Assembly: GCF_055900595.2 (NCBI RefSeq) | Contig: NZ_CM148325.1 | Strand: one strand, 5' to 3' | DNA: 64,000 nt | Shown here: one piece after another, positions 1-64,000 of the stretch | Numbering within the stretch: the first letter of the stretch is position 1 | How the letters are laid out: each line of letters begins with the position of its first letter | Position numbers and translations under genes: made by a program | Notes under the pieces: generated by a model | What the model was told of the DNA's origin: nothing | Databases searched by the model: none | Seen by the model: the letters and a program-made list of their open reading frames with translations, nothing else

Positions 1-79
1 TGTGTTTAACTAACTGATAATACTAGGATATGACGAGAGAAGTGATAGAGCGGAATAATAACAAATGAACATTATGAAA

Positions 80-115
80 ACTGGAATGGTTCAAAATTGT
101 AGCAATTTTGAACCA
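80..115 (-). terminator. Candidate terminator hairpin downstream of yqeG
   Basis: Perfect 12-bp inverted repeat tggttcaaaatt/aattttgaacca (87-98 and 104-115) with 5-nt loop, T-rich on the minus-strand 3' side. Confidence 0.4.
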
Positions 116-128
116 TTCACAACGGATA

Positions 129-1358
129 TTAGCTAAAGAACATTACCGATACGCACAGGATACCCACGATCAGCGTAATCAGATTTCCGATGGAACGCCA
201 GGGTTTAAGCGCCGGGATGAGATATGTTGACAGCGTAGGCATGATGAAAAGTATCATGGCAATGAGCGGGCCGCTGATCGCGTAAATCATCGAAATCGCG
301 TTCGGGTTAATGCAACAAACAAAGAAGGTAATGAGCGATACCAACATAATTGATAGTGCGCGGTTAAATGCACGACTTTTCTTTACACCAACCTGCTGTA
401 GTGTTGTTTTGACGACCTCCGTGGCACCTTCAATAACGCCAAAGTACGTACCCAGGAATGATTTCGACATCGCAACTACTGCGACAATAATCCCGGAAAT
501 TGACAACCATGCTGGGGCGTTCGGCAGCATAGAAAGCGCCGATAAAATGGTAACCCCTTCTTCTTTAGCCGCTTCAATATACGAAGGTGGAATAGAAAGC
601 AGGCAGCTAAAGACAAAGAACAGTACACTTATGCAGATGATGAGATAAGCGACTTTCATAATTTTTTTGCATTTATCCATAGCGTGTTCGCCATATTTTT
701 CACGTCTGTCTATGGCAAACGTAGAAATAATGGGCGTATGGCTAAAGGCGAAAACCATCACGGGAATCGATATCCATATCTGGTGAAGGGTATTCTGATT
801 GAACTCTACCTGGGTAGTTAATAGATCAGGTTGCCAACTACCGACCAGGTAAATAGATAGAAATAAGAAATAGGCAATCAATGGGAATACCAAAAATCCC
901 ATTACCCGAATAGTGGCATGGCGTCCCATCAGAAAAATGAGATTCAGAATTAATACAACACCCAGACTCACCAACATACGGATGCGAAGATCAATAACCA
1001 TATGCTTTGCCAGCTGTTCCGTAAGTGAGTTGGTAATTGCCACGGCATATATCAACACGACGACAAAAAAGGCGATGAAGTACAGCGTGGTAATCAGATT
1101 ACCAATCTTCTTGCCATAGTAGTGTGTTACCGCGCCCGTTATCCCTTCACCTGCTGATGTTTTTGATGAGAGGATGAATTGGCATAAGGCTTTATGTGGC
1201 CAATATGTTAAAGGCCAGGCGACCAGAGCAGTAATAAACAGGACCACAGCCCCTGCCGAACCTAACTGAATAGGAAGGAAGAGCGTGCCTGCACCAACGG
1301 CTGTGCCGTAGAGTGCGAAACTCCACAGAGTTTCTTCTTTTGACCAAATCTTAGACAT
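129..1358 (-). CDS. yqeG: Putative amino-acid (HAAAP/SdaC-TdcC-like) transporter YqeG
   Basis: 409-aa ORF, highly hydrophobic multi-pass membrane protein; divergent from yqeF as in the E. coli yqeG-yqeF arrangement. Confidence 0.85.
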   Translation of the reverse strand: MSKIWSKEETLWSFALYGTAVGAGTLFLPIQLGSAGAVVLFITALVAWPLTYWPHKALCQFILSSKTSAGEGITGAVTHYYGKKIGNLITTLYFIAFFVVVLIYAVAITNSLTEQLAKHMVIDLRIRMLVSLGVVLILNLIFLMGRHATIRVMGFLVFPLIAYFLFLSIYLVGSWQPDLLTTQVEFNQNTLHQIWISIPVMVFAFSHTPIISTFAIDRREKYGEHAMDKCKKIMKVAYLIICISVLFFVFSCLLSIPPSYIEAAKEEGVTILSALSMLPNAPAWLSISGIIVAVVAMSKSFLGTYFGVIEGATEVVKTTLQQVGVKKSRAFNRALSIMLVSLITFFVCCINPNAISMIYAISGPLIAMILFIMPTLSTYLIPALKPWRSIGNLITLIVGILCVSVMFFS

Positions 1359-1612
1359 TATTTGAACGTATCATCTACAAATTAAACAAAATGGAGGGCA
1401 ATTTACCATAAACCAGGTTCAGTATGGGAGATTAACGCCATATCTACCCCTCTATTGGTGGGTTAGTGGTTGCAAACCTTACGTGCCAGTTATGTCTCTG
1501 AGTGCTGGTCAGGCGTATTTCCTTTGTGATAAAAATCACTTTTTTTAAACAATTAAGATAACTGTAATTAACAATCATTTACTATTGCACTGTCAATTGG
1601 TGCGAGGTTGTG

Positions 1613-2794
1613 ATGAAAGACGTTGTGATTGTCGGGGCGTTACGGACACCTATCGGCTGTTTTCGTGGTGCGTTAGCGGGTCATTCCGCCGTGGAACTTG
1701 GCAGCCTGGTCGTGAAAGCGTTAATAGAACGTACCGGTGTTTCTGCATATGCGGTGGATGAAGTGATTCTTGGTCAGGTGTTGACTGCAGGGGCAGGGCA
1801 AAATCCGGCAAGGCAATCGGCTATTAAAGGTGGTCTTCCTAACAGCGTTTCTGCAATCACTATTAATGACGTTTGCGGTTCCGGGCTTAAAGCACTGCAT
1901 CTGGCTACTCAGGCGATCCAGTGTGGCGAGGCGGATATTGTCATCGCCGGTAGCCAGGAAAACATGAGCCGCGCACCACACGTTCTTACAGATAGCCGCA
2001 CCGGTGCACAGCTTGGCAATAGCCAGTTGGTTGATAGTCTGGTGCATGACGGCTTGTGGGATGCCTTCAATGATTATCATATTGGTGTCACCGCCGAAAA
2101 TCTGGCTCGCGAATATGGCATCAGCCGTCAGTTGCAGGATGCTTACGCACTTAGCTCGCAACAAAAAGCGCGAGCGGCGATTGACGCCGGACGATTTAAA
2201 GATGAAATCGTCCCGGTAATGACCCAAAGTAACGGTCAGGCGTTGGTTGTTGATACCGATGAACAGCCACGCACTGACGCCAGTGCAGAAGGCTTGGCCC
2301 GTTTAAATCCTTCATTTGATAGTCTCGGTTCTGTGACAGCGGGTAATGCATCATCCATAAACGATGGCGCAGCTGCGGTAATGATGATGAGCGAAGCCAA
2401 AGCGCGAGCGTTGAATTTACCCGTGCTTGCCCGCATTCGCGCATTTGCCAGCGTTGGTGTAGATCCGGCATTAATGGGAATTGCGCCGGTGTATGCGACA
2501 CGCCGTTGCCTGGAACGTGTCGGCTGGCAGTTGGCTGATGTCGATCTTATTGAGGCTAATGAAGCGTTTGCTGCTCAGGCGCTTTCGGTTGGCAAGATGC
2601 TTGAATGGGATGAGCGTCGGGTCAATGTTAATGGTGGCGCGATCGCGCTCGGTCACCCAATAGGCGCGTCCGGTTGCCGAATCCTGGTTTCTCTGGTTCA
2701 TGAAATGGTGAAACGTAATGCCCGCAAAGGACTGGCTACGCTTTGTATCGGCGGGGGCCAGGGCGTGGCATTGACCATTGAACGTGACGAATAG
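1613..2794 (+). CDS. yqeF: Acetyl-CoA C-acetyltransferase (thiolase II family) YqeF
   Basis: 393 aa from ATG at 1613 (track ORF begins one codon earlier at GTG); thiolase motifs including active-site Cys in NDVCGSGLKA and C-terminal CIGGGQG. Confidence 0.9.
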   Translation: MKDVVIVGALRTPIGCFRGALAGHSAVELGSLVVKALIERTGVSAYAVDEVILGQVLTAGAGQNPARQSAIKGGLPNSVSAITINDVCGSGLKALHLATQAIQCGEADIVIAGSQENMSRAPHVLTDSRTGAQLGNSQLVDSLVHDGLWDAFNDYHIGVTAENLAREYGISRQLQDAYALSSQQKARAAIDAGRFKDEIVPVMTQSNGQALVVDTDEQPRTDASAEGLARLNPSFDSLGSVTAGNASSINDGAAAVMMMSEAKARALNLPVLARIRAFASVGVDPALMGIAPVYATRRCLERVGWQLADVDLIEANEAFAAQALSVGKMLEWDERRVNVNGGAIALGHPIGASGCRILVSLVHEMVKRNARKGLATLCIGGGQGVALTIERDE

Positions 2795-2950
2795 CTCTGC
2801 ATTTCCTCCTTACCGATAAATATCAGCCGTCATTAATCTGTTGAATAATGGTGGCTGGCGAGTCGACATACATTTTCAGGGCTCCCTGATTTTTCCATTC
2901 TCATGACATATTCGTGATCGACACTGCACTTTTTTCAGTCCTTACCTTAA

Positions 2951-2971
2951 AAATGAAATATTGTTTTATTT
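2951..2971. promoter_or_regulatory. KdgR-type operator upstream of kduI
   Basis: aaatgaaatattgttttattt closely matches the palindromic KdgR box AAATGAAACA-N-TGTTTCATTT; lies about 110 bp upstream of the kduI start. Confidence 0.5.
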
Positions 2972-3080
2972 TTAATTGAAAACCCTATCCCGTGGGCATA
3001 TCATCCCCTTATAGAGAAAACGAAACAGCGTTTCACTATCGTTTTCTATTTTCACGCTTCACTGATTATCGGAGGTTGAT

Positions 3081-3917
3081 GTGGACGTAAGACAGAGCAT
3101 CCACAGTGCGCATGCAAAAACGCTGGATACCCAGGGGTTGCGCAATGAATTTTTGGTTGAAAAGGTATTTGTCGCCGATGAGTACACCATGGTTTACAGC
3201 CACATTGACCGTATTATTGTTGGCGGCATTATGCCGGTAACTAAAACGGTTTCCGTTGGCGGGGAAGTTGGTAAACAACTCGGGGTAAGCTATTTCCTGG
3301 AACGTCGCGAGCTAGGTGTTATCAATATTGGCGGTGCCGGTACGATTACCGTCGATGGTCAATGCTATGAAATCGGTCACCGCGAAGCCCTGTATGTTGG
3401 TAAAGGCGCAAAAGAAGTTGTCTTTGCCAGTATTGATACCGCTACTCCGGCGAAGTTTTATTACAATTGCGCACCTGCGCATACGACGTATCCCACCAAA
3501 AAAGTCACACCGGACGAAGTATCTCCAGTCACGTTAGGCGATAACCTCACCAGCAACCGTCGCACGATTAACAAATATTTTGTCCCGGATGTGCTGGAAA
3601 CCTGCCAATTGAGTATGGGGCTGACGGAGCTGGCTCCGGGTAACTTGTGGAACACCATGCCGTGTCACACCCACGAGCGCCGGATGGAAGTTTATTTCTA
3701 TTTCAATATGGATGATGACGCCTGCGTTTTCCACATGATGGGGCAGCCGCAAGAAACGCGTCATATTGTGATGCATAACGAGCAGGCGGTGATCTCCCCG
3801 AGCTGGTCGATCCATTCCGGTGTCGGAACCAAAGCTTATACCTTTATCTGGGGCATGGTCGGTGAAAACCAGGTCTTTGATGATATGGACCATGTGGCCG
3901 TTAAAGATTTGCGCTAG
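3081..3917 (+). CDS. kduI: 4-deoxy-L-threo-5-hexosulose-uronate ketol-isomerase
   Basis: 278-aa ORF with GTG start preceded by ggagg RBS; cupin-type KduI sequence, followed by kduD. Confidence 0.93.
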
Positions 3918-3946
3918 TTGTGGGCATAAACGAATAAGGTATTGTT

Positions 3947-4708
3947 ATGATTTTAAGTGCATTTTCTCTCGAAGGTAAAGTTGCGGTCGTCACTGGTTGT
4001 GATACTGGACTGGGTCAGGGGATGGCGTTGGGGCTGGCGCAAGCGGGCTGTGACATTGTTGGCATTAACATCGTTGAACCGACTGAAACCGTCAAGCAGG
4101 TCACGGCGCTGGGGCGTCGTTTTTTAAGCCTGACCGCCGATCTGCGAAAGATTGATGGTATTCCTGGACTGCTGGATCGCGCGGTAGCTGAGTTTGGTCA
4201 TATTGATATCCTGGTGAATAACGCCGGATTGATTCGGCGCGAAGATGCTCTCGAGTTCAGCGAAAAAGACTGGGACGATGTCATGAACCTGAATATCAAG
4301 AGCGTATTCTTCATGTCTCAGGCAGCGGCGAAACACTTTATCGCACAAGGCAATGGCGGCAAGATTATCAATATCGCGTCAATGCTCTCCTTCCAGGGCG
4401 GGATCCGTGTGCCTTCTTATACCGCATCAAAAAGCGGCGTGATGGGCGTGACGCGATTGATGGCGAATGAATGGGCTAAACACAACATTAATGTTAATGC
4501 GATAGCTCCGGGTTACATGGCGACCAACAATACTCAACAACTACGGGCAGATGAACAACGTAGCGCGGAAATTCTCGACCGCATTCCAGCTGGCCGTTGG
4601 GGACTGCCGAGTGACCTGATGGGGCCGGTAGTGTTTCTTGCCTCCAGTGCTTCAGATTATGTGAATGGTTATACCATTGCCGTGGATGGCGGTTGGCTGG
4701 CTCGTTAA
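3947..4708 (+). CDS. kduD: 2-dehydro-3-deoxy-D-gluconate 5-dehydrogenase (SDR family)
   Basis: 253 aa; short-chain dehydrogenase with N-terminal TGCDTGLG Rossmann motif and YTASK catalytic motif; adjacent to kduI. Confidence 0.93.
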   Translation: MILSAFSLEGKVAVVTGCDTGLGQGMALGLAQAGCDIVGINIVEPTETVKQVTALGRRFLSLTADLRKIDGIPGLLDRAVAEFGHIDILVNNAGLIRREDALEFSEKDWDDVMNLNIKSVFFMSQAAAKHFIAQGNGGKIINIASMLSFQGGIRVPSYTASKSGVMGVTRLMANEWAKHNINVNAIAPGYMATNNTQQLRADEQRSAEILDRIPAGRWGLPSDLMGPVVFLASSASDYVNGYTIAVDGGWLAR

Positions 4709-4730
4709 TCCATTCTTCTTACTTTTATGA

Positions 4731-4754
4731 CCCTGCCGCATGGCAGGGTTTTTT
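4731..4754 (+). terminator. Rho-independent terminator after kduD
   Basis: Hairpin ccctgcc-gcat-ggcaggg followed by a run of six T. Confidence 0.7.
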
Positions 4755-4965
4755 ATACCTGTAGATCATCATAATCCATATCATGGTTATGAAATAATCC
4801 ATATCAATTATCAATTAGTGAACTTTATGAATTTTATCTGCTTTAAAATTAGTTGGTTAATAATAATCTCAATAATTCAACTTAATTTGAAAATTGGAAT
4901 ATCCATCACATAACGACATGTCGCAGCAATTTAATCCATATTTATGCTATTTCCGACCTGACACC

Positions 4966-4983
4966 TGTGTGAATTGTTCACGT
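4966..4983. promoter_or_regulatory. CRP-like site in araE promoter region
   Basis: tgtgaattgttcacg fits the TGTGA-N6-TCACA consensus; upstream tccata-type repeats resemble AraC half-sites. Confidence 0.45.
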
Positions 4984-5022
4984 ATTTTTTCACTATGTCT
5001 TACTCTCTGCTGGCAGGAAAAA

Positions 5023-6441
5023 ATGGTTACTATCAATACGGAATCTGCTTTAACGCCACGTTCTTTGCGGGATACGCGGCGTATGAATATGTTTGTTTCG
5101 GTAGCTGCTGCGGTCGCAGGATTGTTATTTGGTCTTGATATCGGCGTAATCGCCGGAGCCTTGCCGTTCATTACCGATCACTTTGTGCTGACCAGCCGTT
5201 TGCAGGAATGGGTGGTTAGTAGCATGATGCTCGGCGCAGCAATTGGTGCGCTGTTTAATGGGTGGCTGTCGTTCCGCCTGGGGCGTAAATACAGCCTGAT
5301 GGCGGGGGCTATCCTTTTTGTGCTCGGTTCGATAGGGTCCGCTTTTGCGACCAGCGTAGAGATGTTAATCGCCGCTCGTGTGGTGCTGGGCATTGCTGTC
5401 GGGATCGCGTCTTACACCGCTCCTCTGTATCTTTCTGAAATGGCAAGTGAAAACGTTCGCGGTAAGATGATCAGTATGTACCAGTTGATGGTCACACTCG
5501 GCATCGTGCTGGCGTTTTTATCCGATACAGCGTTCAGTTATAGCGGTAACTGGCGCGCAATGTTGGGGGTTCTTGCTTTACCAGCAGTCCTGCTGATTAT
5601 TCTGGTGGTCTTCCTGCCAAATAGCCCGCGCTGGCTGGCGGAAAAGGGGCGTCATATTGAGGCGGAAGAAGTGTTGCGTATGCTGCGCGATACGTCGGAA
5701 AAAGCGCGAGAAGAACTCAACGAAATTCGTGAAAGCCTGAAGTTAAAACAGGGCGGTTGGGCACTGTTTAAGATCAACCGTAACGTCCGTCGTGCTGTGT
5801 TTCTCGGTATGTTGTTGCAGGCGATGCAGCAGTTTACCGGTATGAACATCATCATGTACTACGCGCCGCGTATCTTCAAAATGGCGGGCTTTACGACCAC
5901 AGAACAACAGATGATTGCGACTCTGGTCGTAGGGCTGACCTTTATGTTCGCCACCTTCATTGCGGTCTTTACGGTAGATAAAGCAGGGCGTAAGCCGGCT
6001 CTGAAAATTGGTTTCAGCGTGATGGCGTTAGGCACTCTGGTGCTGGGTTACTGCCTGATGCAGTTTGATAACGGTACGGCTTCCAGTGGCTTGTCCTGGC
6101 TCTCTGTTGGCATGACGATGATGTGTATTGCCGGTTATGCGATGAGCGCCGCGCCAGTGGTGTGGATCCTGTGCTCTGAAATTCAGCCGCTGAAATGCCG
6201 CGATTTTGGCATCACCTGCTCAACGACGACAAACTGGGTGTCGAATATGATTATCGGCGCGACCTTCCTGACACTGCTTGATAGCATTGGCGCTGCCGGT
6301 ACGTTCTGGCTCTACACTGCGCTGAACATTGCGTTTGTGGGCATCACTTTCTGGCTCATTCCGGAAACCAAAAATGTCACGCTGGAACATATCGAACGCA
6401 AACTGATGGCAGGCGAGAAGTTGAGAAATATCGGCGTCTGA
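5023..6441 (+). CDS. araE: Arabinose:H+ symporter (MFS sugar porter)
   Basis: 472 aa from ATG at 5023 ([15 protein letters not shown]...), preceded by aggaaa RBS; the track ORF start at 4894 is an upstream in-frame extension through the promoter; MFS sugar transporter motifs. Confidence 0.92.
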
Positions 6442-6447
6442 TTTCAC

Positions 6448-6480
6448 GGGCCGGATGTGCTGTACATCCGGCCCTTTTTT
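6448..6480 (+). terminator. Rho-independent terminator after araE
   Basis: 11-bp stem gggccggatgt/acatccggccc with 5-nt loop, followed by a run of six T. Confidence 0.75.
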
Positions 6481-6569
6481 CGTTAATAGAGATTGGGCAC
6501 CTGGCCGTTGAGGCGTTTGTCTCGTTCCTTATTCAGCCTTGTTGCGGTAACACACATCAGGAGAGAGGA

Positions 6570-7262
6570 ATGAAAACAATTGGTTTGCTGGGAGGAATGA
6601 GTTGGGAATCCACTATTCCTTATTATCGTCTGATTAATGAAGGTATTAAACAGCGGCTTGGTGGGCTTCACTCTGCGCAAGTGCTGCTACATAGCGTCGA
6701 TTTTCATGAAATAGAAGAGTGCCAGCGTCGCGGCGAGTGGGACAAAACCGGGGATATTCTGGCTGAGGCGGCGCTTGGCTTACAGCGGGCGGGCGCAGAA
6801 GGCATTGTGTTATGTACCAACACGATGCACAAAGTGGCGGATGCCATTGAGTCTCGTTGCTCTCTGCCTTTCTTACATATAGCGGATGCCACTGGACGTG
6901 CAATTATCCGGGCTGGGATGACTCGTGTGGCGCTGCTGGGTACGCGTTACACCATGGAACAGGATTTTTATCGCGGGCGGCTGACGGAACAATTTTCCAT
7001 CAACTGTCTCATTCCTGAAGCGGATGAACGGGCGAAAATTAATCAGATTATTTTTGAAGAACTGTGTCTGGGGCAATTTACCGAAGCGTCACGCACTTAT
7101 TATGCGCAAGTGATTGCTCGCCTTGCAGAACAGGGCGCACAGGGTGTCATTTTTGGCTGTACGGAAATTGGTTTACTGGTGCCAGACGAGCGCAGTGTTC
7201 TGCCTGTGTTTGATACCGCGGCGATCCATGCCGAGGATGCTGTCGCTTTTATGCTGTCGTAG
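6570..7262 (+). CDS. ygeA: Asp/Glu/hydantoin-family amino-acid racemase YgeA
   Basis: 230-aa ORF with racemase-like sequence; position between araE and lysR matches K-12 order. Confidence 0.85.
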
Positions 7263-8184
7263 CTGACGACAAAATAGCGTCAAGAGAAGTGACCAGTTTC
7301 GGTAATCCCGCTTGTAAATGCTCACTAAACGCCTGAACCAGCGCTGATGACGGGCGGTGCAGGGGGCGGATCAGGCTGACGGTGAACGGAACCGCAATAC
7401 TGAACCGCCGCACTACTAAACCGCTTGCCGCATAATCCAGTGCGGTGAGCGGGTTAACCACAGAAACACCTACCCCCGCCCGTACCATTGCGCAGACTGA
7501 CGCGGCGCTGTGGGTTTCTACGATCATGCGTCGTTTAACCTGATTCTCAGTAAACAATTGATCCAGCAACTGGCGATAGCTGTCAGTACGGGAAAGGCTG
7601 ATGTAGTTCTCACCCTGAAAATCATCCGGCGTTAATACCTTTTTTACCGCCAGCGGATGACCCGGAGGTAACACACACACTTCATCTAAAGAGAGTAATT
7701 CGGTACGTTCTGTTCCCGCAGGCGTATGGAGCGTTTCAGTGAGTCCTAAATCATGACGCTGGGCCGAGAGCCACTCTTCAAGTAGCGGTGATTCCTGGGG
7801 CACGATGTTTAAGCTGACATCGGGATAACGTGCCAGAAAGGGTTGCAGGAGCTGCGGTAAAAAAGATTGCGAAAAGACCGGCAGGCAGGCAATAGACAGT
7901 TCTCCCTGGCGAAACTCGCGCAGACTTTCTGCGGCACTGACAATGCGATCCAGTCCGTACCAGGATCGTTGCACTTCTTCAAACAGACGCAGTCCTTGCA
8001 CGGTAGGATGTAATCGTCCACGTATGCGCTCAAACAATTTCAGCCCGATCACCTTCTCAAAGCGCGCCAGTTCGCGGCTGACGGTTGGCTGTGAGGTGTG
8101 TAGCAGGTGTGCTGCCTCAGTCAGGCTTCCGGCGGTCATTACCGCATGAAAAATTTCAATATGACGTAAGTTAACGGCAGCCAT
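7249..8184 (-). CDS. lysR: LysR transcriptional activator of lysA
   Basis: 311 aa; N-terminal HTH ([23 protein letters not shown]), divergent from lysA. Confidence 0.93.
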
Positions 8185-8305
8185 TAGCGCTCTCTCGCAA
8201 TCCGGTAATCCATATCATTTTTGCATAGACTCGACATAAATCGATATTTTTTATTCTTTTTATGATGTGGCGTAATCATAAAAAAGCACTTATCTGGAGT
8301 TTGTT
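8185..8305. promoter_or_regulatory. lysR-lysA divergent promoter/operator region
   Basis: 121-bp AT-rich intergenic segment between divergently transcribed lysR and lysA; a canonical LTTR-regulated arrangement. Confidence 0.5.
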
Positions 8306-9568
8306 ATGCCACATTCACTGTTCAGCACCGATACCGACCTCACCGCCGAAAATCTGCTGCGTTTGCCCGCAGAATTTGGCTGCCCGGTGTGGGTCTACGA
8401 TGCGCAAATTATTCGTCGGCAGATTGCAGCGCTAAAACAGTTTGATGTGGTGCGCTTCGCACAGAAAGCCTGTTCCAATATTCATATTTTGCGCTTAATG
8501 CGTGAGCAGGGCGTAAAAGTGGATTCCGTCTCGTTAGGCGAAATAGAGCGTGCACTGGTGGCGGGTTACAATCCGCAAACGCACCCCGATGATATTGTTT
8601 TTACGGCAGATGTTATCGATCAGGCGACGATTGAACGCGTCAGTGAATTGCAAATTCCGGTGAATGCGGGTTCTGTTGATATGCTCGACCAACTGGGTCA
8701 GGTTTCGCCAGGGCATCGGGTATGGCTGCGTGTTAATCCGGGGTTTGGTCACGGGCATAGCCAAAAAACCAATACCGGTGGCGAAAACAGCAAGCACGGT
8801 ATCTGGTATACCGACCTGCCCGCCGCACTGGAAGTGATACAACGTCATCATCTGCAGCTGGTCGGTGTTCACATGCATATTGGTTCCGGCGTTGATTACG
8901 CACATCTGGAGCAGGTGTGTGGTGCTATGGTGCGTCAGGTCATCGAATTTGGTCAGGATTTACAGGCTATTTCTGCGGGCGGTGGGCTTTCTATTCCTTA
9001 TCAACAGGGTGAAGAGGCGGTTGATACCGAACATTATTATGGTCTGTGGAATGCCGCGCGTGAGCAAATCGCCCGCCATTTGGGCCATCCTGTGAAACTG
9101 GAAATTGAACCGGGTCGCTTTCTGGTAGCGCAGGCTGGCGTATTAATTACTCAAGTGCGGAGCGTCAAACAAATGGGTAGCCGCCACTTTGTGCTGGTTG
9201 ATGCCGGGTTCAACGATCTGATGCGCCCGGCAATGTACGGTAGTTACCACCATATCAGTGCCCTGGCATCTGATGGTCGTTCTCTGGAACACGCACCAAC
9301 GGTGGAAACCGTCGTCGCCGGACCGTTATGTGAATCGGGCGATGTCTTTACCCAGCAGGAAGGGGGAAATGTTGAAACCCGCGCCTTGCCGGAAGTGAAG
9401 GCGGGTGATTATCTGGTACTGCATGATACGGGGGCATATGGCGCATCAATGTCATCCAACTACAACAGCCGTCCGCTGTTACCAGAAGTTCTGTTTGATA
9501 ATGGTCAGGCGCGGTTGATTCGCCGTCGCCAGACCATTGAAGAATTACTGGCGCTGGAATTGCTTTAA
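8306..9568 (+). CDS. lysA: Diaminopimelate decarboxylase
   Basis: 420 aa; PLP-dependent Orn/DAP decarboxylase fold; classic lysR-lysA pairing. Confidence 0.94.
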   Translation: MPHSLFSTDTDLTAENLLRLPAEFGCPVWVYDAQIIRRQIAALKQFDVVRFAQKACSNIHILRLMREQGVKVDSVSLGEIERALVAGYNPQTHPDDIVFTADVIDQATIERVSELQIPVNAGSVDMLDQLGQVSPGHRVWLRVNPGFGHGHSQKTNTGGENSKHGIWYTDLPAALEVIQRHHLQLVGVHMHIGSGVDYAHLEQVCGAMVRQVIEFGQDLQAISAGGGLSIPYQQGEEAVDTEHYYGLWNAAREQIARHLGHPVKLEIEPGRFLVAQAGVLITQVRSVKQMGSRHFVLVDAGFNDLMRPAMYGSYHHISALASDGRSLEHAPTVETVVAGPLCESGDVFTQQEGGNVETRALPEVKAGDYLVLHDTGAYGASMSSNYNSRPLLPEVLFDNGQARLIRRRQTIEELLALELL

Positions 9569-9574
9569 CTGCGG

Positions 9575-10606
9575 TTAGTCGCTGGTTGCATGATGACTTG
9601 CCTCCAGCGACGGAGTTGACACTGAATGGCGACGTACCAGCGTCGGACTAAAGACATTAGTGATTTCCGGGAGAGGGCGATTATCAGCCAGCGCCAAAGC
9701 CAGTTCGGCAGCCTGGGTCGCCATCGTCACGATTGGGTAACGCACGGTGGTCAGACGCGGGCGCACATAGCGTGACACCAGCACATCATCAAAGCCAATT
9801 AACGAAATCTCACCCGGTACATCAATACCATTATCATTGAGAACGCCCATCGCGCCCGCTGCCATTGAATCGTTATAACAGGCTACCGCAGTGAAATTTC
9901 TTCCTCGCCCCAAAAGCTCGGTCATTGCCTGTTCGCCGCCGCTTTCGTCCGGTTCGCCAAACGTCACCAGCCGATCATTGGCCGGAATACCACTTTCAGC
10001 GAGGGCATCGTAATAACCCTGCAGACGATCTTCGGCGTCAGAAATAGAGTGGTTAGAGCACAAATAACCAATGCGGGTATGACCTTGTTGAATTAGATGA
10101 CGCGTTGCCAGCCAGGCACCGTAACGGTCGTCCAGAGCAATACAACGGTTTTCAAAGCCAGGCAGGATACGGTTGATCAGCACCATACCGGGCATTTGTT
10201 TCATTAATGAGGCTAAGTCGGCATCCGGGATCATTTTGGCATGGACGACCAGCGCAGCGCAGCGATGGCGGATCAGTTGCTCAATGGCCTGACGCTCTTT
10301 TTGCTCGTTGTGGTAACCGTTGCCAATCAATAAGAAATTACCGGTGTGATAAGCCACCTGTTCGACCGCTTTCACCATTGCACCGAAAAACGGATCGGAA
10401 ACATCACCAACGACCAGACCGATCGTTTCAGTGGTCTGCTGCGCCAGCGCACGGGCGTTGGCGTTCGGGTGATAGCTAAGAGACTCCATTGCACTATGCA
10501 CAGCCAGTCGGGAAGCTTCGCTGGCTTTGGGTGAATTATTAATGACGCGGGAAACGGTGGCGACTGAAACGCCTGCCAGTCGGGCTACATCCTTTATGGT
10601 CGCCAT
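9575..10606 (-). CDS. galR: Galactose repressor (LacI family)
   Basis: 343 aa; N-terminal MATIKDVARLAGVSVATVSRVIN LacI-type HTH. Confidence 0.93.
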   Translation of the reverse strand: MATIKDVARLAGVSVATVSRVINNSPKASEASRLAVHSAMESLSYHPNANARALAQQTTETIGLVVGDVSDPFFGAMVKAVEQVAYHTGNFLLIGNGYHNEQKERQAIEQLIRHRCAALVVHAKMIPDADLASLMKQMPGMVLINRILPGFENRCIALDDRYGAWLATRHLIQQGHTRIGYLCSNHSISDAEDRLQGYYDALAESGIPANDRLVTFGEPDESGGEQAMTELLGRGRNFTAVACYNDSMAAGAMGVLNDNGIDVPGEISLIGFDDVLVSRYVRPRLTTVRYPIVTMATQAAELALALADNRPLPEITNVFSPTLVRRHSVSTPSLEASHHATSD

Positions 10607-10819
10607 GAAAATACCTTAGTGGGTAAACGCTTACATTCTGTCAGTGTTACGGAAAATACCTGTTGGTTCAAGTGGCGACGTGTTTTCATCGTGGGAATGT
10701 GAGCCAAACGCAAATAAATAAGACAAAAAAAGAGATTGCAAACCTTTGGTTACACTTTGCGAAACGCTGTTGCGATTGACCGCTGGTTGCGTTTGGCTTC
10801 AGGTTGCTAAAGTGGTGGT

Positions 10820-10902
10820 CCCAGAGGTATTGATAGGTGAAGTCAACTTCGGGTTGAGCACATGAATTACACCAGCCTGCGCAGATGCGCAGGTTTTTTT
10901 TT
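10820..10902 (+). ncRNA. omrB: OmrB small regulatory RNA
   Basis: Starts cccagaggtattgataggtga..., ends with hairpin cctgcgcagatgcgcagg plus a T9 run; about 83 nt; paralogous to the downstream copy. Confidence 0.85.
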
Positions 10903-11016
10903 GCCGGTCATCAATCTGTAACAGTAACCGACAATTTACACACCTCGTTGCATTTCCCTTCATTCCTTTGCGTTTTCTCGCTGGCGAAGAGTCGTCGTGC
11001 AGACCACAATCAAGAT

Positions 11017-11104
11017 CCCAGAGGTATTGATTGGTGAGATTATTCGGTACGCTCTTCGTACCCTGTCTCTTGCACCAACCTGCGCGGATGCGCAGGTTTT
11101 TTTT
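11017..11104 (+). ncRNA. omrA: OmrA small regulatory RNA
   Basis: Starts cccagaggtattgattggtgag..., same conserved 5' seed and 3' terminator (cctgcgcggatgcgcagg plus T8); about 88 nt; immediately upstream of aas. Confidence 0.85.
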
Positions 11105-11170
11105 CGCACCTAATTTACTGTCGCTCGCGTTCTTTATCTCGTGTAATCTCCCTCCATTCGCTTTTACTGA

Positions 11171-14537
<3,367 letters not shown>

Positions 14538-14542
14538 GCTTT

Positions 14543-14571
14543 CACCAGATGGCATATTCAGCCATCTGGTG
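14543..14571. terminator. Perfect 11-bp palindrome between convergent lplT and the DUF4139-like gene
   Basis: caccagatggc-atattca-gccatctggtg, 5 nt after the lplT stop and 5 nt before the opposite-strand stop; no clear U-tract on either side. Confidence 0.4.
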
Positions 14572-14575
14572 AAGA

Positions 14576-16231
14576 TCACATTCCCGAAGGGTGCATACCT
14601 TTCGGATACTTCACGCTGTATGAGAATGGCAGACTCACGTTCTCTTTGCCTGACAGTTTCAGCGTCCAGGACAGTTCACCCGTTTTCGCATCAAACTGTG
14701 CCTGGCCATATTGCATTTTTTCCACCGTAATATCACTGTTAGCACTGACTGGGATCTGGTCGAGTAGAGTGATATCCACCGCTTCGCCGTAGCTGTTCTT
14801 TACATTGAGGGTGTAACTGAAGTTGCGTACCGCGCTGTCGTTAAAGATAGATAACGCATTCTCTTTTTTGAGTACGGCTTTACGCTGAATAATCAGCTTA
14901 GGATCGCGGTTAAGCTGAATATCCAGCGACTTACCATCTTCTGGCGGCTGCAAATAGCCCACGCCGGTACGGTTGTTACCAAAGAAGATCTGACTTTCGC
15001 CGGGGATTAAATTTAACTGTTCCCACTCTTTAATTTGCACCTGGAGATACGCGTCATTACTGATCTTCGGAATAGCAAAGAAGCGATATTTACCGCTGAC
15101 CGACTCTTCCTTAATGACCACCGTGCGCGCGGTATTATCGCTGTCGATTTGCCACGGCAGCGAAAGCGCATAGCGGACATTTTGCGCAGTGAAACTTTCT
15201 GGTCGAGCCGAAGCTGGCACTGCCTGTTCGGCATACTTGCGCCCGGCTTGTCGCTCCCTTGTTTTTTGCATCTCTGCCTTCAGGGTTTTCTGCAATTCTG
15301 AGGCATCCTGGTTAGACGAATATTCCGAACGCTGTTCCATCACGGGTGATGCTGAAAGCGAGCCGCTTACACCACCATACTCCGGAACATCCACATACAG
15401 GGTTTCCAGGTGTGGCAACGTAAGATGAGTATCAGGTTCACTGGTCGAGAGCACGAGATTAACGCCTTTCCAGGGCAACCCCGTATACTGGCGAATATTA
15501 GCCTTGTAAACCAGACGCAGCGGCTGGTTTATGGCAGTGGCGTGAATATCATAGATCGGCGTCCAGGTAGCATCAGGGGTCATATAACGTACCACCGCTT
15601 TCGCTGTGACGGCTTTTGGGGCATAGACCTTAGCGATAATAACCTGCGGATCATTGGCTGCCACCGAATCGCCGTTACTCATGCTCTCGCGTTGCTCCAG
15701 CTTTTCAATTTCAAGCTGCTTATCAGCAAGTTTCTGCGTCAACTCATTGTCGACTTGTAATAACTCACCATTTTTCTCTTTCACCATTTGCAGATACTTG
15801 CCAACTTCGGCGGCACTTTTATTGGTTAATGTGCTATTTGCCTCTAATACCTTAATTTGAGCCGCGATATTGTTTTTCTCGGCGGTCAGTTTTGCCTGTT
15901 CCACCTTTGCTGCTTTTAACTGTTGCTGAATATCTGACGGCAGCGCATTCGGCTGTGTTTCCATTAGCGCGATACGTGAGGAAAGCACCGTCACTCCGTT
16001 ATCGATAGAAATGGCGATGCTGTCGTCGGTTACTGAATTGGCGATATTAGTAAAGATAATTTCGCTTTCACCTGCCGGTAAGTGGAGTATCTCTTCACCT
16101 TGCAGGCTGGCACCATGCAGATAAACAGTGACGTCTTTAAGTGTTAGCGGTTGGGTTACCTGCGCCCCCCAAGCGGAGGACAGGCACCCGGTAAGCAACA
16201 TGGCGAGGGGAATAGGTTTGAAAATCAACAT
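14576..16231 (-). CDS. DUF4139/DUF4140-like (MuiA-like) lipoprotein with central coiled coil
   Basis: 551 aa from ATG at 16231 (MLIFKPIPLAMLLTGC..., aagga RBS 5 nt upstream; the track ORF starts 5 codons earlier at TTG). Lipobox LLTGC; central K/E/Q-rich heptad-like region; Y/T/N-rich C-terminal part. I do not recall a gene at this position in K-12. Confidence 0.75.
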   Translation of the reverse strand: MLIFKPIPLAMLLTGCLSSAWGAQVTQPLTLKDVTVYLHGASLQGEEILHLPAGESEIIFTNIANSVTDDSIAISIDNGVTVLSSRIALMETQPNALPSDIQQQLKAAKVEQAKLTAEKNNIAAQIKVLEANSTLTNKSAAEVGKYLQMVKEKNGELLQVDNELTQKLADKQLEIEKLEQRESMSNGDSVAANDPQVIIAKVYAPKAVTAKAVVRYMTPDATWTPIYDIHATAINQPLRLVYKANIRQYTGLPWKGVNLVLSTSEPDTHLTLPHLETLYVDVPEYGGVSGSLSASPVMEQRSEYSSNQDASELQKTLKAEMQKTRERQAGRKYAEQAVPASARPESFTAQNVRYALSLPWQIDSDNTARTVVIKEESVSGKYRFFAIPKISNDAYLQVQIKEWEQLNLIPGESQIFFGNNRTGVGYLQPPEDGKSLDIQLNRDPKLIIQRKAVLKKENALSIFNDSAVRNFSYTLNVKNSYGEAVDITLLDQIPVSANSDITVEKMQYGQAQFDAKTGELSWTLKLSGKENVSLPFSYSVKYPKGMHPSGM

Positions 16232-16339
16232 GGTTATCCTTAACAATGGGCACAGACATTGAAACGCGCGCTGGCGTTGACCAAAAGAGTCTATTGCGCT
16301 TTGTCAGGAAAGATGCGGAGAAAAGTAGTGAATATATTC

Positions 16340-16382
16340 TGAAAAGTGGAGAAAAGAGACGCCTGGTGCAAAACACCAGGCG
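16340..16382 (-). terminator. Rho-independent terminator after tas
   Basis: Stem cgcctggtg/caccaggcg with caaaa loop, 6 nt downstream of the tas stop, followed on the minus strand by a T-rich tract. Confidence 0.6.
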
Positions 16383-16388
16383 AAAGGA

Positions 16389-17429
16389 TCACGGTGCCGG
16401 ATAAGTATAAACCTGATGTACCGCTTCAATTTCAGCTAATACGTCTTCGCTTAACTCCAGATGCAAACTTTCGACGTTAGTTTTCAGCTGCTCCATCGTG
16501 GTTGCGCCCAGCAGAGTGCTGGCAACAAACGGTTGACGGCGTACAAAAGCGAGCGCCATCTGAGCAGGATCCAGGCCATGACGTCTGGCGATATCGACAT
16601 ACGCCGCGACGGCTTTTTGCGTTTGCTCACCGCTATAGCGAGTGAAGCGGCTAAAGAGCGTATTACGTGCGCCAGCAGGTTTTGCACCGTTGAGGTATTT
16701 CCCGGTCAGCGTGCCGAAACCCAGACACGAATAGGCCAGCAGCTCGACCCCTTCATACTGGCTGACTTCTGCCAGACCCACTTCAAAACTGCGGTTTAAC
16801 AGACTGTAGGGGTTCTGAATGGTGACAATACGCGGCAGATCGTGTTTGTCCGCCAGATGCAGGTAGCGCATTACGCCAAATGCAGTTTCGTTCGACACGC
16901 CGATATAACGAATTTTTCCCGCGCGTTGGTACTCTGCCAGTGCGTCCAGCGTATCCAGCAGCGAAACCGCAGGGGCAGAATCTGTCCAGCTATAACCGAG
17001 TTTGCCGAAGCAGTTGGTTGGGCGCTGCGGCCAGTGCACCTGATAAAGATCGAGGTAATCAGTCTGCAGGCGCTTGAGGCTGTCATGCAGAGCTTCGCGG
17101 ATATTCTTCCGATCCAGCGCCTGATCCGGGCGGATGCCCTTGTCATTATTGCGCGACGGTCCGCTCACTTTGGAAGCGATAATTAACTTTTCGCGGCTGC
17201 CATGTTTTGCCAGCCAGTTACCGACGTAGGTTTCGGTTAACCCTTGCGTTTCGGGGCGCGGCGGCACTGGGTACATTTCGGCAACGTCGATAAGGTTAAT
17301 GCCCTGAGCGACGGCATAGTCGAGTTGTGCGTGGGCGTCGGCTTCGCTGTTCTGTTCACCAAACGTCATCGTGCCAAGCCCCAGCGTGCTGACTTCCAGC
17401 GAACTGTGGGGTATACGGTGATATTGCAT
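16389..17429 (-). CDS. tas: NADP(H)-dependent aldo-keto reductase Tas
   Basis: 346 aa; aldo-keto reductase family sequence (MQYHRIPHSSLEVSTLGLGTMTFG...). Confidence 0.92.
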   Translation of the reverse strand: MQYHRIPHSSLEVSTLGLGTMTFGEQNSEADAHAQLDYAVAQGINLIDVAEMYPVPPRPETQGLTETYVGNWLAKHGSREKLIIASKVSGPSRNNDKGIRPDQALDRKNIREALHDSLKRLQTDYLDLYQVHWPQRPTNCFGKLGYSWTDSAPAVSLLDTLDALAEYQRAGKIRYIGVSNETAFGVMRYLHLADKHDLPRIVTIQNPYSLLNRSFEVGLAEVSQYEGVELLAYSCLGFGTLTGKYLNGAKPAGARNTLFSRFTRYSGEQTQKAVAAYVDIARRHGLDPAQMALAFVRRQPFVASTLLGATTMEQLKTNVESLHLELSEDVLAEIEAVHQVYTYPAP

Positions 17430-17536
17430 AGCCGTTTCCTTTTTATAATCACGACATAAGGAATATAAAAATGGCAGAGGGAAGGGAAAAGGGAAAGCGA
17501 AAAATCTTAAGGCCAGCCGGATGCTGACCTTATTTT

Positions 17537-17755
17537 TTAACGTTCAATAATTTGCGAAACATCATCACGGTTAATTTGCATCGCGTTACCTTGCTGATCG
17601 TGATAACTCACCAGCCCGGTATCATCATCAATTTCAGGTTTTCCATCGGTCAAAATCATACGGCCATCTTTGGTCGCCATGACGTAATCACTGGAACACC
17701 CGGAAACAGCAAACGCCAGTCCGACTGCAGAAATTATTACTGCCCATTTTTTCAT
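17537..17755 (-). CDS. ygdR: Small lipoprotein YgdR (DUF903)
   Basis: 72 aa; signal peptide with lipobox VSGC; paralogous to ygdI at 51386. Confidence 0.88.
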
Positions 17756-17892
17756 CCGGTTATCCTCATTTGGCCCACCTATGATAATAGTCTTTTTATA
17801 AACCGACGTTATATATCTTGAAAGCAGGAAAATCTTAAACTGTGAGGGTAACAGGAGTGAGTACGCTCTCCTGCAGGAGAGCGTACGGAGTA

Positions 17893-18606
17893 TCAGAGCG
17901 GATTCTTTTTGTTGCGAATCAGGTTGAGACTTTCAACCGCAATAGAGAAGAACATCGCGAAGTAGATGTAACCTTTCGGTACGTGGATGTCGAAACTTTC
18001 CAGAATCAGGGTAAAGCCCACCAGAATCAGGAAAGAGAGCGCCAGCATTTTTACCGAAGGATGGCGTTCGACAAAATCACCAATCGAGCGCGCGGCAAAC
18101 ATCATCACGCCTACGGCAATCACCACGGCTGCCATCATAATAAACAGGTGATCTGACAGACCCACAGCGGTAATCACCGAGTCGAGGCTGAAGATAATAT
18201 CCAGCAGCATAATCTGCACGATAGCGCCGAGGAATGATGAAACGCGTGTTTTCAGCCCTTCTTCTTCACCTTCGATGGATTCGTGGATTTCCTTACTGGC
18301 TTTCCAGATAAGGAACAGACCTCCCAGCAGCAGAATCAAATCACGGGCGGAAATTTCCTGACTGAATATTGTAAAAAGCGGATTCGTCAGGCGCGTAACC
18401 CAGGCGATGGATGCCAGCAGCGCCAGACGCATAACCATGGCTCCCGCCAACCCCAGACGGCGCGCATGTGCACGTTGTGCTGTGGGGAGCTTTGCCACCA
18501 CCAGAGAAAGAAAAATAATATTGTCGATCCCAAGAACGATCTCCAGCAGCGTCAGCGTACCGAGCGCAAGCCAGGCGTTAGGATCGGTTATCCATGCAAA
18601 TAACAT
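17893..18606 (-). CDS. ygdQ: TerC/UPF0053-family inner membrane protein
   Basis: 237-aa multi-pass membrane protein; position between ygdR and mutH. Confidence 0.88.
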
Positions 18607-18674
18607 CTAAAAAGCCCTGCCAAAAAAATGAAGCGGTAATTATATGCCCGGAAAGCGGCAGGTCAAAGCGATGG

Positions 18675-19364
18675 CTACTGGATCAGAAAATGACGGGCCA
18701 GTAGCGCACTGGTGAAATTCTTCTTCAAATAAAAGCCACGCGGCAGCGTCAGAATCCGTTCGCCCCGGGCACCAATGGCTTCGGTAAGCGCTTTCGCATT
18801 CGCTGCTTTCGGGCGTATCTGTAAATACTCCCCGTGACGAGCGGTGATCCGCTCAACCTGACCGAGAACAATCATATCCATTAATTCTTCCCAGTCTTCG
18901 CGCAGTTGCCGGTCTTCCTCTTCATTCGGGCTCCATAGCAATGGTGATCCTACGCGACGCTGCGCCAGCGGGATGCTGCGCTCGCCTTCAACCGGTATCC
19001 ACAGTACGCGTTTGAGCTTGTGGCGCACGTGGCTGGTTTCCCAGGTCACCCCGCTATTACCCGTTAACGGGGCAACACAAACGAATGTTGTTTCCAGCGG
19101 ACGACCAAGACTATCCACAGGGATAGTTTTAAGTTCCACGCCCAGAGCAGCAAAATCTTGCTCAGGTTTACTCCCTGCGCTGGCACTTAGCCAGATCTCC
19201 AGTAACACGCCAATCCAGCCCTTATCGCGTTTTAAATTCTCCGGCGTCACCAGCCCGGCAAGTGCCGCCAGTTCTCCCAATGTATAACCAGAAAGTTGTT
19301 GTGCTTGCGCTAACAATTGTTCTTCAGTTTCGGGAGGAGAGAGCAGTGGGCGAGGTTGGGACAT
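18675..19364 (-). CDS. mutH: DNA mismatch repair endonuclease MutH
   Basis: 229 aa; MutH sequence ([33 protein letters not shown]...). Confidence 0.95.
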
Positions 19365-19549
19365 GTCATGATACCTTGGTTAAAAAACAAACAGCACTTC
19401 TGTGCCGAATATTCGCAGTGTAACTTTTTCCACATGCGTTGTTCAATTCTCTGATTTATATTGCTTTTTAGATTGTCGGTAATCGAGTTGCGCAACACTG
19501 CAACGGGTTTTCCAAATCTGGTCACTGAAAATAAACAGGATCTTACACC

Positions 19550-19696
19550 ATGTTATCCACAGAAAGCTGGGATAACTGTGAAAAACCTCCACTACTGTTT
19601 CCATTTACAGCCTTGACGTGCGACGAAACTCCAGTTTTTAGTGGTTCAGTGCTTAACTTAGTGGCACATTCTGTGGATAAATACGGCGTTGGTTGA
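19550..19696 (+). CDS. ygdT: Small 48-aa ORF in the mutH-rppH intergenic region
   Basis: ATG at 19550 preceded by agga RBS; encodes MLSTESWDNCEKPPLLFPFTALTCDETPVFSGSVLNLVAHSVDKYGVG. Below the ORF-track length cutoff. The symbol is a tentative recollection of a K-12 small protein at this position. Confidence 0.35.
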   Translation: MLSTESWDNCEKPPLLFPFTALTCDETPVFSGSVLNLVAHSVDKYGVG

Positions 19697-20048
19697 TCTT
19701 TCGCCAACCTGTAAATGAGAGGTGTGACTTGGGTCACGAATTACTCCTTTTTATTACTTAAATTACATGTAATGCATTGACTAATAATGATTATTTTAAA
19801 ATGTCGATATCAGGCTTATTCAGAATGCTCCGGGTTTTCCCGTAGTAATTCCGTAGTTCTTCACAACTCTATCCACAGAAAAGGTGAATAAAAACGGCTA
19901 TCCACCCCTTCCTCTGTTTATAACTCTGCACATAACTGTGAGTTATTCAATTGTTATTAGTGTGTAATGCCCTGCAGAGAGTGGTTTACCGTCTTCATGG
20001 AGTATGAAACAATCATTCGTATATAAAGCTTTATTTTGAGGTAGTCCG

Positions 20049-20579
20049 GTGATTGATGACGATGGCTACCGCCCAAACGTAGGTATCGTGATTTGTAATC
20101 GCCAGGGGCAGGTAATGTGGGCCCGGCGATTTGGTCAGCACTCCTGGCAATTTCCGCAAGGCGGAATTAACCCAGGAGAATCCGCAGAACAGGCGATGTA
20201 CCGTGAATTGTTTGAAGAAGTAGGATTAAGCCGCAAAGACGTTCGAATCCTTGCTTCAACGCGTAACTGGTTGCGCTACAAATTACCGAAACGTTTGGTG
20301 CGTTGGGACACGAAGCCGGTTTGTATCGGCCAAAAACAAAAATGGTTTCTCTTGCAGCTGGTGAGCGGCGATGCAGAAATCAATATGCAAACCAGCAGTA
20401 CACCAGAGTTTGATGGCTGGAGATGGGTAAGTTACTGGTATCCGGTCAGACAGGTGGTGTCATTTAAACGTGATGTCTACCGTAGGGTAATGAAAGAGTT
20501 CGCGAGTGTTGTGATGGCGCTGCAGGATAATACGCCAAAACCACAAAACGCATCTGCTTATCGACGTAAAAGAGGTTAA
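20049..20579 (+). CDS. rppH: RNA pyrophosphohydrolase (Nudix)
   Basis: 176 aa, GTG start; Nudix box [23 protein letters not shown]; 12 nt upstream of ptsP. Confidence 0.94.
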
Positions 20580-20591
20580 GTCACGCCAATT

Positions 20592-22838
20592 ATGCTCACT
20601 CGCCTGCGCGAAATAGTCGAAAAGGTAGCCAGCGCACCACGCCTGAATGAGGCGTTAAATATTCTGGTTACCGACATCTGTCTTGCGATGGATACCGAGG
20701 TCTGTTCGGTCTACCTGGCCGATCATGACCGACGTTGTTACTACCTGATGGCGACCCGGGGGCTGAAAAAACCACGCGGTCGCACTGTAACGCTTGCGTT
20801 TGATGAAGGGATCGTCGGCCTGGTTGGCAGGCTGGCGGAACCGATAAACCTTGCAGATGCGCAAAAGCACCCCAGCTTCAAATACATCCCCTCCGTAAAA
20901 GAAGAACGTTTCCGCGCGTTTTTAGGCGTACCAATTATTCAACGTCGCCAGTTGCTTGGTGTACTGGTGGTACAGCAACGAGAGTTGCGCCAGTATGACG
21001 AAAGTGAAGAATCCTTCCTGGTGACGCTTGCCACCCAGATGGCAGCGATTCTTTCTCAGTCGCAGTTGACTGCCTTGTTTGGGCAATATCGCCAGACGCG
21101 AATCCGTGCATTACCGGCAGCGCCCGGTGTAGCAATTGCCGAAGGCTGGCAGGATGCCACGTTACCTTTAATGGAACAGGTGTATCAGGCATCAACGCTG
21201 GATCCGGCTCTGGAACGCGAACGACTGACCGGGGCGCTGGAAGAAGCGGCAAACGAGTTTCGCCGCTACAGCAAACGCTTTGCCGCCGGTGCACAAAAAG
21301 AAACGGCGGCTATTTTCGATCTTTACTCGCACCTGCTTTCGGACACCCGGCTGCGTCGCGAATTGTTTGCCGAGGTTGATAAAGGCTCGGTGGCAGAGTG
21401 GGCGGTAAAAACGGTCATTGAAAAATTTGCCGAACAGTTTGCCGCGCTAAGCGATAACTATCTCAAAGAGCGGGCTGGCGATTTACGTGCGCTGGGTCAG
21501 CGATTGCTGTTTCATCTTGATGACGCTAATCAAGGGCCGAACGCCTGGCCGGAACGTTTCATTCTGGTGGCAGATGAACTGTCAGCGACAACGCTTGCTG
21601 AGCTGCCCCAGGATCGCTTAGTCGGTGTTGTCGTGCGAGATGGCGCAGCCAACTCCCATGCTGCGATCATGGTACGTGCGCTGGGGATTCCTACCGTAAT
21701 GGGCGCGGATATTCAGCCTTCTGTGCTGCATCGTCGGACGTTGATCGTCGATGGTTATCGCGGTGAATTGCTGGTCGATCCGGAGCCGGTACTGCTGCAA
21801 GAATATCAGCGGCTAATTAGTGAAGAGATTGAGCTTAGCCGTCTGGCGGAAGATGACGTCAATTTACCCGCCCAGTTAAAAAGCGGCGAGCGCATTAAAG
21901 TCATGCTCAATGCCGGTTTAAGCCCGGAACATGAACAAAAACTGGGCAGCCGTATTGATGGCATAGGACTTTATCGCACTGAAATCCCATTCATGTTGCA
22001 AAGTGGTTTTCCGTCGGAAGAAGAACAGGTGGCGCAGTATCAGGGGATGCTGCAAATGTTCAATGATAAACCCGTCACCTTGCGTACGCTGGATGTCGGA
22101 GCAGATAAGCAGCTGCCTTACATGCCGATCAGCGAAGAGAATCCATGCCTGGGTTGGCGTGGGATTCGCATTACGCTCGATCAGCCGGAGATCTTCTTGA
22201 TTCAGGTGCGGGCGATGCTGCGTGCTAATGCCGCTACGGGCAACCTGAATATTCTGTTGCCGATGGTCACCAGCCTCGATGAAGTTGACGAAGCACGCCG
22301 CCTGATTGAACGTGCCGGACGTGAAGTCGAGGAGATGATCGGTTACGAAATTCCCAAACCACGTATCGGCATCATGCTTGAAGTGCCGTCAATGGTATTT
22401 ATGCTGCCGCATCTGGCAAAGCGGGTCGATTTTATCTCTGTTGGCACCAACGATCTGACTCAATACATCCTGGCCGTTGATCGCAACAATACCCGGGTGG
22501 CGAACATTTATGACAGTCTTCATCCTGCAATGTTACGAGCTCTGGCGATGATCGCTCGGGAAGCGGAAATACATGGCATCGATCTCCGTTTGTGCGGTGA
22601 AATGGCAGGCGATCCCATGTGCGTGGCAATCCTCATTGGGCTTGGCTATCGCCATCTGTCTATGAACGGACGGTCTGTTGCGCGCGTAAAATACCTGCTG
22701 CGGCGCATTGATTTTGCCGAAGCAGAAAACCTTGCGCAGCGCAGTCTGGAAGCGCAACTGGCGACCGAAGTTCGCCATCAGGTTGCGGCCTTTATGGAGC
22801 GTCGCGGCATGGGCGGGTTGATTCGCGGAGGGTTATAG
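20592..22838 (+). CDS. ptsP: PEP-protein phosphotransferase EI-Ntr (GAF domain-containing)
   Basis: 748 aa; N-terminal GAF domain and C-terminal PEP-utilizing Enzyme I domain. Confidence 0.94.
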   Translation: MLTRLREIVEKVASAPRLNEALNILVTDICLAMDTEVCSVYLADHDRRCYYLMATRGLKKPRGRTVTLAFDEGIVGLVGRLAEPINLADAQKHPSFKYIPSVKEERFRAFLGVPIIQRRQLLGVLVVQQRELRQYDESEESFLVTLATQMAAILSQSQLTALFGQYRQTRIRALPAAPGVAIAEGWQDATLPLMEQVYQASTLDPALERERLTGALEEAANEFRRYSKRFAAGAQKETAAIFDLYSHLLSDTRLRRELFAEVDKGSVAEWAVKTVIEKFAEQFAALSDNYLKERAGDLRALGQRLLFHLDDANQGPNAWPERFILVADELSATTLAELPQDRLVGVVVRDGAANSHAAIMVRALGIPTVMGADIQPSVLHRRTLIVDGYRGELLVDPEPVLLQEYQRLISEEIELSRLAEDDVNLPAQLKSGERIKVMLNAGLSPEHEQKLGSRIDGIGLYRTEIPFMLQSGFPSEEEQVAQYQGMLQMFNDKPVTLRTLDVGADKQLPYMPISEENPCLGWRGIRITLDQPEIFLIQVRAMLRANAATGNLNILLPMVTSLDEVDEARRLIERAGREVEEMIGYEIPKPRIGIMLEVPSMVFMLPHLAKRVDFISVGTNDLTQYILAVDRNNTRVANIYDSLHPAMLRALAMIAREAEIHGIDLRLCGEMAGDPMCVAILIGLGYRHLSMNGRSVARVKYLLRRIDFAEAENLAQRSLEAQLATEVRHQVAAFMERRGMGGLIRGGL

Positions 22839-22988
22839 CGCGGATCATATACATATCTTTTAACGGTATCCGGCAACCAGCCAGGTCCCCTTGTGCTATT
22901 ATTCGCACCTTTGGAGCGCCTGAAACCTGCGGCGCGCATTTCAATCGCTGTTCTCTTTCAGCGAAATAACAAGAACTTGTGGTGACAG

Positions 22989-23864
22989 ATGACCAGTAGC
23001 TATCTGCATTTTCCGGAGTTTGATCCGGTCATTTTCTCAATAGGACCCGTAGCGCTTCACTGGTACGGCCTGATGTATCTGGTGGGTTTCATTTTTGCAA
23101 TGTGGCTGGCAACACGTCGGGCGAATCGTCCGGGCAGCGGCTGGACCAAAAATGAAGTTGAAAACTTACTCTATGCGGGCTTCCTCGGCGTCTTCCTCGG
23201 TGGACGTATTGGTTATGTTCTGTTCTACAACTTCCCGCAGTTTATGGCCGATCCGCTGTATCTTTTCCGTGTCTGGGACGGCGGCATGTCCTTCCACGGC
23301 GGCCTGATTGGCGTTATCGTGGTGATGATTATCTTCGCCCGCCGTACTAAACGTTCCTTCTTCCAGGTTTCTGATTTTATCGCACCACTCATTCCGTTTG
23401 GTCTTGGTGCCGGGCGTCTGGGCAACTTTATTAACGGTGAATTGTGGGGCCGCGTTGACCCGAACTTCCCGTTTGCCATGCTGTTCCCCGGCTCCCGTAC
23501 AGAAGATATTTTGCTGCTGCAAACCAACCCGCAGTGGCAATCCATTTTCGACACTTACGGTGTGCTGCCGCGCCACCCATCACAGCTTTACGAGCTGCTG
23601 CTGGAAGGTGTGGTGCTGTTTATTATCCTCAACCTGTATATTCGTAAACCGCGCCCAATGGGAGCTGTCTCAGGTTTGTTCCTGATTGGCTACGGCGCGT
23701 TTCGCATCATTGTTGAGTTTTTCCGCCAGCCCGACGCGCAGTTTACCGGTGCCTGGGTGCAGTACATCAGCATGGGACAAATTCTTTCCATCCCGATGAT
23801 TGTCGCGGGTGTGATCATGATGGTCTGGGCATATCGTCGCAGCCCACAGCAACACGTTTCCTGA
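22989..23864 (+). CDS. lgt: Phosphatidylglycerol-prolipoprotein diacylglyceryl transferase
   Basis: 291 aa; Lgt signature region (HGGLIG) in a polytopic membrane protein; 6 nt upstream of thyA. Confidence 0.95.
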
Positions 23865-23870
23865 GGAACC

Positions 23871-24665
23871 ATGAAACAGTATTTAGAACTGATGCAAAAA
23901 GTGCTCGACGAAGGCACACAGAAAAACGACCGTACCGGAACCGGAACGCTTTCCATTTTTGGTCATCAGATGCGTTTTAACCTGCAGGATGGATTCCCGC
24001 TGGTGACAACCAAACGTTGTCACCTGCGTTCCATCATCCACGAACTGCTGTGGTTCCTGCAGGGCGACACTAACATTGCTTATCTACACGAAAACAATGT
24101 CACCATCTGGGACGAATGGGCCGATGAAAACGGCGACCTCGGGCCAGTGTATGGTAAACAGTGGCGCGCCTGGCCAACGCCGGATGGTCGTCATATTGAC
24201 CAGATCACTACGGTACTGAACCAGCTGAAAAACGACCCGGATTCGCGCCGCATTATTGTTTCAGCGTGGAACGTAGGCGAACTGGATAAAATGGCGCTGG
24301 CACCGTGCCATGCATTCTTCCAGTTCTATGTGGCAGACGGCAAACTCTCTTGCCAGCTTTATCAGCGCTCCTGTGACGTCTTCCTCGGCCTGCCGTTCAA
24401 CATTGCCAGCTACGCGTTACTGGTGCATATGATGGCGCAGCAGTGCGATCTGGAAGTGGGTGATTTTGTCTGGACCGGTGGCGACACGCATCTGTACAGC
24501 AACCATATGGATCAAACTCATCTGCAATTAAGCCGCGAACCGCGTCCGCTGCCGAAGTTGATTATCAAACGTAAACCCGAATCCATCTTCGACTACCGTT
24601 TCGAAGACTTTGAGATTGAAGGCTACGATCCACATCCGGGCATTAAAGCGCCGGTGGCTATCTAA
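23871..24665 (+). CDS. thyA: Thymidylate synthase
   Basis: 264 aa; canonical ThyA sequence with active-site Cys in [13 protein letters not shown]. Confidence 0.97.
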
Positions 24666-24686
24666 TTACGAAACATCCTGCCAGAG

Positions 24687-24714
24687 CCGACGCCAGTGTG
24701 CGTCGGTTTTTTTT
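24687..24714 (+). terminator. Rho-independent terminator after thyA
   Basis: Stem ccgacgc/gcgtcgg with 6-nt loop followed by a run of eight T. Confidence 0.7.
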
Positions 24715-24849
24715 ACCCTCCGTTAAATTCTTCGAGACGCCTTCCCGAAATTTTGCAACCTCCTGCAACGGCGTAAATAGTCCGGAAGATGCGCCGAAGA
24801 AATAGAAACTGGCCCTCGTCTTTTTTTCTCCTCGCTCCATACTGCCGGC

Positions 24850-25320
24850 ATGAAAACACAACATGGTTATACGCTGATTGAAACGCTGGTCGCGATGCTG
24901 ATTCTGGTCATGCTAAGCGCAAGTGGACTCTATGGCTGGCAATACTGGCAGCAGTCGCAACGGCTATGGCAAACCGCCAGCCAGGCGCGGGACTATTTGC
25001 TCTATTTACGTGAAGATGCCAACTGGCATAACCGCGACCACAGTATCAGCGTTATCAGGGAGGGGGCGTTATGGTGCCTTGTGAGTTCCGCGGCTGGGGC
25101 CAATACCTGTCATGGCAGTTCACCATTGGTCTTTGTGCCACGCTGGCCCGAAGTCGAAATGAGCGACCTGACACCTTCGCTTGCTTTCTTTGGCCTGCGC
25201 AATACCGCATGGGCCGGGCATATTCGCTTTAAAAACTCAACGGGCGAGTGGTGGCTGGTGGTTTCGCCGTGGGGAAGACTCCGGCTTTGTCAGCAAGGAG
25301 AAACAGAAGCATGCCTGTAA
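24850..25320 (+). CDS. ppdA: Prepilin peptidase-dependent protein A (type IV pilin-like)
   Basis: 156 aa; N-terminal [14 protein letters not shown] prepilin-type leader and hydrophobic segment. Confidence 0.88.
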
Positions 25321-25874
25321 AAGAGCTAGGTTTTTCTCTGCTGGAAGTGTTGATTGCTATGGCGATCAGTAGCGTATTGTTGCTGGGGGCAGCACGCTTT
25401 CTGCCTGCGTTACAGCGTGAAAGTTTAACGAGCACCCGTAAGCTGGCGCTGGAAGATGAAATCTGGCTGCGGGTATTTACCGTCGCGAAGCATCTCCAGA
25501 GGGCGGGTTATTGTCATGGCAGCTGTACCGGCGAAGGGCTGGAAATTGTCGGACAGGGGGACTGTATCATTGTGCAGTGGGATGCGAACAGTAACGGTAT
25601 CTGGGATCGCGAACCGGTAAAAGAGTCCGACCAGATTGCATTTCGTCTGAAGGAGCATGTGCTGGAAACGCTACGCGGTGCGACATCCTGTGAAGGTAAG
25701 GGCTGGGATAAAGTCACTAATCCGGATGCCATCATTATCGACACTTTTCAGGTTACCCGACAGGATGTCAGCGGTTTCTCGCCGGTGTTGACGGTTAATA
25801 TGCATGCTGCCAGCAAGGCTGATCCACAAACTGTGGTGGATGCCAGCTATAGCGTGACAGGATTCAACCTGTGA
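25311..25874 (+). CDS. ppdB: Prepilin peptidase-dependent protein B
   Basis: 187 aa from ATG at 25311 ([18 protein letters not shown]...), aggag RBS; overlaps the ppdA stop; the track ORF is a 21-codon upstream extension. Confidence 0.85.
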
Positions 25875-26278
25875 ACCGCGAAAAGGGTGTTTCGTCACTG
25901 GCTCTGGTCCTTATGCTGCTGGTTTTGGGTAGCTTGCTATTGCAAGGAATGAGTCAGCAGGATCGCAGTTTTGCCTCTCGCGTGAGCATGGAAAGTCAGT
26001 CATTGCGCCGCCAGGCCATCGTTCAGTCGACGCTGGAGTGGGGAAAAATGCACGCCTGGCAGACGCAGCCCGCAGTTCAGTGCTTACTGTACGCTGCCAC
26101 CGGTGCCCGGGTTTGTCTGCGTTTATTGGCAGATAATGAAGCCTTATTGATTGCCGGTTATGAAGGCGTTTCGTTGTGGCGAACAGGCGAAGTCATCGAT
26201 GGAAACATTGTTTTTTCGCCACGCGGCTGGAGCGATTTTTGTCCGCTGAAAGAGAGGGCGTTATGTCAGCTTCCCTGA
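25871..26278 (+). CDS. ygdB: Pilus-assembly-like protein YgdB
   Basis: 135 aa; GTG start overlapping the ppdB stop; N-terminal hydrophobic segment. Confidence 0.8.
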
Positions 26279-26586
26279 AGAATCAACAAGGCTTTAGCCT
26301 GCCGGAGGTGATGTTGGCGATGGTGCTGATGGTGATGATTGTCACTGCGTTATCGGGTTTCCAGCGAACATTAATGAACAGTCTTGCCAGCAGAAACCAG
26401 TACCAACAGCTCTGGCGGCATGGCTGGCAGCAAACGCAACTGCGTGCGATTTCGCCACCTGCCAACTGGCAGGTCAACCGAATGCAGACATCGCAGGCGG
26501 GATGTGTCAGCATCAGCGTTACGCTAGTTTCACCCGGGGGCAGAGAAGGCGAGATGACCCGCCTGCATTGCCCGAATCGTCAGTAG
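26263..26586 (+). CDS. ppdC: Prepilin peptidase-dependent protein C
   Basis: 107 aa from ATG at 26263 ([21 protein letters not shown]...), prepilin-type N-terminus; overlaps the ygdB stop. Confidence 0.85.
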
Positions 26587-26598
26587 TCAGGAGCCGCT

Positions 26599-29500
26599 AT
26601 GTTAAGGGTCTACCATTCCAATCGTCTGGACGTGCTGGAAGCGTTGATGGAGTTTATTGTCGAACGCGAACGGCTGGACGATCCTTTCGAACCAGAGATG
26701 ATTCTGGTGCAAAGTACCGGTATGGCGCAGTGGCTGCAAATGACCCTGTCGCAAAAGTTTGGTATTGCGGCAAACATTGATTTTCCGCTGCCAGCGAGCT
26801 TTATCTGGGATATGTTCGTCCGGGTGTTACCGGAGATCCCCAAAGAGAGCGCCTTTAACAAACAGAGCATGAGCTGGAAACTGATGACTCTGCTGCCGCA
26901 ACTGTTGGAGCGCGAAGACTTTACCCTGTTGCGGCATTATCTGACTGACGATAGCGACAAGCGAAAACTGTTCCAGCTTTCCTCTAAAGCGGCGGACCTG
27001 TTTGACCAGTATCTGGTCTATCGCCCGGACTGGCTGGCACAGTGGGAAGCCGGGAATCTGGTAGAAGGACTTGGAGAGGCGCAGGCCTGGCAAGCGCCGT
27101 TGTGGAAGGCGCTGGTGGAATATACCCATCAACTCGGGCAACCGCGCTGGCACCGCGCCAATCTCTATCAGCGCTTTATCGAAACGCTGGAGTCCGCGAC
27201 GACCTGCCCGCCGGGGTTACCTTCGCGCGTCTTTATATGCGGTATTTCCGCGTTACCGCCTGTTTATCTCCAGGCGCTACAGGCGCTGGGTAAACATATT
27301 GAAATCCATCTCCTGTTTACCAACCCCTGCCGTTATTACTGGGGCGACGTTAAAGATCCTGCTTATCTGGCGAAACTGCTGACTCGCCAGCGCCGACACA
27401 GTTTTGAAGATCGCGAATTACCGCTATTTCGCGACAGCGAAAATGCCGGGCAGCTCTTTAACAGCGATGGTGAACAGGATGTCGGCAACCCGCTGCTGGC
27501 CTCATGGGGCAAGCTTGGGCGCGACTACATTTATCTCCTTTCTGATCTGGAGAGCAGCCAGGAGCTGGACGCTTTTGTCGATGTGACGCCAGATAACCTG
27601 CTGCATAACATTCAGTCTGACATTCTGGAACTGGAGAACCGCGCCGTTGCGGGTGTGAACATCGAAGAGTTTTCCCGTAGCGATAACAAACGCCCTCTTG
27701 ATCCACTGGATAGCAGTATCACCTTCCACGTTTGCCATAGCCCGCAGCGTGAAGTTGAAGTTTTACACGATCGCTTGCTGGCGATGCTGGAGGAAGACCC
27801 GACACTTACTCCGCGCGACATCATCGTGATGGTGGCCGACATCGACAGCTACAGTCCGTTTATTCAGGCTGTGTTTGGTAGCGCACCTGCGGATCGTTAC
27901 CTGCCTTACGCCATTTCCGACCGTCGAGCGCGGCAGTCGCATCCGGTACTTGAAGCGTTTATCAGCCTGTTATCGTTGCCAGACAGCCGATTTGTGTCGG
28001 AAGACGTGCTGGCATTACTGGATGTGCCGGTGCTGGCGGCGCGGTTTGACATCACCGAAGAAGGGCTGCGTTATTTACGTCAGTGGGTCAACGAGTCCGG
28101 AATTCGTTGGGGGATAGATGACGATAACGTTCGCGAGCTGGAACTCCCCGCCACAGGTCAACACACCTGGCGGTTTGGCCTGACGCGCATGTTGCTGGGC
28201 TACGCGATGGAAAGCGCGCAGGGCGAGTGGCAATCGGTTCTGCCTTATGATGAATCGAGCGGCTTAATTGCAGAACTGGTGGGGCATCTGGCTTCACTGC
28301 TAATGCAGCTAAACATCTGGCGTCGCGGGCTGGCGCAGGAGCGTCCGCTGGAAGAGTGGTTGCCGGTTTGTCGCGATATGCTCAACGCCTTCTTCCTGCC
28401 GGATGCGGAAACCGAAGCGGCGATGACGCTGATCGAACAACAATGGCAGGCGATTATCGCCGAAGGTTTAGGTGCGCAGTATGGCGACGCGGTGCCGTTG
28501 TCACTATTGCGTGATGAACTGGCACAACGTCTGGATCAGGAACGTATCAGCCAGCGTTTTCTCGCCGGGCCGGTTAACATTTGTACTCTGATGCCAATGC
28601 GTTCCATCCCATTCAGAGTGGTTTGCCTGCTGGGAATGAACGACGGCGTTTACCCACGCCAGCTTGCGCCATTGGGCTTTGACCTGATGAGTCAGAAACC
28701 GAAGCGTGGCGACCGTAGCCGTCGCGATGATGACCGCTATCTGTTCCTGGAAGCGTTAATTTCCGCGCAGCAAAAACTCTATATCAGCTATATCGGGCGT
28801 TCCATTCAGGATAACAGTGAACGTTTCCCGTCGGTGCTGGTGCAGGAACTGATCGACTACATCGGGCAAAGCCATTATCTACCGGGCGATGAAGCGCTCA
28901 ATTGTGATGAAAGCGAGGCGAGGGTAAAAGCGCATCTTACTTGCCTCCATACCCGGATGCCGTTTGATCCACAAAACTATCAGCCAGGTGAACGACAAAG
29001 CTATGCACGTGAGTGGTTACCTGCGGCAAGCCAGGCTGGTAAGGCACATTCTGAATTTGTTCAGCCGCTGCCGTTTACCTTGCCGGAAACCGTGCCGCTG
29101 GAGACGCTACAACGATTCTGGGCGCATCCGGTGCGGGCGTTTTTCCAGATGCGCTTGCAGGTGAACTTCCGTACCGAAGATAGCGAAATTCCCGACACCG
29201 AACCTTTTATTCTTGAAGGGCTTAGTCGTTATCAAATCAACCAGCAGTTATTGAATGCTCTGGTCGAGCAAGATGATGCCGATCGCTTATTCCGCCGCTT
29301 CCGGGCGGCAGGGGATTTACCGTATGGCGCTTTTGGTGAAATTTTCTGGGAAACACAGTGTCAGGAGATGCAGCAGCTTGCCGACAGAGTCATTGCCTGT
29401 CGCCAACCGGGGCAAAGTATGGAAATTGATCTCGCCTGCAACGGTGTGCAAATAACGGGTTGGTTGCCGCAGGTGCAGCCGGATGGCCTGTTACGCTGGC

Positions 29501-29967
29501 GTCCCTCTTTATTAAGTGTGGCGCAGGGAATGCAACTTTGGCTGGAACACCTTGTCTACTGTGCCAGCGGTGGTAATGGTGAAAGTCGCCTTTTTCTACG
29601 CAAAGACGGCGAGTGGCGTTTTCCGCCGCTTGCAGCCGAACAGGCTTTACATTACCTCTCAGAACTGATTGAGGGGTATCGTGAAGGGATGTCCACGCCG
29701 CTGCTGGTGTTACCTGAAAGTGGCGGCGCGTGGCTAAAAACCTGTTATGACGCGCAAAACGATGCCATGCTGGATGACGATTCCACGTTGCAGAAAGCCC
29801 GTACGAAATTCCTTCAGGCTTACGAAGGCAACATGATGGTGCGTGGAGAAGGTGATGATATCTGGTATCAACGGCTCTGGCGGCAATTAACACCAGAGAC
29901 AATGGAAGCCATCGTTGAACAGTCGCAACGTTTCCTGTTACCGCTGTTTCGCTTTAATCAGTCATGA
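26599..29967 (+). CDS. recC: Exodeoxyribonuclease V gamma subunit
   Basis: 1122 aa; RecC sequence; first gene of the recC-ptrA-recB-recD cluster. Confidence 0.96.
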   Translation: MLRVYHSNRLDVLEALMEFIVERERLDDPFEPEMILVQSTGMAQWLQMTLSQKFGIAANIDFPLPASFIWDMFVRVLPEIPKESAFNKQSMSWKLMTLLPQLLEREDFTLLRHYLTDDSDKRKLFQLSSKAADLFDQYLVYRPDWLAQWEAGNLVEGLGEAQAWQAPLWKALVEYTHQLGQPRWHRANLYQRFIETLESATTCPPGLPSRVFICGISALPPVYLQALQALGKHIEIHLLFTNPCRYYWGDVKDPAYLAKLLTRQRRHSFEDRELPLFRDSENAGQLFNSDGEQDVGNPLLASWGKLGRDYIYLLSDLESSQELDAFVDVTPDNLLHNIQSDILELENRAVAGVNIEEFSRSDNKRPLDPLDSSITFHVCHSPQREVEVLHDRLLAMLEEDPTLTPRDIIVMVADIDSYSPFIQAVFGSAPADRYLPYAISDRRARQSHPVLEAFISLLSLPDSRFVSEDVLALLDVPVLAARFDITEEGLRYLRQWVNESGIRWGIDDDNVRELELPATGQHTWRFGLTRMLLGYAMESAQGEWQSVLPYDESSGLIAELVGHLASLLMQLNIWRRGLAQERPLEEWLPVCRDMLNAFFLPDAETEAAMTLIEQQWQAIIAEGLGAQYGDAVPLSLLRDELAQRLDQERISQRFLAGPVNICTLMPMRSIPFRVVCLLGMNDGVYPRQLAPLGFDLMSQKPKRGDRSRRDDDRYLFLEALISAQQKLYISYIGRSIQDNSERFPSVLVQELIDYIGQSHYLPGDEALNCDESEARVKAHLTCLHTRMPFDPQNYQPGERQSYAREWLPAASQAGKAHSEFVQPLPFTLPETVPLETLQRFWAHPVRAFFQMRLQVNFRTEDSEIPDTEPFILEGLSRYQINQQLLNALVEQDDADRLFRRFRAAGDLPYGAFGEIFWETQCQEMQQLADRVIACRQPGQSMEIDLACNGVQITGWLPQVQPDGLLRWRPSLLSVAQGMQLWLEHLVYCASGGNGESRLFLRKDGEWRFPPLAAEQALHYLSELIEGYREGMSTPLLVLPESGGAWLKTCYDAQNDAMLDDDSTLQKARTKFLQAYEGNMMVRGEGDDIWYQRLWRQLTPETMEAIVEQSQRFLLPLFRFNQS

Positions 29968-30142
29968 GTGCTGTATAAAAATTGCGCAATTCATCTGCTT
30001 ACTTTATGATGCGCACCAGTCACGGACTGATGGTTATATAGACATAGGCTGACTCGTGCAGCACAAGATTAAATTCTGCCGGATAATTTTCGTTAACGTA
30101 TTGAATCTGGACAGAAAATAAAGTTGATAATGAGGTCCGTGA

Positions 30143-33031
30143 ATGCCCCGCAGCACCTGGTTCAAAGCATTATTGTTGTTTGTTGCCCTTTGGGCACCCT
30201 TAAGTCAGGCAGAAACGGGATGGCAGCCGATTCAGGAAACCATCCGTAAAAGTGGTAAAGATAACCGCCAGTATCAGGCTATACGTCTGGATAACGGTAT
30301 GGTGGTTTTGCTGGTTTCTGACCCGCAGGCGGTTAAATCGCTCTCGGCGCTGGTGGTGCCCGTTGGGTCGCTGGAAGATCCCGAGGCGTACCAGGGGCTG
30401 GCACATTACCTTGAACATATGAGTCTGATGGGTTCGAAAAAGTACCCGCAGGCTGACAGTCTGGCTGAATACCTCAAAATGCACGGCGGCAGCCACAATG
30501 CCAGCACGGCACCGTATCGCACGGCTTTCTATCTGGAAGTTGAGAACGACGCCTTACCCGGTGCGGTAGACCGCCTGGCCGATGCTATTGCTGAACCCTT
30601 GCTCGACAAGAAATACGCCGAACGTGAGCGTAATGCGGTGAACGCTGAATTAACCATGGCGCGTACGCGTGATGGGATGCGCATGGCACAGGTCAGCGCA
30701 GAAACCATTAACCCGGCACACCCAGGTTCAAAGTTTTCTGGTGGTAACCTCGAAACTTTAAGCGATAAACCCGGCAATCCGGTACAGCAGGCGCTGAAAG
30801 ATTTCCACGAGAAATATTACTCTGCCAATCTGATGAAGGCGGTTATATACAGCAATAAACCGTTGTCGGAGTTGGCAAAAATGGCGGCGGACACTTTTGG
30901 TCGCGTGCCGAACAAAGAGAGCAAAAAACCGGAAATCACCGTGCCGGTAGTCACCGACGCGCAAAAGGGCATTATCATTCATTACGTCCCGGCGCTGCCG
31001 CGTAAAGTTCTGCGCGTTGAGTTTCGCATCGATAACAATTCAGCGAAGTTCCGTAGTAAAACGGATGAATTGATTACCTATCTGATTGGTAATCGCAGCC
31101 CAGGTACACTTTCTGACTGGCTGCAAAAGCAGGGATTAGTTGAGGGCATTAGCGCCAATTCCGATCCTATCGTCAACGGCAACAGCGGCGTATTAGCGAT
31201 CTCTGCGTCTTTAACCGATAAAGGTCTGGCGAATCGCGATCAGGTTGTGGCGGCCATTTTTAGCTACCTCAATCTGTTACGCGAAAAAGGGATTGATAAA
31301 CAATACTTCGATGAACTGGCGAATGTGCTGGATATCGACTTTCGTTATCCGTCAATCACCCGTGATATGGATTACGTTGAATGGCTGGCAGATACCATGA
31401 TTCGCGTTCCTGTTGAGCATACGCTGGATGCAGTCAATATTGCCGATCGGTACGATGCTAAAGCAGTAAAAGAACGCCTGGCGATGATGACGCCGCAGAA
31501 TGCGCGTATCTGGTATATCAGCCCGAAAGAGCCGCACAACAAAACGGCTTACTTTGTCGATGCGCCGTATCAGGTAGATAAAATTAGCGCACAAACTTTC
31601 GCCGACTGGCAGAAAAAAGCCGCCGACATTGTGCTCTCTTTGCCAGAGCTTAACCCTTATATTCCTGACGATTTCTCGCTGATTAAGTCAGAGAAGAAAT
31701 ACGACCATCCAGAGCTGATTGTTGATGAGTCGAATCTGCGCGTGGTGTATGCGCCAAGCCGTTATTTTGCCAGCGAACCCAAAGCTGATGTTAGCCTGAT
31801 TTTGCGTAACCCGAAAGCCATGGACAGCGCCCGCAATCAGGTGATGTTTGCGCTCAATGATTATCTTGCCGGACTGGCGCTTGATCAGTTAAGCAACCAG
31901 GCGTCGGTTGGTGGCATAAGTTTTTCCACCAATGCTAACAACGGCCTTATGGTTAATGCCAATGGTTACACCCAGCGCCTGCCGCAGCTGTTCCAGGCTC
32001 TGCTGGAGGGCTACTTTAGCTATACCGCTACGGAAGATCAGCTTGAGCAGGCGAAGTCCTGGTATAACCAGATGATGGATTCCGCAGAAAAGGGCAAAGC
32101 GTTCGAGCAGGCGATTATGCCCGCGCAGATGCTCTCGCAAGTGCCGTACTTCTCGCGAGATGAACGGCGCAAAATTTTGCCTTCAATCACTTTGAAAGAG
32201 GTGCTGGCCTATCGCGACGCCTTAAAATCAGGGGCTCGACCAGAGTTTATGGTTATTGGCAACATGACCGAAGACCAGGCAACAACGCTGGCACGCGATG
32301 TGCAAAAACAGTTGGGCGCTGATGGTTCGGAGTGGTGTCGTAACAAAGATGTCGTGGTCGATAAAAAACAATCCGTCATCTTTGAAAAAGCCGGTAACAG
32401 CACCGACTCCGCACTGGCAGCGGTATTTGTACCGACTGGCTACGATGAATACACCAGCTCAGCCTATAGCTCTCTGCTGGGGCAGATCGTACAGCCGTGG
32501 TTCTACAATCAGTTGCGTACCGAAGAACAGTTGGGCTATGCCGTGTTTGCGTTTCCAATGAGCGTGGGACGTCAGTGGGGCATGGGCTTCCTGTTGCAAA
32601 GCAATGATAAACAGCCTTCATTCTTGTGGGAGCGTTACAAGGCGTTTTTCCCAACCGCAGAGGCAAAATTGCGGACGATGAAGCCAGAAGAGTTTGCGCA
32701 AATCCAGCAGGCGGTAATAACCCAGATGCTGCAGGCACCGCAAACGCTCGGCGAAGAAGCATCGAAGTTAAGTAAAGATTTCGATCGCGGCAATATGCGC
32801 TTCGATTCGCGTGATAAAATCGTGGCCCAGATAAAACTGCTGACGCCGCAAAAACTTGCTGATTTCTTCCATCAGGCGGTGGTCGAGCCGCAAGGCATGG
32901 CTATTCTGTCGCAGATTTCCGGCAGCCAGAACGGGAAAGCCGAATATGTGCATCCTGAAGGTTGGAAAGTGTGGGAGAACGTCAGCGCGTTACAGCAAAC
33001 AATGCCCCTGATGAGTGAAAAGAATGAGTGA
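30143..33031 (+). CDS. ptrA: Protease III (pitrilysin, M16 family)
   Basis: 962 aa; signal peptide; inverted zinc-binding HYLEH motif. Confidence 0.96.
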   Translation: MPRSTWFKALLLFVALWAPLSQAETGWQPIQETIRKSGKDNRQYQAIRLDNGMVVLLVSDPQAVKSLSALVVPVGSLEDPEAYQGLAHYLEHMSLMGSKKYPQADSLAEYLKMHGGSHNASTAPYRTAFYLEVENDALPGAVDRLADAIAEPLLDKKYAERERNAVNAELTMARTRDGMRMAQVSAETINPAHPGSKFSGGNLETLSDKPGNPVQQALKDFHEKYYSANLMKAVIYSNKPLSELAKMAADTFGRVPNKESKKPEITVPVVTDAQKGIIIHYVPALPRKVLRVEFRIDNNSAKFRSKTDELITYLIGNRSPGTLSDWLQKQGLVEGISANSDPIVNGNSGVLAISASLTDKGLANRDQVVAAIFSYLNLLREKGIDKQYFDELANVLDIDFRYPSITRDMDYVEWLADTMIRVPVEHTLDAVNIADRYDAKAVKERLAMMTPQNARIWYISPKEPHNKTAYFVDAPYQVDKISAQTFADWQKKAADIVLSLPELNPYIPDDFSLIKSEKKYDHPELIVDESNLRVVYAPSRYFASEPKADVSLILRNPKAMDSARNQVMFALNDYLAGLALDQLSNQASVGGISFSTNANNGLMVNANGYTQRLPQLFQALLEGYFSYTATEDQLEQAKSWYNQMMDSAEKGKAFEQAIMPAQMLSQVPYFSRDERRKILPSITLKEVLAYRDALKSGARPEFMVIGNMTEDQATTLARDVQKQLGADGSEWCRNKDVVVDKKQSVIFEKAGNSTDSALAAVFVPTGYDEYTSSAYSSLLGQIVQPWFYNQLRTEEQLGYAVFAFPMSVGRQWGMGFLLQSNDKQPSFLWERYKAFFPTAEAKLRTMKPEEFAQIQQAVITQMLQAPQTLGEEASKLSKDFDRGNMRFDSRDKIVAQIKLLTPQKLADFFHQAVVEPQGMAILSQISGSQNGKAEYVHPEGWKVWENVSALQQTMPLMSEKNE

Positions 33032-36000
33032 TGTCGCCGAGACACTAGATCCTTTGCGCTTGCCCTTACAGGGCGAGCGCCTGATTGAAGCCTCTGCCGG
33101 CACAGGCAAAACCTTTACGATTGCGGCGCTCTATTTGCGCCTGTTACTTGGACTAGGCGGTTCTGCCGCCTTTCCCCGCCCGCTGACCGTTGAAGAACTG
33201 CTGGTGGTGACCTTTACCGAGGCTGCCACGGCAGAATTGCGCGGTCGTATCCGTAGCAATATCCACGAGTTGCGCATCGCCTGTCTGCGTGAAACCACCG
33301 ACAATCCACTGTACGAACGCCTGCTGGAAGAGATCGACGATAAAGCGCAAGCCGCGCAGTGGTTGTTGTTAGCCGAACGGCAGATGGATGAAGCGGCAGT
33401 CTTTACTATTCACGGTTTTTGCCAGCGCATGCTCAACTTGAATGCCTTTGAATCCGGCATGCTGTTTGAGCAGCAGCTGATTGAAGATGAGTCTCTGCTA
33501 CGCTACCAGGCCTGCGCCGATTTCTGGCGTCGCCACTGCTACCCGCTGCCGCGTGAAATTGCCCAGGTGGTCTTTGAAACCTGGAAAGGGCCGCAGGCGT
33601 TGCTGCGCGATATTAATCGTTATCTGCAAGGCGAAGCACCGGTTATCAAAGCACCGCCGCCCGATGATGAAACGCTGGCTTCCCGCCACGCGCAAATTGT
33701 GGCGCGTATTGATACGGTAAAACAGCAGTGGCGCGACGCAGTGGGTGAACTGGATGCGCTGATCGAATCTTCTGGTATTGATCGACGCAAGTTTAACCGT
33801 AGCAATCAGGCTAAATGGATCGAGAAGATCAGTGCCTGGGCAGAAGAAGAGACCAACAGTTATCAGTTACCGGAGTCGCTGGAAAAATTCTCTCAGCGTT
33901 TCTTAGAAGATCGCACGAAAGCCGGGGGGGAAACCCCGCGACATCCACTGTTTGAGGCGATCGATCAACTGCTTGCAGAACCATTGTCGATCCGTGATCT
34001 GGTGATCACCCGCGCATTGGCTGAGATCCGCGAAACAGTAGCGCGTGAAAAACGCCGCCGTGGCGAATTGGGTTTTGATGACATGTTAAGTCGGCTCGAT
34101 TCCGCGCTGCGTAGCGAAAGCGGCGAGGTGTTGGCAGCGGCGATCCGTACGCGATTCCCGGTGGCAATGATTGATGAATTTCAGGATACCGACCCCCAGC
34201 AGTACCGAATTTTTCGCCGTATCTGGCACCATCAGCCGGAAACCGCATTGTTGCTGATTGGCGACCCGAAACAGGCCATATATGCATTCCGGGGTGCGGA
34301 TATCTTCACTTATATGAAGGCGCGTAGCGAAGTTCACGCCCACTACACCTTAGATACCAACTGGCGCTCCGCACCAGGAATGGTGAACAGCGTGAATAAG
34401 CTTTTCAGTCAGACTGATGACGCGTTCATGTTTCGCGAAATACCGTTTATTCCAGTGAAATCAGCCGGGAAAAATCAGGCGTTACGTTTTGTGTTTAAAG
34501 GTGAAACGCAGCCTGCGATGAAAATGTGGCTGATGGAAGGCGAAAGCTGCGGCGTTGGCGATTATCAAAGTACCATGGCGCAGGTATGTGCTGCGCAAAT
34601 CCGCGACTGGCTACAAGCCGGACAGCGGGGCGAAGCGTTGCTGATGAACGGCGACGACGCGCGTCCGGTGCGTGCTTCGGACATCAGTGTGCTGGTGCGC
34701 AGCCGCCAGGAGGCCGCTCAGGTGCGCGATGCCTTAACGCTGCTGGAAATCCCTTCCGTTTACCTTTCGAACCGCGACAGTGTTTTTGAAACTCTGGAAG
34801 CGCAGGAGATGCTTTGGCTGTTGCAGGCGGTGATGACACCAGAACGTGAGAACACCCTGCGCAGTGCGCTGGCAACGTCAATGATGGGGCTGAATGCGCT
34901 GGATATTGAAACGCTGAATAATGACGAACATGCGTGGGATGCGGTAGTCGAAGAGTTCGATGGTTATCGGCAAATCTGGCGCAAACGTGGCGTTATGCCG
35001 ATGCTGCGGGCGCTGATGTCGGCGCGTAACATTGCAGAAAACTTGCTGGCAACAGCAGGCGGTGAGCGGCGTCTTACCGATATCTTGCATATCAGCGAAT
35101 TGCTACAAGAAGCCGGAACGCAGCTGGAAAGTGAACATGCGCTGGTACGCTGGTTATCGCAACATATCCTCGAGCCAGACAGTAATGCCTCCAGCCAACA
35201 AATGCGTCTCGAAAGTGATAAACATCTGGTGCAGATTGTCACGATCCACAAATCGAAAGGGCTGGAATATCCATTGGTCTGGCTGCCGTTTATCACCAAT
35301 TTCCGCGTCCAGGATCAGGCGTTTTATCACGATCGCCACTCGTTTGAGGCTGTTCTGGATCTTAATGCTGCGCCAGAAAGCGTCGACCTCGCGGAGGCCG
35401 AACGTCTGGCGGAAGATCTGCGTTTGCTTTACGTTGCGCTGACGCGTTCGGTTTGGCATTGCAGTCTCGGCGTTGCACCGCTGGTGCGCCGTCGTGGCGA
35501 TAAAAAAGGTGACACCGACGTCCACCAAAGTGCGCTCGGGCGTTTGCTGCAAAAAGGGGAACCGCAAGATGCGGCAGGGCTTCGCACCTGTATTGAAGCG
35601 TTATGCGATGATGATATTGCCTGGCAAACGGCACAAACTGGTGATAACCAGCCCTGGCAGGTTAATGATGCTTTAACTGCAGAACTGAATGCGAGGACGC
35701 TACAACGATTGCCCGGCGATAACTGGCGTGTCACCAGCTACTCCGGTTTGCAGCAGCGTGGTCACGGTATCGCTCAGGATCTGATGCCACGGCTGGATGT
35801 TGATGCCGCAGGCGTGGTCAGCGTCGTTGAAGAACCGACGTTAACACCGCATCAGTTCCCGCGCGGTGCGTCACCAGGGACATTCTTGCACAGTTTGTTT
35901 GAAGACCTCGATTTTACCCAGCCGGTTGACCCGAACTGGGTACAGGAAAAACTGGAACTCGGCGGCTTTGAATCGCAGTGGGAACCAGTGTTGACCGAGT

Positions 36001-36566
36001 GGATCACGGCTGTCCTCCAGGCACCTCTCAATGAAACGGGTGTTAGCCTGAATCAGCTTTCCGACCGCGATAAACAGGTGGAGATGGAGTTTTACCTGCC
36101 GATTAGTGAACCGCTCATCGCCAGCCAGCTTGATGCACTAATTCGCCAGTTTGATCCGCTATCCGCTGGCTGCCCGCCGCTGGAGTTCATGCAGGTACGC
36201 GGCATGTTAAAAGGCTTTATCGACCTGGTATTCCGCCACGAAGGGCGTTATTACCTGCTCGACTATAAATCCAACTGGCTGGGTGAAGACAGTTCGGCTT
36301 ATACCCAACAGGCTATGGCAGCGGCGATGCAGGCACACCGCTATGATCTGCAATATCAGCTTTATACCCTGGCGCTGCATCGTTATCTGCGCCATCGCAT
36401 TGCTGATTACGACTATGATCGTCACTTTGGCGGCGTTATCTATCTGTTCCTGCGTGGCGTTGATAAAGAACATCCGCAACAAGGGATTTACACAACCCGA
36501 CCCAACGCCGGGTTGATTGACCTGATGGATGAGATGTTTGCCGGTATGACCCTGGAGGAGGCGTAA
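33024..36566 (+). CDS. recB: Exodeoxyribonuclease V beta subunit (helicase-nuclease)
   Basis: 1180 aa from ATG at 33024 ([11 protein letters not shown]...); Walker A GTGKT; overlaps the ptrA stop by 8 nt. Confidence 0.96.
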
Positions 36567-38392
36567 TGAAATTGCAAAAGCAATTACTGGAAGCTGTGGA
36601 GCACAAACAGCTACGCCCGCTGGATGTGCAATTTGCCCTGACCGTGGCGGGAGATGAACATCCTGCCGTCACCCTCGCGGCAGCCCTGTTAAGCCACGAC
36701 GCCGGGGAAGGGCATGTCTGTTTACCGCTCTCACGACTGGAAAATAACGAGGAGTCACATCCGCTGTTAGCAACCTGCGTCAGCGAAATCGGTGAGTTAC
36801 AAAATTGGGAAGAATGCTTGCTGGCTTCACAAGCGGTCAGCCGGGGAGATGAACCAACGCCGATGATCCTCTGTGGTGATCGTCTTTATTTGAATCGCAT
36901 GTGGTGTAACGAGCGCACAGTGGCACGCTTTTTCAACGAAGTGAATCATGCCATTGAGGTTGATGAAGCTCTACTGGCGCAAACCCTGGACAAACTTTTT
37001 CCAGTAAGCGATGAAATTAACTGGCAAAAAGTGGCGGCGGCAGTGGCGCTGACGCGGCGGATCTCGGTGATTTCCGGCGGCCCTGGCACCGGTAAAACGA
37101 CCACCGTAGCGAAGTTGCTGGCAGCGTTAATTCAAATGGCAGACGGCGAACGCTGCCGTATCCGTCTGGCTGCACCAACGGGTAAAGCTGCCGCGCGCTT
37201 AACCGAATCTCTCGGCAAGGCTTTGCGCCAGTTACCGCTGACCGATGAACAAAAGAAACGCATTCCGGAAGATGCCAGCACTTTGCACCGATTGCTGGGT
37301 GCGCAGCCGGGTAGCCAGCGTTTACGTCATCATGCCGGTAACCCGCTGCATCTTGATGTGCTGGTGGTAGATGAAGCGTCAATGATCGATCTGCCTATGA
37401 TGTCGAGACTGATCGACGCCTTGCCCGATCATGCGCGAGTGATCTTTCTCGGCGATCGTGATCAACTGGCCTCGGTTGAGGCTGGGGCTGTGCTGGGCGA
37501 TATCTGCGCTTATGCCAATGCGGGCTTTACCGCAGAGCGTGCCGGGCAGCTAAGCCGCCTGACGGGAAGCCACGTCCCGGCGGGAAGCGGTACGGAAGCG
37601 GCATCTTTGCGCGACAGTCTCTGCCTGCTGCAAAAAAGCTATCGTTTCGGCAGCGATTCTGGCATTGGTCAGTTAGCTGCGGCGATCAACCGTGGTGATA
37701 AAACGGCAGTGAAAACCGTTTTTCAGCAGGATTTTACTGATATCGAAAAACGGCTTTTACAGAGCGGCGAAGACTATATTGCGATGCTTGAGGAGGCTCT
37801 TGCGGGTTACGGGCGTTATCTGGATCTGCTTCAGGCACGTGCCGAGCCGGATTTAATCATTCAGGCGTTCAATGAGTACCAGCTTTTGTGCGCCCTGCGG
37901 GAAGGGCCGTTTGGCGTGGCTGGACTGAATGAGCGAATTGAGCAGTTTATGCAACAGAAGCGCAAAATTCATCGTCATCCGCACTCTCGTTGGTACGAAG
38001 GCCGACCAGTGATGATTGCCCGTAATGACAGCGCGCTTGGGTTGTTTAATGGCGATATCGGTATTGCGCTGGATCGCGGGCAGGGGACGCGCGTCTGGTT
38101 TGCGATGCCGGATGGCAATATTAAGTCTGTGCAACCGAGCCGCCTGCCAGAACACGAAACCACGTGGGCGATGACGGTACATAAATCGCAGGGATCGGAG
38201 TTTGACCATGCGGCGTTGATTTTACCGAGCCAACGCACGCCAGTTGTAACGCGAGAGCTGGTTTACACTGCGGTGACCCGCGCGCGTCGCCGTCTGTCGT
38301 TGTATGCCGATGAGCGCATATTAAGTGCGGCAATCGCCACTCGTACTGAGCGGCGCAGTGGTCTGGCGGCGTTGTTTAGTTCGCGGGAATAA
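36566..38392 (+). CDS. recD: Exodeoxyribonuclease V alpha subunit
   Basis: 608 aa; Walker [10 protein letters not shown]; start ATG overlaps the recB stop (TAATG). Confidence 0.96.
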
Positions 38393-38401
38393 ACGTGATT
38401 G

Positions 38402-38510
38402 CCTGATGCGATGCATGCGCGTCCTGTCATGCCTCCGGGCATTGCGCATATGCGCATCTGGCGATTTCCGTCGCTTACCCTAAATCCGCCATCAACACCT
38501 TTGATTTGAT
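38402..38510. repeat. Degenerate direct copy of the argA 3' end and flank
   Basis: About 109 bp (cctgatgcgatgcatgcgcg...ccatcaacac) about 85% identical to 38559-38667, which contains the real argA stop. Confidence 0.7.
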
Positions 38511-38546
<36 letters not shown>

Positions 38547-38558
38547 TGAGCGTCAATA

Positions 38559-38667
38559 CCTGATGCGATGCTAGCGTGTTTATCATGCCTCCAGGCATTG
38601 CGCATGTCGCATCTGGCGATTTCCACCACTTACCCCAAATCCGCCATCAACACTTTGGATTTACGCT
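38559..38667. repeat. Second copy of the direct repeat (overlaps the argA 3' coding end)
   Basis: Reverse complement of 38633-38653 encodes the ArgA C-terminus ...VLMADLG followed by the stop codon. Confidence 0.7.
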
Positions 38668-39961
38668 GGTAGTTGTACAACTGCTTTTTGCTCTCGGGCA
38701 GTAAATCAATATCCACCGGGGTAAATCCACGTTCCTGGAACCAGTGAATACTGCGCGTGGTCAGTACAAACAATTTGCTTAATCCGCTTTGCTTCGCCTG
38801 AGCGGCAATGCGCTCCAGCAAAACCTCGCCCCTTGATGAGCTGCGGTAATCCGGGTGAACGGCCACACAGGCCATTTCCCCAATCTTCTCTTCCGGGAAC
38901 GGATAGAGTGCTGCGCAGGCAATAGTCGTGTTATCGCGCTGAATAATAGTGAATTTGTCGATTTCCATCTCCAGTTGCTCGCGAGAACGGCGTACCAGAA
39001 TACCTTGCTGCTCCAGTGGGCGAATCAACTCCAGAATGCCGCCAATATCGTTGATTGTTGCGCGACGAATTTGCTCGGCGCTTTCCATCACAATCTGCGT
39101 ACCGATACCGTCACGTGAGAACAACTCTTGCAACAGCGCGCCATCTTCCTGGTAACTAATTAAATGACAGCGACGTACGCCGCTGCGGCAGGCTTTCACC
39201 GCACCACGCAAAAAGCGCACCGTACCGGAGTTGTAATCGCCTTTCTCTTCCTGAGCTTCTACCCGCGCTTGTGCTTCGTTAGGGAAAAGCTCGGAGACAA
39301 TATCGCCGTCGTCATTAGTGACGCCCTGTGAAGAGCAAAAACCAATCATCTTTTCAGCTTTCAGTTTGATGGCCAGTTGAGTGGCGATCTCTTCCGAGGT
39401 CAGATTAAAGCTCTCGCCAGTGACTGAAACCGCGACCGGCCCCAGCAGCACTATCGCACCGCTGTCCAGTTGACGATGAATCGCATCTTCGTCAATCCGC
39501 CGGATACGCCCGCTATGGCAGTAATCCACACCGTCATCCACGCCCAGCGGCTGGGCAATAATAAAATTGCCACTGACGACGTTGATATGCGCGCCCTGCA
39601 GCGGCGTGTTATTGAGACTCATCGACAGGCGAGCAGTAATGTCCAGTTGCAATGTTCCCGCAGCCTGCTTCACCAGTTCTAGTGTTTTGGCGTCGGTCAC
39701 GCGTATATTTTTGTGATATAGCGGTTCGTGGTGATGCGCTGCCAGATTCGCATCGATCTGCGGGCGCGCTCCATAGACCACGACCAGACGGATGCCGAGG
39801 CTGTGCAGCAACCCGATATCATTAACGATACTGGAGAAATTCTCATGCTCAATGGCTTCACCGCCGAGCATGATGACAAACGTTTTTCCCCGGTGGGTAT
39901 TGATATAAGGAACCGAATGGCGGAATCCCTCGACCAACTCGGTTTTACGTTCCTTCACCAC
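38630..39961 (-). CDS. argA: N-acetylglutamate synthase
   Basis: 443 aa from a GTG start ([33 protein letters not shown]...); amino-acid kinase-like domain plus GNAT domain; the track ORF carries a 24-codon upstream extension. Confidence 0.93.
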
Positions 39962-40191
39962 GGCACACCTCTTTGCATGATTATTCGTAATTATTGTATT
40001 TTTATTCTGTTTTTTCACTGGGTGCAAGTGCAAATTTTACGCATGAGCAACTTTTTTATCAGTAATGCCGTGAATATAAAAAGAATGTTTACCGTTTATT
40101 AGATGACAGATTATGCGTCTTTCGCTAAAGTTTCCGGTCAAATTAGTCGTTTATTTGTTACACAGCTTAGATTTTTTTGCTCGGGAGATGC

Positions 40192-41445
40192 ATGTCGGGA
40201 TCCAACACAGCAATCAGCCGTCGTCGTTTACTGCAAGGCGCGGGTGCCATGTGGCTATTGAGCGTAAGTCAGGTCAGTCTGGCTGCGGTCAGCCAGGTCG
40301 TGGCGGTGCGCGTCTGGCCTGCGTCCAGCTACACCCGTGTGACGGTAGAATCTAATCGTCAGCTGAAATATAAGCAGTTCGCGTTGAGTAACCCTGAACG
40401 CGTGGTGGTGGATATCGAAGATGTAAACCTGAACTCAGTGCTCAAGGGGATGGCGGCACAAATTCGTGCTGATGACCCGTTCATCAAGTCGGCGCGCGTC
40501 GGGCAGTTTGACCCGCAAACCGTGCGGATGGTTTTTGAGTTAAAGCAAAACGTAAAACCGCAGCTGTTTGCCCTTGCTCCGGTCGCCGGGTTTAAAGAGC
40601 GTCTGGTGATGGATCTCTATCCTGCCAATGCTCAGGACATGCAGGACCCGCTGCTGGCGCTGCTGGAGGATTACAATAAAGGCGATCTCGAAAAGCAGGT
40701 GCCGCCTGCGCAGAGTGGCCCGCAGCCAGGCAAAGCAGGGCGCGATCGTCCGATTGTCATTATGCTTGACCCTGGCCATGGCGGCGAAGACTCCGGTGCG
40801 GTGGGGAAATACAAAACGCGTGAAAAAGATGTGGTATTGCAAATTGCCCGCCGTTTGCGCTCTCTGATTGAGAAAGAGGGCAATATGAAAGTTTACATGA
40901 CCCGTAATGAAGACATCTTCATTCCGTTGCAAGTGCGCGTAGCAAAAGCACAGAAACAGCGTGCTGACTTGTTTGTCTCTATTCATGCCGATGCCTTTAC
41001 CAGTCGCCAGCCGAGCGGTTCCTCTGTGTTTGCGCTCTCTACCAAAGGTGCAACCAGTACCGCGGCAAAATATCTGGCGCAAACTCAGAACGCCTCGGAC
41101 TTGATTGGTGGCGTGAGTAAGAGCGGCGACCGTTATGTCGACCATACTATGTTCGATATGGTGCAGTCGCTGACCATTGCCGACAGTCTGAAGTTTGGTA
41201 AAGCTGTGTTGAATAAGCTCGGTAAAATCAACAAGCTGCATAAAAATCAGGTTGAACAAGCCGGGTTTGCCGTGCTGAAAGCGCCTGATATACCCTCCAT
41301 TTTGGTCGAAACGGCGTTTATCAGTAACGTTGAGGAAGAACGTAAACTGAAAACGGCAACCTTCCAGCAGGAAGTTGCGGAATCAATCCTCGCAGGGATA
41401 AAAGCGTATTTTGCCGATGGGGCGACGCTGGCGAGAAGGGGATAA
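40192..41445 (+). CDS. amiC: N-acetylmuramoyl-L-alanine amidase AmiC
   Basis: 417 aa from ATG at 40192 ([23 protein letters not shown]... Tat-type RR signal); gggaga RBS; Amidase_3 catalytic domain. Confidence 0.94.
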
Positions 41446-41613
41446 TGTTTTTATTTATTCAATGAATTTATATTTCGTTGAATAGATAATATTTACCTGA
41501 ATATTAGACGTTGGTTTTGTGACTGATGTCGAATATTTGAATGTCGGCTTGAAAAATAAGCCGACCATCTCTTTAATTAAGCACAATTCCGTGTAATGTA
41601 TATGCATTAGTTA

Positions 41614-41647
41614 ATCATCTTGTAACTGTTAAATCAGGCAAGGCAAT
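41614..41647 (+). promoter_or_regulatory. RAT (ribonucleic antiterminator) element in the operon leader
   Basis: tcatcTTGTaACTGtTAAAtCAGGCAAggCa resembles the SacY/LicT/BglG RAT consensus GGATTGTTACTGATAAAGCAGGCAAAACC; its 3' part overlaps the left arm of the following terminator. Confidence 0.6.
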
Positions 41648-41691
41648 GTTTGAAGTAATTATTACTTCTGACGTGCCTTGCCTTTTTTTTT
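41638..41691 (+). terminator. Leader rho-independent terminator overlapping the RAT
   Basis: Outer stem ggcaaggca/tgccttgcc (41638-41646 and 41674-41682) with an inner stem gaagtaat/attacttc, followed by T9 (41683-41691). Confidence 0.7.
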
Positions 41692-41702
41692 GGAGCTATG
41701 GA

Positions 41703-42527
41703 ATGATCATCGAAAAAGTCATGAACAATAATTGTGTACAGGCATCGATGAATGGACAGGAGGTTATCATTTCTGGGCCTGGCGTCGGTTACAACAAAAA
41801 ATATGGAATGTCGGTCCCTGAGCATCCGGCTAACCGGATTTTTTATGTCAGAAATGAACAAAAAAATAAACTCTACAAATTGATTGAACATGTGGATATT
41901 GAGTATGTTTTTGTTGCCGAAAAAATAGTGCAATATGCGGAGAACAATCTCGAAAAAAATCTCAATCCATCGCTACTATTGATTCTTGCTGATCATATTT
42001 CGAATGCAATATCCCGAGTCGCTTCAGGCATACAAATTAATAATGTTTTCCTTGATGAAATCAAAGCGTTGTACAAAGCAGAGTATGCGATAAGTCGCGA
42101 TGCATTAACTATCATTAATGAGCAATTCAGCGTTCAACTTCCTGATGATGAGATTGGTTTTATAGCATTGCATATTTTAAATAATTATGAAAATTCAGTT
42201 GATTATGAATCAGTACGGATTATTGAGTTGTCGCAAATAATCACGGGGCTTATTGAAGTTGTTTATAACAGAAAGGTGGACAGAAGTTCATTTAATTATT
42301 CCAGGTTCATGATACACCTTAAATATTTTTCAAGTCGCGTATTATGCAATGAAAAAATAAAACAGAAAGATATTGGTGATCTCTATGAACAGTTTCTTGA
42401 GAAAGACATTCTGTTACAGCGCGCAATTCATGAAATTGAAAGGTATTTGTACGCCACTTTTAAATATGAATTGATTTTGGAAGAAAAACTATATCTCTCT
42501 ATTCGCACCAAAGTATTAATGGACTGA
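41703..42527 (+). CDS. BglG/LicT/SacY-family transcriptional antiterminator (CAT domain plus two PRDs)
   Basis: 274 aa from ATG at 41703 (MIIEKVMNNNCVQASMNGQEVIISGPGVGYNKK = CAT RNA-binding domain); conserved His in PRD-like segments (IGFIALHILNN, RFMIHLKYFSS); ggag RBS 7 nt upstream. The track start at 41646 lies inside the terminator hairpin. Confidence 0.8.
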   Translation: MIIEKVMNNNCVQASMNGQEVIISGPGVGYNKKYGMSVPEHPANRIFYVRNEQKNKLYKLIEHVDIEYVFVAEKIVQYAENNLEKNLNPSLLLILADHISNAISRVASGIQINNVFLDEIKALYKAEYAISRDALTIINEQFSVQLPDDEIGFIALHILNNYENSVDYESVRIIELSQIITGLIEVVYNRKVDRSSFNYSRFMIHLKYFSSRVLCNEKIKQKDIGDLYEQFLEKDILLQRAIHEIERYLYATFKYELILEEKLYLSIRTKVLMD

Positions 42528-42558
42528 TTATATATAACATTTATATGAGATAACCCGC

Positions 42559-44139
42559 ATGAAACAAAAGAAAGCCTGGAGTTTTTTTCAGAGCCTGGGA
42601 AAGGCATTTATGTATCCCATCGCTCTGCTAAGTGTATGTGGCATGATGTTAGGGCTAGGAAGTGGTTTAGCCAGCGATGATATGGCAAAATTAATTCCAC
42701 TACTGGCTATTCCCGTAATTAAAACCATTCTTGATTTTATTGTTAGCCTTGGTTTGTTTGCCTTTGTCAATTTACCTGTATTGTTTGCGATAGCTATACC
42801 TCTGGGGTTATTAAAAGAGAAAGAGGATAAAGCCTATGGCGCTTTTTCTGGCTTAATTGGTTTCATGGCGATGCATCTGGGAACGAACTTTTATCTTAAA
42901 CAACATGACTTATTGGTCGCTGCTGATCAAATGTCGACACATGGGCAAACCATTATTCTGGGAATCCAGTCCTACAATACCAGTGTGTTGGGTGGGATTA
43001 TAGCAGGATTATTAGTCGCCAGTATGTATAAAAAGATCGTTAACTTACGTATTCCTGAATCATTAGGATTTTATAGTGGCCCACGCCTGGTGCCTATTAT
43101 TACACTGATTGTGATGAGCGGATTTGGTCTGATCATCCCTTTTATCTGGCCGCCATTTTTCAATCTTTTCATGCTCATTGGCCACTGGATTTCAACTTCC
43201 GGTCCTGTTGGCTATTTTTTCTATGCAGTCGCCGAACGCGTGACGATACCTTTTGGTTTAAATCACCTGGTGACGTCAGTTTTCCGCTTTACCCCCATCG
43301 GCGGATCGGCAGTGATCGGCGGAGAAGAGTATTATGGCACCCTGAACATGTTTATGGCGTACGTCAAAGAGAATGCGGTCATTCCGCTGGATTTGGCGGG
43401 GAAAATGGAACAGGGCAAACTGATGATTCAGTATGGTCTGGCTGGTGCCGCGCTGGCGATGTATCGCACTGCTCATGCTCAAAACAGAAAAGCTATCAAA
43501 GCATTGCTTATTTCCGGGGTGCTTACAGTCATTATTGGCGGCGTCAGCGAACCGATTGAGTTTCTGTTCTTATTTGTCAGTCCACTGCTATTTGTCTTCC
43601 ATGCTTTTATGAATGGATTCGCCAACATGGTCTTGCCATATATGGGCGTGAAGATGGGATTTACTGGCGATCTGATTCAATTTATTAGCTTTGGCGTATT
43701 GCGTGGCACAAGAACAGGTTGGCCAATAGCGGTGTGTGTCGAAGTGGCCTATTTCTTTATTTATTACTTTGTGTTCCGTTGGACTATTCTCAAATTTAAC
43801 CTGATGACGGTAGGCCGTGAAGAGTCCAGTCCTGTCACGCTGAACGCTCATGAGGATACGGCTATAGCGGATATCCCACCGCTTGATAAATCAGAGCTGC
43901 AAGCAGCGGAGCAGATGGTTAAGGCACTTGGTGGTAAAGAGAATATTAAATCCCTGGATAATTGCGTAACTCGTTTACGTTTAACAATCGCAGATATGGG
44001 ATTGATTGACGAGGCAGCAATAAAAAGAGCTGGCGGAATTGCGGTTGTTAAACTTGATCAAAATACCCTACAAGTCATTATCGGTACTAAAGTCATCGCC
44101 TTGCGTCGGGATATGGATAACTACATGGGGATATGCTGA
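42559..44139 (+). CDS. PTS glucose-family EIICB permease (no EIIA domain)
   Basis: 526 aa; about 10 TM segments (EIIC) then a C-terminal EIIB domain with phosphorylatable Cys in NCVTRLRLTIADMGL...AVVKLDQNTLQVIIGTK. Confidence 0.85.
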   Translation: MKQKKAWSFFQSLGKAFMYPIALLSVCGMMLGLGSGLASDDMAKLIPLLAIPVIKTILDFIVSLGLFAFVNLPVLFAIAIPLGLLKEKEDKAYGAFSGLIGFMAMHLGTNFYLKQHDLLVAADQMSTHGQTIILGIQSYNTSVLGGIIAGLLVASMYKKIVNLRIPESLGFYSGPRLVPIITLIVMSGFGLIIPFIWPPFFNLFMLIGHWISTSGPVGYFFYAVAERVTIPFGLNHLVTSVFRFTPIGGSAVIGGEEYYGTLNMFMAYVKENAVIPLDLAGKMEQGKLMIQYGLAGAALAMYRTAHAQNRKAIKALLISGVLTVIIGGVSEPIEFLFLFVSPLLFVFHAFMNGFANMVLPYMGVKMGFTGDLIQFISFGVLRGTRTGWPIAVCVEVAYFFIYYFVFRWTILKFNLMTVGREESSPVTLNAHEDTAIADIPPLDKSELQAAEQMVKALGGKENIKSLDNCVTRLRLTIADMGLIDEAAIKRAGGIAVVKLDQNTLQVIIGTKVIALRRDMDNYMGIC

Positions 44140-45314
44140 TGGATGTTTTTAATACTCCTATTTCCCGCAAAGGAACATATTGTACCCAATGGGACTTTTG
44201 CGAGGACAGATTTGGTGTAAAAGATGTATTACCATTCTCTATTTCAGATATGGATCTTCCGATACCGGAAGCTATCATCAGGGCATTAAAAAAACGTCTG
44301 GAACACCCGATTTTAGGGTACAGCCGTTGGCAGCATGATGACTATCTGAATGCGATAGTCAATTGGTATCATCAACAATATAAAACTGAAATCAAACCAG
44401 AATGGATCACCTATAGCCCAAGCGTGATGTACTCCATTGCTAAAGCAATAGAGTTATTGACATCGCATGGTGATAATATTCTCGTTTTTACACCTGTCTA
44501 TAATGCATTTTTTGATATAATTAAACATAGTGAGAGAAATATTCTGACAGCCTCTTTGATTATAAAAAATGAGGGGGGCTACGCTATCAATTGGCAAGAT
44601 TTTGATCTTAAGATTCAAAGCGCAAAGATGGTGTTATTATGTAATCCTCATAACCCGACAGGAACCGTCTGGTCGGAAGAAGATCTGCATAAAATCGCTG
44701 CAAGCTGTGCAAGACATAATGTCTGGTTATGTTCAGATGAAATTCACAGTGATTTTGTTTTTAATCGTAGCTTTACATCTGCGCTTAAAATAAAAAAAGA
44801 AAAAGTAGTGGTGTTTAATTCGATATCGAAGACATTTAATGTTCCCGCGCTAACAGGATCGTATATGATTTCAACTGACGATAATTTTAATCATAAGTTC
44901 AGAACGATATCAAGATATCGCGATTTTGTAAACTCCCCATCCGTACTGAATATAATTGCAACTATTATTGCCTATAACGAATGTGAGGGATGGTTAAAGT
45001 CATTAAAGGCACATATTGCCTCTAACATTCAATTCACCCAGCAGTATCTGAACGAAAATACTCCAGAATTGATCGTAAGGCCAGCTGATGGTTGCTATTT
45101 TTCGTGGATAGATTGCTCTGCTATTGGTTATCCATTTGATGAATTCTACAGTCGATTAATTCATGAAGGCAAAGTGGGCATTATGGCGGGGAATGTCTAT
45201 GGAACGGAGGGGGAGGGCTACCTTCGTCTGAACCTGGCCTGCGGTCGAGAAAAATTATATATGGGGCTTACGCGTCTTGCGAGTGTAATTAAAAATATTA
45301 ATCAAGGAAAATAA
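44133..45314 (+). CDS. PLP-dependent aminotransferase class I/II, MalY/PatB-like C-S lyase
   Basis: 393 aa; NPHNPTG motif and Schiff-base Lys in NSISKTFN; start overlaps the PTS gene stop (ATGCTGATGGA). Confidence 0.8.
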   Translation: MLMDVFNTPISRKGTYCTQWDFCEDRFGVKDVLPFSISDMDLPIPEAIIRALKKRLEHPILGYSRWQHDDYLNAIVNWYHQQYKTEIKPEWITYSPSVMYSIAKAIELLTSHGDNILVFTPVYNAFFDIIKHSERNILTASLIIKNEGGYAINWQDFDLKIQSAKMVLLCNPHNPTGTVWSEEDLHKIAASCARHNVWLCSDEIHSDFVFNRSFTSALKIKKEKVVVFNSISKTFNVPALTGSYMISTDDNFNHKFRTISRYRDFVNSPSVLNIIATIIAYNECEGWLKSLKAHIASNIQFTQQYLNENTPELIVRPADGCYFSWIDCSAIGYPFDEFYSRLIHEGKVGIMAGNVYGTEGEGYLRLNLACGREKLYMGLTRLASVIKNINQGK

Positions 45315-45316
45315 AA

Positions 45317-45913
45317 ATGAACAGCACGGATCTTATCCATCTCATTAAACATTTTATGCGTAACGAACATAAAGCAGTTGAAGAAGTTATTGATTCCCCC
45401 CTTTCGGAGGTTGCAAATTTAATTAAAGTATTACAGTCTTGTCAGGGGAAAGTTGTTTTTATTGGTGTCGGTAAGTCCGGTATTATTGCCCGAAAACTCG
45501 CCGCAACATTTGCCAGCACTGGAACTCCCTCGTTTTTTGTTCACGGTACTGAAGCCGTACACGGCGATCTTGGGATGGTGGCGAAAGATGATGTTGTTAT
45601 TCTTATTTCAAACAGTGGTGAGACGACAGAAATCCTGGCAACACTACCTAGTCTGAAAAAAATGGGTAATTATTTGATCTCCTTTACCCGCAGTCATCGC
45701 TCATCGCTTGCGATAAGTTGTGATTTATCCGTTGAAATTCCCGTAAAAAGTGAGGCGGATAATTTAGGTTTAGCGCCGTCATGCTCATCAACAGTCGTTC
45801 TGGTTGTTGGTGATGCGGTGGCGCTTGCGCTCTCCGAATTGAAAAAGTTTACTCGTGCTGATTTCGGCTTATATCATCCAGGAGGTGCGCTCGGTATTAA
45901 AGCAAACTCATAA
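45317..45913 (+). CDS. SIS-domain sugar-phosphate isomerase (KdsD/GutQ-like catalytic domain without CBS domains)
   Basis: 198 aa; VVFIGVGKSGIIARKLAATFASTGTPSFFVHGTEAVHGDLGMV...ISNSGET...HPGGALG closely resembles the SIS core of arabinose-5-phosphate isomerases; no C-terminal CBS pair. Confidence 0.8.
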   Translation: MNSTDLIHLIKHFMRNEHKAVEEVIDSPLSEVANLIKVLQSCQGKVVFIGVGKSGIIARKLAATFASTGTPSFFVHGTEAVHGDLGMVAKDDVVILISNSGETTEILATLPSLKKMGNYLISFTRSHRSSLAISCDLSVEIPVKSEADNLGLAPSCSSTVVLVVGDAVALALSELKKFTRADFGLYHPGGALGIKANS

Positions 45914-45983
45914 TTTTAGAATATAAAACAGTAACCGGTCACGCCATCTTTTGGGGTGGCGTTCATTGATGTGAGTGTCAGCT

Positions 45984-46931
45984 ATGAAAAACGTTCTGGT
46001 CACCGTTCCCAGCTTTTCAGCGCGTTGTGTTTCTGCCAGCAAGCTGCTAAGAGAAAATCATTTTAACCTTATTATCAAGAATAATGTGGAGCATCTGGTT
46101 AAATCAGAATCCACAGTATTACGAGAATCTATTTGCGCAGTCATTGCCGGAAAAGATTGTTATCAAGCGGATACGTTATCGCGACTACCAGGAGTGAAAA
46201 TAATATCGAGATTCGGGACAGGGATTGATAATATTGATCTTCATACGGCTCGACAATCAGGTATTGTGGTCAATAATGCTGTTGGGATTAATTCAAATGC
46301 AGTCGCGGAATTTATCATTGGTCTTATTTTTGCGAGCATGAGAAATATCCCCGGTAGCTATCATGCGATGCAAAATGGTTATTGGGGCGAGTCGCATGGC
46401 TGCGAGTTACAAGGTAAACGTATTGGCCTGCTTGGCTACGGCAATATTGGCAAAACACTGGCGAAAAGGTTATCTGGTTTTGATGTTGAGCTTTTAGCTT
46501 TTGACAAACAACCCGATTTCCAGGCCGCAGGCAAAGATGGAGTTCAGTTCGTATCAATTGAAGATATCTTTATGCAGTCTCATGTCATCATCGTTCTTTT
46601 GCCATTTTCTCCTGAGCTGGAGAACTTCATTAGTCATAAATATTTGTCGATGATGCGCAATGGTGCTCTTATCATCAACGCCGCAAGGGGAAAGTTGCTG
46701 GATGAGGGGGCTTTACTTCAGGTAATTGAAGAACGAAATGTTTTTGCAGCACTGGATGTGTTTAGCTCTGAACCGCTAGCGCAATTTAGCCCATTGCTAC
46801 ATGCCAGGAATATCATTACAACGCCGCATATTGCGGCCGCCACCGTTGAGTCATACCAGCAAACCGGGATATACGTTGCCAGGTCGATAATAGATTTCTT
46901 TGCAGGAAGGGAGATAAAAAACGTGCTGTGA
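45984..46931 (+). CDS. D-isomer-specific 2-hydroxyacid dehydrogenase family, NAD(P)-binding
   Basis: 315 aa from ATG at 45984 (MKNVLVTVPSF...; the track ORF starts 3 codons earlier at GTG); GLLGYGNIGKTLAKRL nucleotide-binding motif; catalytic-region motifs NAARGKLLDE and TPHIAAAT. Confidence 0.8.
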   Translation: MKNVLVTVPSFSARCVSASKLLRENHFNLIIKNNVEHLVKSESTVLRESICAVIAGKDCYQADTLSRLPGVKIISRFGTGIDNIDLHTARQSGIVVNNAVGINSNAVAEFIIGLIFASMRNIPGSYHAMQNGYWGESHGCELQGKRIGLLGYGNIGKTLAKRLSGFDVELLAFDKQPDFQAAGKDGVQFVSIEDIFMQSHVIIVLLPFSPELENFISHKYLSMMRNGALIINAARGKLLDEGALLQVIEERNVFAALDVFSSEPLAQFSPLLHARNIITTPHIAAATVESYQQTGIYVARSIIDFFAGREIKNVL

Positions 46932-46957
46932 GTTCAGCTAAGGAAGATTTCAGGTAC

Positions 46958-46991
46958 AAAAAAACCGCAATCTGTGAAACACATTGCGGTT
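46958..46991 (-). terminator. Terminator of the tRNA-fMet operon (bidirectional hairpin)
   Basis: Stem aaccgcaat/attgcggtt with 11-nt loop; on the minus strand it is followed by a U7 tract (the A-run 46958-46964), 19 nt downstream of the tRNA 3' end. Confidence 0.65.
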
Positions 46992-47009
46992 TATCAGCAT
47001 CATAAGTGT

Positions 47010-47086
<77 letters not shown>

Positions 47087-47119
47087 TCACCGTACTGCTT
47101 TACTTCATCAAATTTTGAT

Positions 47120-47196
<77 letters not shown>

Positions 47197-47229
47197 TCAC
47201 CGTACTGCTTTACTTCATCAAATTTTAAT

Positions 47230-47306
<77 letters not shown>

Positions 47307-47514
47307 TCCGTGGATGCGCACTATACTCCGCTCGCGTTTTCATGCAACCTTTTTTTTACCCAGATCACGGATTTGGTATGATTTTGAGCAAAAACAAATC
47401 ACTAAAGCCTGTTTTTTGTGCAAAATTTGCGTCAGGGAGAGGCTGCTCATTTCATTAAACGCGGCGGTTTGTTATCTTCATTGCGCCTTATTTTTTAAAC
47501 TGAAGAAGAGAACA

Positions 47515-48612
47515 ATGAAAGGACGTTGGGTAAAGTACCTTCTTATGGGCACGGTTGTGGCAATGCTTGCCGCCTGCTCTTCCAAACCAACCGATCGCGG
47601 ACAGCAATATAAAGACGGGAAATTTACCCAGCCTTTCTCTCTGGTAAACCAGCCAGATGCCGTTGGCGCGCCAATTAACGCCGGTGATTTTGCCGAGCAA
47701 ATTAACCATATCCGTACTTCGTCACCGCGTCTGTATGGCAACCAGAGTAATGTTTATAATGCGGTGCAGGAGTGGCTACGCGCAGGCGGTGATACCCGCA
47801 ATATGCGTCAGTTCGGCATTGACGCCTGGCAGATGGAAGGTGCCGACAACTATGGCAACGTGCAGTTTACGGGCTATTACACGCCTGTCATTCAGGCGCG
47901 CCATACCCGTCAGGGCGAGTTCCAGTATCCTATTTACCGTATGCCGCCAAAACGTGGTCGTCTGCCGTCTCGTGCGGAGATCTACGCGGGAGCATTGAGC
48001 GATAAATACATCCTCGCTTACAGCAACTCTCTGATGGATAACTTCATTATGGATGTGCAGGGTAGCGGGTATATCGATTTTGGTGATGGCAGTCCGCTTA
48101 ACTTCTTCAGCTATGCCGGAAAGAATGGTCATGCCTATCGCAGTATTGGTAAGGTGCTGATTGACCGTGGCGAAGTGAAAAAAGAAGATATGTCGATGCA
48201 GGCGATTCGTCACTGGGGTGAAACACACAGTGAAGCCGAGGTTCGCGAGCTGCTGGAACAGAACCCGTCTTTCGTCTTCTTTAAACCGCAATCTTTTGCT
48301 CCGGTGAAAGGGGCAAGTGCGGTGCCGCTGGTTGGTCGCGCTTCAGTTGCGTCCGATCGTTCCATTATCCCACCTGGTACAACCTTACTGGCAGAAGTGC
48401 CGCTGCTGGATAATAACGGCAAATTTAACGGTCAGTACGAACTACGGCTGATGGTGGCGCTGGATGTCGGTGGTGCAATCAAAGGCCAACACTTCGATAT
48501 TTATCAAGGTATCGGGCCGGAAGCCGGACACCGCGCAGGTTGGTACAACCACTATGGACGTGTTTGGGTGCTGAAAACCGCCCCGGGCGCAGGTAACGTC
48601 TTTAGCGGCTGA
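47515..48612 (+). CDS. mltA: Membrane-bound lytic murein transglycosylase A
   Basis: 365 aa from ATG at 47515 (MKGRWVKYLLMGTVVAMLAACSSKP..., lipobox LAAC); the track ORF 47233-48612 is an in-frame extension running through tRNA copy 3. Confidence 0.93.
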   Translation: MKGRWVKYLLMGTVVAMLAACSSKPTDRGQQYKDGKFTQPFSLVNQPDAVGAPINAGDFAEQINHIRTSSPRLYGNQSNVYNAVQEWLRAGGDTRNMRQFGIDAWQMEGADNYGNVQFTGYYTPVIQARHTRQGEFQYPIYRMPPKRGRLPSRAEIYAGALSDKYILAYSNSLMDNFIMDVQGSGYIDFGDGSPLNFFSYAGKNGHAYRSIGKVLIDRGEVKKEDMSMQAIRHWGETHSEAEVRELLEQNPSFVFFKPQSFAPVKGASAVPLVGRASVASDRSIIPPGTTLLAEVPLLDNNGKFNGQYELRLMVALDVGGAIKGQHFDIYQGIGPEAGHRAGWYNHYGRVWVLKTAPGAGNVFSG

Positions 48613-48647
48613 TGTGTTATTCTGTATACCGTTTTGACGGATACGAC

Positions 48648-48674
48648 AGGGTGAGGGATAACCTCGCCCTTTTT
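48648..48674 (+). terminator. Rho-independent terminator after mltA
   Basis: Stem agggtgagg/cctcgccct (one G-U pair) with 5-nt loop followed by a T-run. Confidence 0.55.
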
Positions 48675-48688
48675 AATTCTGAGGTGCT

Positions 48689-49495
48689 ATGTCTGTGGTA
48701 ATTAGTGATGCATGGCGTCAGCGTTTTGGTGGCACTGCGCGTCTGTATGGTGAAAAAGCGTTGCAACTGTTTGCTGATGCGCATATTTGTGTGGTCGGTA
48801 TCGGTGGCGTTGGTTCCTGGGCGGCGGAAGCGTTGGCGCGCACGGGTATTGGCGCAATCACACTTATCGATATGGATGATGTGTGCGTCACTAATACCAA
48901 TCGGCAAATTCACGCGCTGCGCGATAACGTCGGGCTGGCTAAAGCGGAAGTCATGGCCGAACGTATTCGCCAGATTAACCCAGAGTGCCGTGTAACGGTG
49001 GTGGATGACTTCGTAACGGTGGATAACGTAGCACAATATATGAGTGCCGGTTATTCGTACGTGATTGATGCCATTGATAGTGTGCGACCCAAGGCGGCGC
49101 TGATTGCTTATTGTCGTCGCAATAAAATCCCTCTGGTCACGACTGGTGGTGCTGGTGGGCAGATTGATCCGACGCAGATTCAGGTTACCGATCTGGCTAA
49201 AACGATTCAGGACCCGCTGGCGGCGAAGTTGCGCGAGCGCCTGAAAAGCGATTTTGGTGTAGTGAAAAACAGCAAAGGTAAGCTCGGCGTGGATTGCGTG
49301 TTCTCTACCGAAGCGCTGGTGTACCCGCAGTCAGACGGTACGGTGTGCGCGATGAAAGCCACGGCAGAAGGGCCGAAGCGGATGGATTGTGCATCTGGAT
49401 TTGGCGCGGCGACGATGGTGACCGCCACCTTTGGTTTTGTTGCGGTTTCTCATGCGTTGAAGAAGATGATGGCGAAAGCTGCGCGTCAGGGGTAA
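48689..49495 (+). CDS. tcdA: tRNA threonylcarbamoyladenosine dehydratase (E1-like)
   Basis: 268 aa; ThiF/MoeB-type nucleotide-binding fold (CVVGIGGVGSWAAEALARTGIG). Confidence 0.9.
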   Translation: MSVVISDAWRQRFGGTARLYGEKALQLFADAHICVVGIGGVGSWAAEALARTGIGAITLIDMDDVCVTNTNRQIHALRDNVGLAKAEVMAERIRQINPECRVTVVDDFVTVDNVAQYMSAGYSYVIDAIDSVRPKAALIAYCRRNKIPLVTTGGAGGQIDPTQIQVTDLAKTIQDPLAAKLRERLKSDFGVVKNSKGKLGVDCVFSTEALVYPQSDGTVCAMKATAEGPKRMDCASGFGAATMVTATFGFVAVSHALKKMMAKAARQG

Positions 49496-49500
49496 ACAAT

Positions 49501-49541
49501 CAGGTCGGATGCGACGTGAACGTCTTATCCGACCTGGTTTT
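49501..49541 (+). terminator. Terminator between convergent tcdA and csdE
   Basis: 10-bp stem caggtcggat/atccgacctg with structured loop followed by gttttg. Confidence 0.55.
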
Positions 49542-49545
49542 GCGC

Positions 49546-49989
49546 TTAACCCTGCTTCGCCGCCGCGATAATCGCCTCACTTAACGCATTCAACCCCTGG
49601 CTGCGTGAGGCGCTAAGCTGCGCACGCAATCCCAGCTCATCAAACAATGCCAGCGGCGACTGAGCCTGCAATTCGGCGGCGGTTTTCCCCTCAACGGCAG
49701 TCAACAACACTGCCAGCAGGCCGCGCACAATGCGTCCTTCGCTGTCGCCAAAGAAATGCATCGTGCCGTTTTCAGCCACGGTATACCCCAGCCAGACGCG
49801 GTTTTCGCATCCGGCAATCTCTTTAGCCTGCGCTTTTAACTCGTCTGGCAAAGCAGGAAGCTGTTTCCCCAACATAATCAGCTGGCGATATTTGTCTTCC
49901 CATTGCGTCAGTGGCGCGAAAGTATCGCGTAACGTCTCTATGGTAACGGTTGTGCCGAACGGATGTCCGGCGAATTGCGGGTTTGTCAT
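49546..49989 (-). CDS. csdE: Cysteine desulfurase sulfur-acceptor protein (SufE-like)
   Basis: 147 aa; SufE family; start overlaps the csdA stop. Confidence 0.9.
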
Positions 49990-51194
49990 TAATCCACCAA
50001 TAATTCCAGCGCGCGGTCAACGGCATTCACCAGCGCATCCACATCACTCTTTGTATTATATGGCGCAAAAGAGGCGCGCAGTGTGCCGGTTACGCCTAAT
50101 TCTGCCAATAGCGGCTGAGCGCAATGCTGCCCGGCCCGCAGGGCAATGCCGTACTCCGCCAGCAGCGTCACCATATCGCTTTGATGAACGCCAGCAAAAT
50201 CAAAGGCTAGCAGGCTGGAATCCTGGCTGCGGAATGAACGAAAGCCTGGACGTTTCGTCAGCGCATCTTCCGCCAGCGTTGCTAAGCTACGGCTCCAGCT
50301 TTCGGCCTGGTTGATATCGTAATCTGCCAGCCATTCCAGCGCCGCGCTTAATCCTATGACACCAGCGACATTTGGCGTTCCTGCTTCCAGTTTCCACGGC
50401 GCAGATTGAGTGATGAAGCCGTCAAAACTCACTTCGTGAACCATTTTGCCGCCGCCCAGCCAGGGCGACATTGCTTCCAGCAGTTCTGGTTTGCCGTAAA
50501 GTACGCCTATCCCTGTCGGGCCATACAGTTTGTGACCAGAGAAAGCGTAAAAATCAATATCCAGTTGCTGAACATCTGCGGGGAAATGCACCGCCCCCTG
50601 AGCACCATCAACCATCACCACCATCCCGGCTGAATGAGCAAAGGTAATCGCTCGTGCCAGATCCGGGCAACCGCCAGTGACGTTAGACATCTGGCCCAAC
50701 GCCAGAATCCGACTATGGGGAGTAATCAGTTCAGGCAACAAATCGATATCTGGCAACCGCTGCGCATTAAGCGGCAATTTCACCACTTTGGCTCCGGTTT
50801 GTTGGGCGACCATCAGCCAGGGGACGAGGTTGGCGTGATGCTCTGCCACACTGACAATAATTTCATCGCCCGGTTGCAGACGCGGACGGGCATAGCATTG
50901 CGCCACCATGTTGATGGATTCAGTGGTGCCGCGCGTCCAGACGATAGTTTTGTCATCTGGTGCATTCAGTAATAGCGCCACTTTTTCCCGTGCAGCTTCG
51001 TAACGCGCGGTCAGGCGTTGGGCCTCGGCAAACTGGCTACGATGGACGTTTCCGGCGCTCAGGCTGTAAAACTGTCGGGTTGCTTCAACCACGGCTTCAG
51101 GTTTAAGCGCGGTCGCGGCACTGTCGAGATAGACGCCCGCATCCTGTAGCGCGGGAAACTGGGCGCGAAATTGCGCGGGATTAAAAACGTTCAT
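49989..51194 (-). CDS. csdA: Cysteine desulfurase CsdA (class V aminotransferase)
   Basis: 401 aa from ATG at 51194 ([16 protein letters not shown]...); PLP-binding motif around [10 protein letters not shown]; the track ORF has a 12-codon extension. Confidence 0.93.
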
Positions 51195-51385
51195 GGTACT
51201 CCTCGGCTTGATGCACCGATCGTGACGCAAAATTCACTTTGATACAAGGAGAGTGCTAACCATCAGAATTATCTGGATATCCTGGCGAAGCCGCGTAAGT
51301 AACATATGCTAAATAGTGTTAGGCGTTAATTTTAGCCTGTTAATCAATACTATTAAGATTTATTAATCGCTTTAAGGAGAAGATG

Positions 51386-51613
51386 ATGAAAAAGACTGCC
51401 GCAATTATTTCTGCCTGTATGCTGACTTTTGCCCTGAGCGCCTGTTCCGGTTCGAACTATGTGATGCACACCAATGACGGACGTACCATCGTCTCTGACG
51501 GCAAACCACAGACTGATAACGATACCGGTATGATTTCGTATAAAGACGCTAATGGCAACAAACAGCAGATCAACCGTACCGACGTGAAAGAGATGGTCGA
51601 ACTGGATCAGTAA
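51386..51613 (+). CDS. ygdI: Small lipoprotein YgdI (DUF903)
   Basis: 75 aa; signal peptide with lipobox LSAC; paralog of ygdR; aggaga RBS 5 nt upstream. Confidence 0.88.
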
Positions 51614-51629
51614 TTCGCGATCGCAAGGT

Positions 51630-51835
51630 AAAAAAAAGCACCGCAATTAGGCGGTGCTACATTAATCACTATGGACAGACAGGGTAAATGTACAGGAAGT
51701 GAAAAAAGGTAGCTTTGCTACCATGGTCTGAATCGCAGACCAATTGCAAACACAACAACACAACATCACAACCGTAAGCCAAAAGTTCACCAGAACACGC
51801 ATTCCGATAAAACTTTTCGTTCCGGCTCAGGAAGT
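51630..51835 (-). ncRNA. gcvB: GcvB small regulatory RNA
   Basis: Minus strand reads ACTTCCTGAGCCGGAACGAAAAGTTTTATCGGAATGCGTGTTCTGGTGAAC...GTTGTGTTGTTGTGTTTGCAATTGG...GCACCGCCTAATTGCGGTGCTTTTTTTT: G/U-rich seed region and terminal hairpin plus U8; divergent from gcvA. Confidence 0.9.
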
Positions 51836-51963
51836 GCCGCCACTATAGGTATTTGCTGGTAGAAGCTCAACGGACAATTTATAATGGCTCAGATTAAAAA
51901 AACTAATAGGTTACACAGAGTGATCTAATTGTTAAATTCATTTAACATCAAAGTTTAAAAGCC

Positions 51964-52881
51964 ATGTCTAAACGATTACCACCGCTAAATGCCTTACGAG
52001 TTTTTGATGCCGCAGCACGCCATTTAAGTTTCACTCGCGCAGCAGAAGAGCTTTTTGTGACTCAGGCCGCAGTAAGTCATCAAATCAAGTCTCTTGAGGA
52101 TTTTCTGGGGCTAAAACTGTTCCGCCGCCGTAATCGTTCACTCCTGCTGACCGAGGAAGGGCAAAGCTATTTCCTCGATATCAAAGAGATATTTTCGCAA
52201 TTAACCGAAGCGACACGTAAACTCCAGGCCCGTAGCGCCAAGGGGGCGTTGACGGTCAGTTTACTCCCCAGTTTCGCCATTCATTGGTTGGTTCCACGAC
52301 TTTCCAGCTTTAATTCAGCTTATCCGGGAATTGACGTTCGCATCCAGGCGGTTGATCGTCAGGAAGATAAGTTGGCGGATGATGTTGACGTGGCGATATT
52401 CTATGGTCGGGGCAACTGGCCGGGACTACGGGTGGAAAAACTTTACGCCGAATATTTATTGCCGGTGTGTTCGCCGCTACTGCTGACAGGCGATAAACCC
52501 TTGAAGACCCCGGAAGACTTGGCTAAACATACGTTATTACATGATGCGTCTCGCCGTGACTGGCAGACATATACTCGCCAATTGGGGTTAAATCATATCA
52601 ACGTTCAGCAAGGACCAATATTTAGTCATAGCGCCATGGTGCTGCAAGCGGCTATCCACGGGCAGGGAGTGGCGCTAGCGAATAACGTGATGGCGCAATC
52701 TGAAATTGAAGCCGGACGTCTTGTTTGCCCGTTTAATGATGTTCTGGTCAGTAAAAACGCTTTTTATCTGGTTTGTCATGACAGCCAGGCAGAACTGGGT
52801 AAAATAGCCGCCTTTCGCCAATGGATCCTGGCGAAAGCCGCTGCTGAACAAGAAAAATTCCGCTTTCGTTATGAACAATAA
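51964..52881 (+). CDS. gcvA: Glycine cleavage system transcriptional regulator (LysR family)
   Basis: 305 aa; N-terminal LysR-type HTH (LSFTRAAEELFVTQAAVSHQIKSLE). Confidence 0.94.
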   Translation: MSKRLPPLNALRVFDAAARHLSFTRAAEELFVTQAAVSHQIKSLEDFLGLKLFRRRNRSLLLTEEGQSYFLDIKEIFSQLTEATRKLQARSAKGALTVSLLPSFAIHWLVPRLSSFNSAYPGIDVRIQAVDRQEDKLADDVDVAIFYGRGNWPGLRVEKLYAEYLLPVCSPLLLTGDKPLKTPEDLAKHTLLHDASRRDWQTYTRQLGLNHINVQQGPIFSHSAMVLQAAIHGQGVALANNVMAQSEIEAGRLVCPFNDVLVSKNAFYLVCHDSQAELGKIAAFRQWILAKAAAEQEKFRFRYEQ

Positions 52882-52899
52882 TTTACGTAGGGTACGACC

Positions 52900-53295
52900 A
52901 TGACCAGCCGTTTTATGCTGATTTTTGCCGCCATTAGCGGCTTCATTTTTGTGGCTCTGGGCGCTTTTGGCGCGCATGTGTTAAGTAAAACCATGGGGGC
53001 CGTTGAGATGGGCTGGATCCAGACCGGTCTCGAATACCAGGCGTTCCATACGCTGGCGATCTTAGGTCTGGCGGTGGCAATGCAGCGTCGCATCAGTATC
53101 TGGTTTTACTGGAGTAGCGTTTTCCTTGCGTTAGGCACGGTGCTGTTCAGCGGCAGCCTTTATTGCCTGGCGCTGTCCCATCTGCGTTTGTGGGCATTTG
53201 TCACACCGGTTGGCGGCGTGAGCTTCCTCGCGGGCTGGGCGTTAATGTTAGTTGGTGCTATCCGTTTAAAGCGCAAGGGCGTAAGTCATGAATAA
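52900..53295 (+). CDS. ygdD: DUF423 inner membrane protein
   Basis: 131 aa, four predicted TM helices; overlaps the rlmM start. Confidence 0.85.
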
Positions 53296-54388
53296 GGTTG
53301 TATTGCTGTGCCGTCCGGGCTTTGAAAAAGAGTGCGCCGCAGAAATTACCGATAAAGCCGGCCAGCGGGAAATTTTCGGTTTTGCCCGCGTGAAAGAGAA
53401 TGCGGGTTATGTCATTTATGAATGTTATCAACCTGATGATGGCGATAAGTTAATCCGTGAGCTGCCGTTCAGTTCATTAATTTTTGCCCGCCAGTGGTTT
53501 GTGGTCGGGGAACTCCTGCAGCATTTGCCGCCAGAAGATCGTATTACCCCCATTGTCGGCATGTTACAGGGCGTAGTAGAGAAGGGCGGTGAACTGCGTG
53601 TTGAAGTTGCCGATACCAACGAAAGCAAAGAGTTGCTGAAATTCTGCCGTAAATTCACCGTGCCGCTACGCGCTGCCTTGCGCGATGCCGGGGTGCTGGC
53701 GAACTATGAAACGCCGAAGCGTCCGGTTGTGCATGTATTCTTTATTGCACCAGGTTGCTGCTATACCGGTTACTCATACAGCAACAATAATTCGCCGTTC
53801 TATATGGGCATTCCGCGCCTGAAATTTCCGGCAGATGCGCCGAGTCGTTCCACGCTCAAACTGGAAGAGGCATTTCATGTGTTTATTCCGGCGGATGAGT
53901 GGGATGAACGTCTGGCGAACGGGATGTGGGCGGTGGATTTAGGCGCTTGCCCAGGCGGCTGGACCTACCAACTGGTGAAGCGCAACATGTGGGTTTATTC
54001 CGTCGACAACGGCCCGATGGCGCAAAGTCTGATGGATACCGGACAGGTGACGTGGCTGCGGGAAGACGGTTTCAAATTCCGTCCGACACGCAGCAATATC
54101 TCCTGGATGGTATGCGATATGGTTGAAAAACCGGCGAAAGTTGCGGCATTGATGGCGCAGTGGCTGGTTAATGGCTGGTGCCGTGAAACCATTTTCAACC
54201 TCAAACTGCCGATGAAAAAACGCTACGAAGAAGTGTCACATAATCTGGCGTATATTCAGGCACAGCTTGATGAACATGGCATAAATGCTCAGATTCAGGC
54301 GCGACAGTTGTATCACGATCGTGAAGAAGTGACGGTGCATGTCCGCCGCATCTGGGCTGCGGTGGGAGGCCGTCGCGACGAGCGATAA
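53288..54388 (+). CDS. rlmM: 23S rRNA (cytidine2498-2'-O)-methyltransferase
   Basis: 366 aa; THUMP-like N-terminal domain plus FtsJ-like methyltransferase domain (motif [10 protein letters not shown]). Confidence 0.9.
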
Positions 54389-54394
54389 CAGGCA

Positions 54395-54418
54395 AGGCCG
54401 GGGCGTCGTCTCCGGCCT
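54395..54418. terminator. Hairpin between convergent rlmM and fucR
   Basis: Stem aggccgg/ccggcct with 10-nt loop; modest U-tract on the plus side. Confidence 0.4.
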
Positions 54419-54431
54419 GCTACCCTTTCCG

Positions 54432-55163
54432 TCAGGCTGTTACCAAAGAAGCCGCAACCTGGCGCTCATCAGAAATAATGTGCGTGACCTCATCCAGATG
54501 CCCGATGCGGGCTTCCCCTGAACGATTAAATTTACTTTTATCAATCAATAACAACGATTGCGCGGCACGTTTTAATAGCATCGATTTGTAATCAGCGTTG
54601 ATGGCATTGGAGTCCCACAGTGCACCGCTGCTATCGATCCCTTCACAAGAAAAAATAAACAGATCGATTTCCAGCGATTTAAGTTGGGAAATCAGCGAGG
54701 GATTGACGTAACAGCCATATTTGCGCTCAAGTGTGCCGCCGGAACTGATCAGTTGAATGCGTTCACGTTTACCGAGTTCATGGCAAATCGGATGGCTATT
54801 GGTGAAGACCTGAATGTCGATGTCAGGCAACTGGCGTGCCAGATACCAGCAAGTTGAACTGGCGTCTAAGGCTATCACCATCCCTTCTTCAATCCACGCG
54901 AGCGCTTCGCGCGCGATATCTGCTTTATGCGCATAATGGCTTTTCAGCCGGATGTGAAAGGGATCGCCACTGTCTTGATTTTGACGGTGGATATATTTAG
55001 CGCGCCCATGATTGCGCAGAATTTTACCCTGCGTCTGTAATTCATTGAGATCGCGACGAATGGTTTCTTTACTGACCTTTAGCTGTTCAGAGAGAGCTTC
55101 CGTGGTCAGGCTGGTATGGTTCAGCAGCAGGTCGACTATCGCTTGCTGGCGTGCCGCTTTCAT
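54432..55163 (-). CDS. fucR: L-fucose operon activator (DeoR family)
   Basis: 243 aa from ATG at 55163 (MKAARQQAIVDLLLNHTSLTTEALSEQLKVSKETIRRDL = DeoR HTH). Confidence 0.93.
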   Translation of the reverse strand: MKAARQQAIVDLLLNHTSLTTEALSEQLKVSKETIRRDLNELQTQGKILRNHGRAKYIHRQNQDSGDPFHIRLKSHYAHKADIAREALAWIEEGMVIALDASSTCWYLARQLPDIDIQVFTNSHPICHELGKRERIQLISSGGTLERKYGCYVNPSLISQLKSLEIDLFIFSCEGIDSSGALWDSNAINADYKSMLLKRAAQSLLLIDKSKFNRSGEARIGHLDEVTHIISDERQVAASLVTA

Positions 55164-55220
55164 ATTTTTCACCCCATCATTCGATAACCGCCCGCGTCAT
55201 GCGGGCGTACCGGTATGAGA

Positions 55221-55643
55221 TTACGGTGTTACCCCTTTTTTTAAAAGAATATTCCCGTACTTCGCTCGTTCGCCTGTGATAACGATCGCAAAGGCTTTTT
55301 GCGCCCGCTCATAAAACGCAAAACGATTGATGCGGATGATGTCAGGACAGGGGGCTTGTAGTGAAAGCGCATTACGATAACGTCGTTCTACTTCAGGATC
55401 GAGAGTGTCACCTTCTACCGCCGCCATCATCACCAGCGGCGGTGCATAACTGTCCAGTTCAAATAACGGGATAATCGCCTGGAGTAAGTCGCTCACCAAC
55501 AGGCCATCAGCACGGATCACCTGCGGTCCCATCGAATGGGCGGGAAAGTGAGCATCGGAAAAAATAATTTCATCTCCATGTCCCATCTCTGCCAGCACTT
55601 TCAATAGTTCGGGAGAAATTAACGGCGAAATTGTTTTCAGCAT
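55221..55643 (-). CDS. fucU: L-fucose mutarotase
   Basis: 140 aa; RbsD/FucU family. Confidence 0.93.
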
Positions 55644-55644
55644 T

Positions 55645-57063
55645 TCACACTTCCTCTATAAATTCAGGTTCAGTTTGTGGGTAGAAATAACGGTACTGAT
55701 AATGAATCTGCGCGCGAGCTTCTTCCGGGCTGTTAAATTCCCCTACGCCATACCAACCGAACAGCGCAGCTCCTGCGACGGTCGTTTCGGCGTCGTCGAG
55801 AACTTTTACCGGAATATCAAGCATATTGGCTTTAATCTGATTCCACAATGTGTTGCGACTTCCTCCACCTACTAACAATAATTCAGAGGCTTTAAAGTGC
55901 CCGATTTTTTCCAGCATCTGTAGATTGCGCTGTAATTGCGCGGTTAACCCTTCCAGCGCCGCGCGATAGAAATGTCCGCGCGTGGTATTGAGCGTCACTC
56001 CTTGCCAGCCAGCGTTCTGACACGACAATAAATCACACTGCATTTTCACGCCATCCGCGCCAGGCGCGATCAGACGAGCCTCTTCAATCAACATTTGCCA
56101 GGGCGTTTCAGCAGTCCAGAACAGTTTTCTCACCCATTCCAGCACGCCGGATGCCAGCCATTGCATACCTGGGTTATACAACCCTGCCTGACTATCCAGT
56201 TCGCAGGTCGAACCGGCGTACTGACTTAACAGCGAAGTATCAACCTGGGCGCTACGGACCATTAAAATTTCCCATGTACCGGAAGAGAGCACGGGTTCAT
56301 TTTGTTCGGCACCAGCGCCAAAAAGGGCGAACTGGGTATCGTGACCTGCGGAAATCACCGGTATGCCAACGGGTAAGCCGAGCATTGCTGCGGCGCTGTT
56401 CTGTAACGTACCAATCTGTTCACCCGCTTCCCCCAGACGAGGGAAGAGTCGGCGCGGAATACCGGTGGCTTGTAAAATTTGCGGACTGAAATCGCGTTGC
56501 TGGATATCCAGCATCTGGCTGGTTCCGGCCATCGTGATATCAGTAGTGAATTCGCCGGTTAAACGGTGGTTAATCAGCGACGAAATAAAGAGCCAGGCGT
56601 GCGCGCGTTCCAGCAGTTGTGGATGATTTTCTTTCAACCACACCAATTTATATAACGTATTGAAACTAAAGGCTCCGACGCCAGAAATAGCCTGCAACTG
56701 CTGTGCGGAGATCAACCGTTCAATATTGTCCATTACCGCTGCTGTTCGCGGACATTTCCAGCTAATGATCGGATAGAGCAGATTGCCTTGCTTATCTACC
56801 AGAGCGCCATCCACACCAAAGGTGGTGACGGCGATACCGCGGATGTGGCATTCAGTCAGTTCACTATTGATTTGCCGACAGCAATCAGCAAAGCGTTGCA
56901 AAATGGCGTCTAAAGACCACTGGTGCCAGGTGTTGTTTTCCATCGCGATATCGCTGGCATTAGGCGTTGAGGCGCGGGCAACAATTTTTCCCTGCCGATT
57001 AACCGCGATGGCCCTGACATTGGTCGCGCCACAGTCGAGTACCAGGATAACTTCTTGTTTCAT
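55645..57063 (-). CDS. fucK: L-fuculokinase
   Basis: FGGY carbohydrate kinase; start chosen at [18 protein letters not shown] (472 aa) because of a strong aggag RBS; an alternative upstream ATG at 57093 would give 482 aa. Confidence 0.9.
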
Positions 57064-57171
57064 AATCGCTCCTGCAATATAGCCGGATAACATTGCTTAT
57101 CCGGCTAACCACTCTTGCTTGTTCAGGCCCGGAAGCCGGGGCGACCGGGCATCACATCAGGGAGTAATGTA

Positions 57172-58947
57172 TTAACGCTTGTACAACGGGCCGTAGTTCT
57201 GGCAAGCGCGGTAATCCTGGCCTTCAATATCCATGCCGTGCGCGGCCCAGGCAGAAGGACGATACACTTTGGTCTCTTCAACGTTATGCATACATACCGG
57301 GATACGCAGCATGGAGGCGAGAGTGATAAAGTCAGCGCCAACGTGGCCGATGGTCAGAACCCCGTGGTTAGCGCCCCAGTTCGCCATTACCGAGTACACA
57401 TCCGTAAACGGCCCTTTACCGGTGAGGCGCGGTGCAAACCAGGTGGTTGGCCAGGTTGAGTTGGTGCGTTTGTTGAGGATGTCATGCACATCCTTCGGTA
57501 ACTCAACGCTCCAGCCTTCCGCGATTTGCAGTACCGGTCCCAGGCCTTTGATGATGTTGACACGGGTCATGGTGAACGGGACACCGCCTTCAGTAAGGAA
57601 GCGGGAAGAGTAACCACCGCCACGGAAATATTCGTGGATAGCCGGGCACCATTCGGTCGCGGCGAGGCAAGCGTCAGCCTCTTGCTGAGAGATTTCCCAG
57701 TGCGGCTTCATCGTCGGTTTACCTTCGCTGTCGCGTTGTTTACAGGATCCGTCCAGCGCAGCAGAACCGGAGTTGATCAAGTGGATGATGCCGTGTTCTG
57801 CCAGTCCGTCCAGTTTATGCCCCGTTACTCGCTCAATTGCTTCTGGTGACCAGTAGGTACGCACATCGGCAAATACCTGAGCGGTGCCGGTGAGTTGGTG
57901 ACCCATTAGCATTGCCACGCCGTTAAGACTGTCGTTTTCGGTCGCCACGACAAAGGGTTCGCGTACGCCATTCCAGTCAAATGAACTGTTGAGGATCGCT
58001 TCGGCGGTGTCGCCATTTGGATATTGATCGGTCCAGTGACGTTGCCCCTGGAAGCCCGCAGCGATGGCGTTGTAACCAAGAGATTCTTCCACGCGACCAA
58101 TATCGGCCAGTTTGCTGTTGCCTTGCATCATGTCGCGGATACACATCGTCATCAGTAAACTTTCGCGTAGAACTGCGCGGCTTTGCTCGGCATTGCGTTG
58201 ATACTGTTTGTTATTTTCATCTTCGCCATAGCGGAAGTTTTTATCAGCCCAGGCCAGCGCCATTTCCAGTTCTGCTTCGTCGTAAATCTTCTGATCAATA
58301 CGGCGACGCAGTTCGGTCATATCCACCGCCTGGACTTTCATTCCCAGCCAGGATTCAAAGAAGTTGTGGTCAACGATGGAACCGGCGATCCCCATCGAAA
58401 CGCCGCCCAGCGACAGATAGCTTTTACCTTTCATACTGGCGACTGCCAAACCGGCGCGGGCAAAGCGCAGCAGTTTTTCTTCAACGTCGGCAGGAATCGA
58501 TGTGTCATCGGCATCCTGAACGTCATGACCGTAAATGGAGAATGCCGGGATACCTTTCTGACTGTGAGCTGCCAGAGCTGCGGCGAGGTAAACAGCGCCT
58601 GGGCGTTCAGTGCCGTTAAAGCCCCAAATGGCTTTCGGGCGGGTAGGGTCCATGTCAATGGTTTCACTGCCATAGCACCAGCAAGGCGTTACCGTAATGG
58701 TGAGGCCTACATTCTGGCTGCTGAATTTTTCTTCGCAAGCAGCAGCTTCAGCCATACCCGCGATACAGGTATCGGAAATGACACACTCGACGGCAGCTCC
58801 GCAGGCATGGCGCAGTTTCTCGGTCAGCAGTGCGGCCGTAGCTTTCGCCATATTCATTGTTTGTTCTTCAAGCGACTCACGAACACCCATGCGACGACCG
58901 TCAATAACCGGGCGGATACCAATTTTCGGTAAGCTGATTTTTTTCAT
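57172..58947 (-). CDS. fucI: L-fucose isomerase
   Basis: 591 aa; FucI sequence ([19 protein letters not shown]...). Confidence 0.96.
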
Positions 58948-58979
58948 TACAGATTCCTCACTTTATTCGGAAAATATGT

Positions 58980-60296
58980 TCAGTTAGTTGCCGTTTGAGA
59001 ACGGAAACGGGCAAAGATAAAGATGACCGCGAAGCAGAGTGCGGGGATCAGTTCGGCTGTGGGGATGTTGCCCGCCGCGTCACTGACAAAACCCATGACC
59101 GGAGTGACAATACCGCCGCCAATAATGGTCATAACGATGAAGGACGAGCCGTATTTGGTGTCCTGGCCGAGATTCTTTATGCCCAGCGAGAAGATTGTTG
59201 GGTACTGAATCGACATAAAGGCGCTGCATAAAGTCAGGGCTATTAAACCCACATGACCGCCAGCGAAGGCTGAGATCAGGCACAGTGCCATAGCGATTAA
59301 TGCGTAGGCTGCCAGGACTTTGTGTGGTGCGAAGCGACTGATGAGCCAGGTGCCGGTGAAACGACCAATAAAGAAGCACACCATGGTTCCGGTTAAATAG
59401 TTAGCGGCAAAGCCTGCGGTCATACCTGGAATTTCTTCTACAGCGTAGCGAATCAAATAGCTCCAGCAGGCCGTTTGCGCGCCGACGTAGCAGAATTGCG
59501 CTAATACTGCCCAGCGCCAGTGGCGAATACGCGCCAGGCGAGAAAGCGATGCGGAGAACGATCCTTGTTTGGCGTCACTGTGATTATCACTCTGCAATGC
59601 CGGGAATTTCGTCAGCATGATCAGCAGGGCGACCAGTAACACGATAGCCACGATGATCATATAAGGTGTCTGTACCGATAATACCAGGCTGTGTTTATAC
59701 GCACTCAATTGCTCTGGTGACATTTTATCGAGAACGTCTTGCGATTGATGTGGCACGTTAGACAAAATAAGACTTTGCCCAAAGACAACCGCAATAATTG
59801 CGCCAAATGAGTTAAATGTTTGCGCAAGATTTAAGCGAAAGTGACCGCTGCTTTCTGGTCCTAATACCGTAACGAAAGGGTTTGCGGCAGTTTCCAGACA
59901 ACCTAATCCGGCTGCAATAATAAATAGGCCAATTAAAAATAAGGTGTAGTTCATTATTTCTGCGGCGGGCCAGAATAATGCAGCGCCGAAGGCATATAAA
60001 AACAATCCGGTAATAATCCCTGCTTTATAACTGAGTTTTTTCATCAATATCCCGGCAGGGATTGGGATAATGAAATAACCAAAGTAAAAGGCCGATTGGA
60101 TCAGACCTGCCTGAAAGTTTGTCAGCGTAAAAGCCTGCTGAAATTGAGGCAATAAAATGTCGTTAAGGTTATTGGCTACCGCCCAAAGAAAAAACAGTGA
60201 GCACAGCAGCGCGAATGGAATAATGTAACTTCTGCTTTGCCCTGCATCTTTATCTACCGCACGGTAACTCTGCGTTTGTATTGATGTGTTTCCCAT
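58980..60296 (-). CDS. fucP: L-fucose:H+ symporter (MFS)
   Basis: 438 aa; 12-TM MFS permease. Confidence 0.95.
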   Translation of the reverse strand: MGNTSIQTQSYRAVDKDAGQSRSYIIPFALLCSLFFLWAVANNLNDILLPQFQQAFTLTNFQAGLIQSAFYFGYFIIPIPAGILMKKLSYKAGIITGLFLYAFGAALFWPAAEIMNYTLFLIGLFIIAAGLGCLETAANPFVTVLGPESSGHFRLNLAQTFNSFGAIIAVVFGQSLILSNVPHQSQDVLDKMSPEQLSAYKHSLVLSVQTPYMIIVAIVLLVALLIMLTKFPALQSDNHSDAKQGSFSASLSRLARIRHWRWAVLAQFCYVGAQTACWSYLIRYAVEEIPGMTAGFAANYLTGTMVCFFIGRFTGTWLISRFAPHKVLAAYALIAMALCLISAFAGGHVGLIALTLCSAFMSIQYPTIFSLGIKNLGQDTKYGSSFIVMTIIGGGIVTPVMGFVSDAAGNIPTAELIPALCFAVIFIFARFRSQTATN

Positions 60297-60842
60297 AGCA
60301 TCCTCTTAGGTTCAGAAGCTTAAGCACGTAATCGGTTATGTTTTCAAAAGTGCAAAACCAGCGAGTTCGGGCTTCATATCAGTGAATATTTGCCTGTCTG
60401 AAATGAACTCATGGATTCATTTTCAAATAAAAAACGCTCTGTAATATGACGACGGTCACACTTATTAGCTGGGAGGTGACTTTATGTGACTACCATCACT
60501 TTAATAATCGAAATTTCATGCCCGTTTCAGAAAATAAATCATAAAAAACACAAACCAGATGACCGTATTAATTGTTTATGCCGAAAACGGGCATTTCTGG
60601 CGAGGGGAAATGGAAAAATGACCGTTTTGATAAATATTTTTAAGAGCGGTCATTTTTAACGGGGTTATAAAAAGAGAACTTGCAGTTATTTACTGTGATT
60701 AGTTGAGCCAGGTCACAAAATATAAGCTTGTGAATTTCTTTCCGGTTAATCAGGAAGAAGATGGTGGGTAATTAAACGGCTAATTCAATAGTGTGAAAGG
60801 AACAACATTATTGCCCTGTTTTGAATCAGAGAGAGGTAGCTA
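60297..60842. promoter_or_regulatory. Divergent fucPIK / fucAO control region
   Basis: 546-bp AT-rich intergenic segment between divergent operons; contains several inverted-repeat motifs (atgcccgtttc ... gaaacgggcat; atgaccg ... cggtcat). Confidence 0.6.
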
Positions 60843-61490
60843 ATGGAACGAAATAAACTTGCTCGTCAGATTATTGACACTTGCCTGGAAATGACCCGCC
60901 TGGGACTGAATCAGGGAACAGCGGGTAACGTCAGTGTACGTTATCAGGATGGGATGCTGATTACGCCTACAGGCATTCCGTATGAAAAACTGACGGAGTC
61001 GCATATTGTCTTTATTGATGGCAACGGTAAACATGAGGAAGGAAAGCTTCCCTCAAGCGAATGGCGTTTCCATATGGCGGCCTATCAAAGCAGACCGGAT
61101 GCCAACGCGGTTGTTCACAATCATGCCGTTCATTGCACGGCAGTTTCCATTCTTAACCGACCTATCCCCGCTATTCACTACATGATTGCGGCGGCTGGCG
61201 GTAATTCTATTCCTTGCGCGCCTTATGCGACCTTTGGAACTCGGGAACTTTCTGAACATGTTGCGCTGGCTCTCAAAAACCGTAAGGCAACTTTGTTACA
61301 ACATCATGGGCTTATCGCTTGTGAGGTGAATCTGGAGAAAGCGTTATGGCTGGCGCATGAAGTTGAAGTGCTGGCGCAGCTTTACCTGACGACCCTGGCG
61401 ATTACGGACCCGGTGCCAGTGCTGAGCGATGAAGAGATTGCCGTAGTGCTGGAGAAATTCAAAACCTACGGGTTACGGATTGAAGAGTAA
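60843..61490 (+). CDS. fucA: L-fuculose-phosphate aldolase (class II)
   Basis: 215 aa; class II aldolase fold with His-rich metal site (VHNHAVHCTA). Confidence 0.95.
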   Translation: MERNKLARQIIDTCLEMTRLGLNQGTAGNVSVRYQDGMLITPTGIPYEKLTESHIVFIDGNGKHEEGKLPSSEWRFHMAAYQSRPDANAVVHNHAVHCTAVSILNRPIPAIHYMIAAAGGNSIPCAPYATFGTRELSEHVALALKNRKATLLQHHGLIACEVNLEKALWLAHEVEVLAQLYLTTLAITDPVPVLSDEEIAVVLEKFKTYGLRIEE

Positions 61491-61517
61491 TTTCGTAAAG
61501 CAAAAAGGAGCAGGATG

Positions 61518-62666
61518 ATGGCTAACAGAATGATTCTGAACGAAACGGCATGGTTTGGTCGGGGAGCTGTTGGGGCCTTAACTGAGGAGGTGAAACGCCG
61601 TGGTTATCAGAAGGCGCTGATCGTCACCGATAAAACGCTGGTGCAATGCGGCGTGGTGGCGAAAGTGACCGATAAGATGGATGCTGCAGGGCTGGCATGG
61701 GCGATTTACGATGGTGTAGTGCCCAACCCGACAATTACTGTCGTCAAAGAAGGGCTTGGTGTATTCCAGAGTAGCGGTGCGGATTACCTGATCGCTATTG
61801 GTGGTGGTTCTCCACAGGACACGTGTAAAGCGATTGGCATCATCAGCAACAACCCGGAATTCGCCGATGTGCGCAGTCTGGAAGGGCTTTCCCCGACCAA
61901 TAAACCCAGTGTACCGATTCTGGCAATCCCCACCACAGCAGGCACTGCGGCAGAAGTGACCATTAACTATGTGATCACTGACGAAGAAAAACGACGCAAG
62001 TTCGTTTGTGTTGATCCGCATGATATCCCGCAGGTGGCATTTATTGACGCTGACATGATGGATGGTATGCCGCCTGCGCTGAAAGCCGCGACGGGTGTCG
62101 ATGCGCTCACTCATGCTATTGAGGGGTATATTACTCGTGGTGCGTGGGCGCTAACCGATGCGCTGCACATTAAAGCGATTGAAATTATTGCTGGGGCGCT
62201 ACGAGGATCGGTTGCTGGTGATAAGGATGCCGGAGAAGAAATGGCGCTCGGGCAGTATGTTGCGGGTATGGGCTTCTCGAATGTTGGGTTAGGGCTGGTG
62301 CATGGTATGGCGCATCCGCTGGGCGCGTTTTACAACACGCCACACGGTGTTGCGAACGCCATCCTGTTACCGCATGTCATGCGCTATAACGCTGACTTTA
62401 CCGGTGAGAAGTACCGCGATATTGCGCGTGTAATGGGCGTAAAAGTGGAAGGTTTGAGCCTGGAAGACGCGCGTAATGCCGCTGTTGAAGCGGTATTTGC
62501 TCTCAACCGTGATGTCGGTATTCCGCCACATTTGCGTGATGTTGGTGTACGCAAGGAAGACATTCCGGCACTGGCGCAGGCGGCTCTGGACGATGTTTGT
62601 ACCGGTGGCAACCCGCGTGAAGCAACGCTTGAGGATATTGTAGCGCTTTACCATACCGCCTGGTAA
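61518..62666 (+). CDS. fucO: Lactaldehyde reductase / L-1,2-propanediol oxidoreductase (Fe-ADH)
   Basis: 382 aa from the second ATG (aaggag RBS 7 nt upstream); iron-containing alcohol dehydrogenase motifs (GGGSPQDT). Confidence 0.93.
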   Translation: MANRMILNETAWFGRGAVGALTEEVKRRGYQKALIVTDKTLVQCGVVAKVTDKMDAAGLAWAIYDGVVPNPTITVVKEGLGVFQSSGADYLIAIGGGSPQDTCKAIGIISNNPEFADVRSLEGLSPTNKPSVPILAIPTTAGTAAEVTINYVITDEEKRRKFVCVDPHDIPQVAFIDADMMDGMPPALKAATGVDALTHAIEGYITRGAWALTDALHIKAIEIIAGALRGSVAGDKDAGEEMALGQYVAGMGFSNVGLGLVHGMAHPLGAFYNTPHGVANAILLPHVMRYNADFTGEKYRDIARVMGVKVEGLSLEDARNAAVEAVFALNRDVGIPPHLRDVGVRKEDIPALAQAALDDVCTGGNPREATLEDIVALYHTAW

Positions 62667-62681
62667 TTGCGCTGATGTGAC

Positions 62682-62716
62682 GATGCCGGATGCGACGTTT
62701 GCGCCGTATCCGGCAC
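62682..62716. repeat. REP-type palindromic element after fucO
   Basis: gatgccggatgcgacgtttgcgccgtatccggcac: GCCGGATGCG / CGCCGTATCCGGC imperfect palindrome. Confidence 0.6.
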
Positions 62717-62720
62717 GCCG

Positions 62721-63587
<867 letters not shown>

Positions 63588-64000
63588 TTAATCGCAGGCA
63601 ACAATCTTCATCGCCAGGCCACCACGAGAGGTTTCGCGGTACTTGGCATTCATATCTTTACCTGTTTCGTACATGGTTTCGATAACTTTATCGAGGCAGA
63701 CACGTGGTTCGCTGGTACGGCGTAGCGCCATACGTGCAGCGTTCACCGCTTTTACTGCCGCAATGGCGTTACGCTCAATGCACGGTACCTGAACTTGTCC
63801 AGCAACCGGGTCACAAGTCAGACCGAGGTTGTGTTCCATGGCGATTTCCGCCGCGATGCACACCTGCGCCGGGCTTGCGCCTAACAATTCTGCCAGACCA
63901 GCTGCCGCCATAGAGCACGCCACGCCAACTTCACCCTGGCAACCCACTTCGGCACCAGAAATCGAGGCGTTCATCTTATAAAGAGAACCAATCGCGCTGG
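63588..64000 (-). CDS. sdaB: L-serine dehydratase (C-terminal part; gene continues beyond the window)
   Basis: C-terminal residues ...[37 protein letters not shown]; the reading frame runs off the window end. sdaA/sdaB paralog assignment rests on the neighbouring xni and fuc genes. Confidence 0.8.

Follow-up and report, generated by a model that had tools for sequence, protein, structure and literature searches.

The spacer between yqeF and kduI raises the question of how the kduI-kduD gene pair of Escherichia coli is controlled, and by which repressor. The initial annotation, made from the sequence, had read a near-palindromic 21-mer in this spacer as a KdgR box and took it to be consistent with pectin- and hexuronate-responsive control of kduI-kduD. 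We analysed this 21-mer, here called O1, within a 64,000-nucleotide stretch of DNA (the window), which comes from an E. coli chromosome: a 501-base query around 2951-2971 found a match in 5418 of 5426 complete E. coli genomes, and the matched stretch is annotated there as kduI and yqeF.

The spacer between yqeF and kduI measures 286 bp, and O1 is located in it 110-130 nt before the GTG start of kduI (Table 1). The kduI reading frame agrees with the RefSeq annotation, and kduD starts 29 nt past its end. A scan of the gap between the two genes for terminator-like sites found none and they are presumably co-transcribed; the hairpin directly after kduD marks the end of the unit. The hairpin after yqeF is weak as a terminator and may be due to chance. 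The kdgR gene is outside the window, and in K-12 it lies elsewhere on the chromosome (locus L004, 4309-5100).

Table 1 Features of the kduI-kduD region and best motif matches in the window. Conservation values refer to an alignment of 79 sequences.
Feature	Position	Strand	Basis or description
yqeG-like permease	129-1358	-	NCBIfam
yqeF thiolase	1610-2794	+	NCBIfam
Terminator-like hairpin after yqeF, upstream of kduI promoter	2876-2899	+	5-pair stem and T-run
Conserved block, CRP-like	2913-2928	none	CGTGATCGACACTGCA; centre ~-90.5; good left half, weak right half
KdgR-type operator O1	2951-2971	none	AAATGAAATATTGTTTTATTT, core TGAAAT-ATT-GTTTTA
O1 half-site TGAAAC	2954-2959		99-100% conserved
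O1 central bases	2960-2962		53-67% conserved
O1 half-site GTTTTA	2963-2968		99-100% conserved
-35 region	2975-2981		AATTGAAAA / AATTGAAA; 100% conserved
kduI sigma-70 promoter-like element	2976-3004	+	-35 TTGAAA (2976-2981), 17 nt spacer, -10 TATCAT (2999-3004)
T and A of the -10 (TA..AT)	2999, 3000, 3003, 3004		100% conserved
Predicted transcription start A	3011	+	7 nt past the -10 hexamer; promoter geometry; A 100% conserved
KdgR-type operator O2	3018-3038	none	AAACGAAACAGCGTTTCACTA; 22.1-23.6 bits, rank 2 in window
O2 core CG.AAC...GTTT	3021-3033		86-100% conserved
kduI ribosome-binding site GGAGG	3071-3075	+	Direct reading of sequence; conserved in alignment
kduI, 5-dehydro-4-deoxy-D-glucuronate isomerase, GTG start	3081-3917	+	NCBIfam NF002091, 454.8 bits (cutoff 250)
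kduD, 2-dehydro-3-deoxy-D-gluconate 5-dehydrogenase	3947-4708	+	NCBIfam NF006528, 552.8 bits; TIGR01832
Intrinsic-terminator-like hairpin and T-run after kduD	4729-4760	+	9-pair stem, 6 GC pairs, then TTTTTATACCT
araE	4894-6441		NCBIfam
ygeA	6570-7262		NCBIfam
lysR	7249-8184	-	NCBIfam
Next PWM match outside the kduI promoter	10757-10777		TTGCGAAACGCTGTTGCGATT; 6-9 bits
Best PWM match outside the kduI promoter	26198-26218		GATGGAAACATTGTTTTTTCG; 9-10 bits

The near-palindrome is real: the reverse complement of O1 is AAATAAAACAATATTTCATTT, and eight of its ten symmetric pairs are complementary. This property alone is unexceptional, as 37 21-mers in the window have at least 8/10 palindromic pairs, compared with ~27 expected from a simple binomial estimate, and we dropped palindromy as evidence for O1. 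With such palindromes so common, the test must therefore be motif-specific, and it is the match to a KdgR-type motif that sets O1 apart.

A KdgR consensus from general knowledge (AAATGAAACANTGTTTCATTT) was used for first scoring only and then superseded by a motif derived without a seed. A scan for relatives of KduI provided 80 loci, from Escherichia, Citrobacter, Enterobacter, Kluyvera, Kosakonia, Lelliottia, Trabulsiella and other genera. In many of them kduI is adjoined by genes that are absent from E. coli, whose products were identified by Pfam: an oligogalacturonate lyase (ogl; PF14583, 672.9 bits), a KdgM-family porin (PF06178) and a small kdgF-like cupin (Cupin_2). The training set (n = 32) comprised at most ten diverse upstream regions each of the ogl, kdgM-type porin and kdgF-like genes, together with those of K-12 kdgK and kdgT, which are named as known KdgR targets (PMC6892915; PMC6958661), and included no kduI sequence. 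Run without a seed on these 32 promoters, a Gibbs sampler settled on aTGAAAC-NNN-GTTTtA in every one of them, and O1 matches this de novo motif. The relationship also holds in reverse: a position weight matrix (PWM) built from the non-Escherichia kduI orthologues of O1 scores the kdgT operator at 31.6 bits and the kdgK operator at 13.5 bits, each being the single best match in the 15 kb around its gene.

The matrix does not capture every gene ascribed to the regulon. eda has been called a KdgR target (PMC6958661), and a scan of the K-12 edd-eda region (locus L004, 27700-29700) revealed no KdgR-type box upstream of eda or within edd, with a best score of 0.4 bits. Either the KdgR site of eda is atypical or its regulation is indirect; because no box was found there, eda was not usable as a training site, and because it has no PWM site, the matrix misses some reported KdgR targets. 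The kdgR-yebQ intergenic region was likewise scanned and contains no convincing KdgR-type box.

With the kduI-free matrix, O1 scores 25.0-28.7 bits and ranks first on both strands of the whole window. The highest-scoring sites outside the kduI promoter (Table 1) are at chance level, about one being expected per 64 kb. Background was taken from the window and ~73 kb of K-12 loci, as well as from random sequence: no match reaching the score of O1 was found in 2 Mb of first-order Markov sequence, and the exact score distribution predicts 3.6e-5 matches of this level per 64 kb, or ~3e-3 per 5 Mb genome. A PWM scan had been suggested as the check on this site, with a low score counting against it; low is not what was found, because O1 has rank 1 and so small a chance expectation, with the best site outside the kduI promoter at 9-10 bits. 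O1 fits the matrix as well as the established E. coli operators of kdgK (24-28 bits) and kdgT (27-29 bits), and its score lies among those of the training sites (19-33 bits).

An orthologue of O1 is present in 78 of the 80 loci, at -113 to -137 from the kduI start. The footprint used to follow its conservation comprised 79 distinct sequences from upstream of kduI, drawn from many genera of Enterobacteriaceae; loci L005 and L083 were left out, their upstream regions being non-homologous and carrying no box. G2955, C2959 and G2963 are invariant in the O1 orthologues. Constant half-sites around a variable centre (Table 1) are the signature that would be expected of a site for a dimeric repressor. 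The assignment to the KdgR box thus gains both from the score and from half-sites conserved across 78 of 80 loci.

A simpler reading would be that no specific repressor is involved and that O1 is either an AT-rich near-palindrome due to chance or a generic AT tract at the kduI promoter, UP-like or bound by H-NS. The yqeF-kduI intergenic region is 62% A+T, the window holds the many equally palindromic 21-mers mentioned above, and H-NS has been flagged at the kduI-yqeF spacer (PMC3946193). A compositional AT tract, however, would not be conserved base by base with the centre left variable, and the score of O1 stands 15-19 bits above that of any site in the 64 kb outside the kduI promoter, with a vanishing chance expectation. 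The PWM and footprint results effectively refute this reading, to which we attach almost no probability. Judged on its sequence, O1 has what a KdgR box would be expected to have: an imperfect palindrome of about 17-21 bp in which half-sites of the form TGAAA(C/T) and (G/A)TTT(C/T)A flank one central base, the score, the location at the promoter of a gene for KDG, uronate or pectin catabolism, and the conservation among orthologues.

The same scan returned a second box, O2, which the initial annotation did not list. Matches at the level of O2 are expected by chance at 1.2e-3 per 64-kb window. The centres of O1 and O2 are 67 bp apart in the window and 67-68 bp apart in 70 of the 80 loci. O2 is less universal than O1, being reduced or missing in some genera, and scores under 10 bits in 24/80 loci. 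Between the two boxes is the only promoter-like match in 2700-3200, TTGAAA-17-TATCAT (10/12), and identical hexamers are listed for the kduI promoter by Shimada et al. 2014 (PMC3946193). O1 ends 4 nt before the -35 hexamer, and relative to the predicted start at A3011, O1 would span about -60 to -40 and O2 about +8 to +28; an experimentally mapped kduI transcription start was not found in the literature searched. O1 and O2 therefore bracket a conserved sigma-70 promoter. A possible third box overlapping the -35 (TGAAAACC...) was seen in a few genera (L033, L061) and was rejected as unsupported in E. coli.

The position of O2 in the predicted leader allows a different interpretation, in which the conserved inverted repeats function in the RNA, by forming a hairpin around O2 (3015-3047) in the 5' leader, and not as DNA to which a protein binds. 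The leader does hold AGAAAACGA...TCGTTTTCT, which could form a 9-bp stem. The fold energy of 3011-3095 is nevertheless that of shuffled sequence (z = 0.00), an Rfam search of the leader returned no match at E <= 1, and the alignment keeps the KdgR half-sites rather than the outer stem; O1, being upstream of the predicted start, would stay untranscribed. In view of the fold statistic and the Rfam result we dropped an RNA-level role, which we regard as highly improbable.

Upstream of O1, the conserved block at 2913-2928 resembles a CRP site. Compared with TGTGA-N6-TCACA, the window reads CGTGA-TCGACA-CTGCA, matching 6/10 core bases with 4 mismatches. Across genera CGTGATC is at least 94% conserved, GTGA 99-100%, and the final CA (2927-2928) 99-100%. 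By this resemblance the block is tentatively a candidate CRP site.

The window carries an uncommon variant of O1. At 2959 it has T, giving the half-site TGAAAT, compared with C in all 78 orthologous boxes. C is also found at this position in five of five other E. coli sequences inspected (one K-12-like and four other genomes) and in the closest relative, which is 99.8% identical over 501 bp, and the exact 42-mer 2946-2987 occurs in just 7 of 4901 matching E. coli genomes. The change from C to T lowers the PWM score of O1 by 2-6.5 bits, and the T2959 form still scores like a bona fide operator. By its effect on the score, T2959 might weaken repressor binding at O1. A more speculative extension, which we consider possible though rather unlikely, is that T2959 is a natural operator-down allele that partly derepresses kduID, and, relatedly, that the distance of 67-68 bp between O1 and O2 is so strictly kept because KdgR forms a repression loop around the core promoter. 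The loop is a possible alternative to O1 and O2 acting as two independent sites.

Galacturonate and glucuronate are catabolised via KDG. Published data on expression link both this pathway and KdgR to the operon: galacturonate or glucuronate raises the activity of a kduI promoter fusion 7-54 fold (PMC3578941), the kdgR knockout JW1816 has increased kduD mRNA (PMC6958661), and over-expression of both kduI and kduD was seen in a strain whose deletion takes in kdgR (PMC6892915). kdgK and kdgT are also derepressed by deletion of kdgR alone (PMC6958661). For Dickeya, it has been stated that KDG inactivates KdgR (bioRxiv 10.1101/2020.07.24.220400), and E. coli K-12 is unable to degrade pectin (PMC6958661). 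The proposed control of kduI-kduD thus stands, given the derepression in the kdgR knockout, with one amendment: the signal of KdgR is KDG, a catabolite of hexuronates and pectin, and not pectin itself. KdgR control of E. coli kduID had been predicted by comparative genomics (Rodionov et al. 2000, 2004, as described in papers citing them) and, as expression data support that prediction, is already known.

Given the motif match, its statistical strength, the conservation and the promoter geometry described here, combined with the reported derepression in kdgR and plaR knockouts, in vitro binding of PlaR, the inducing effect of galacturonate and glucuronate, and the inactivation of Dickeya KdgR by its ligand KDG, 2951-2971 is very probably the operator O1 of the IclR-family repressor KdgR at the kduI-kduD promoter. 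From this combination we infer the assignment of the protein to the box, the start site and the steric mechanism. In the literature searched, we found no footprint or gel shift of E. coli KdgR on a kduI fragment or on the O1 21-mer; because in vitro binding there has been reported only for PlaR, occupancy of the 21-mer by KdgR is what we infer.

PlaR (YiaJ) itself could be the principal occupant. O1 would then be primarily a PlaR operator, with the effect of KdgR on kduID indirect. Such an effect could arise, for instance, if the two repressor genes regulate each other, as has been reported: there is more plaR mRNA in the kdgR knockout and more kdgR mRNA in the plaR knockout (PMC6958661). kduI is among the PlaR targets from gSELEX, the plaR knockout has raised kduD mRNA, and a kduI probe equivalent to 2689-3100 of the window is shifted by PlaR; this probe covers both boxes and does not separate binding to one from binding to the other (PMC6958661). 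The published PlaR box, ATnTGAAACnnnGTTCAnTT, also resembles the KdgR box (PMC6958661). The strongest target of PlaR gives a different picture, however: the likely PlaR box at the yiaK promoter, ATTTGAAATCAAGTTTCGCAT, receives only -0.4 to 2.1 bits from the KdgR-type PWM, compared with 25-28 for O1. This yiaK candidate and O1 nevertheless share a TGAAA...TTTC skeleton. Because the yiaK box scores around zero, the kduI boxes look like KdgR boxes that PlaR also binds, and not the reverse. The motif moreover precedes ogl, kdgM-type porin and kdgF-like genes, members of the classical KdgR regulon, in neighbouring loci, and deletion of kdgR alone is sufficient to derepress kduD, kdgK and kdgT (PMC6958661). 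Since the gel shifts used 1-5 uM PlaR, cross-binding of PlaR to the site of its paralogue is plausible. We therefore judge a primarily PlaR-dedicated O1 to be improbable. Co-regulation of kduI by PlaR and KdgR was proposed by Shimada et al. 2019 (PMC6958661), and as PlaR also binds the probe and represses kduD, "KdgR-type" is a safer name for the boxes than "KdgR only".

With KdgR as the main repressor, the architecture suggests how the operon could be switched. In the absence of inducer, KdgR dimers would sit on O1 and O2 and block transcription: at O1 they would keep RNA polymerase from its upstream and -35 contacts and possibly also interfere with the action of the upstream CRP-like site, and at O2 they would form an obstacle shortly after the start. 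Cooperation between the operators is possible. During catabolism of hexuronates or unsaturated uronates, KDG would accumulate and inactivate KdgR, thereby derepressing the operon. Binding of the paralogue PlaR to the same region would add a second layer of repression.

The orthologous loci differ in the genes that accompany kduI. In many Enterobacteriaceae, as in Enterobacter cloacae (L028, 3654-5770) and at equivalent positions in ~40 loci, yqeF and kduI are separated by a kdgM-family porin gene and ogl, both of which have a KdgR-type box of their own. Because both genes are absent from it, the Escherichia yqeF-kduI spacer appears as a reduced version of a larger island for pectin products. 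Five Citrobacter loci (L018, at ~5640, L019, L020, L040 and L043) have an ogl-type box (e.g. AAATGAAACAACGTTTTGATA) ~360 bp upstream of kduI, and tblastn found no ogl gene starting there; this box is possibly a relic operator or the operator of another gene. In some genera a kdgF-like cupin gene (~108 aa) with a strong KdgR-type box is found between araE and ygeA (L018, 9497-9861; L059, 10435-10792), a gap that in the window is only 128 bp (6442-6569) and has no such gene. Two loci, L005 and L065, encode near-identical enterobacterial KduI but are labelled, implausibly, as a Deltaproteobacteria MAG and a Chryseobacterium isolate, which is probably due to assembly contamination or mislabelling.

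O1 is an ordinary site, and its main value is as a control. The initial annotation had offered it as an internal check on its intergenic calls, and it serves as one: the intergenic call, the assignment of kduI-kduD and the regulatory guess all hold, so the calls made in this region can be trusted. What is added is small: a two-operator architecture that brackets the promoter, evidence for a motif of KdgR type rather than one like the likely PlaR box of yiaK, and a rare operator polymorphism in the strain.

The operators of K-12 kdgT (AAATAAAACAGCGTTTCAATT) and kdgK (TAATGGAACACTGTTTTAATA) have the same motif as O1. They score in the same range (24-29 bits, versus 25-29 for O1), serve KDG metabolism and are derepressed in the kdgR knockout, but PWM scans place one strong box at each of these genes, whereas kduI has two that flank its core promoter. 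The KdgR of Bacillus subtilis shares its name through function and not homology: it is a LacI-family protein with an unrelated operator. As in E. coli, it targets kduI-kduD through two upstream repressor sites, which lie between kdgR and kduI (Lin and Shaw 2007, as described in a citing paper). PlaR is a paralogous IclR repressor with a similar TGAAAC half-site in its box, but its reported effectors are ascorbate and galacturonate (PMC6958661), unlike KdgR with KDG.

A further parallel is the KdgR of the pectinolysis regulon of Dickeya dadantii (Erwinia chrysanthemi), which, according to summaries citing Nasser 1994 and Rodionov 2004 and to general knowledge, is an IclR-family repressor that recognises a palindromic box of the TGAAA...TTTCA type, like O1. 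Its inactivating ligand is KDG (bioRxiv 10.1101/2020.07.24.220400). Its regulon includes kduI, ogl, kdgM/kdgN, kdgF, kdgK and kdgT, genes at which the box also occurs in the enterobacterial loci analysed here. Because pectinases, ogl and kdgM are absent at the locus, E. coli appears to keep only the downstream catabolic part of a Dickeya-type regulon: the KDG-responsive end of the enterobacterial pectin and uronate regulon, as comparative genomics and knockout expression data already say.

Follow-up and report, generated by a model that had tools for sequence, protein, structure and literature searches.

The tandem OmrB and OmrA small RNA genes between galR and aas in a non-K-12 Escherichia coli

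The two related stretches at 10820-10901 and 11017-11104 of the window, by which is meant the whole 64,000-nucleotide length of DNA analysed (assembly GCF_055900595.2, contig NZ_CM148325.1), are by identity, position, structure and conservation the known omrB and omrA genes of Escherichia coli; nothing in the identity of the RNAs is new. It is close to certain that they serve as paralogous, independently transcribed small RNA (sRNA) genes, each with a promoter and a terminator of its own, whose products act in trans by the mechanism already published for them.

The genes occupy a non-coding gap of 585 bp (10607-11191) between the start codon of galR, which ends at 10606, and the ATG of aas at 11192. 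galR is the divergent neighbour, and aas lies downstream on the same strand as omrB and omrA; NCBIfam models identify the outer neighbours as LysA, past galR, and LplT, past aas. The starts of omrB and omrA are 197 bp apart, which is the classical tandem arrangement, and the 3' end of omrA is only 87 bp upstream of the aas ATG. A preliminary description of this DNA, made from the sequence without database searches, had placed tandem OmrB and OmrA genes between galR and aas in a gap of 'roughly 580' bp, and the Rfam matches and K-12 alignments agree with it; the limits it gave are borne out by Rfam and by the K-12 annotation alike, which start omrB at 10820 and end omrA at 11104. The features of the locus are as follows, the -10 hexamers having been placed from the known +1 positions.

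9575-10606, minus strand: galR; 343-aa open reading frame; NF008002 GalR equivalog, 735 bits against a cut-off of 557; position as in K-12
10740-10819, plus strand: omrB promoter region; -10 hexamer TAAAGT at 10808-10813, -12T
10820-10901, plus strand: omrB (sRNA OmrB), 82 nt; RF00079 match and identity to K-12 b4445
10874-10902, plus strand: omrB intrinsic terminator (hairpin 10874-10895); 9 pairs (6 G-C), loop CAGA, 9 T; from a terminator scan
10903-11016, plus strand: omrA promoter region; -10 hexamer CACAAT at 11005-11010, -12C; all identical to K-12
11017-11104, plus strand: omrA (sRNA OmrA), 88 nt; RF00079 match and identity to K-12 b4444
11077-11104, plus strand: omrA intrinsic terminator (hairpin 11077-11098); 9 pairs (6 G-C), loop CGGA, 8 T; from a terminator scan
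11192-13351, plus strand: aas; 719-aa open reading frame; NF005959, 1521 bits against a cut-off of 886; position as in K-12

The whole window was scanned against Rfam 15 with Infernal at gathering thresholds, the gathering score of the OmrA-B family (RF00079) being 40. Both copies match this model from end to end (positions 1-87 of 87, not truncated), omrB (10820-10901, plus strand) with 86.1 bits and an E-value of 2.3e-15, and omrA (11017-11104, plus strand) with 96.6 bits and an E-value of 6.4e-18. In common with the family model, the two window copies have an unpaired 5' seed, an outer GGUG/CACC helix, an inner hairpin and a terminator hairpin; OmrB scores lower because its centre is 5 nt shorter than the consensus and four of its positions in the central helices of the model are non-canonical. 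The first copy is identical to K-12 omrB (b4445) at 82 of 82 positions and the second to K-12 omrA (b4444) at 88 of 88. In K-12 these genes formerly went by the names rygB (omrB) and rygA or sraE (omrA). The covariance-model scan and the alignment to K-12 were the two checks that the preliminary description had proposed, and both bear it out. Swapped labels, with the first copy as OmrA, were also considered and are ruled out by the alignments to b4445 and b4444; the title of the preliminary description, with OmrB ahead of OmrA as transcription runs, therefore has the order right.

The likeness of the two RNAs is concentrated at their ends. Exact copies of the 15-nt seed CCCAGAGGTATTGAT lie on the plus strand at 10820-10834 and 11017-11031, and the window has no other mismatch-free site; in shuffled sequence 0.08 matches are expected at up to two mismatches, and 0 of 100 shuffles reach 3. 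The 5' end, CCCAGAGGUAUUGAU, is exact in both copies and falls at the annotated +1 of the K-12 genes. Identity extends to 20 of the first 21 nt and 32 of the last 35 nt, so that the early claim of a common 5' seed and a near-identical terminator holds, as does the claim that the copies differ centrally: the segments in between (26 nt against 32 nt) are unrelated. A terminator begins 54-60 nt after each seed, with a 9-pair stem, a 4-nt loop and 8-9 T, and the two hairpins differ at two positions only, base 2 of the stem (G against A) and one base of the loop (CAGA against CGGA). With a run of nine T here and eight in K-12, the 3' end of omrB may be put at 10901 or equally at 10902, giving 82 or 83 nt. 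In the predicted fold of OmrA (-29.5 kcal/mol, z -2.7), nucleotides 1-15 are unpaired and are followed by the GGUG/CACC helix, a 6-pair central hairpin and the terminator. For OmrB (-26.6 kcal/mol, z -2.9) a central hairpin of 6 pairs and the terminator are likewise predicted, and its minimum-energy fold pairs nucleotides 7-9, leaving only the first 6 nt predicted free.

The terminators bear on the alternative that survives best, in which omrA would be mainly a cis-acting leader or attenuator for aas-lplT, with read-through of its terminator supplying the aas transcript. The short distance between omrA and aas on a common strand fits such an arrangement, and no consensus promoter was found in the 87 bp before aas. 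Yet the omrA terminator is a strong one (9 pairs, 6 of them G-C, and 8 T), and omrA and omrB have been described as individual trans-acting transcription units (PMC13425233). A mainly cis-acting role is thus very unlikely, and read-through into aas, if it occurs, would add to the trans role of OmrA and not replace it.

The window is collinear with positions 2,935,000-2,984,900 of K-12, in reverse orientation and at about 97% identity, over about 57 kb, and the order, strand relation and neighbours of the genes (galR, omrB, omrA, aas, lplT, lysA) are the same in both. The intergenic region differs from that of K-12 by ten substitutions and one indel.

10640, 10657, 10658, 10661, 10673, 10676 and 10678: seven substitutions close to the galR start
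10718: substitution upstream of omrB
10788: substitution at -32 of omrB; T here, G in K-12
10818: substitution at -2 of omrB; G here, A in K-12
10894-10902: indel in the T-run of the omrB terminator; 9 T here, 8 in K-12

Neither RNA body carries any change. The stretch 10903-11191, which takes in the omrA promoter, omrA and the aas leader, has 0 differences from K-12, against about 97.6% identity in the flanking genes. The only undescribed features are the -32T, the -2G and the 9-T run of the omrB unit, which, judged by their sequence, are ordinary polymorphisms.

Of 5426 complete E. coli genomes, 5423 have the intergenic region, 5405 of them at a coverage of at least 80%; in only 9 of the 5423 is it at least 99% identical to that of the window. 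The remaining three genomes have no match to it, and of the 5427 places that match, one is plasmid-borne.

Several other parts of the window were compared with K-12. A full-length GcvB sRNA gene lies at 51630-51835 on the minus strand (RF00022, 199 bits against a gathering score of 42), beside gcvA as in K-12, and three tandem tRNA-Met(CAT) genes at 47010-47306 on the minus strand, with 110 bp spacing, correspond to the K-12 initiator tRNA genes metZ, metW and metV. Between amiC and the metV tRNA is a 5.5-kb segment (41447-47008) that is absent from K-12; it encodes a BglG-type antiterminator (PRD and CAT_RBD domains), a PTS EIIC/EIIB permease, a MalY/PatB-type aminotransferase, a SIS-domain isomerase and a 2-hydroxyacid dehydrogenase, and is found in 1688 of 5426 complete E. 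coli genomes, in most at just 90-95% identity. The argA-recD intergenic region (38412-38600) is about 190 bp longer than in K-12. The extra DNA looks like a second copy of a unit of roughly 70 bp (tgatgcgatgc...catgcctccgggcattgcgcat...ctggcgatttcc), and a REP-like palindrome (gtaggtcggataaggcg...cgccgcatccgac) lies between the two units. An insertion between lplT and tas (14538-16392), in place of about 35 bp in K-12, carries an open reading frame (14576-16246, minus strand) for a 556-aa DUF4140/DUF4139 protein. This gene is present in only 51 of the 5426 complete genomes, with a best match of 99.2%; its rarity and the level of that match place the window in an uncommon lineage with no exact representative among the 5426.

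The conservation of the RNAs beyond E. coli was followed with an exact 15-mer scan of one genome per species, a sample of taxa and not a census, which gave at least 120 loci. More than half of these are chance matches, in unrelated phyla, of the bare 15-mer without GGUG or a terminator. Among the matches listed, 63 distinct sequences have the seed, NGGUG, a variable centre, CACC and a terminator, and all are from Enterobacterales. The genera with this full layout among the matches listed include, within the Enterobacteriaceae, Escherichia, Citrobacter, Enterobacter, Lelliottia, Kosakonia, Kluyvera, Pluralibacter, Mangrovibacter, Shimwellia, Siccibacter and others, and, in other families, Pantoea, Erwinia, Tatumella, Serratia, Rahnella, Dickeya, Pectobacterium and Edwardsiella; three of the full-layout loci are from metagenome bins labelled just 'Proteobacteria' or 'Enterobacter'.

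Across the 63 homologues the terminator stems keep their pairing by means of compensatory changes (CCUGCGC/GCGCAGG, CCUACGC/GCGUAGG, CCCACGC/GCGUGGG and CCUGCGU/ACGCAGG), and folding of each sequence separately predicts a central hairpin in 56 of them despite their divergent sequence. The GGUG/CACC helix is not independent evidence in this set, because the homologue filter required both motifs. RNAalifold, applied to MAFFT alignments of 17 OmrB-type and 16 OmrA-type sequences, recovered only the outer helix and the terminator, with a 4-pair inner stem in addition for the OmrA type, and gave near-zero covariation because the variable centre was misaligned; it was replaced by the per-sequence folds and the tally of terminator stem types.

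Omr genes of other Enterobacterales, such as the lone OmrA of Yersinia enterocolitica and the OmrAB of Erwinia, share with those of the window the 15-nt 5' end, GGUG...CACC and a GC-rich terminator (PMC12692685). The number of copies varies. In the loci that were fetched, Dickeya, Pectobacterium, Rahnella, Erwinia, Tatumella and Lelliottia have a single exact-seed copy, and Serratia has one or two. In Pantoea there are two copies of the Omr family about 2 kb apart, not about 200 bp (2747 and 4789 in locus L030; 647 and 2680 in locus L059), with lengths of 76 nt, which is unusually short, and 91 nt, which is long. In Mangrovibacter yixingensis (3320 and 3522 in locus L092) both tandem copies are of the OmrB type, with A as nucleotide 16, the sequence UUACACC close to the 3' end and similar central hairpins, which points to gene conversion or an independent duplication rather than to an OmrA/OmrB pair.

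An invariant 5' end, indels in the centre that are not multiples of three, and paired stems make up the pattern of an RNA and not of a reading frame, and there is next to no likelihood that the gap encodes one or more small proteins. Six-frame open reading frames do overlap the RNAs, for example 10885-11037 (plus strand, 50 aa), 10799-10963 (minus strand, 54 aa) and 11031-11201 (plus strand, 56 aa), but frames of 30-56 aa are similarly dense throughout the neighbouring coding sequence, and the curated K-12 annotation has no coding gene between galR and aas. Just as improbable is that the repeats are non-functional duplicated intergenic DNA, for instance a duplicated terminator with chance similarity upstream: a consensus scan that finds no promoter, and a RefSeq pipeline that lists nothing here in most strains, would fit that idea, but both copies span the covariance model in full and score over twice its gathering score, have exactly the sequence of K-12 genes characterised by experiment, are free of substitutions where the flanking genes are about 97.6% identical to K-12, and belong to a layout kept across the Enterobacterales with compensatory changes in the stems.

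The reading as two independently transcribed sRNA genes accords with what is known of their promoters. A consensus sigma-70 scan of 10550-11250 returned 0 promoter-like sites, a null result that is uninformative because both promoters are activator-dependent and have poor -35 elements. OmpR-P activates both promoters directly in vitro, EnvZ-OmpR activates their transcription in K-12 in vivo as well, and the RNAs feed back on ompR (PMC5175337). omrA depends almost wholly on sigma-S owing to the C at -12, and omrB has the canonical -12T (PMC12692685). The two genes are separate transcription units that Enterobacteriaceae keep in tandem; multicopy RstB-RstA activates omrB only, and when T-75 and A-68 of PomrB are mutated, activation by pRstAB is lost and that by pOmpR strongly reduced (PMC13425233). 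In the window, the conserved box upstream of omrB contains a putative OmpR/RstA-type site, TTTGGTTACA, at 10745-10754 (about -75 to -66), in which T-75 (10745) and A-68 (10752) can both be read. Given the promoter differences at -32 and -2, OmrB levels could differ from those in K-12.

The expression, Hfq dependence and targets of the window's omrB and omrA we infer from the literature. According to the published scheme, EnvZ-OmpR would activate both promoters, omrA would depend additionally on sigma-S through its -12C, and acid-responsive RstB-RstA, supplied from a multicopy plasmid, would activate omrB specifically. Both RNAs would bind Hfq, at a 3' end that the terminator supplies, and their common single-stranded 5' end, about nucleotides 1-21, would pair near the ribosome-binding site of targets that include cirA, ompT, fecA, fepA and ompR-envZ, with others added later. 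Such pairing would block translation and promote RNase E-dependent decay, and pairing with ompR would close a negative feedback loop on the RNAs' own activator.

In K-12 much of this scheme has an experimental footing. OmpR dependence and the control of outer-membrane protein mRNAs are established (PMC2588501, PMC5175337), both transcripts have been detected from sequences identical to those of the window, and OmrA and OmrB act via Hfq and RNase E (PMC2588501). Pairing is by the conserved 5' end, close to where translation of the cirA, ompT and ompR mRNAs is initiated; mutation in this pairing region abolished control of every target tested, and for ompR the pairing was proven by compensatory mutations (PMC2588501). 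The regulon is now wider than outer-membrane proteins and takes in ompR itself, flgM, dgcM and btuB, and OmrB also acts as an sRNA sponge on RydC (PMC12692685).

Nucleotides 1-9 (CCCAGAGGU) of both RNAs in the window can form nine consecutive pairs with ACCUUUGGG at -19 to -11 of K-12 ompR, a match that agrees with the compensatory-mutation proof (PMC2588501), and a bulged pairing with cirA is found just upstream of its AUG. Duplex energies were compared for the first 30 nt of each RNA against K-12 ompR and cirA and against 41 translation-initiation regions of the window. For the two RNAs, 3 of 41 and 7 of 41 window regions equalled or exceeded ompR, and 23 of 41 and 17 of 41 equalled or exceeded cirA. 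Since the known targets do not separate from this background, the target mechanism rests on the published experiments and not on computation.

Multi-copy paralogous Hfq-dependent sRNAs that have a common seed, overlapping regulons and separate promoters able to integrate different signals occur also in Vibrio (Qrr1-5) and Pseudomonas (PrrF1/F2). Their sequence, regulators and targets are unrelated to those of OmrA and OmrB, and the likeness is an analogy, not membership of one family.

The finding matters for annotation only. It had been expected that an annotation of open reading frames would miss the RNAs, and RefSeq has no feature under omrB-omrA in any of the 15 best-matching genomes listed, whereas the curated record of K-12 MG1655 has omrA (b4444, 88 nt) and omrB (b4445, 82 nt) both, in the interval from galR to aas. 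OmrA and OmrB are central regulators of the envelope and of iron uptake, and go unlabelled where annotation relies on ORFs or on the RefSeq default. What the window holds is already known, namely the OmrB and OmrA genes of the reference, carried by an E. coli other than K-12; their recovery from raw sequence is a scan working correctly, and advances no open question. The K-12 RNAs have been studied for years and the field is still active, with papers that run from 2008 to 2026. There is a slender chance that the -32T, -2G and 9-T variants of omrB could shift basal or OmpR/RstA-dependent expression of OmrB relative to OmrA; if they do, the window would be a natural allele for studying the differential regulation of the two paralogues.

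Follow-up and report, generated by a model that had tools for sequence, protein, structure and literature searches.

The window analysed here is a 64,000-nt stretch of contig NZ_CM148325.1 (RefSeq assembly GCF_055900595.2). It carries aas (11192-13351, plus strand) and lplT (13344-14537, plus strand; TAA stop codon at 14535-14537), a lysophospholipid transporter gene that is the last of the aas-lplT pair and was assigned from its open reading frame and the RefSeq annotation of the near-identical strain 2013C-4282. Convergent with lplT lies a minus-strand gene for a 551-aa protein (14576-16231; TGA stop codon at 14576-14578). Pfam searches matched this protein to PF13598 (DUF4139, 1.7e-42) and PF13600 (DUF4140, 5.8e-12), and RefSeq names it a DUF4139 or "MuiA family" protein; the literature on DUF4139 yielded nothing informative about function. 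Its N-terminus (MLIFKPIPLAMLLTGC) is lipobox-like and resembles a lipoprotein signal. Upstream of the DUF4139 gene and co-oriented with it is tas (16389-17429, minus strand; ORF and RefSeq), encoding an NADP(H)-dependent aldo-keto reductase, which is followed by a canonical intrinsic terminator (16360-16382, minus strand) with a 10-bp stem, whose arms CGCCTGGTG and CACCAGGCG lead into TCTCTTTTCT. In the interval from the tas terminator to the start of the DUF4139 gene, positions 16328-16343 hold the motif TTCAGAAT(A/T)(T/C)ATTCAC, with the palindrome GAATATATTC. Conserved in Escherichia and as far as Pseudocitrobacter, this motif is a candidate operator or promoter element of the DUF4139 gene.

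The spacer between the stop codons of lplT and the DUF4139/DUF4140 gene measures 38 bp and is filled almost entirely by a hairpin. The perfect 11-bp palindrome described in the initial annotation was confirmed (CACCAGATGGC, 14543-14553; loop ATATTCA, 14554-14560; GCCATCTGGTG, 14561-14571). Two flanking T-A pairs lengthen it to 13 perfect pairs (14541-14553/14561-14573), seven of them G-C, around the 7-nt loop, and the structure forms on both RNA strands. The palindrome had been placed 5 nt from each stop codon, which is correct on the lplT side, but the distance to the minus-strand ORF is 4 nt; measured from the 13-bp arms, the distances are 3 nt and 2 nt, respectively. The 38-nt spacer folded alone has a predicted free energy of −24.0 kcal/mol on each sense, so that the window's own allele is predicted to be equally stable on both strands, and the whole region in a 76-nt context gave predicted minimum free energies (MFE) of −30.3 (plus) and −28.9 kcal/mol (minus). 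The z-scores predicted for RNA folding at the hairpin were −4.8 (plus) and −3.8 (minus). We found five distinct perfect hairpins with arms of at least 11 bp and loops of 3-10 nt in the window, against 0.17 per dinucleotide shuffle, and two with arms of at least 13 bp in the 64 kb, against none in 30 dinucleotide shuffles. These shuffles rule out a chance origin of the junction hairpin. No Rfam covariance model matched at E ≤ 1 within 13300-17500 on either strand.

Like an intrinsic terminator, the junction hairpin is a stable GC-rich stem-loop directly downstream of a gene. The U-tract is missing on both strands, as the initial annotation had noted: the tails beside the stem read GATCACATTCCC (plus) and AGCTTAATGACG (minus), and those quoted in the U-tract test (GAUCACAUUCCC, plus; AGCUUAAUGACG, minus) likewise showed none. 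The flanks have the arrangement TTT-stem-AAG, with a T-run upstream, where an A-tract is absent, and an A-run downstream, the opposite of an intrinsic terminator. The missing U-tract can be attributed to the compact spacer, in which the tail of each transcript is antisense to the last codons of the other gene. Could the hairpin nevertheless be a weak, non-canonical intrinsic terminator that releases RNA polymerase alone on one or both strands? Its GC-rich stem, 11-13 bp long, its 7-nt loop and its position directly after both stop codons would suit such a role, as would the possible transition states between termination modes discussed by Dar and Sorek. Against it, the flanks are reversed, the U-tract is lacking in all 12 taxa compared below, on either strand, and a consensus terminator scan did not call the hairpin although the same scan called the tas terminator 1.8 kb away. 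The tas terminator resembles the junction hairpin in its GC-rich stem of ~10-13 bp, short loop, position after a stop codon and covariation, and differs in having the 7-8 nt U-tract and upstream A-tract that the junction hairpin lacks on both strands. It is conserved and covaries across taxa with its canonical U-tract retained, indicating that these genomes retain U-tracts where intrinsic termination is used. We therefore consider autonomous intrinsic release at the junction quite improbable.

To follow the hairpin through evolution, stop-to-stop spacers from 12 taxa, ranging from E. coli to Pseudocitrobacter, were brought into a nearly gapless alignment. The hairpin stayed in register across all 12 despite turnover at five or more stem positions. 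The 5' and 3' arms are CACCAGATGGC and GCCATCTGGTG in the window's E. coli allele, CACCGGGCAGC and GCCGCCCGGTA in E. fergusonii, GCCGGGCGGC and GCCGCCCGGC in a metagenomic relative (L013), and CAGCGGGTGGCG and CGCCACCCGCTG in Pseudocitrobacter. Double compensatory changes were found at 8 of the 13 pairs when read in the DUF4139 sense and at 7 of 13 in the lplT sense, and 87.8% and 93.6% of the cells, respectively, were paired. None of 500 shuffles reached the observed pairing, covariation and compensatory counts, and with the 3' partners shifted by 1-3 columns, only 31-50% of the cells were paired. Among E. coli alleles, the differences are confined to the loop, the closing pair and the 3' flank. 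One lineage has lost the structure: in a 3.5-kb metagenomic contig (L018), whose DUF4139 protein is 80% identical, a 17-nt deletion took away the 3' arm and left a 21-nt spacer (2277-2297), which implies that the hairpin is dispensable there.

The substitutions also distinguish the two RNA senses. In nine cells of the alignment, a C·A mismatch on the DUF4139 sense corresponds to a G·U pair on the lplT sense, and the reverse was never observed. At least five independent changes underlie these cells (one-sided p ~0.03), and the asymmetry is absent in Pseudocitrobacter. Across Escherichia, the predicted MFE of the spacer stays between −22.5 and −24.8 kcal/mol on the lplT sense, versus −15.4 to −24.4 kcal/mol on the other sense. 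This pattern argues for selection acting mainly on the lplT-sense (aas-lplT) RNA, and the wobble asymmetry together with the constancy of the MFE points to RNA as the selected molecule, rather than a DNA palindrome or protein site.

The same data bear on a DNA-level role, in which the palindrome would be a protein-binding site or a cruciform, for example a hotspot for recombination or deletion. A perfect 13-bp palindrome in DNA could be read this way, and the left edge of the deletion in K-12 (see below) is the lplT stop, only 3 nt from it. However, sequence turnover that preserves complementarity is ill suited to a recognition site, and a cruciform would make no distinction between the strands, yet all wobble-type changes are tolerated on a single RNA sense. 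We regard a DNA-level role as very improbable.

The minus-strand gene had been taken as an insertion beside lplT. The 1855-bp segment 14538-16392 is present in 51 of 5426 complete E. coli genomes, always at the lplT-tas locus, and its alleles fall into three groups that are ~99, 97 and 95% identical to the window. The DUF4139 gene is disrupted in three of the 51 carriers, by IS3-family elements (PT62 and LP5-1) or ISApl1 (VE-T9). A species-level scan recovered the order tas > DUF4139 > < lplT < aas in E. whittamii, Escherichia sp. MOD1-EC7003, a divergent "E. coli" genome and Pseudocitrobacter vendiensis, and the DUF4139 gene occupies the same position in E. fergusonii, the cryptic Escherichia clades and more distant relatives. 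Homologues cluster in Escherichia (E. fergusonii, 76% identity), Shigella, Pseudocitrobacter (67-72%) and further relatives (47-83%); beyond these, identity falls to 32% in other phyla. The synteny is shared by 11 of the 12 further DUF4139 contexts fetched, the exception being a 47% homologue (L015, 932-2527) that adjoins an alpha-amylase gene instead of lplT. In the most distant syntenic relative (L014, ~50% identical), the gene follows tas and the contig ends before lplT; a REP-like sequence (4112-4190) lies between the DUF4139 gene and the contig end.

Divergence of the DUF4139 gene tracks that of its neighbours. Identities to the window for DUF4139/Tas/LplT are 92/99/97% in the cryptic clades, 77/98/96% in E. 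fergusonii and 73/93/85% in Pseudocitrobacter, and within E. coli the segment 14538-16392 diverges about as much as its flanks. This co-divergence implies that K-12-type genomes lost the gene. The evidence from these comparisons points to the DUF4139 gene being an old, fast-evolving resident of the lplT-tas interval, lost by ~99% of E. coli including K-12. The evolutionary polarity at lplT-tas is thereby corrected: a lipoprotein-like gene was lost, not gained, and the description as an inserted gene does not hold, as it sits at the same position across genera and diverges along with the flanking genes.

The suggestion that the palindrome is a footprint of the event that brought in the gene (a mobile-element end, an att site or a target duplication) fails with it. 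The one observation in its favour is that homology between the window and K-12-type genomes breaks exactly at the lplT stop, beside the palindrome. Gene and hairpin, however, are co-located in E. fergusonii, E. whittamii, the cryptic clades, Pseudocitrobacter and relatives with 64-83% DUF4139 identity, and protein divergence follows the flanks. The RefSeq annotation shows no mobility gene (integrase or transposase) at the locus, and the other end of the segment, which is the tas terminator, carries no partner repeat. The palindrome is also single-copy: a 45-nt query hit one place in each of the 51 carrier genomes and nowhere else in the 5426 genomes. An insertion footprint is thus extremely unlikely, and we reject a mobile-element end or insertion scar, given the absence of a partner repeat and mobility genes and the fixed location across genera. 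The single-copy, locus-specific occurrence likewise excludes a repeat element such as a REP, MITE or IS end. REP/BIME elements are also extragenic palindromes in intergenic regions, for which a dual role as terminators and mRNA stabilisers has been proposed (bioRxiv 10.64898/2026.03.23.713779), but the junction hairpin occurs once per genome, at this locus only, and does not resemble the REP consensus.

We compared the junction with genomes that lack the gene. In 5372 of the 5423 matching complete E. coli genomes, homology with the window extends through the lplT stop codon and no further. In MG1655 and a K-12-like genome, the gap between lplT and tas is 31 bp and contains a different hairpin, AACGCCGGTT-tta-AACCGGCGTT. 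The palindrome is therefore not the ordinary lplT terminator of K-12, the alternative that the initial annotation had set against its own reading. The K-12 hairpin lies in the same place, 5 nt after the lplT TAA, and its role for lplT is presumably the same, but its sequence is unrelated and its tails are T-richer on both strands. The K-12 hairpin (L002, 3144-3166) aligns with the window's tas terminator at 16360-16382; the two begin equally far from the tas stop and have a common CGCC..GGCG core. On this alignment, the tas terminator and the one hairpin of the K-12 lplT-tas spacer are probably homologous. The sequences suggest that the DUF4139 gene and the junction hairpin disappeared in the same loss, after which the tas terminator, in remodelled form, served both genes; a neighbouring intrinsic terminator thus appears to have taken over after the deletion. 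A simple deletion between the short repeats common to both hairpins (CACCAG/CTGGTG) was rejected, because the product it predicts differs from the K-12 spacer.

A second hairpin lies within the last 37 nt of lplT (14501-14535), forming 13-14 bp with G·U pairs on the minus-strand RNA. In Escherichia, its predicted stability is −17.7 to −21.5 kcal/mol on the sense opposite to lplT, versus −12.6 to −19.3 kcal/mol on the lplT sense. The Pseudocitrobacter counterpart is out of register and favours the other sense, and covariation of this hairpin is accordingly not claimed beyond Escherichia. Term-seq data from MG1655 (Adams et al. 2021, PMC7815308, supplementary file 1) include a curated 3' end at 2972707(+), classified as "antisense lplT". 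This end falls 2 nt past the in-lplT stem (corresponding MG1655 interval, 2972669-2972707) and is equivalent to position 14499 of the window. A region of Rho termination, likewise on the lplT antisense, is given at 2973171(+) in supplementary file 2 of the same study (Rho score 7.6, p = 1e-17), ~460 nt further into that antisense than the 3' end. The two entries indicate that tas-side transcripts in K-12 pass the intergenic hairpin and end after the in-lplT hairpin, and that further read-through into the lplT antisense is halted by Rho. The in-lplT hairpin therefore probably marks the 3' end of transcripts arriving from the tas/DUF4139 side. For the lplT strand, no 3' end is curated in the K-12 Term-seq list (Adams et al., PMC7815308).

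On balance, the sequence evidence inclines us to read the palindrome as an exonuclease-blocking stem-loop that defines the 3' end chiefly of the aas-lplT mRNA, with RNA polymerase being released downstream by Rho or by collision. The palindrome would act as an RNA stem-loop, a 3'-terminal structure common to two convergent messages, rather than as an intrinsic terminator of the canonical type. After lplT, RNA polymerase would continue through the hairpin into the antisense of the DUF4139 gene, which is untranslated, and would there be freed by Rho or by collision with converging polymerases. The RNA would be trimmed by 3'-to-5' exonucleases back to the blunt hairpin of about −24 kcal/mol, which, located 3-5 nt past the lplT stop, would keep the stop codon and the coding region intact. 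Transcripts from the DUF4139 side would pass the hairpin and probably end at the second hairpin, 5 nt further on inside the 3' end of lplT, so that the two mRNAs would overlap at their 3' ends. Two observations from K-12 were counted in favour of this explanation: the loss of the DUF4139 gene still left lplT with a hairpin, and Rho-sensitive lplT-antisense transcription has a 3' end after the in-lplT hairpin.

The 3'-end protective stem-loops of Rho-dependent transcripts are the closest parallel. They are stable GC-rich stem-loops directly after the coding region, with neither a U-rich tail nor an upstream A-tract and with a C>G stretch downstream, and are proposed to block PNPase and RNase II after diffuse downstream termination. 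The junction hairpin is likewise a stable stem-loop without U-tract or upstream A-tract at the end of a transcription unit. Downstream of it, the C/G ratio on the plus strand is 1.4-1.9 at 60-160 nt, reaching 1.8-1.9 (90th percentile, 1.46); on the minus strand it is 2.0-2.2 at 140-200 nt, likewise above the window's 90th percentile, and both regions are antisense to coding sequence. This enrichment of C over G is modest, and the antisense of a coding region would be expected to give it anyway. What sets the junction apart is that a perfect palindrome is common to two convergent genes in a 38-bp spacer.

A collision-type bidirectional terminator was considered as well. In such a mechanism, the hairpin on each nascent RNA would pause the converging polymerases at the gene boundary, and head-on (plus trailing) collisions would free them, with Rho and exonuclease trimming being secondary. 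The setting is suitable: the genes are convergent, the spacer is 38 bp, and a stable hairpin is encoded on both transcripts, the location expected of a bidirectional terminator. According to Wang et al. 2022 (bioRxiv 10.1101/2022.10.23.513370), bidirectional terminators at convergent E. coli gene pairs are unlike intrinsic terminators and Rho-independent, with the hairpin positioning the collisions, and the junction hairpin is likewise unlike an intrinsic terminator. The bidirectional terminators of Ju et al. 2019, as Wang et al. 2022 present them, share with it the convergent pair, the hairpin on both transcripts, the lack of an intrinsic-terminator look and probably the overlapping 3' ends. 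The junction hairpin differs in that its conservation favours the lplT sense and the opposite transcript seems to use the in-lplT hairpin. Selection is asymmetric, as the DUF4139-sense stem decays to 9-10 bp in several Escherichia lineages, and in K-12 the opposite-strand transcript continues beyond the intergenic hairpin and has its 3' end within lplT. Both genes are probably weakly expressed, and collisions would then be infrequent. These points make a collision mechanism unlikely, and the protective 3'-end stem-loop is preferred here.

A more elaborate arrangement, which we put forward tentatively and consider rather less than probable, is a set of interlocked, strand-specific 3'-end hairpins: the palindrome would serve the lplT sense, the in-lplT hairpin the tas/DUF4139 sense, and the tas terminator would have been co-opted and remodelled as the bidirectional hairpin of K-12 upon loss of the DUF4139 gene in most E. 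coli. Under this arrangement, the palindrome may be maintained only as lplT-sense RNA, shielding the stop codon from exonucleolytic loss. If true, it would show, in a natural setting, terminators changing both type and owner as a gene is lost.

The junction hairpin is a conserved RNA stem-loop of an already known kind at a convergent gene boundary. The options of a bidirectional terminator or an RNA stability element in the initial annotation thus named the right kind of object, a conserved, covarying stem-loop at a convergent junction, while its third option, a footprint of insertion, is set aside. Taken alone, one more conserved stem-loop at such a boundary matters little. It is a clean natural example of a covarying 3' hairpin without a U-tract, in which the asymmetry of G·U versus C·A shows which of the convergent transcripts is selected, and the junction might help to test models of termination by Rho or by collision where convergent genes are tightly packed.

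Other perfect palindromes occur in the window. One at 84-118 has 16-bp arms and a 3-nt loop. Another, at 17861-17886, has 13-bp arms without a loop and lies just downstream of ygdQ, where it matches the region of the K-12 Term-seq 3' end classified as "primary ygdQ" (2971170).

Follow-up and report, generated by a model that had tools for sequence, protein, structure and literature searches.

DARS2, DARS1 and datA are non-coding loci, located outside oriC, that govern when replication initiates in Escherichia coli. The mechanism of DARS2 (DnaA-reactivating sequence 2) has been established for strain K-12 (PMC4245941, PMC8682772, PMC11724364), where the element lies upstream of mutH (PMC4585315, PMC11317965), promotes the release of ADP from DnaA together with IHF and Fis, and raises both ATP-DnaA and initiation in vivo; its deletion and relocation in K-12 result in replication phenotypes. 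Work on the K-12 element has indicated that the minimal 'delta-Right' version still stimulates initiation, that a 21-mer carrying the Fis sites FBS2-3 is essential, and that DnaA boxes IV-VI are dispensable in plasmid assays (PMC4245941). A role in negative feedback by ATP-DnaA has been assigned to box V (PMC8682772), and occupancy of DARS2 by DnaA in vivo is documented by ChIP-seq (PMC11317965).

The window analysed here is a stretch of 64,000 nucleotides (contig NZ_CM148325.1, RefSeq assembly GCF_055900595.2), in which mutH lies on the minus strand at 18675-19364 and rppH on the plus strand at 20049-20579. Taken from the ORF coordinates, the spacer between these divergent genes thus covers 19365-20048 and measures 684 bp, exactly as an earlier, sequence-only reading of the window had it. 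The gene order, ygdR-ygdQ-mutH / ygdT-rppH-ptsP, is identical to the K-12 arrangement. The GC content of the spacer is 0.387, compared with 0.504 for the whole window, and reaches 0.253 at 19740-19830. The window has 62 matches to TTATNCACA when up to one mismatch is allowed, and the spacer alone accounts for nine of them against an expectation of 0.66 (Poisson P = 4e-8), a DnaA-box content far beyond chance; only three perfect DnaA boxes are found in the window, two of them within the ORF annotated ygdT. In addition, 24 published K-12 oligonucleotides or site sequences can be placed in the spacer, following their published order and with 0-4 mismatches. Judged by these sequence matches, the spacer holds the known E. 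coli element DARS2, which is not a new element; taking up about two thirds of the spacer (19460-19914), DARS2 accounts for its length and conservation. The earlier description of the spacer as AT-rich and probably regulatory was loosely right, but it missed DARS2, an element of replication control and not mainly of transcriptional control. The whole spacer is very probably best read as DARS2 plus an accidental ORF, ygdT, with most probably no functional protein-coding gene in it. The features below are given in window coordinates; conservation was scored on an alignment of 80 Enterobacteriaceae spacers (the window and 79 relatives).

18675-19364, minus strand: mutH coding sequence, the left flank; a 229-aa ORF, mutH in homologous RefSeq loci
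19460-19914: full 455-bp DARS2 fragment, delimited by K-12 primers (Table S1) at 19460-19478 (2 mismatches) and 19896-19914 (0 mismatches)
19482-19513: Fis site FBS6, where the FIS-4L oligonucleotide maps with 1 mismatch; poorly conserved (mean 0.605)
19521-19620: near-invariant 100-bp block around box VI, from the conservation map and element table
19541-19562, plus strand: double DnaA box tCTTACACCAtgTTATCCACAg, an exact match to the strongest DARS2 DnaA ChIP-seq peak sequence (coverage 213; PMC11317965)
19550-19696, plus strand: ORF annotated ygdT, most likely not protein-coding; 48 codons, ATG start
19553-61, plus strand: DnaA box VI, inside the double box and between Ksh-34 and Ksh-35; identical in 80/80 genomes
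19656-19695: FBS4-5 region with DnaA box V, where the F45L oligonucleotide maps with 1 mismatch
19672-19680, minus strand: DnaA box V TTATCCACA, a perfect box between Ksh-32 and Ksh-33; identical in 80/80 genomes
19681-19701: 21-mer with Fis sites FBS2-3, flanked by the delta-21 primers MutH-25 (ending at 19680) and MutH-24 (starting at 19702)
19682-19914: minimal DARS2 ('delta-Right' construct), from primers MutH-11 (19682-19702) and MutH-4 (19896-19914)
19724-19755: Fis site FBS1, where the FBS1 oligonucleotide maps; perfect Fis consensus at 19732-46, overlapping a CRP-type palindrome
About 19770-19798: predicted IHF sites IBS1-2; TAATGCATTGACT at 19770-82 is the IHF consensus with 1 mismatch, and the subIBS1-2 primers Ksh-19 and Ksh-16 flank 19777-89
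19816-19824, plus strand: DnaA box IV TTATTCAGA, between substitution primers Ksh-30 and Ksh-31; weakly conserved (mean 0.708)
19857-19891: DARS2 core with boxes III-II-I, bounded exactly by the delta-Core primers MutH-15 (19834-56) and MutH-14 (19892-912)
19857-65, plus strand: DnaA box III TTCTTCACA of the DARS2 core
19869-77, plus strand: DnaA box II CTATCCACA of the core, beside box III
19883-91, minus strand: DnaA box I TTATTCACC of the core, opposite in orientation to box II
19915-20048, plus strand: rppH upstream region, presumed promoter and 5' UTR, with conserved blocks at about 19913-25, 19938-58, 19983-96 and 20006-18 and the rppH RBS at 20035-48
20049-20579, plus strand: rppH coding sequence, the right flank; a 176-aa ORF with GTG start, annotated in RefSeq

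The agreement with DARS2 of K-12 (Fujimitsu 2009; Kasho 2014; Miyoshi 2021; Kasho 2025) extends from the mutH-rppH locus itself to the order and spacing of boxes III-II-I, box IV, IBS1-2, FBS1, FBS2-3, box V, box VI and FBS6. The six DnaA boxes, I-VI, are identical to those of K-12 and the spacer as a whole is 97.7% identical, its 16 point differences all lying outside the boxes and 12 of them within the 455-bp element. They include an A-to-G change at 19688, the single difference in the FBS2-3 21-mer (20 of 21 positions as in K-12), and a change at 19783 in IBS1-2, either of which may matter for function. Variation at FBS-3 and IBS-2 has been reported among E. coli strains (PMC4585315), and the differences of the window from K-12 are ordinary strain variation. 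Within the core, which has a mean conservation of 0.957, the GAAAA spacer between boxes II and I is the same in all 80 sequences, and the double box gTTCTTCACAactCTATCCACAg described from ChIP-seq (PMC11317965) matches at 19856-78. The IHF and Fis consensus matches fall at the positions expected for DARS2; some 85-90 bp separate the IHF consensus and the primer-delimited segment 19777-89 from the centre of the core on one side and from that of the 21-mer on the other.

From its sequence identity to K-12 we infer that DARS2 of the window would function in the same way, regenerating active ATP-DnaA from inactive ADP-DnaA ahead of each round of replication initiation. Following the sequence of events established in K-12, ADP-DnaA would bind the core boxes III, II and I (19857-19891), where the opposite orientation of boxes I and II would hold two DnaA molecules head to head. 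Bending of the DNA by IHF at IBS1-2 (about 19770-19798) would then bring the core complex and the Fis located at FBS2-3 (19681-19701) together, upon which ADP would leave and the resulting apo-DnaA would rebind ATP. As ATP-DnaA accumulates, it would oligomerise from box V (19672-19680) across the Fis sites and displace Fis, switching DARS2 off.

Entirely within DARS2, reaching across box VI to the FBS2-3 part, lies the 48-aa plus-strand ORF at 19550-19696, which is present with an ATG start as the sequence-only reading had reported. That reading credited it with a reasonable RBS, a fair description given the AGGA at 19537-19540, 9 nt before the ATG, and associated it with K-12 ygdT, which is correct as an annotation: RefSeq E. 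coli genomes name the ORF 'ygdT: protein YgdT', including b4610 of K-12 (NC_000913.3 2969330-2969476, minus strand), and 'protein YgdT' is annotated throughout Escherichia and Shigella, in thousands of genomes. The implied existence of a real small-protein gene, on the other hand, is not supported, because the frame is broken, codon periodicity is absent and dN/dS is about 1.7. The length of the ORF does not exceed chance: ORFs reaching 48 aa or more appeared in 85% of 2000 dinucleotide-preserving shuffles of the spacer, or in 44% if an ATG start is required, and the real spacer harbours three further ORFs of 51-64 aa.

A real small-protein gene would be expected to stay in frame across related genera and to bear the mark of purifying selection at the peptide level. 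The ygdT segment stays 147 nt long in 77 of the 79 relatives, and the 48-codon frame is intact in 9 of the 80 sequences only, namely the window, four Escherichia, S. enterica arizonae and three Citrobacter. The ORF is intact in every Escherichia sequence examined; conservation of the frame in close relatives fails once outside Escherichia, with premature stops in about 52 sequences (at codons 10-14, 18, 24-26, 37 and 40), loss of the start in 17 and loss of the stop in about 19. Variability at the three codon positions is 0.099/0.122/0.083 in ygdT, against 0.110/0.055/0.399 in mutH and 0.040/0.022/0.261 in rppH, and the median dN/dS is 1.67 for ygdT versus 0.043 (mutH) and 0.036 (rppH) for the flanking genes. 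The invariant positions of the segment map to boxes VI and V and to GATC sites and do not follow codon structure; the stop codon (19694-96) itself lies in the FBS2-3 21-mer, together with an invariant GATC (19695-98). Conservation within the ORF is lowest at about 19621-19655, a part that overlaps no mapped site. The apparent conservation of a 'protein' is ascribed to DNA-level constraint on the binding sites of DnaA, Fis and other factors, and ygdT is most likely a spurious annotation. Searches of Pfam and NCBIfam returned no match for a YgdT protein family, and the mentions of ygdT examined in the literature are typos for YdgT (the Hha paralogue) or entries in gene and deletion lists. These entries stand in the gene lists of a 10.3-kb deletion from laboratory evolution and in a SELEX table; most other literature matches, by their titles, suggest the YGDTDS polymerase motif.

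A genuine young small protein, confined to Escherichia and perhaps Salmonella and some Citrobacter, overprinted on DARS2 and translated from a transcript that begins upstream of 19537, is in our estimate quite unlikely. Its intact 48 codons in those nine sequences, its ATG at a workable distance from the AGGA and its annotation throughout Escherichia and Shigella speak for it. Against it, the differences within Escherichia (5 over 33 synonymous sites, 13 over 111 non-synonymous ones) stand at about the neutral ratio, the length is as expected by chance, and there is neither a promoter-like site found in the spacer nor support found from a protein family or the literature. Moreover, the ATG (19550-52) lies inside the double DnaA box with the strongest ChIP-seq peak, so that the start and RBS region falls in the most DnaA-occupied site of the locus, and the AGGA belongs to a block of DNA that is invariant even in genomes without the ygdT ATG.

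No other part of the spacer is as well conserved or as heavily occupied by DnaA as this block, at 19521-19620, whose divergence is 5-10 times below that of mutH third codon positions. Since boxes IV-VI proved dispensable in plasmid assays, the published DARS2 model leaves it unexplained. Its layout resembles the DARS core: a weak box and, after 2 bp, the perfect box VI, followed by GAAAG and an inverted, invariant TGGGATAA (19568-75). It also contains an invariant GATC (at 19539) and an invariant stretch, ACTACTG..ATTTACAG..TTGAC, the latter matching no published site. We tentatively raise the idea, doubtful as it is at present, that the block is an undescribed functional module of DARS2 and that ygdT should be retired as a gene; such a function would have been missed because the assays that found boxes IV-VI dispensable used multicopy plasmids. 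The block could be a second site of ADP-DnaA assembly or exchange, or a DnaA-titrating or SeqA-timed switch; it could also be a DnaA-controlled, possibly damage-responsive, mutH promoter. A candidate LexA box at 19593-19612, an unsupported lead, holds the palindrome CTGT-N8-ACAG at 19595-19610, whose CTG and CAG are invariant in the 80 genomes. The pattern is found twice in the window where 0.68 occurrences are expected, which is not significant, and on a rough matrix, a yardstick only, the site scores 12.8 bits, short of every training site (minimum 16.1) and of the 14.9 bits that the best match in shuffled windows reaches on average. No link between LexA and DARS2 was found in the literature.

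Both the mutH and the rppH promoters must lie in the spacer, because the genes are divergent, and it could be argued that the spacer serves mainly as a shared transcriptional control region for mutH and rppH-ptsP, in which the DnaA, CRP, Fis and IHF sites are chiefly transcription-factor sites. Conserved blocks do adjoin both start codons, and DnaA regulates promoters elsewhere, including that of uvrB at DARS1. A candidate CRP site is likewise present, a TGTGA-N6-TCACG palindrome TGTGACTTGGGTCACG at 19725-19740 whose half-sites are conserved and whose N6 varies across genera; for its K-12 counterpart ttCGTGAcccaggTCACAcct a CRP footprint obtained in vitro is on record (PMC12871828), and in K-12 genomic SELEX gave a peak of a minor sigma factor between rppH and ygdT (PMC5493296). 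However, the scan of the spacer found no strong sigma-70 consensus promoter, and the K-12 experiments attribute DnaA nucleotide exchange and replication phenotypes to 19460-19914. As the main account of the spacer we hold transcriptional control to be improbable; it is compatible with DARS2 and can only add to it. That one strand of the block at 19521-19620 instead encodes a small RNA or the structured 5' leader of a transcript, with the ORF incidental, is highly improbable, since its roughly 100 nt of contiguous, non-periodic conservation are set against invariant cores that are DnaA-box sequences bound in vivo, a scan of 18500-20800 that found no Rfam family in the spacer at E up to 1, no promoter-like site found, and a sole terminator-like hairpin that is not conserved outside E. 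coli. This hairpin with its T-run (19392-19407, minus strand), just upstream of the mutH RBS, has a stem that is neither conserved nor compensated in other genera and is a matter of chance or specific to the lineage. The lone Rfam match, to a nematode snoRNA model, lies inside mutH, scores 17 bits where the gathering score is 35, and is due to chance.

The reading of the spacer as DARS2 with an accidental ORF has practical consequences. To label the region a long spacer with a small ORF is to miss the replication-control biology of DARS2. The gene call ygdT (b4610), carried by thousands of RefSeq genomes, is very probably spurious and superimposed on DnaA and Fis sites, and mutating or tagging 'ygdT' would in fact edit DARS2. 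The 100-bp block at box VI, more constrained than the essential core and without a role in the published model, is a concrete target for replication control.

Compared with known systems, the ORF shares with validated E. coli small proteins of up to 50 aa, such as MgrB, AcrZ, MntS and CydX, its length, its ATG and an upstream purine-rich motif, and differs from what is expected of such genes in that its frame is not kept and purifying selection is absent. DARS1 of K-12, in the bioD-uvrB spacer, has the same core as DARS2 (a weak box, 3 bp, a strong box, 5 bp and an inverted box) and the same proposed head-to-head ADP-DnaA mechanism; unlike DARS2, it is about 100 bp long, does not need IHF or Fis and is without counterparts of boxes IV-VI. 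Finally, in datA and oriC, too, 9-mer DnaA boxes are clustered and accompanied by an IHF site, at a comparable DnaA ChIP-seq occupancy (213-218), but their box arrays run head-to-tail whereas the DARS core has the inverted box I/II pair, and, differently from DARS, datA leads to ATP hydrolysis and oriC to unwinding.

The divergent mutH-rppH spacer of 684 bp (19365-20048) is AT-rich, with a GC content of 0.387 against 0.504 in the whole window, and carries an ATG-started, plus-strand frame of 48 codons (19550-19696) with AGGA 9 nt upstream of its start; the sequence-only reading had placed these features correctly. Of 5,426 complete genomes of E. coli, 5,424 have the spacer at 95-99% identity, and in those genomes the frame is annotated as 'ygdT: protein YgdT' (b4610 in K-12), so that the earlier link to ygdT is right as annotation. 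The feature that the spacer holds is already known: it is DnaA-reactivating sequence 2 (DARS2), described in 2009, intensively studied since and placed in the literature upstream of mutH. In a scan of the whole window with the DnaA-box consensus TTATNCACA, allowing at most one mismatch, 9 of the 62 matches fell in the spacer, against 0.66 expected (P = 4e-8); of three perfect boxes in the window, two fall within the ygdT frame. Primers, oligonucleotides and site sequences published for K-12 [Kasho et al. 2014, Table S1 (PMC4245941); Frimodt-Moller et al. 2015 (PMC4585315); Stringer et al. 2024 (PMC11317965)] were also mapped onto the window, and all 24 matched in their published order with 0-4 mismatches.

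Features of the spacer and its flanks (boxes I-VI, DnaA boxes; FBS, site bound by Fis; IBS, site bound by IHF)
18675-19364, minus strand: mutH, left flank
19460-19914: full 455-bp DARS2, from the mapped K-12 sequences
19482-513: FBS6
19550-19696, plus strand: ygdT frame, ATG start, 48 codons
19553-61, plus strand: box VI
19656-95: FBS4-5
19672-80, minus strand: box V
19681-19701: essential 21-mer with FBS2-3
19682-19914: minimal DARS2, from the mapped K-12 sequences
within 19724-55: FBS1, perfect Fis consensus at 19732-46
about 19770-19798: IBS1-2, IHF consensus with one mismatch at 19770-82
19816-24: box IV
19857-19891: DARS2 core, whole
19857-65, plus strand: box III, TTCTTCACA
19869-77, plus strand: box II, CTATCCACA
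19883-91, minus strand: box I, TTATTCACC
20049-20579, plus strand: rppH, GTG start, right flank

Only 5 of the 5,424 E. coli genomes with the spacer match it at 99% identity or above, which places the window in an uncommon lineage of E. coli. Relative to K-12, 16 positions of the spacer are changed, none of them in boxes I-VI; one is an A-to-G change at 19688 inside the FBS2-3 21-mer (equivalent to I47V in YgdT), and another, at 19783, falls inside the IBS1-2 segment. Note also that primers MutH-9 (19892-19941) and MutH-10 (19807-19856) of PMC4585315 are lambda-Red homology arms lying on the same strand, an arrangement impossible for a deletion cassette; one was probably printed as its complement, and the location of the deleted core is unaffected.

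The ygdT frame is no more than chance gives: when the spacer was shuffled 2000 times with its dinucleotides preserved, frames of at least 48 aa arose in 85% of the shuffles (ATG-started in 44%), and the actual spacer contains three further ORFs of 51-64 aa. The frame lies wholly within DARS2. A double DnaA box supplies its ATG, through the final base of its weak box together with its 2-bp spacer; codons 2-4 correspond to box VI, codons 41-44 are spanned by box V, and the TGA falls within the essential 21-mer, where it shares bases with an invariant GATC. Conservation of the frame in relatives is the check that the sequence-only reading had put forward. For this comparison 80 loci were gathered by MutH similarity, with one genome per species (Escherichia, Salmonella, Citrobacter, Enterobacter, Klebsiella, Kluyvera, Kosakonia, Cedecea, Buttiauxella and others); 80 sequences were aligned, the window and 79 relatives. 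The spacer alignment has nine gap columns only and the homologous segment keeps its 147 nt in 77 of the 79 relatives, yet the frame fails: no more than nine keep it intact at 48 codons, namely the window, four Escherichia, three Citrobacter and S. enterica arizonae. Premature stops occur in about 52 of the 80 (at codons 10-14, 18, 24-26, 37 or 40), the start codon is lost in 17 (to CTG, GGG, TAC, GAG or AGG), and the stop is lost in about 19, where the frame extends to 53-76 codons.

Variability at codon positions 1, 2 and 3 is 0.099, 0.122 and 0.083 in ygdT, as compared with 0.110, 0.055 and 0.399 in mutH and 0.040, 0.022 and 0.261 in rppH, and the median dN/dS against the window is 1.67, 0.043 and 0.036, respectively. 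The DNA itself is strongly constrained: in comparisons with Enterobacter, Klebsiella or Kluyvera, divergence is 22-26% of sites in the ygdT segment and 10% in 19521-19620, as against 55-60% at third codon positions of mutH. The columns that never vary coincide with box VI, box V and the GATC sites (80/80 identical for each), a pattern that marks protein-binding DNA under conservation rather than a peptide. The proposal that ygdT is a real, young gene in E. coli could draw on its annotation there; within Escherichia only, five synonymous (33 sites) and 13 non-synonymous (111 sites) changes give an about neutral ratio, and we regard such a gene as improbable. The product has no family match in Pfam or NCBIfam, nor has the region in Rfam; in public sources the product is called just 'protein YgdT' or 'hypothetical', and the literature mentions examined either meant YdgT or were bare gene listings. 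The 90%-identity cluster of the 48-aa product (19550-19693) has 402 distinct members, all from Escherichia/Shigella among those listed, seemingly many variants for so short a product, which looks compatible with weak peptide constraint. ygdT is therefore best treated as a named, uncharacterised annotation, with the comparative evidence arguing against a gene.

The steps of DARS2 action have been established for K-12 (PMC4245941, PMC8682772, PMC11724364), and we infer the same steps for the window. The core would bind ADP-DnaA, the inverted boxes I and II holding two DnaA molecules head to head; IHF at IBS1-2, whose binding would need negative supercoiling, would bend the DNA and bring Fis at FBS2-3 to the core complex; ADP would be released and the apo-DnaA would rebind ATP. 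As ATP-DnaA builds up, an oligomer would extend from box V over the Fis sites, evict Fis and switch DARS2 off. When DARS2 is deleted or moved elsewhere, initiation is disturbed and fitness falls (PMC4585315, PMC5010248).

Of the 80 spacers recovered from about 25 enterobacterial genera, 79 measure 678-688 bp (the exception being Intestinirhabdus alba, 808 bp), a nearly fixed length, which suggests that mutH-rppH spacing is constrained well past the 256-bp minimal DARS2. Overlapping FBS1 is a CRP-type palindrome, TGTGACTTGGGTCACG (TGTGA-N6-TCACG, 19725-40), with half-sites conserved and spacer variable across genera; its K-12 equivalent is listed as an in-vitro CRP footprint (PMC12871828, 2026 preprint), and a carbon-source input to DARS2 or the flanking promoters is thereby hinted at as a possibility. 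The conservation map also has blocks within 19915-20048 that presumably contain promoter, leader and ribosome-binding site of rppH; a sigma-70 scan of the spacer gave no strong consensus, and a minor sigma factor genomic-SELEX peak lies between rppH and ygdT in K-12 (PMC5493296). At 19392-19415 (minus strand), upstream of mutH, most non-Escherichia genera have T(A/G)TCCACA-CGGTATAAAAT, a DnaA-box-like 9-mer beside a -10-like TATAAA; Escherichia has other sequence there, forming a hairpin that is not conserved, with a T-run after it. Just two GATC (Dam/SeqA) sites are present in the spacer, both identical in 80/80 genomes: 19539-19542, adjoining the double DnaA box, and 19695-19698, inside the FBS2-3 21-mer and over the ygdT stop.

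What the spacer still offers is the probable mis-annotation of ygdT and an unexplained hyper-conserved block around box VI. The best-conserved part is not the essential DARS2 core but a 100-bp block, 19521-19620, which begins 30 nt before the ygdT ATG and holds the invariant GATC at 19539-42, the double DnaA box that includes box VI and, 5-6 bp past box VI, an invariant inverted TGGGATAA. DnaA ChIP-seq in K-12 gave three peaks in DARS2, the strongest (coverage 213, against 218 at oriC and 213 at datA) being assigned to the double box tCTTACACCAtgTTATCCACAg (PMC11317965), which is matched exactly at 19541-19562. Boxes IV-VI were dispensable for over-initiation from a multicopy plasmid (Kasho et al., PMC4245941), and among them only box V has since been assigned a role (PMC8682772). 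The invariant ACTACTG..ATTTACAG..TTGAC (19591-19617) has no match among published DARS2 sites. Within it, TACTGTTTCCATTTACAGCC (19593-19612) has the LexA-box form CTGT-N8-ACAG, with CTG and CAG invariant in 80 genomes; the window holds two instances of this pattern, where 0.68 are expected, the score of 12.8 bits on a rough matrix of LexA sites is lower than that of any training site and than the mean best of shuffled windows, and none of the papers searched links LexA and DARS2, which together make the LexA box an unsupported lead. The DARS1 core, read from K-12, has the same layout as the window's DARS2 core, and the block at 19521-19620 echoes this DARS core, with a weak box, a short gap, a strong box, GAAA(G/A) and an inverted partial box.

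Follow-up and report, generated by a model that had tools for sequence, protein, structure and literature searches.

The ppdA-ppdB-ygdB-ppdC minor-pilin operon of Escherichia coli: a tightly packed four-gene module with a looser link to recC

Positions 24850-26586 of the window (the whole 64,000-nucleotide stretch of contig NZ_CM148325.1, assembly GCF_055900595.2, that was analysed) very probably correspond to the well-known core-genome ppdA-ppdB-ygdB-ppdC operon of E. coli, which encodes the four core minor pilins of the cryptic PpdD pilus, a type IVa pilus of the competence type. The cluster, its minor-pilin role, its regulation by Sxy and its position beside recC are already present in the literature and in standard annotation. 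A first-pass annotation had proposed the gene names and the minor-pilin interpretation from the letters of the sequence, and both are borne out by RefSeq coordinates, NCBIfam equivalogs and Pfam. The region is 100% identical to the E. coli chromosome NZ_CP098223.1, where the RefSeq annotation maps to exactly the same coordinates, and of 5426 complete E. coli genomes, 5425 contain the stretch. Each of the four proteins clears by a wide margin the cutoff of its NCBIfam equivalog (NF007800, NF007848, NF008569 and NF007660): PpdA reaches 248.8 bits against NF007800 (cutoff 158), PpdB 324 bits against NF007848 (cutoff 120) and PpdC 217.3 bits against NF007660 (cutoff 86). PpdC also matches PF12528 (T2SSppdC, E 8.6e-31), and recC orthologues carry Pfam RecC_N/RecC_C. 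The equivalog-level match of each protein, together with a position flanked by thyA and recC, identifies the ppdAB-ygdB-ppdC operon.

The K-12 counterpart (b2826-b2823, upstream of recC, b2822) has identical gene lengths (156, 187, 135 and 107 aa) and identical flanks, with lgt-thyA upstream and recC-ptrA-recB-recD downstream. In K-12 (BW25113) the overlaps between the genes and the gap to recC are the same to the nucleotide. Nucleotide identity is about 97.6%, the PpdC protein is identical (WP_001276460.1), and the differences are allelic changes only (6, 19, 20 and 3 nt in ppdA, ppdB, ygdB and ppdC, respectively).

All genes of the cluster lie on the + strand. The cluster opens with ppdA (24850-25320, ATG to TAA, 156 aa), a minor pilin predicted to be GspH/FimU-like and orthologous to ComN, followed by ppdB (25311-25874, ATG to TGA, 187 aa), predicted to encode a GspJ/PilW-like minor pilin. 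Next come ygdB (25871-26278, GTG to TGA, 135 aa), encoding a DUF2509 protein and putative pilin-fold minor pilin, and ppdC (26263-26586, ATG to TAG, 107 aa), whose product is predicted to be a GspI/PilV-like minor pilin. The next gene 3' of ppdC is recC (26599-29967, + strand, ATG, 1122 aa), which encodes the exodeoxyribonuclease V gamma subunit and is defined by both its open reading frame and RefSeq. Direct reading of the sequence places a 10-nt overlap between ppdA and ppdB (ATGCCTGTAA), a 4-nt overlap between ppdB and ygdB (GTGA, within which the ygdB GTG start sits) and a 16-nt overlap between ygdB and ppdC (ATGTCAGCTTCCCTGA). The ppdC-recC spacer (26587-26598, + strand) is 12 nt long (TCAGGAGCCGCT) and holds the recC ribosome-binding site, with the Shine-Dalgarno sequence AGGAG. 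The junction lengths claimed earlier, 10, 4 and 16 nt of overlap and 12 nt to recC, were thus exact to the base.

The earlier proposal that the true starts of ppdB and ppdC lie inside longer open reading frames also holds, as Shine-Dalgarno sequences, leader length and conserved geometry agree. The longest ppdB frame begins at a GTG at 25248 and would encode 208 aa, exceeding the real 187-aa gene; the longest ppdC frame begins at a GTG at 26176 and would encode 136 aa, exceeding the real 107-aa gene. The internal ATG of ppdB has a Shine-Dalgarno-like AAGGAG 9 nt 5' of it, that of ppdC is preceded by a Shine-Dalgarno-like GAGAGGG, and both give a short leader of 6-9 residues ahead of the cleavage Gly. 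The same start and overlap geometry is kept in Citrobacter rodentium and Siccibacter. Overlaps between coding sequences are generally common (7 of 28 same-strand adjacent pairs counted by hand in the annotation table for 50 kb), so three in series are the mark of a tight operon rather than an oddity.

The operon is set apart from thyA by an intrinsic terminator of lgt-thyA (24683-24714, + strand). Its stem, CCGACGC/GCGTCGG, extends to 11 pairs and is followed by U8; the fold has a predicted energy of -16.6 kcal/mol (z -3.5, with 0 of 200 shuffles as good), and C. rodentium retains both stem and T-run. A consensus scan for promoters and terminators overlooked this genuine terminator; it listed no promoter on the + strand, and its terminator hits were weak hairpins within coding sequence at chance frequency (7 versus 5.6 expected). 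A relaxed sigma-70 scan (at least 8 of 12 matches) returned one site 5' of ppdA, TTGCAA-17-AATAGT, plus two weak ones within genes. Between the terminator and ppdA lies a conserved block, GAAATTTTGCAACCnnCTGCAACGnnnTAAAT (24746-24779, + strand), that combines a candidate degenerate CRP-S half-site with a -10-like TAAATA. The block is common to E. coli and C. rodentium, and by our own reading has partial matches upstream in Siccibacter and Erwinia. Within it, TTTTGCAACCT (24751-24761) agrees at 9 of 11 positions with the published CRP-S half-site T1T2T3T4G5C6G7A8T9C10T11 (PMC1635313), while the second half-site is poor. With up to two mismatches allowed, neither the CRP-S core TGCGA-N6-TCGCA nor the CRP-N core occurs in the thyA-ppdA spacer (24666-24849). 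The homologous Orbaceae locus has a better CRP-S-type site, TTTGCGTATTGGCTAGCAAA, 72 nt before ppdA (0.11 expected per locus). The literature describes the ppd operon as under Sxy control and as the counterpart of the comNOPQ operon upstream of recC, and its genes as unexpressed in laboratory culture (PMC12616744; PMC1635313). Induction by Sxy and cAMP-CRP has been reported (Sinha 2009; Jaskolska & Gerdes 2015; both as cited in PMC12616744).

The first-pass annotation had assigned prepilin-type N-termini to all four proteins, which is correct for three of them but not for YgdB. The leaders of all four are short and charged and end in Gly-1, and this cleavage Gly is conserved across all loci compared. 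PpdA (MKTQHG/YTLIE, where the slash marks the cleavage site), PpdB (MPVKELG/FSLLE) and PpdC (FSLPE after the cleavage site) have canonical prepilin-peptidase sites with Gly-1, Phe or Tyr at +1 and Glu+5, and score above the cutoffs of Pfam N_methyl and TIGR02532. The motif G/(F/Y/I)xxxE is retained in six distant loci. By these N-terminal features, PpdA, PpdB and PpdC are predicted to be classical prepilin-peptidase substrates.

The motif of YgdB (MNREKG/VSSLA) is degenerate: the Gly is kept, while Phe+1 and Glu+5 are missing, and neither N_methyl nor TIGR02532 matches at E <= 0.1. Among 51 YgdB homologues, Gly-1 is present in at least 90%, and Glu is absent from position +5 in every displayed row of the alignment. 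The high-confidence structural model of YgdB nevertheless has a pilin fold, with a long N-terminal alpha-helix on an antiparallel beta-sheet, and its top matches among solved structures are minor (pseudo)pilins, e.g., GspI and GspK. Judged from this model, YgdB is a pilin-fold protein and a Glu+5 exception of the GspK/PilX type, not a canonical prepilin. An ordinary homologue search gave only close relatives from Escherichia and Citrobacter, and distant members needed an exhaustive search of representatives, by which the YgdB/DUF2509 family comprises 109 clusters whose named members all belong to Enterobacterales or Orbaceae.

The protein-by-protein correspondence to GspH, GspJ, GspK and GspI is weak, as it draws on low sequence or structure scores. 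PpdA has a weak GspH match (E 0.0069), and a weak Pfam GspH match is also recorded for PpdA of a distant relative (locus L012). PpdB has a weak N-terminal match to GspJ (E 6.9e-4), and its profile aligns with the Thermus pilin TTHA1219 over 118 residues (E 0.0027). Apart from this PpdB-TTHA1219 match, sequence and profile searches of the PDB with PpdA, PpdB and PpdC returned the shared N-terminal helix alone, as seen in the matches of the PpdA and PpdC profiles to solved pilins.

A parallel outside E. coli is comNOPQ of Haemophilus influenzae (HI0938-HI0941), which likewise groups four small genes for pilin-like proteins into a single operon and shares the position and orientation of the ppd operon relative to recC. 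To our knowledge, E. coli is not naturally transformable via a ppd/comNOPQ-type route. The H. influenzae operon is Sxy/CRP-dependent, is needed for DNA uptake and has been treated as orthologous to the ppd operon (PMC1635313; PMC12616744), although the similarity between the encoded proteins is too low for BLAST (PMC1635313). FimU-PilV-PilW-PilX of Pseudomonas aeruginosa and PilH-I-J-K of Neisseria meningitidis also comprise four co-encoded small pilin-fold proteins, one without Glu+5, and these core minor pilins are required for the start of pilus assembly. However, the H-J-K-I-like gene order found here appears to differ from that of these type IVa sets, the ppd cluster has no adjoining PilY1-type adhesin and no PilE-like gene, and its proteins are smaller than type IVa minor pilins.

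Resemblance to type II secretion systems (T2SS) raises the question of whether the four genes encode spare pseudopilins rather than minor pilins of a type IV pilus. The full name of PF12528, 'Type II secretion prepilin peptidase dependent protein C', points to T2SS, GspI and GspK from T2SS are among the best structural matches of YgdB, and ppd proteins are able to prime the T2SS pseudopilin PulG (PMC5131608). The structural matches cannot separate T2SS from type IV pilus minor subunits, because the fold is common to both. Unlike GspH-GspI-GspJ-GspK, the ppd genes lie outside any gsp operon, without flanking T2SS genes, and are regulated with competence and type IV pilus genes. YgdB, at 135 aa, is far shorter than GspK-type proteins (about 280-330 aa for GspK) and lacks the large alpha-domain insertion of GspK. 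The literature counts the cluster, like ppdD-hofBC and hofMNOPQ, among the members of the Sxy regulon (PMC12616744; PMC1635313) and uses its genes in a reconstituted type IV pilus system (bioRxiv 10.1101/856302), and a T2SS identity is very unlikely. More improbable still is that the cluster is a decaying, functionless remnant of cryptic genes with meaningless overlaps. Such a view would fit the reported lack of expression in laboratory culture and the rapid divergence of the genes, whose rate of evolution is several times that of the neighbouring genes (between E. coli and C. rodentium, protein identity is 64-72% for the four ppd proteins versus 88-95% for RecC and ThyA). However, none of the four frames is interrupted, either in the window or in K-12, and the region occurs in all but one of the complete genomes noted above. 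Furthermore, in those pairs that allowed an estimate, dN/dS for the ppd genes is 0.15-0.33 (0-0.06 for thyA and recC), well below 1, and the cleavage motifs, the Cys pairs and the overlap geometry are conserved as far as Orbaceae. The ppd genes are thus maintained, not decaying, and a minor-pilin operon remains the preferred reading.

How firmly this operon is joined to recC is a separate matter. In ten genomic-context look-ups, the four-gene module was tightly packed in every genus examined, with genes overlapping or within a few nucleotides of each other wherever starts could be checked; the exception is locus L011, with one 62-nt gap going by the starts of the gene caller. The module is less firmly joined to recC than its genes are to one another: the ppdC-recC gap is 12-17 nt in Escherichia, Citrobacter, Siccibacter and locus L009, widens to 77, ~85, 137 and 286 nt in Erwinia and three other relatives, and one Orbaceae genome has the module away from recC altogether. 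Given this widening and the unlinked Orbaceae case, coupling to recC is not essential to the module. In the window, the ppdC/recC junction contains no hairpin or terminator and its folding is no more stable than that of shuffled sequence (z +1.7), Rfam detects no RNA family in 24000-30500, and inside the cluster no terminator-like site was judged convincing and no sigma-70-like promoter was recognised. With neither a terminator, nor an RNA structure, nor a sigma-70-like promoter between the two genes, read-through from ppdC into recC is likely, and the sequence is in keeping with the co-transcription proposed in the first-pass annotation. The alternative is that recC is transcribed mainly from its own weak promoter or promoters within ygdB or ppdC, the pilin adjacency being inherited gene order and not a working five-gene operon. 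Cells produce RecC constitutively (~5 molecules per cell; PMC6536506), but the ppd promoter has been described as silent and dependent on Sxy, so recC cannot rely on a Sxy-activated promoter alone; the constant need for RecBCD means that some transcription of recC has to be independent of Sxy. The wider gaps in Erwinia and its three companions and the loss of linkage in Orbaceae point the same way. An embedded signal could also be reflected in ppdC synonymous sites, where 68% of codons at conserved residues are identical between E. coli and C. rodentium versus 46% in ppdA, ppdB and ygdB (p = 0.002), but six other species pairs show no significant excess, and this constraint was rejected as evidence for an internal promoter. 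In addition, no sigma-70-like site with at least 8 of 12 matches occurs in 26000-26598 or in ygdB or ppdC, the 12-17 nt gap is maintained in the four close cases, and ppdAB-ygdB-ppdC-recC is given as one operon in a study of transcriptome stability (PMC3936743). Moreover, an internal promoter would be compatible with read-through. Transcription of recC chiefly from its own promoter is therefore possible but doubtful.

With a minor-pilin operon that reads into recC as the preferred reading, the pathway may be outlined as follows. Transcription would begin in the thyA-ppdA spacer, 3' of the thyA terminator, at a promoter that according to the literature is ordinarily silent and is switched on by Sxy and cAMP-CRP. 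Through their start/stop overlaps, the four genes would be bound into a single transcript with probable translational coupling, which could help to balance subunit amounts. PpdA, PpdB and PpdC would be cleaved by prepilin peptidase, with YgdB as a fourth member that lacks Glu+5, comparable to GspK/PilX. Once cleavage has taken place, all four may form a tip or priming complex in the inner membrane that starts polymerisation of the major pilin, as proposed in the literature: PpdAB-YgdB-PpdC minor pilins are reported to prime fibre assembly (Cisneros 2012, as cited in PMC5131608), and the same four are the minor-pilin set of the reconstituted E. coli pilus system (bioRxiv 10.1101/856302). RNA polymerases that start at the ppdA promoter, and any that read through the thyA terminator, would most likely run on into recC. 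There is a small chance that placement in front of recC is itself functional, either because Sxy-driven read-through shifts RecC dosage, and hence RecBCD assembly or activity, during DNA uptake, or because ppdC contains recC control signals that would explain its conserved synonymous sites.

The value of these observations as a discovery is small, as the cluster is ordinary and already described. What they refine is the picture of the module itself: YgdB is a pilin-fold protein without Phe+1 or Glu+5, and the four genes stay together tightly in each genus examined, whereas their link to recC varies.

The four ppd genes and recC lie on the + strand in the order ppdA (24850-25320, ATG start, 156 aa), ppdB (25311-25874, ATG, 187 aa), ygdB (25871-26278, GTG, 135 aa), ppdC (26263-26586, ATG, 107 aa) and recC (26599-29967). 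Successive members of the cluster overlap by 10 nt (ATGCCTGTAA), 4 nt (GTGA) and 16 nt (ATGTCAGCTTCCCTGA), and the 12 nt between ppdC and recC (TCAGGAGCCGCT) hold the recC ribosome-binding site. Read directly, the window bears out every number in the first-pass annotation, which had described these coordinates, the overlaps and the distance to recC. The region is E. coli chromosomal DNA: the RefSeq annotation of an identical genome places the ppd genes at exactly the same coordinates, K-12 agrees in gene lengths and junctions, and 5425 of the 5426 complete E. coli genomes contain 80% or more of the stretch. The longest mechanical ORFs of ppdB (GTG 25248, 208 aa) and ppdC (GTG 26176, 136 aa) extend 5' of the annotated genes. 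It had also been claimed that the true starts are internal to these frames, and this is upheld by the internal ATGs, which have Shine-Dalgarno-like sequences at suitable spacing, yield leaders of 6-9 residues, as is typical of type IVa prepilins, and show a start geometry common to the window, Citrobacter rodentium and Siccibacter turicensis. Start/stop overlaps are frequent in E. coli operons (by hand count from the annotation table, a 50-kb stretch around the cluster has 28 pairs of neighbouring CDSs on the same strand, of which 7 overlap, including ptrA/recB and recB/recD), so the three consecutive overlaps are no oddity: they mark a tight operon, nothing stranger.

Several features lie nearby. 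On the 3' side of recC, a 175-nt gap (29968-30142) precedes ptrA-recB-recD (overlaps of 8 and 1 nt), so the RecBCD genes are split between a pilin-attached recC unit and a ptrA-recB-recD unit. A Chi site (GCTGGTGG, 25254-25261, + strand) lies within the 3' end of ppdA, ~1.3 kb 5' of recC, which encodes the Chi-recognising subunit. The window contains eight Chi sites, every one of them on the + strand, where 2.2 would be expected (none of 100 shuffles reached eight); since Chi excess and strand bias are usual genome-wide, this position is almost certainly a coincidence. At ~41700-46930 (3766743-3771971 in the annotated chromosome NZ_CP098223.1), five genes between amiC and three tRNA-Met genes (phosphoglycerate dehydrogenase, KpsF/GutQ-type isomerase, MalY/PatB-family protein, PTS EIIC and PRD-domain regulator), which K-12 is not known to carry at this position, resemble a small sugar-utilisation island located at a tRNA hotspot. 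Window ~1-870 (3812800-3813962 in the record) holds an IS3-family transposase pseudogene with a programmed frameshift and internal stop, adjacent to a hypothetical gene.

The cluster is well represented in the literature. According to PMC5131608, citing Cisneros 2012, PpdAB-YgdB-PpdC are the minor pilins of the E. coli type IV pilus and can prime the assembly of PulG, a Klebsiella pseudopilin, without PulHIJK. A plasmid that reconstitutes E. coli pilus assembly includes the same set as its minor pilins (bioRxiv 10.1101/856302). Four genes of similar size, labelled 'prepilin peptidase dependent', adjoin recC in both Enterobacteriaceae and Pasteurellaceae, as Cameron and Redfield (2006) pointed out; they treated these genes as orthologues of H. 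influenzae pulG-HI0941, now comNOPQ (PMC1635313). A 2025 paper repeats the orthology and places the E. coli operon under Sxy control, ppdA showing the strongest induction (PMC12616744), and a transcript-stability study lists ppdAB-ygdB-ppdC-recC as a single operon (PMC3936743). Given the published pilin role, Sxy regulation and operon listing, both the cluster and its interpretation were already in print; the ppd operon is a textbook, core-genome, annotated locus whose function, regulation and recC synteny are published.

All four proteins score far over their NCBIfam equivalog cutoffs. The view that all four have prepilin-type N-termini holds for PpdA, PpdB and PpdC, which have the canonical Pfam N_methyl/TIGR02532 motif (cleavage predicted from the motif at G↓YTLIE, G↓FSLLE and G↓FSLPE, respectively), and needs correction for YgdB, whose only family match is DUF2509 and whose N-terminus (MNREKG↓VSSLA) keeps the Gly without Phe+1 or Glu+5. 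When 1.84 billion representative proteins were searched exhaustively, only 109 YgdB-family clusters emerged (E <= 0.001), with named members in Enterobacterales and Orbaceae. Among 51 aligned full-length members, Gly6 is at least 90% conserved and Glu+5 is absent from every displayed row; three Cys and several Trp are invariant and a fourth Cys nearly so, a pattern that fits an exported, disulfide-bonded protein. The predicted YgdB structure matches the S. sanguinis minor pilin PilA (score 7.7), GspI (6.8), EpsI (6.6), GspK (6.4), XcpV (5.8) and XcpX (5.8). Judged from this model, YgdB is a predicted pilin-fold protein of the Glu+5-less type, like GspK and PilX, both of which lack that residue. 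Some public assemblies contain ORFs of 228-237 aa joining YgdB and PpdC (Pfam DUF2509, N_methyl and T2SSppdC; P0004, P0020, P0032, P0044), presumably through frameshifts within or close to the 16-nt overlap; as these are tiny clusters of 1-4 sequences, taken from Logan or ENA assemblies, they probably reflect errors of sequencing or assembly. The E. coli UTAK-10 record (NZ_CP168987.1), the lowest-ranked spread record (91% of the query covered, in two pieces), has partial lgt and thyA, a differently called ppdB start and a frameshifted recC, an accumulation of defects that suggests assembly error rather than biology.

The ppd genes have dN/dS values of 0.15-0.33 where estimable (window versus K-12 and E. 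coli versus C. rodentium; the exceptions are ppdC, with zero non-synonymous changes versus K-12, and ygdB, with synonymous sites saturated versus C. rodentium), compared with 0-0.06 for thyA and recC. Between E. coli and C. rodentium the four pilins share 64-72% protein identity, compared with 95% for ThyA and 88% for RecC. The ppd genes are under purifying selection and are not decaying; they evolve several-fold faster than their neighbours, as is usual for pilus subunits. At residues conserved between these species, identical codons make up 68% in ppdC (positions 4393-4713 of the C. rodentium locus) against 46% in ppdA, ppdB and ygdB together (Fisher p = 0.002), and 52% in recC; in six other species pairs the ppdC excess is small, in the same direction and not significant. 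This unexplained excess could hint at nucleotide-level recC signals within ppdC, a possible if unsupported reading; a promoter-like sequence was sought in ppdC and not found.

Upstream, thyA ends in a clear intrinsic terminator (24683-24714, + strand; 11-bp stem then U8; -16.6 kcal/mol, z -3.5) that is kept in C. rodentium; it was seen by folding and missed by a consensus terminator scan, whose negatives are weak evidence. The thyA-ppdA spacer contains a block kept between E. coli and C. rodentium (GAAATTTTGCAACCnnCTGCAACGnnnTAAAT, 24746-24779) and, as judged by eye, matched in part in Siccibacter and Erwinia. Its first part, TTTTGCAACCT, agrees at 9 of 11 positions with the published half-site of CRP-S, the Sxy-dependent CRP site; the second half-site is poor, and the spacer holds no core CRP-S match with two or fewer mismatches. 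The block may represent the ppdA promoter/CRP-S region. Orbaceae bacterium ac157xtp has a much better CRP-S-like site, TTTGCGTATTGGCTAGCAAA, 72 nt 5' of its ppdA (2893-2912; 0.11 expected per locus). Towards recC, the ppdC/recC junction shows no folding beyond that of its shuffles (z +1.7), ygdB and ppdC contain no sigma-70-like site with at least 8 of 12 matches, and the cluster region has no Rfam match. With a gap of 12 nt, read-through from ppdC would be the simplest expectation, and the proposed ppd-recC co-transcription is likely on these sequence grounds. Read-through alone cannot be the whole story, since RecC is constitutive at ~5 molecules per cell (PMC6536506) and the ppd promoter is reported silent without Sxy. 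Sxy-independent supply of recC must then come from leakage through the thyA terminator, basal ppdA promoter activity or an unrecognised internal promoter.

Gene context was compared at ten divergent YgdB homologue loci, with gene starts partly re-examined. The module junctions of the window (-10, -4, -16) recur in C. rodentium and S. turicensis, where ppdC lies 15 and 17 nt from recC, and the distance is again 12 nt at L009. It widens to 77 nt in Erwinia billingiae (junctions -4, -4, -23), ~85 nt at L010 (ppdC absent from the gene caller's calls), 137 nt at L011 (+62, +5, -13 from raw gene-caller starts) and 286 nt at L005 (-10, -4, -11). In Orbaceae bacterium ac157xtp (GCA_045014155.1, 31% G+C; junctions -7, -14, +1), ppdC is not adjacent to recC, and the module is flanked by a tRNA-synthetase/rmuC pair on one side and by a DEAD-box helicase gene, trxA and rho on the other. 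Loci L006 and L012 stop short of the expected recC position and are uninformative on the link. The module genes overlap or are at most a few nt apart, the raw 62-nt gap at L011 excepted, and the distance to recC varies; the four-gene module is thus the conserved unit, and its attachment to recC is old and common yet can be loosened.

Follow-up and report, generated by a model that had tools for sequence, protein, structure and literature searches.

The window, that is, the whole 64-kb stretch of DNA that was analysed, is a piece of the Escherichia coli chromosome, and the locus studied here is the well-known ptrA-recB-recD operon. Among 5426 complete E. coli genomes, 5425 match positions 32000–38500 with at least 95% identity, several of them reaching 100%, and coordinates were compared with RefSeq/PGAP annotation, using a strain that has the identical sequence over this range. 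The gene order in the annotation is the expected one, recC-ptrA-recB-recD with argA convergent. According to both the ORF list and RefSeq, the plus strand carries ptrA (30143–33031), which encodes pitrilysin (protease III) and ends in AAT GAG TGA, recB (33024–36566), which encodes the β subunit of exodeoxyribonuclease V (1180 aa), and recD (36566–38392), which encodes the α subunit of this enzyme (608 aa). The thyA-argA region of E. coli K-12 (recC, ptr/ptrA-recB-recD) agrees in its genes, gene order and junction sequences. Of 5425 E. coli genomes, 5216 share a 60-mer spanning the ptrA/recB junction with at least 99% identity, and in the K-12 derivative DH5α this 60-mer is 100% identical. The junctions do not differ from those of K-12, whereas the window as such derives from a strain other than K-12 and has accessory insertions elsewhere.

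The original prediction held that the ptrA stop overlaps the recB start by 8 nt, that the recB stop overlaps the recD start in the motif TAATG and that like overlaps exist at three further gene pairs. All of these overlaps are present, and for the two junctions of the operon the reading from the sequence agrees with the RefSeq coordinates. The ptrA/recB overlap, ATGAGTGA (33024–33031, plus strand, spacing −8), contains the recB ATG at 33024–33026 and the ptrA stop codon TGA at 33029–33031, and it also holds a third-frame TGA at 33025–33027. At the recB/recD overlap (36564–36568, plus strand, spacing −1) the recB stop codon TAA (36564–36566) and the recD ATG (36566–36568) have a single base, A36566, in common. 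The octamer of the ptrA/recB junction recurs at aas/lplT (ATGAGTGA, 13344–13351, plus strand, −8), the overlap ATGAATAA connects ygdD and rlmM (53288–53295, plus strand, −8), and TAATG is found again at csdA/csdE (49987–49991, minus strand, −1), each according to sequence and annotation. Neither the overlaps at ptrA-recB-recD nor the idea of coupling at these sites is new. Both overlaps were reportedly described by Finch et al. in the original sequencing of the region (Nucleic Acids Res. 1986). The 1-nt overlap between recB and recD was stated in 2008 (PMC2586629).

The range originally assigned to the junctions began at 33015, which is the position of an alternative in-frame GTG (33015–33017, plus strand) and not that of the 8-nt overlap, which starts with the ATG at 33024. 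In the recB frame this region reads TGA (33012–33014), GTG (33015), AAA, AGA, ATG (33024), AGT, GAT. The ORF list places the start of a longer ORF at the GTG, since no other in-frame start codon lies between it and the preceding stop. With initiation at this codon the protein would gain three residues (Val/fMet-Lys-Arg-Met-Ser-Asp...) and the overlap with ptrA would measure 17 nt, but we consider this highly improbable. The GTG at −9 was found in only 20 of 80 loci, 51 of the 80 are without any upstream in-frame alternative, and the Shine-Dalgarno pairing of the GTG amounts to +0.6 kcal/mol, which means none. The ATG at 33024 is present in all 80 loci and is the sole start conserved throughout. 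The RefSeq annotation also begins recB at this codon, and the solved RecB chains in the Protein Data Bank (1w36_B, 1180 aa, and others) align from residue 1 with the Met encoded there. The assignment of the recB start to ATG 33024 rather than GTG 33015 is well supported by these data; the start is confirmed for annotation and the GTG in the ORF list should be disregarded. The notion that the junctions speak against longer alternative starts holds for recB but finds no application elsewhere. Of the genes downstream of the five junctions, recB alone is given a longer start in the ORF list, the difference being three codons, and the ORF-list starts of lplT, recD, csdE and rlmM are already the annotated ones.

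In the annotated stretch (approximately 11.2–57 kb of the window), 9 of 29 co-directional gene pairs overlap (31%), 7 of them at −1, −4 or −8. Overlap is therefore commonplace, and the ptrA-recB-recD junctions are typical and not exceptional. Spacings of −4, −1 and −8 are known as the three enriched classes (PMC12548453, PMC10666635), and genes that encode the subunits of heteromeric complexes show a 4.5-fold enrichment of short overlaps (PMC10666635). The octamer itself was rejected as a signal; matches to its class, ATGANTRA, are no more frequent in the window than expected (16 versus 17.4), and only its position at gene boundaries matters. The frequency of overlaps would fit the idea that they are mere by-products of genome compaction and drifting stop positions, with no functional coupling and with recB and recD bound independently. 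We regard this as unlikely, in part because of the comparative data. In a single scan of a genome collection, which covered 80 loci (79 for recB/recD) of Enterobacteriaceae, the ptrA/recB overlap was kept in 78 of the 80 loci (45 at −4, 31 at −8 and 2 at −20) and the recB/recD overlap in all 79 (70 at −4 and 9 at −1). The −1, −4 and −8 classes thus cover 76 ptrA/recB loci and 79 recB/recD loci, whereas neutral drift would be expected to spread the distances broadly. At the same time the junction sequences vary among loci, and the reading frame of ptrA shifts between the −4 and the −8 class. The non-randomness of the junctions shows in their conservation, since the overlaps persist while the sequence changes, and retention in 78/80 and 79/79 loci speaks for maintenance by selection across relatives. 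These counts reinforce existing ideas on the operon and open no new question.

The three genes have been described as carried on one polycistronic mRNA (PMC12342828), and a minor internal recD promoter has been reported (PMC2586629). In a simple consensus scan, which is too crude to exclude this minor promoter, neither junction had a promoter nearby or more terminator-like sites than expected by chance. An Rfam scan of the whole window identified GcvB, OmrA/B and three tRNAs only, with no match at the junctions.

The two downstream genes differ strongly in their Shine-Dalgarno sequences. For recB the pairing energy is −2.5 kcal/mol, compared with medians of −2.4 kcal/mol for random intragenic sites and −6.0 kcal/mol for annotated genes. 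The Shine-Dalgarno sequence of recD, GGAGGAGG (36554–36561, plus strand), is located within the last recB codons (Leu-Glu-Glu-Ala) and pairs with the anti-Shine-Dalgarno at −12.1 kcal/mol, the strongest value among 37 genes. Across the loci the medians were −3.0 kcal/mol for recB and −9.8 kcal/mol for recD (79 loci for recD). The usual but not universal motif of coupled pairs, a Shine-Dalgarno for the downstream gene placed in the 3′-terminal part of the gene before it, is therefore present for recD, whereas recB remains at background. Lacking a Shine-Dalgarno above background, recB plausibly relies on ribosomes that come from ptrA; recD, with the strongest one in the region, can probably also start independently.

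For other coupled pairs it is established that the upstream ribosome acts by unfolding RNA (PMC12548453). Applied to this operon, the ribosome-binding site of recB or recD would be locked in a structure that opens only when a ribosome translates the preceding gene. The 120 nt around the ptrA/recB junction do fold with unusual stability (z = −2.81, with none of 200 shuffles as stable), but this excess is owed to a hairpin that lies 32 nt downstream of the AUG and not to the start region. The minimum-energy fold leaves the recB AUG and about 7 preceding nucleotides unpaired. The start region of recB, which is A-rich, is predicted to be unpaired, with a mean unpaired probability of 0.51 (rank 26 of 37 genes), and the corresponding value for recD is 0.42; within the range of the 37 genes (0.23–0.70) both are average or above. 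The recD junction is no more stable than its shuffles (z = −0.41). By folding and by accessibility, which stays in the normal range of the 37 genes, no structure sequestering the recB or the recD start was detected. Coupling by RNA unfolding was rejected on these results and is very improbable at either junction.

Probably, the −8 overlap of ptrA and recB serves low-efficiency reinitiation, and the −1 overlap of recB and recD combines partial coupling with independent starts. Both pairs are co-directional and lie at spacings (−8 and −1) within the set of −1, −4 and −8 that characterizes termination–reinitiation pairs. A ribosome ending ptrA at the UGA 33029–33031 would sit over the recB AUG 5 nt upstream, and a low-efficiency restart at this AUG would constitute termination–reinitiation. 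As the recB start has no Shine-Dalgarno of its own, RecB output would be low and would track the translation of ptrA. The same hand-over might occur at the UAAUG of recB/recD. Here the strong, conserved Shine-Dalgarno GGAGGAGG in an unstructured context may provide an additional, independent ribosome entry, so that coupling of recD to recB is probably partial and would keep RecD supplied alongside RecB. That translation of the downstream gene depends on that of the upstream gene is plausible at both junctions. The location of the recB ribosome-binding site inside ptrA has led to the suggestion that these two genes are coupled (eLife 2025, PMC12342828), and E. coli pairs with −8, −4 or −1 spacing are usually coupled when tested (PMC6728339, PMC10666635).

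Several observations nevertheless favour independent binding of ribosomes at recB and recD. Four of five native overlapping pairs tested in E. coli were coupled, and the exception, bioBF (PMC6728339), overlaps yet is uncoupled, so that overlap alone is no proof of coupling. The recD Shine-Dalgarno is free of masking structure, and recB, whose start lies in an unpaired, A-rich stretch according to the predicted fold, may initiate independently even without a Shine-Dalgarno. Moreover, RecD of wild-type length is still made after removal of the recB stop codon, which the authors attributed to the minor internal promoter (PMC2586629). This result and the strong, accessible Shine-Dalgarno of recD argue against strict coupling at recB/recD. 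A complete lack of coupling, on the other hand, is difficult to reconcile with the background-level Shine-Dalgarno of recB and with the finding that an Hfq site located before ptrA alters the translation efficiency of RecB (PMC12342828).

This published Hfq-binding region was found in the ptrA 5′ UTR at 30093–30128 (plus strand), where the 36-nt sequence given in PMC12342828 matches with 2 mismatches; 0 matches are expected by chance. In K-12, deletion of the site raised RecB from 7.9 to 16.3 proteins per mRNA (PMC12342828). Since the deletion also halved the recB mRNA (PMC12342828), its effect on translation could be indirect. If RecB output tracks ptrA translation, control of RecB per mRNA by an Hfq site at the 5′ end of ptrA would be explained. 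The copy number of RecBCD is kept very low, with approximately 5 to 100 RecB molecules in each cell according to the method used (PMC9363994), and RecBCD is harmful both when scarce and in excess (PMC12342828). A recB start without Shine-Dalgarno beneath the ptrA stop would be a simple way to hold RecB low and tied to 5′ signals of ptrA such as Hfq, and the strong Shine-Dalgarno of recD would prevent the third subunit from becoming limiting.

The arrangement resembles that of several systems described previously. The E. coli pairs hyfHI, astDB, ydbH/ynbE as well as menDH (Huber et al. 2019 and 2023) are likewise co-directional with a stop/start overlap between −8 and −1. They were tested with reporters and have −4 overlaps, whereas the −8 and −1 overlaps of ptrA-recB-recD are known from sequence, and most of the tested pairs needed a Shine-Dalgarno, which recB lacks. 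At trpE-trpD and trpB-trpA (Oppenheim and Yanofsky 1980) and at galT-galK (Schumperli et al. 1982) the start is also located at or beside the upstream stop, with the ribosome-binding site within the upstream gene. These junctions have been cited as precedents for ptrA-recB (PMC12342828); there coupling was demonstrated genetically, whereas for ptrA-recB-recD we infer it. RecB and RecD are subunits of one heteromeric enzyme and thus belong to the class enriched in short overlaps, whereas the periplasmic protease PtrA does not form a complex with RecB. In Pseudomonas syringae the three reading frames of recC-recB-recD overlap on one primary transcript (PMC2828478). Unlike in E. coli, no ptrA is inserted between recC and recB in this organism. 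By analogy with this published description, the comparison suggests that recBCD loci have overlapping junctions in general.

The hairpin that accounts for the stability of the ptrA/recB junction region is a predicted fold of 11 bp, GCGCUUGCCCU-UAC-AGGGCGAGCGC (33056–33080, plus strand), which is formed by recB codons 11–19 and begins 24 nt past the ptrA stop. Its stability of −21.0 kcal/mol compares with −10.2 ± 3.1 kcal/mol when the same peptide is recoded synonymously. An equal stability is reached by only 0.03% of 33-nt windows. Of all 33-nt structures on the plus strand of the 64-kb window, the hairpin ranks within the 13 most stable, and the other 12 are mostly intergenic and at gene ends. 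In the alignment, whose loci as relatives are not independent samples, 82.6% of cells were paired compared with 76.1% in shuffles, and compensatory third-position changes were observed. Conservation is limited to some lineages, and the hairpin is absent in Enterobacter, Leclercia and Atlantibacter. No published 3′ end was found at the hairpin; the Term-seq supplements of PMC7815308 contain no entries for recB, ptrA, recC or recD and are hence neutral. The hairpin possibly adjusts the ptrA:recB expression ratio. It might shield the ptrA portion of the mRNA against 3′ exonucleases, serve as a weak attenuator or hinder ribosomes newly restarted at the recB AUG. That it is a selected RNA element which sets the large gap between PtrA and RecB/RecD expression from one mRNA is a tentative proposal, to which we give little weight. 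Unlike the overlaps themselves, the hairpin in recB codons 11–19 may be a new observation.

Comparison with complete Escherichia coli genomes identified the stretch as the known ptrA-recB-recD locus, positions 32000-38500 being at least 95% identical in 5425 of 5426 genomes and 100% identical in several. Gene coordinates were taken from the RefSeq annotation of one strain identical to the window and place recC at 26599-29967, ptrA at 30143-33031, recB at 33024-36566 and recD at 36566-38392, all on the plus strand. The original prediction, that translation is coupled through stop/start overlaps at the ptrA-recB-recD junctions, was confirmed as far as the overlaps are concerned. Direct reading of the sequence showed that ptrA ends with AAT GAG TGA (last base 33031), and, counting from the recB ATG, the two genes share the octamer ATGAGTGA (33024-33031). 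The recB TAA (36564-36566) and the recD ATG (36566-36568) have one base in common (TAATG). Equally real are the overlaps claimed for aas/lplT (-8, 13344-13351, with the identical octamer), ygdD/rlmM (-8, 53288-53295, ATGAATAA) and csdA/csdE (-1, 49987-49991, minus strand). The overlaps at the locus are not new; both were reportedly described in sequencing papers of 1986. The 1-nt recB/recD overlap has been reported (PMC2586629), the ptrA-recB arrangement and its possible coupling have been treated (PMC12342828), and the reading frames of the P. syringae recCBD operon likewise overlap (PMC2828478).

Overlaps of this kind are commonplace. Spacings of -4, -1 and -8 are the three enriched ones according to a review (PMC12548453) and a survey covering 2.66 million gene pairs (PMC10666635), and 9 of 29 co-directional neighbour pairs overlap in the annotated stretch of the window (approximately 11.2-57 kb). 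The ATGANTRA motif showed no enrichment (16 occurrences, 17.4 expected). Further overlaps, absent from the original prediction, join the PTS EIIC/MalY-like pair (-1) as well as ppdA/ppdB (-10), ppdB/ygdB (-4) and ygdB/ppdC (-16). The latter chain (24850-26598, plus strand) ends just 12 nt 5' of recC, so that translation, and perhaps transcription, may run on from the ppd genes into recC.

The non-randomness of the ptrA/recB and recB/recD junctions lies in their conservation. Scanning species-representative genomes with RecB yielded 80 Enterobacteriaceae loci (68-98% protein identity). ptrA and recB overlap in 78 of these, by ATGA (-4) in 45, by ATGA[A/G]TGA (-8) in 31 and at -20 in two, and recB and recD in all 79 loci scored, 70 with [A/G]TGA (-4) and nine with T[A/G]ATG (-1). 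The PtrA C-terminal tail and flanking sequence vary among loci and the -4 and -8 classes place ptrA in different frames with respect to recB, but the stop codon still lies over the start codon. One exception has a 2-nt gap (locus L066). The other, Intestinirhabdus alba, carries a GC-rich non-coding spacer of 413 nt (3585-4001 of its locus, L018) without a reading frame open from end to end and has a better Shine-Dalgarno-like sequence before recB (AGAGGA, -5.8 kcal/mol); by its sequence, this is a naturally occurring uncoupled variant. In E. coli itself, 60-mers spanning the two junctions reach 99% identity or more in 5216 of 5425 (ptrA/recB) and 4819 of 5424 genomes (recB/recD), and both are 100% identical to the window in the K-12 derivative DH5alpha.

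The overlaps had also been taken to argue against longer starts in the list of computed reading frames. This held for recB, the only one of the five downstream genes with such an alternative, by a difference of 3 codons; for the other four the argument had no object. The recB frame reads TGA (33012-33014), GTG (33015), AAA, AGA, ATG (33024), and the list begins recB at the GTG because it comes first after the in-frame stop, whereas the annotation uses the ATG. The ATG is present in 80/80 loci and the GTG in only 20 (Escherichia, Citrobacter, Salmonella), where it derives from the ptrA codons AGT GAA; 51/80 loci lack any in-frame upstream alternative, and the GTG shows no Shine-Dalgarno pairing (duplex energy +0.6 kcal/mol). 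We therefore reject GTG 33015 and conclude that recB starts at ATG 33024. RecB sequences of solved structures begin at the same Met; this agreement mirrors the annotation as accepted and does not amount to independent evidence.

Two copies of ATGAGTGA stand 13 nt apart (33011-33031, plus strand), one as ptrA codons Met-Ser-Glu (33011) and one as the recB start (33024); a short duplication may have given rise to the ptrA/recB junction and left this pair as its trace. In addition, the last base of the ptrA stop begins an out-of-frame ATG (33031, together TGATG) and with it a 5-codon mini-ORF, ATG TCG CCG AGA CAC TAG (stop to stop 33029-33048, plus strand), a putative decoy restart site; its conservation is limited to loci with Asp at RecB residue 3 and a G-initial codon after it.

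Duplex energies were calculated between the 20 nt 5' of each start and the 16S rRNA 3' end (ACCUCCUUA). The median was -6.0 kcal/mol for 37 annotated genes and -2.4 kcal/mol for random intragenic positions. The recB ATG reached -2.5 kcal/mol, and recD, preceded by GGAGGAGG (36554-36561), -12.1 kcal/mol, the strongest of all 37. This asymmetry is kept across the loci (medians -3.0 and -9.8). In predicted folding, the recB AUG falls within an A-rich segment left unpaired (mean unpaired probability 0.51, rank 26/37), the recD start has a value of 0.42 (rank 12/37), and the recD junction is not more stably folded than its shuffled versions (z = -0.41). Coupling by RNA unfolding is disfavoured, since by these predictions structure masks neither start.

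Coupling at these junctions, already proposed in the literature, is plausible from the sequence, and the junctions conform to the termination-reinitiation class of coupled overlapping pairs (PMC6728339, PMC10666635). Unlike most assayed E. coli pairs, ptrA and recB have no functional relation, and a Shine-Dalgarno sequence is missing before recB. The most economical reading of the recB start is low-efficiency reinitiation by ribosomes that would end at the ptrA UGA. This fits the findings that a single polycistronic operon encodes PtrA, RecB and RecD, that ptrA harbours the recB ribosome-binding site, and that RecB output per mRNA goes up from 7.9 to 16.3 proteins once an Hfq-binding site is deleted from the ptrA 5' UTR (PMC12342828); this 36-nt site is present at 30093-30128. 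For recD, independent initiation likely adds to any ribosome hand-over, and recB/recD coupling is probably only partial. When the recB stop was removed in a recB-recD fusion, RecD of wild-type length was still produced, which the authors ascribed to a minor internal promoter (PMC2586629). In assays of other junctions, one native E. coli overlapping pair out of five proved uncoupled (PMC6728339).

Around the ptrA/recB junction, RNA structure beyond that of shuffled sequence (120 nt, z = -2.81) is confined to an 11-bp hairpin in recB codons 11-19 (33056-33080, plus strand), beginning 24 nt past the ptrA stop. Equal stability is reached by just 0.03% of the 33-nt windows across the 64 kb, and comparable sites are mostly intergenic, at gene ends. 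Its energy is -21.0 kcal/mol, compared with -10.2 ± 3.1 for synonymous recodings of the same peptide, about 0.2% of which (1/400) are as stable. Among the loci, which are related and not independent, 41 of 77 rank in the top 5% when set against their own recodings, and 82.6% of alignment cells pair compared with 76.1% in shuffles (0/500 reach the observed value); sliding the partners along the alignment gave 28-56%. The hairpin is missing from the Enterobacter, Leclercia and Atlantibacter lineages, which do no better than random recoding. Compensatory CG/UA, GC/AU and CG/GC changes occur across Enterobacteriaceae; all affect third codon positions, and lineage base composition could account for them in part. 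The Term-seq supplements searched list no 3' end for the ptrA, recB or recD genes.

Elsewhere in the window, an insert of approximately 1.85 kb between lplT and tas (14538-16388), covered by only 51/5426 complete E. coli genomes, carries a 556-aa minus-strand ORF annotated in other genomes as a DUF4139 domain protein. A five-gene accessory block (41646-46931, plus strand) between amiC and a tRNA-Met cluster encodes a PRD-domain regulator, PTS EIIC, a MalY/PatB-like protein, a KpsF/GutQ-like isomerase and a phosphoglycerate dehydrogenase; it is found in 1688/5426 genomes, mostly at 90-95% identity. Rfam matches comprise OmrA and OmrB upstream of aas (10820-11104, plus strand), three tRNAs annotated as tRNA-Met (47013-47306, minus strand) and GcvB, divergent from gcvA (51630-51835, minus strand).
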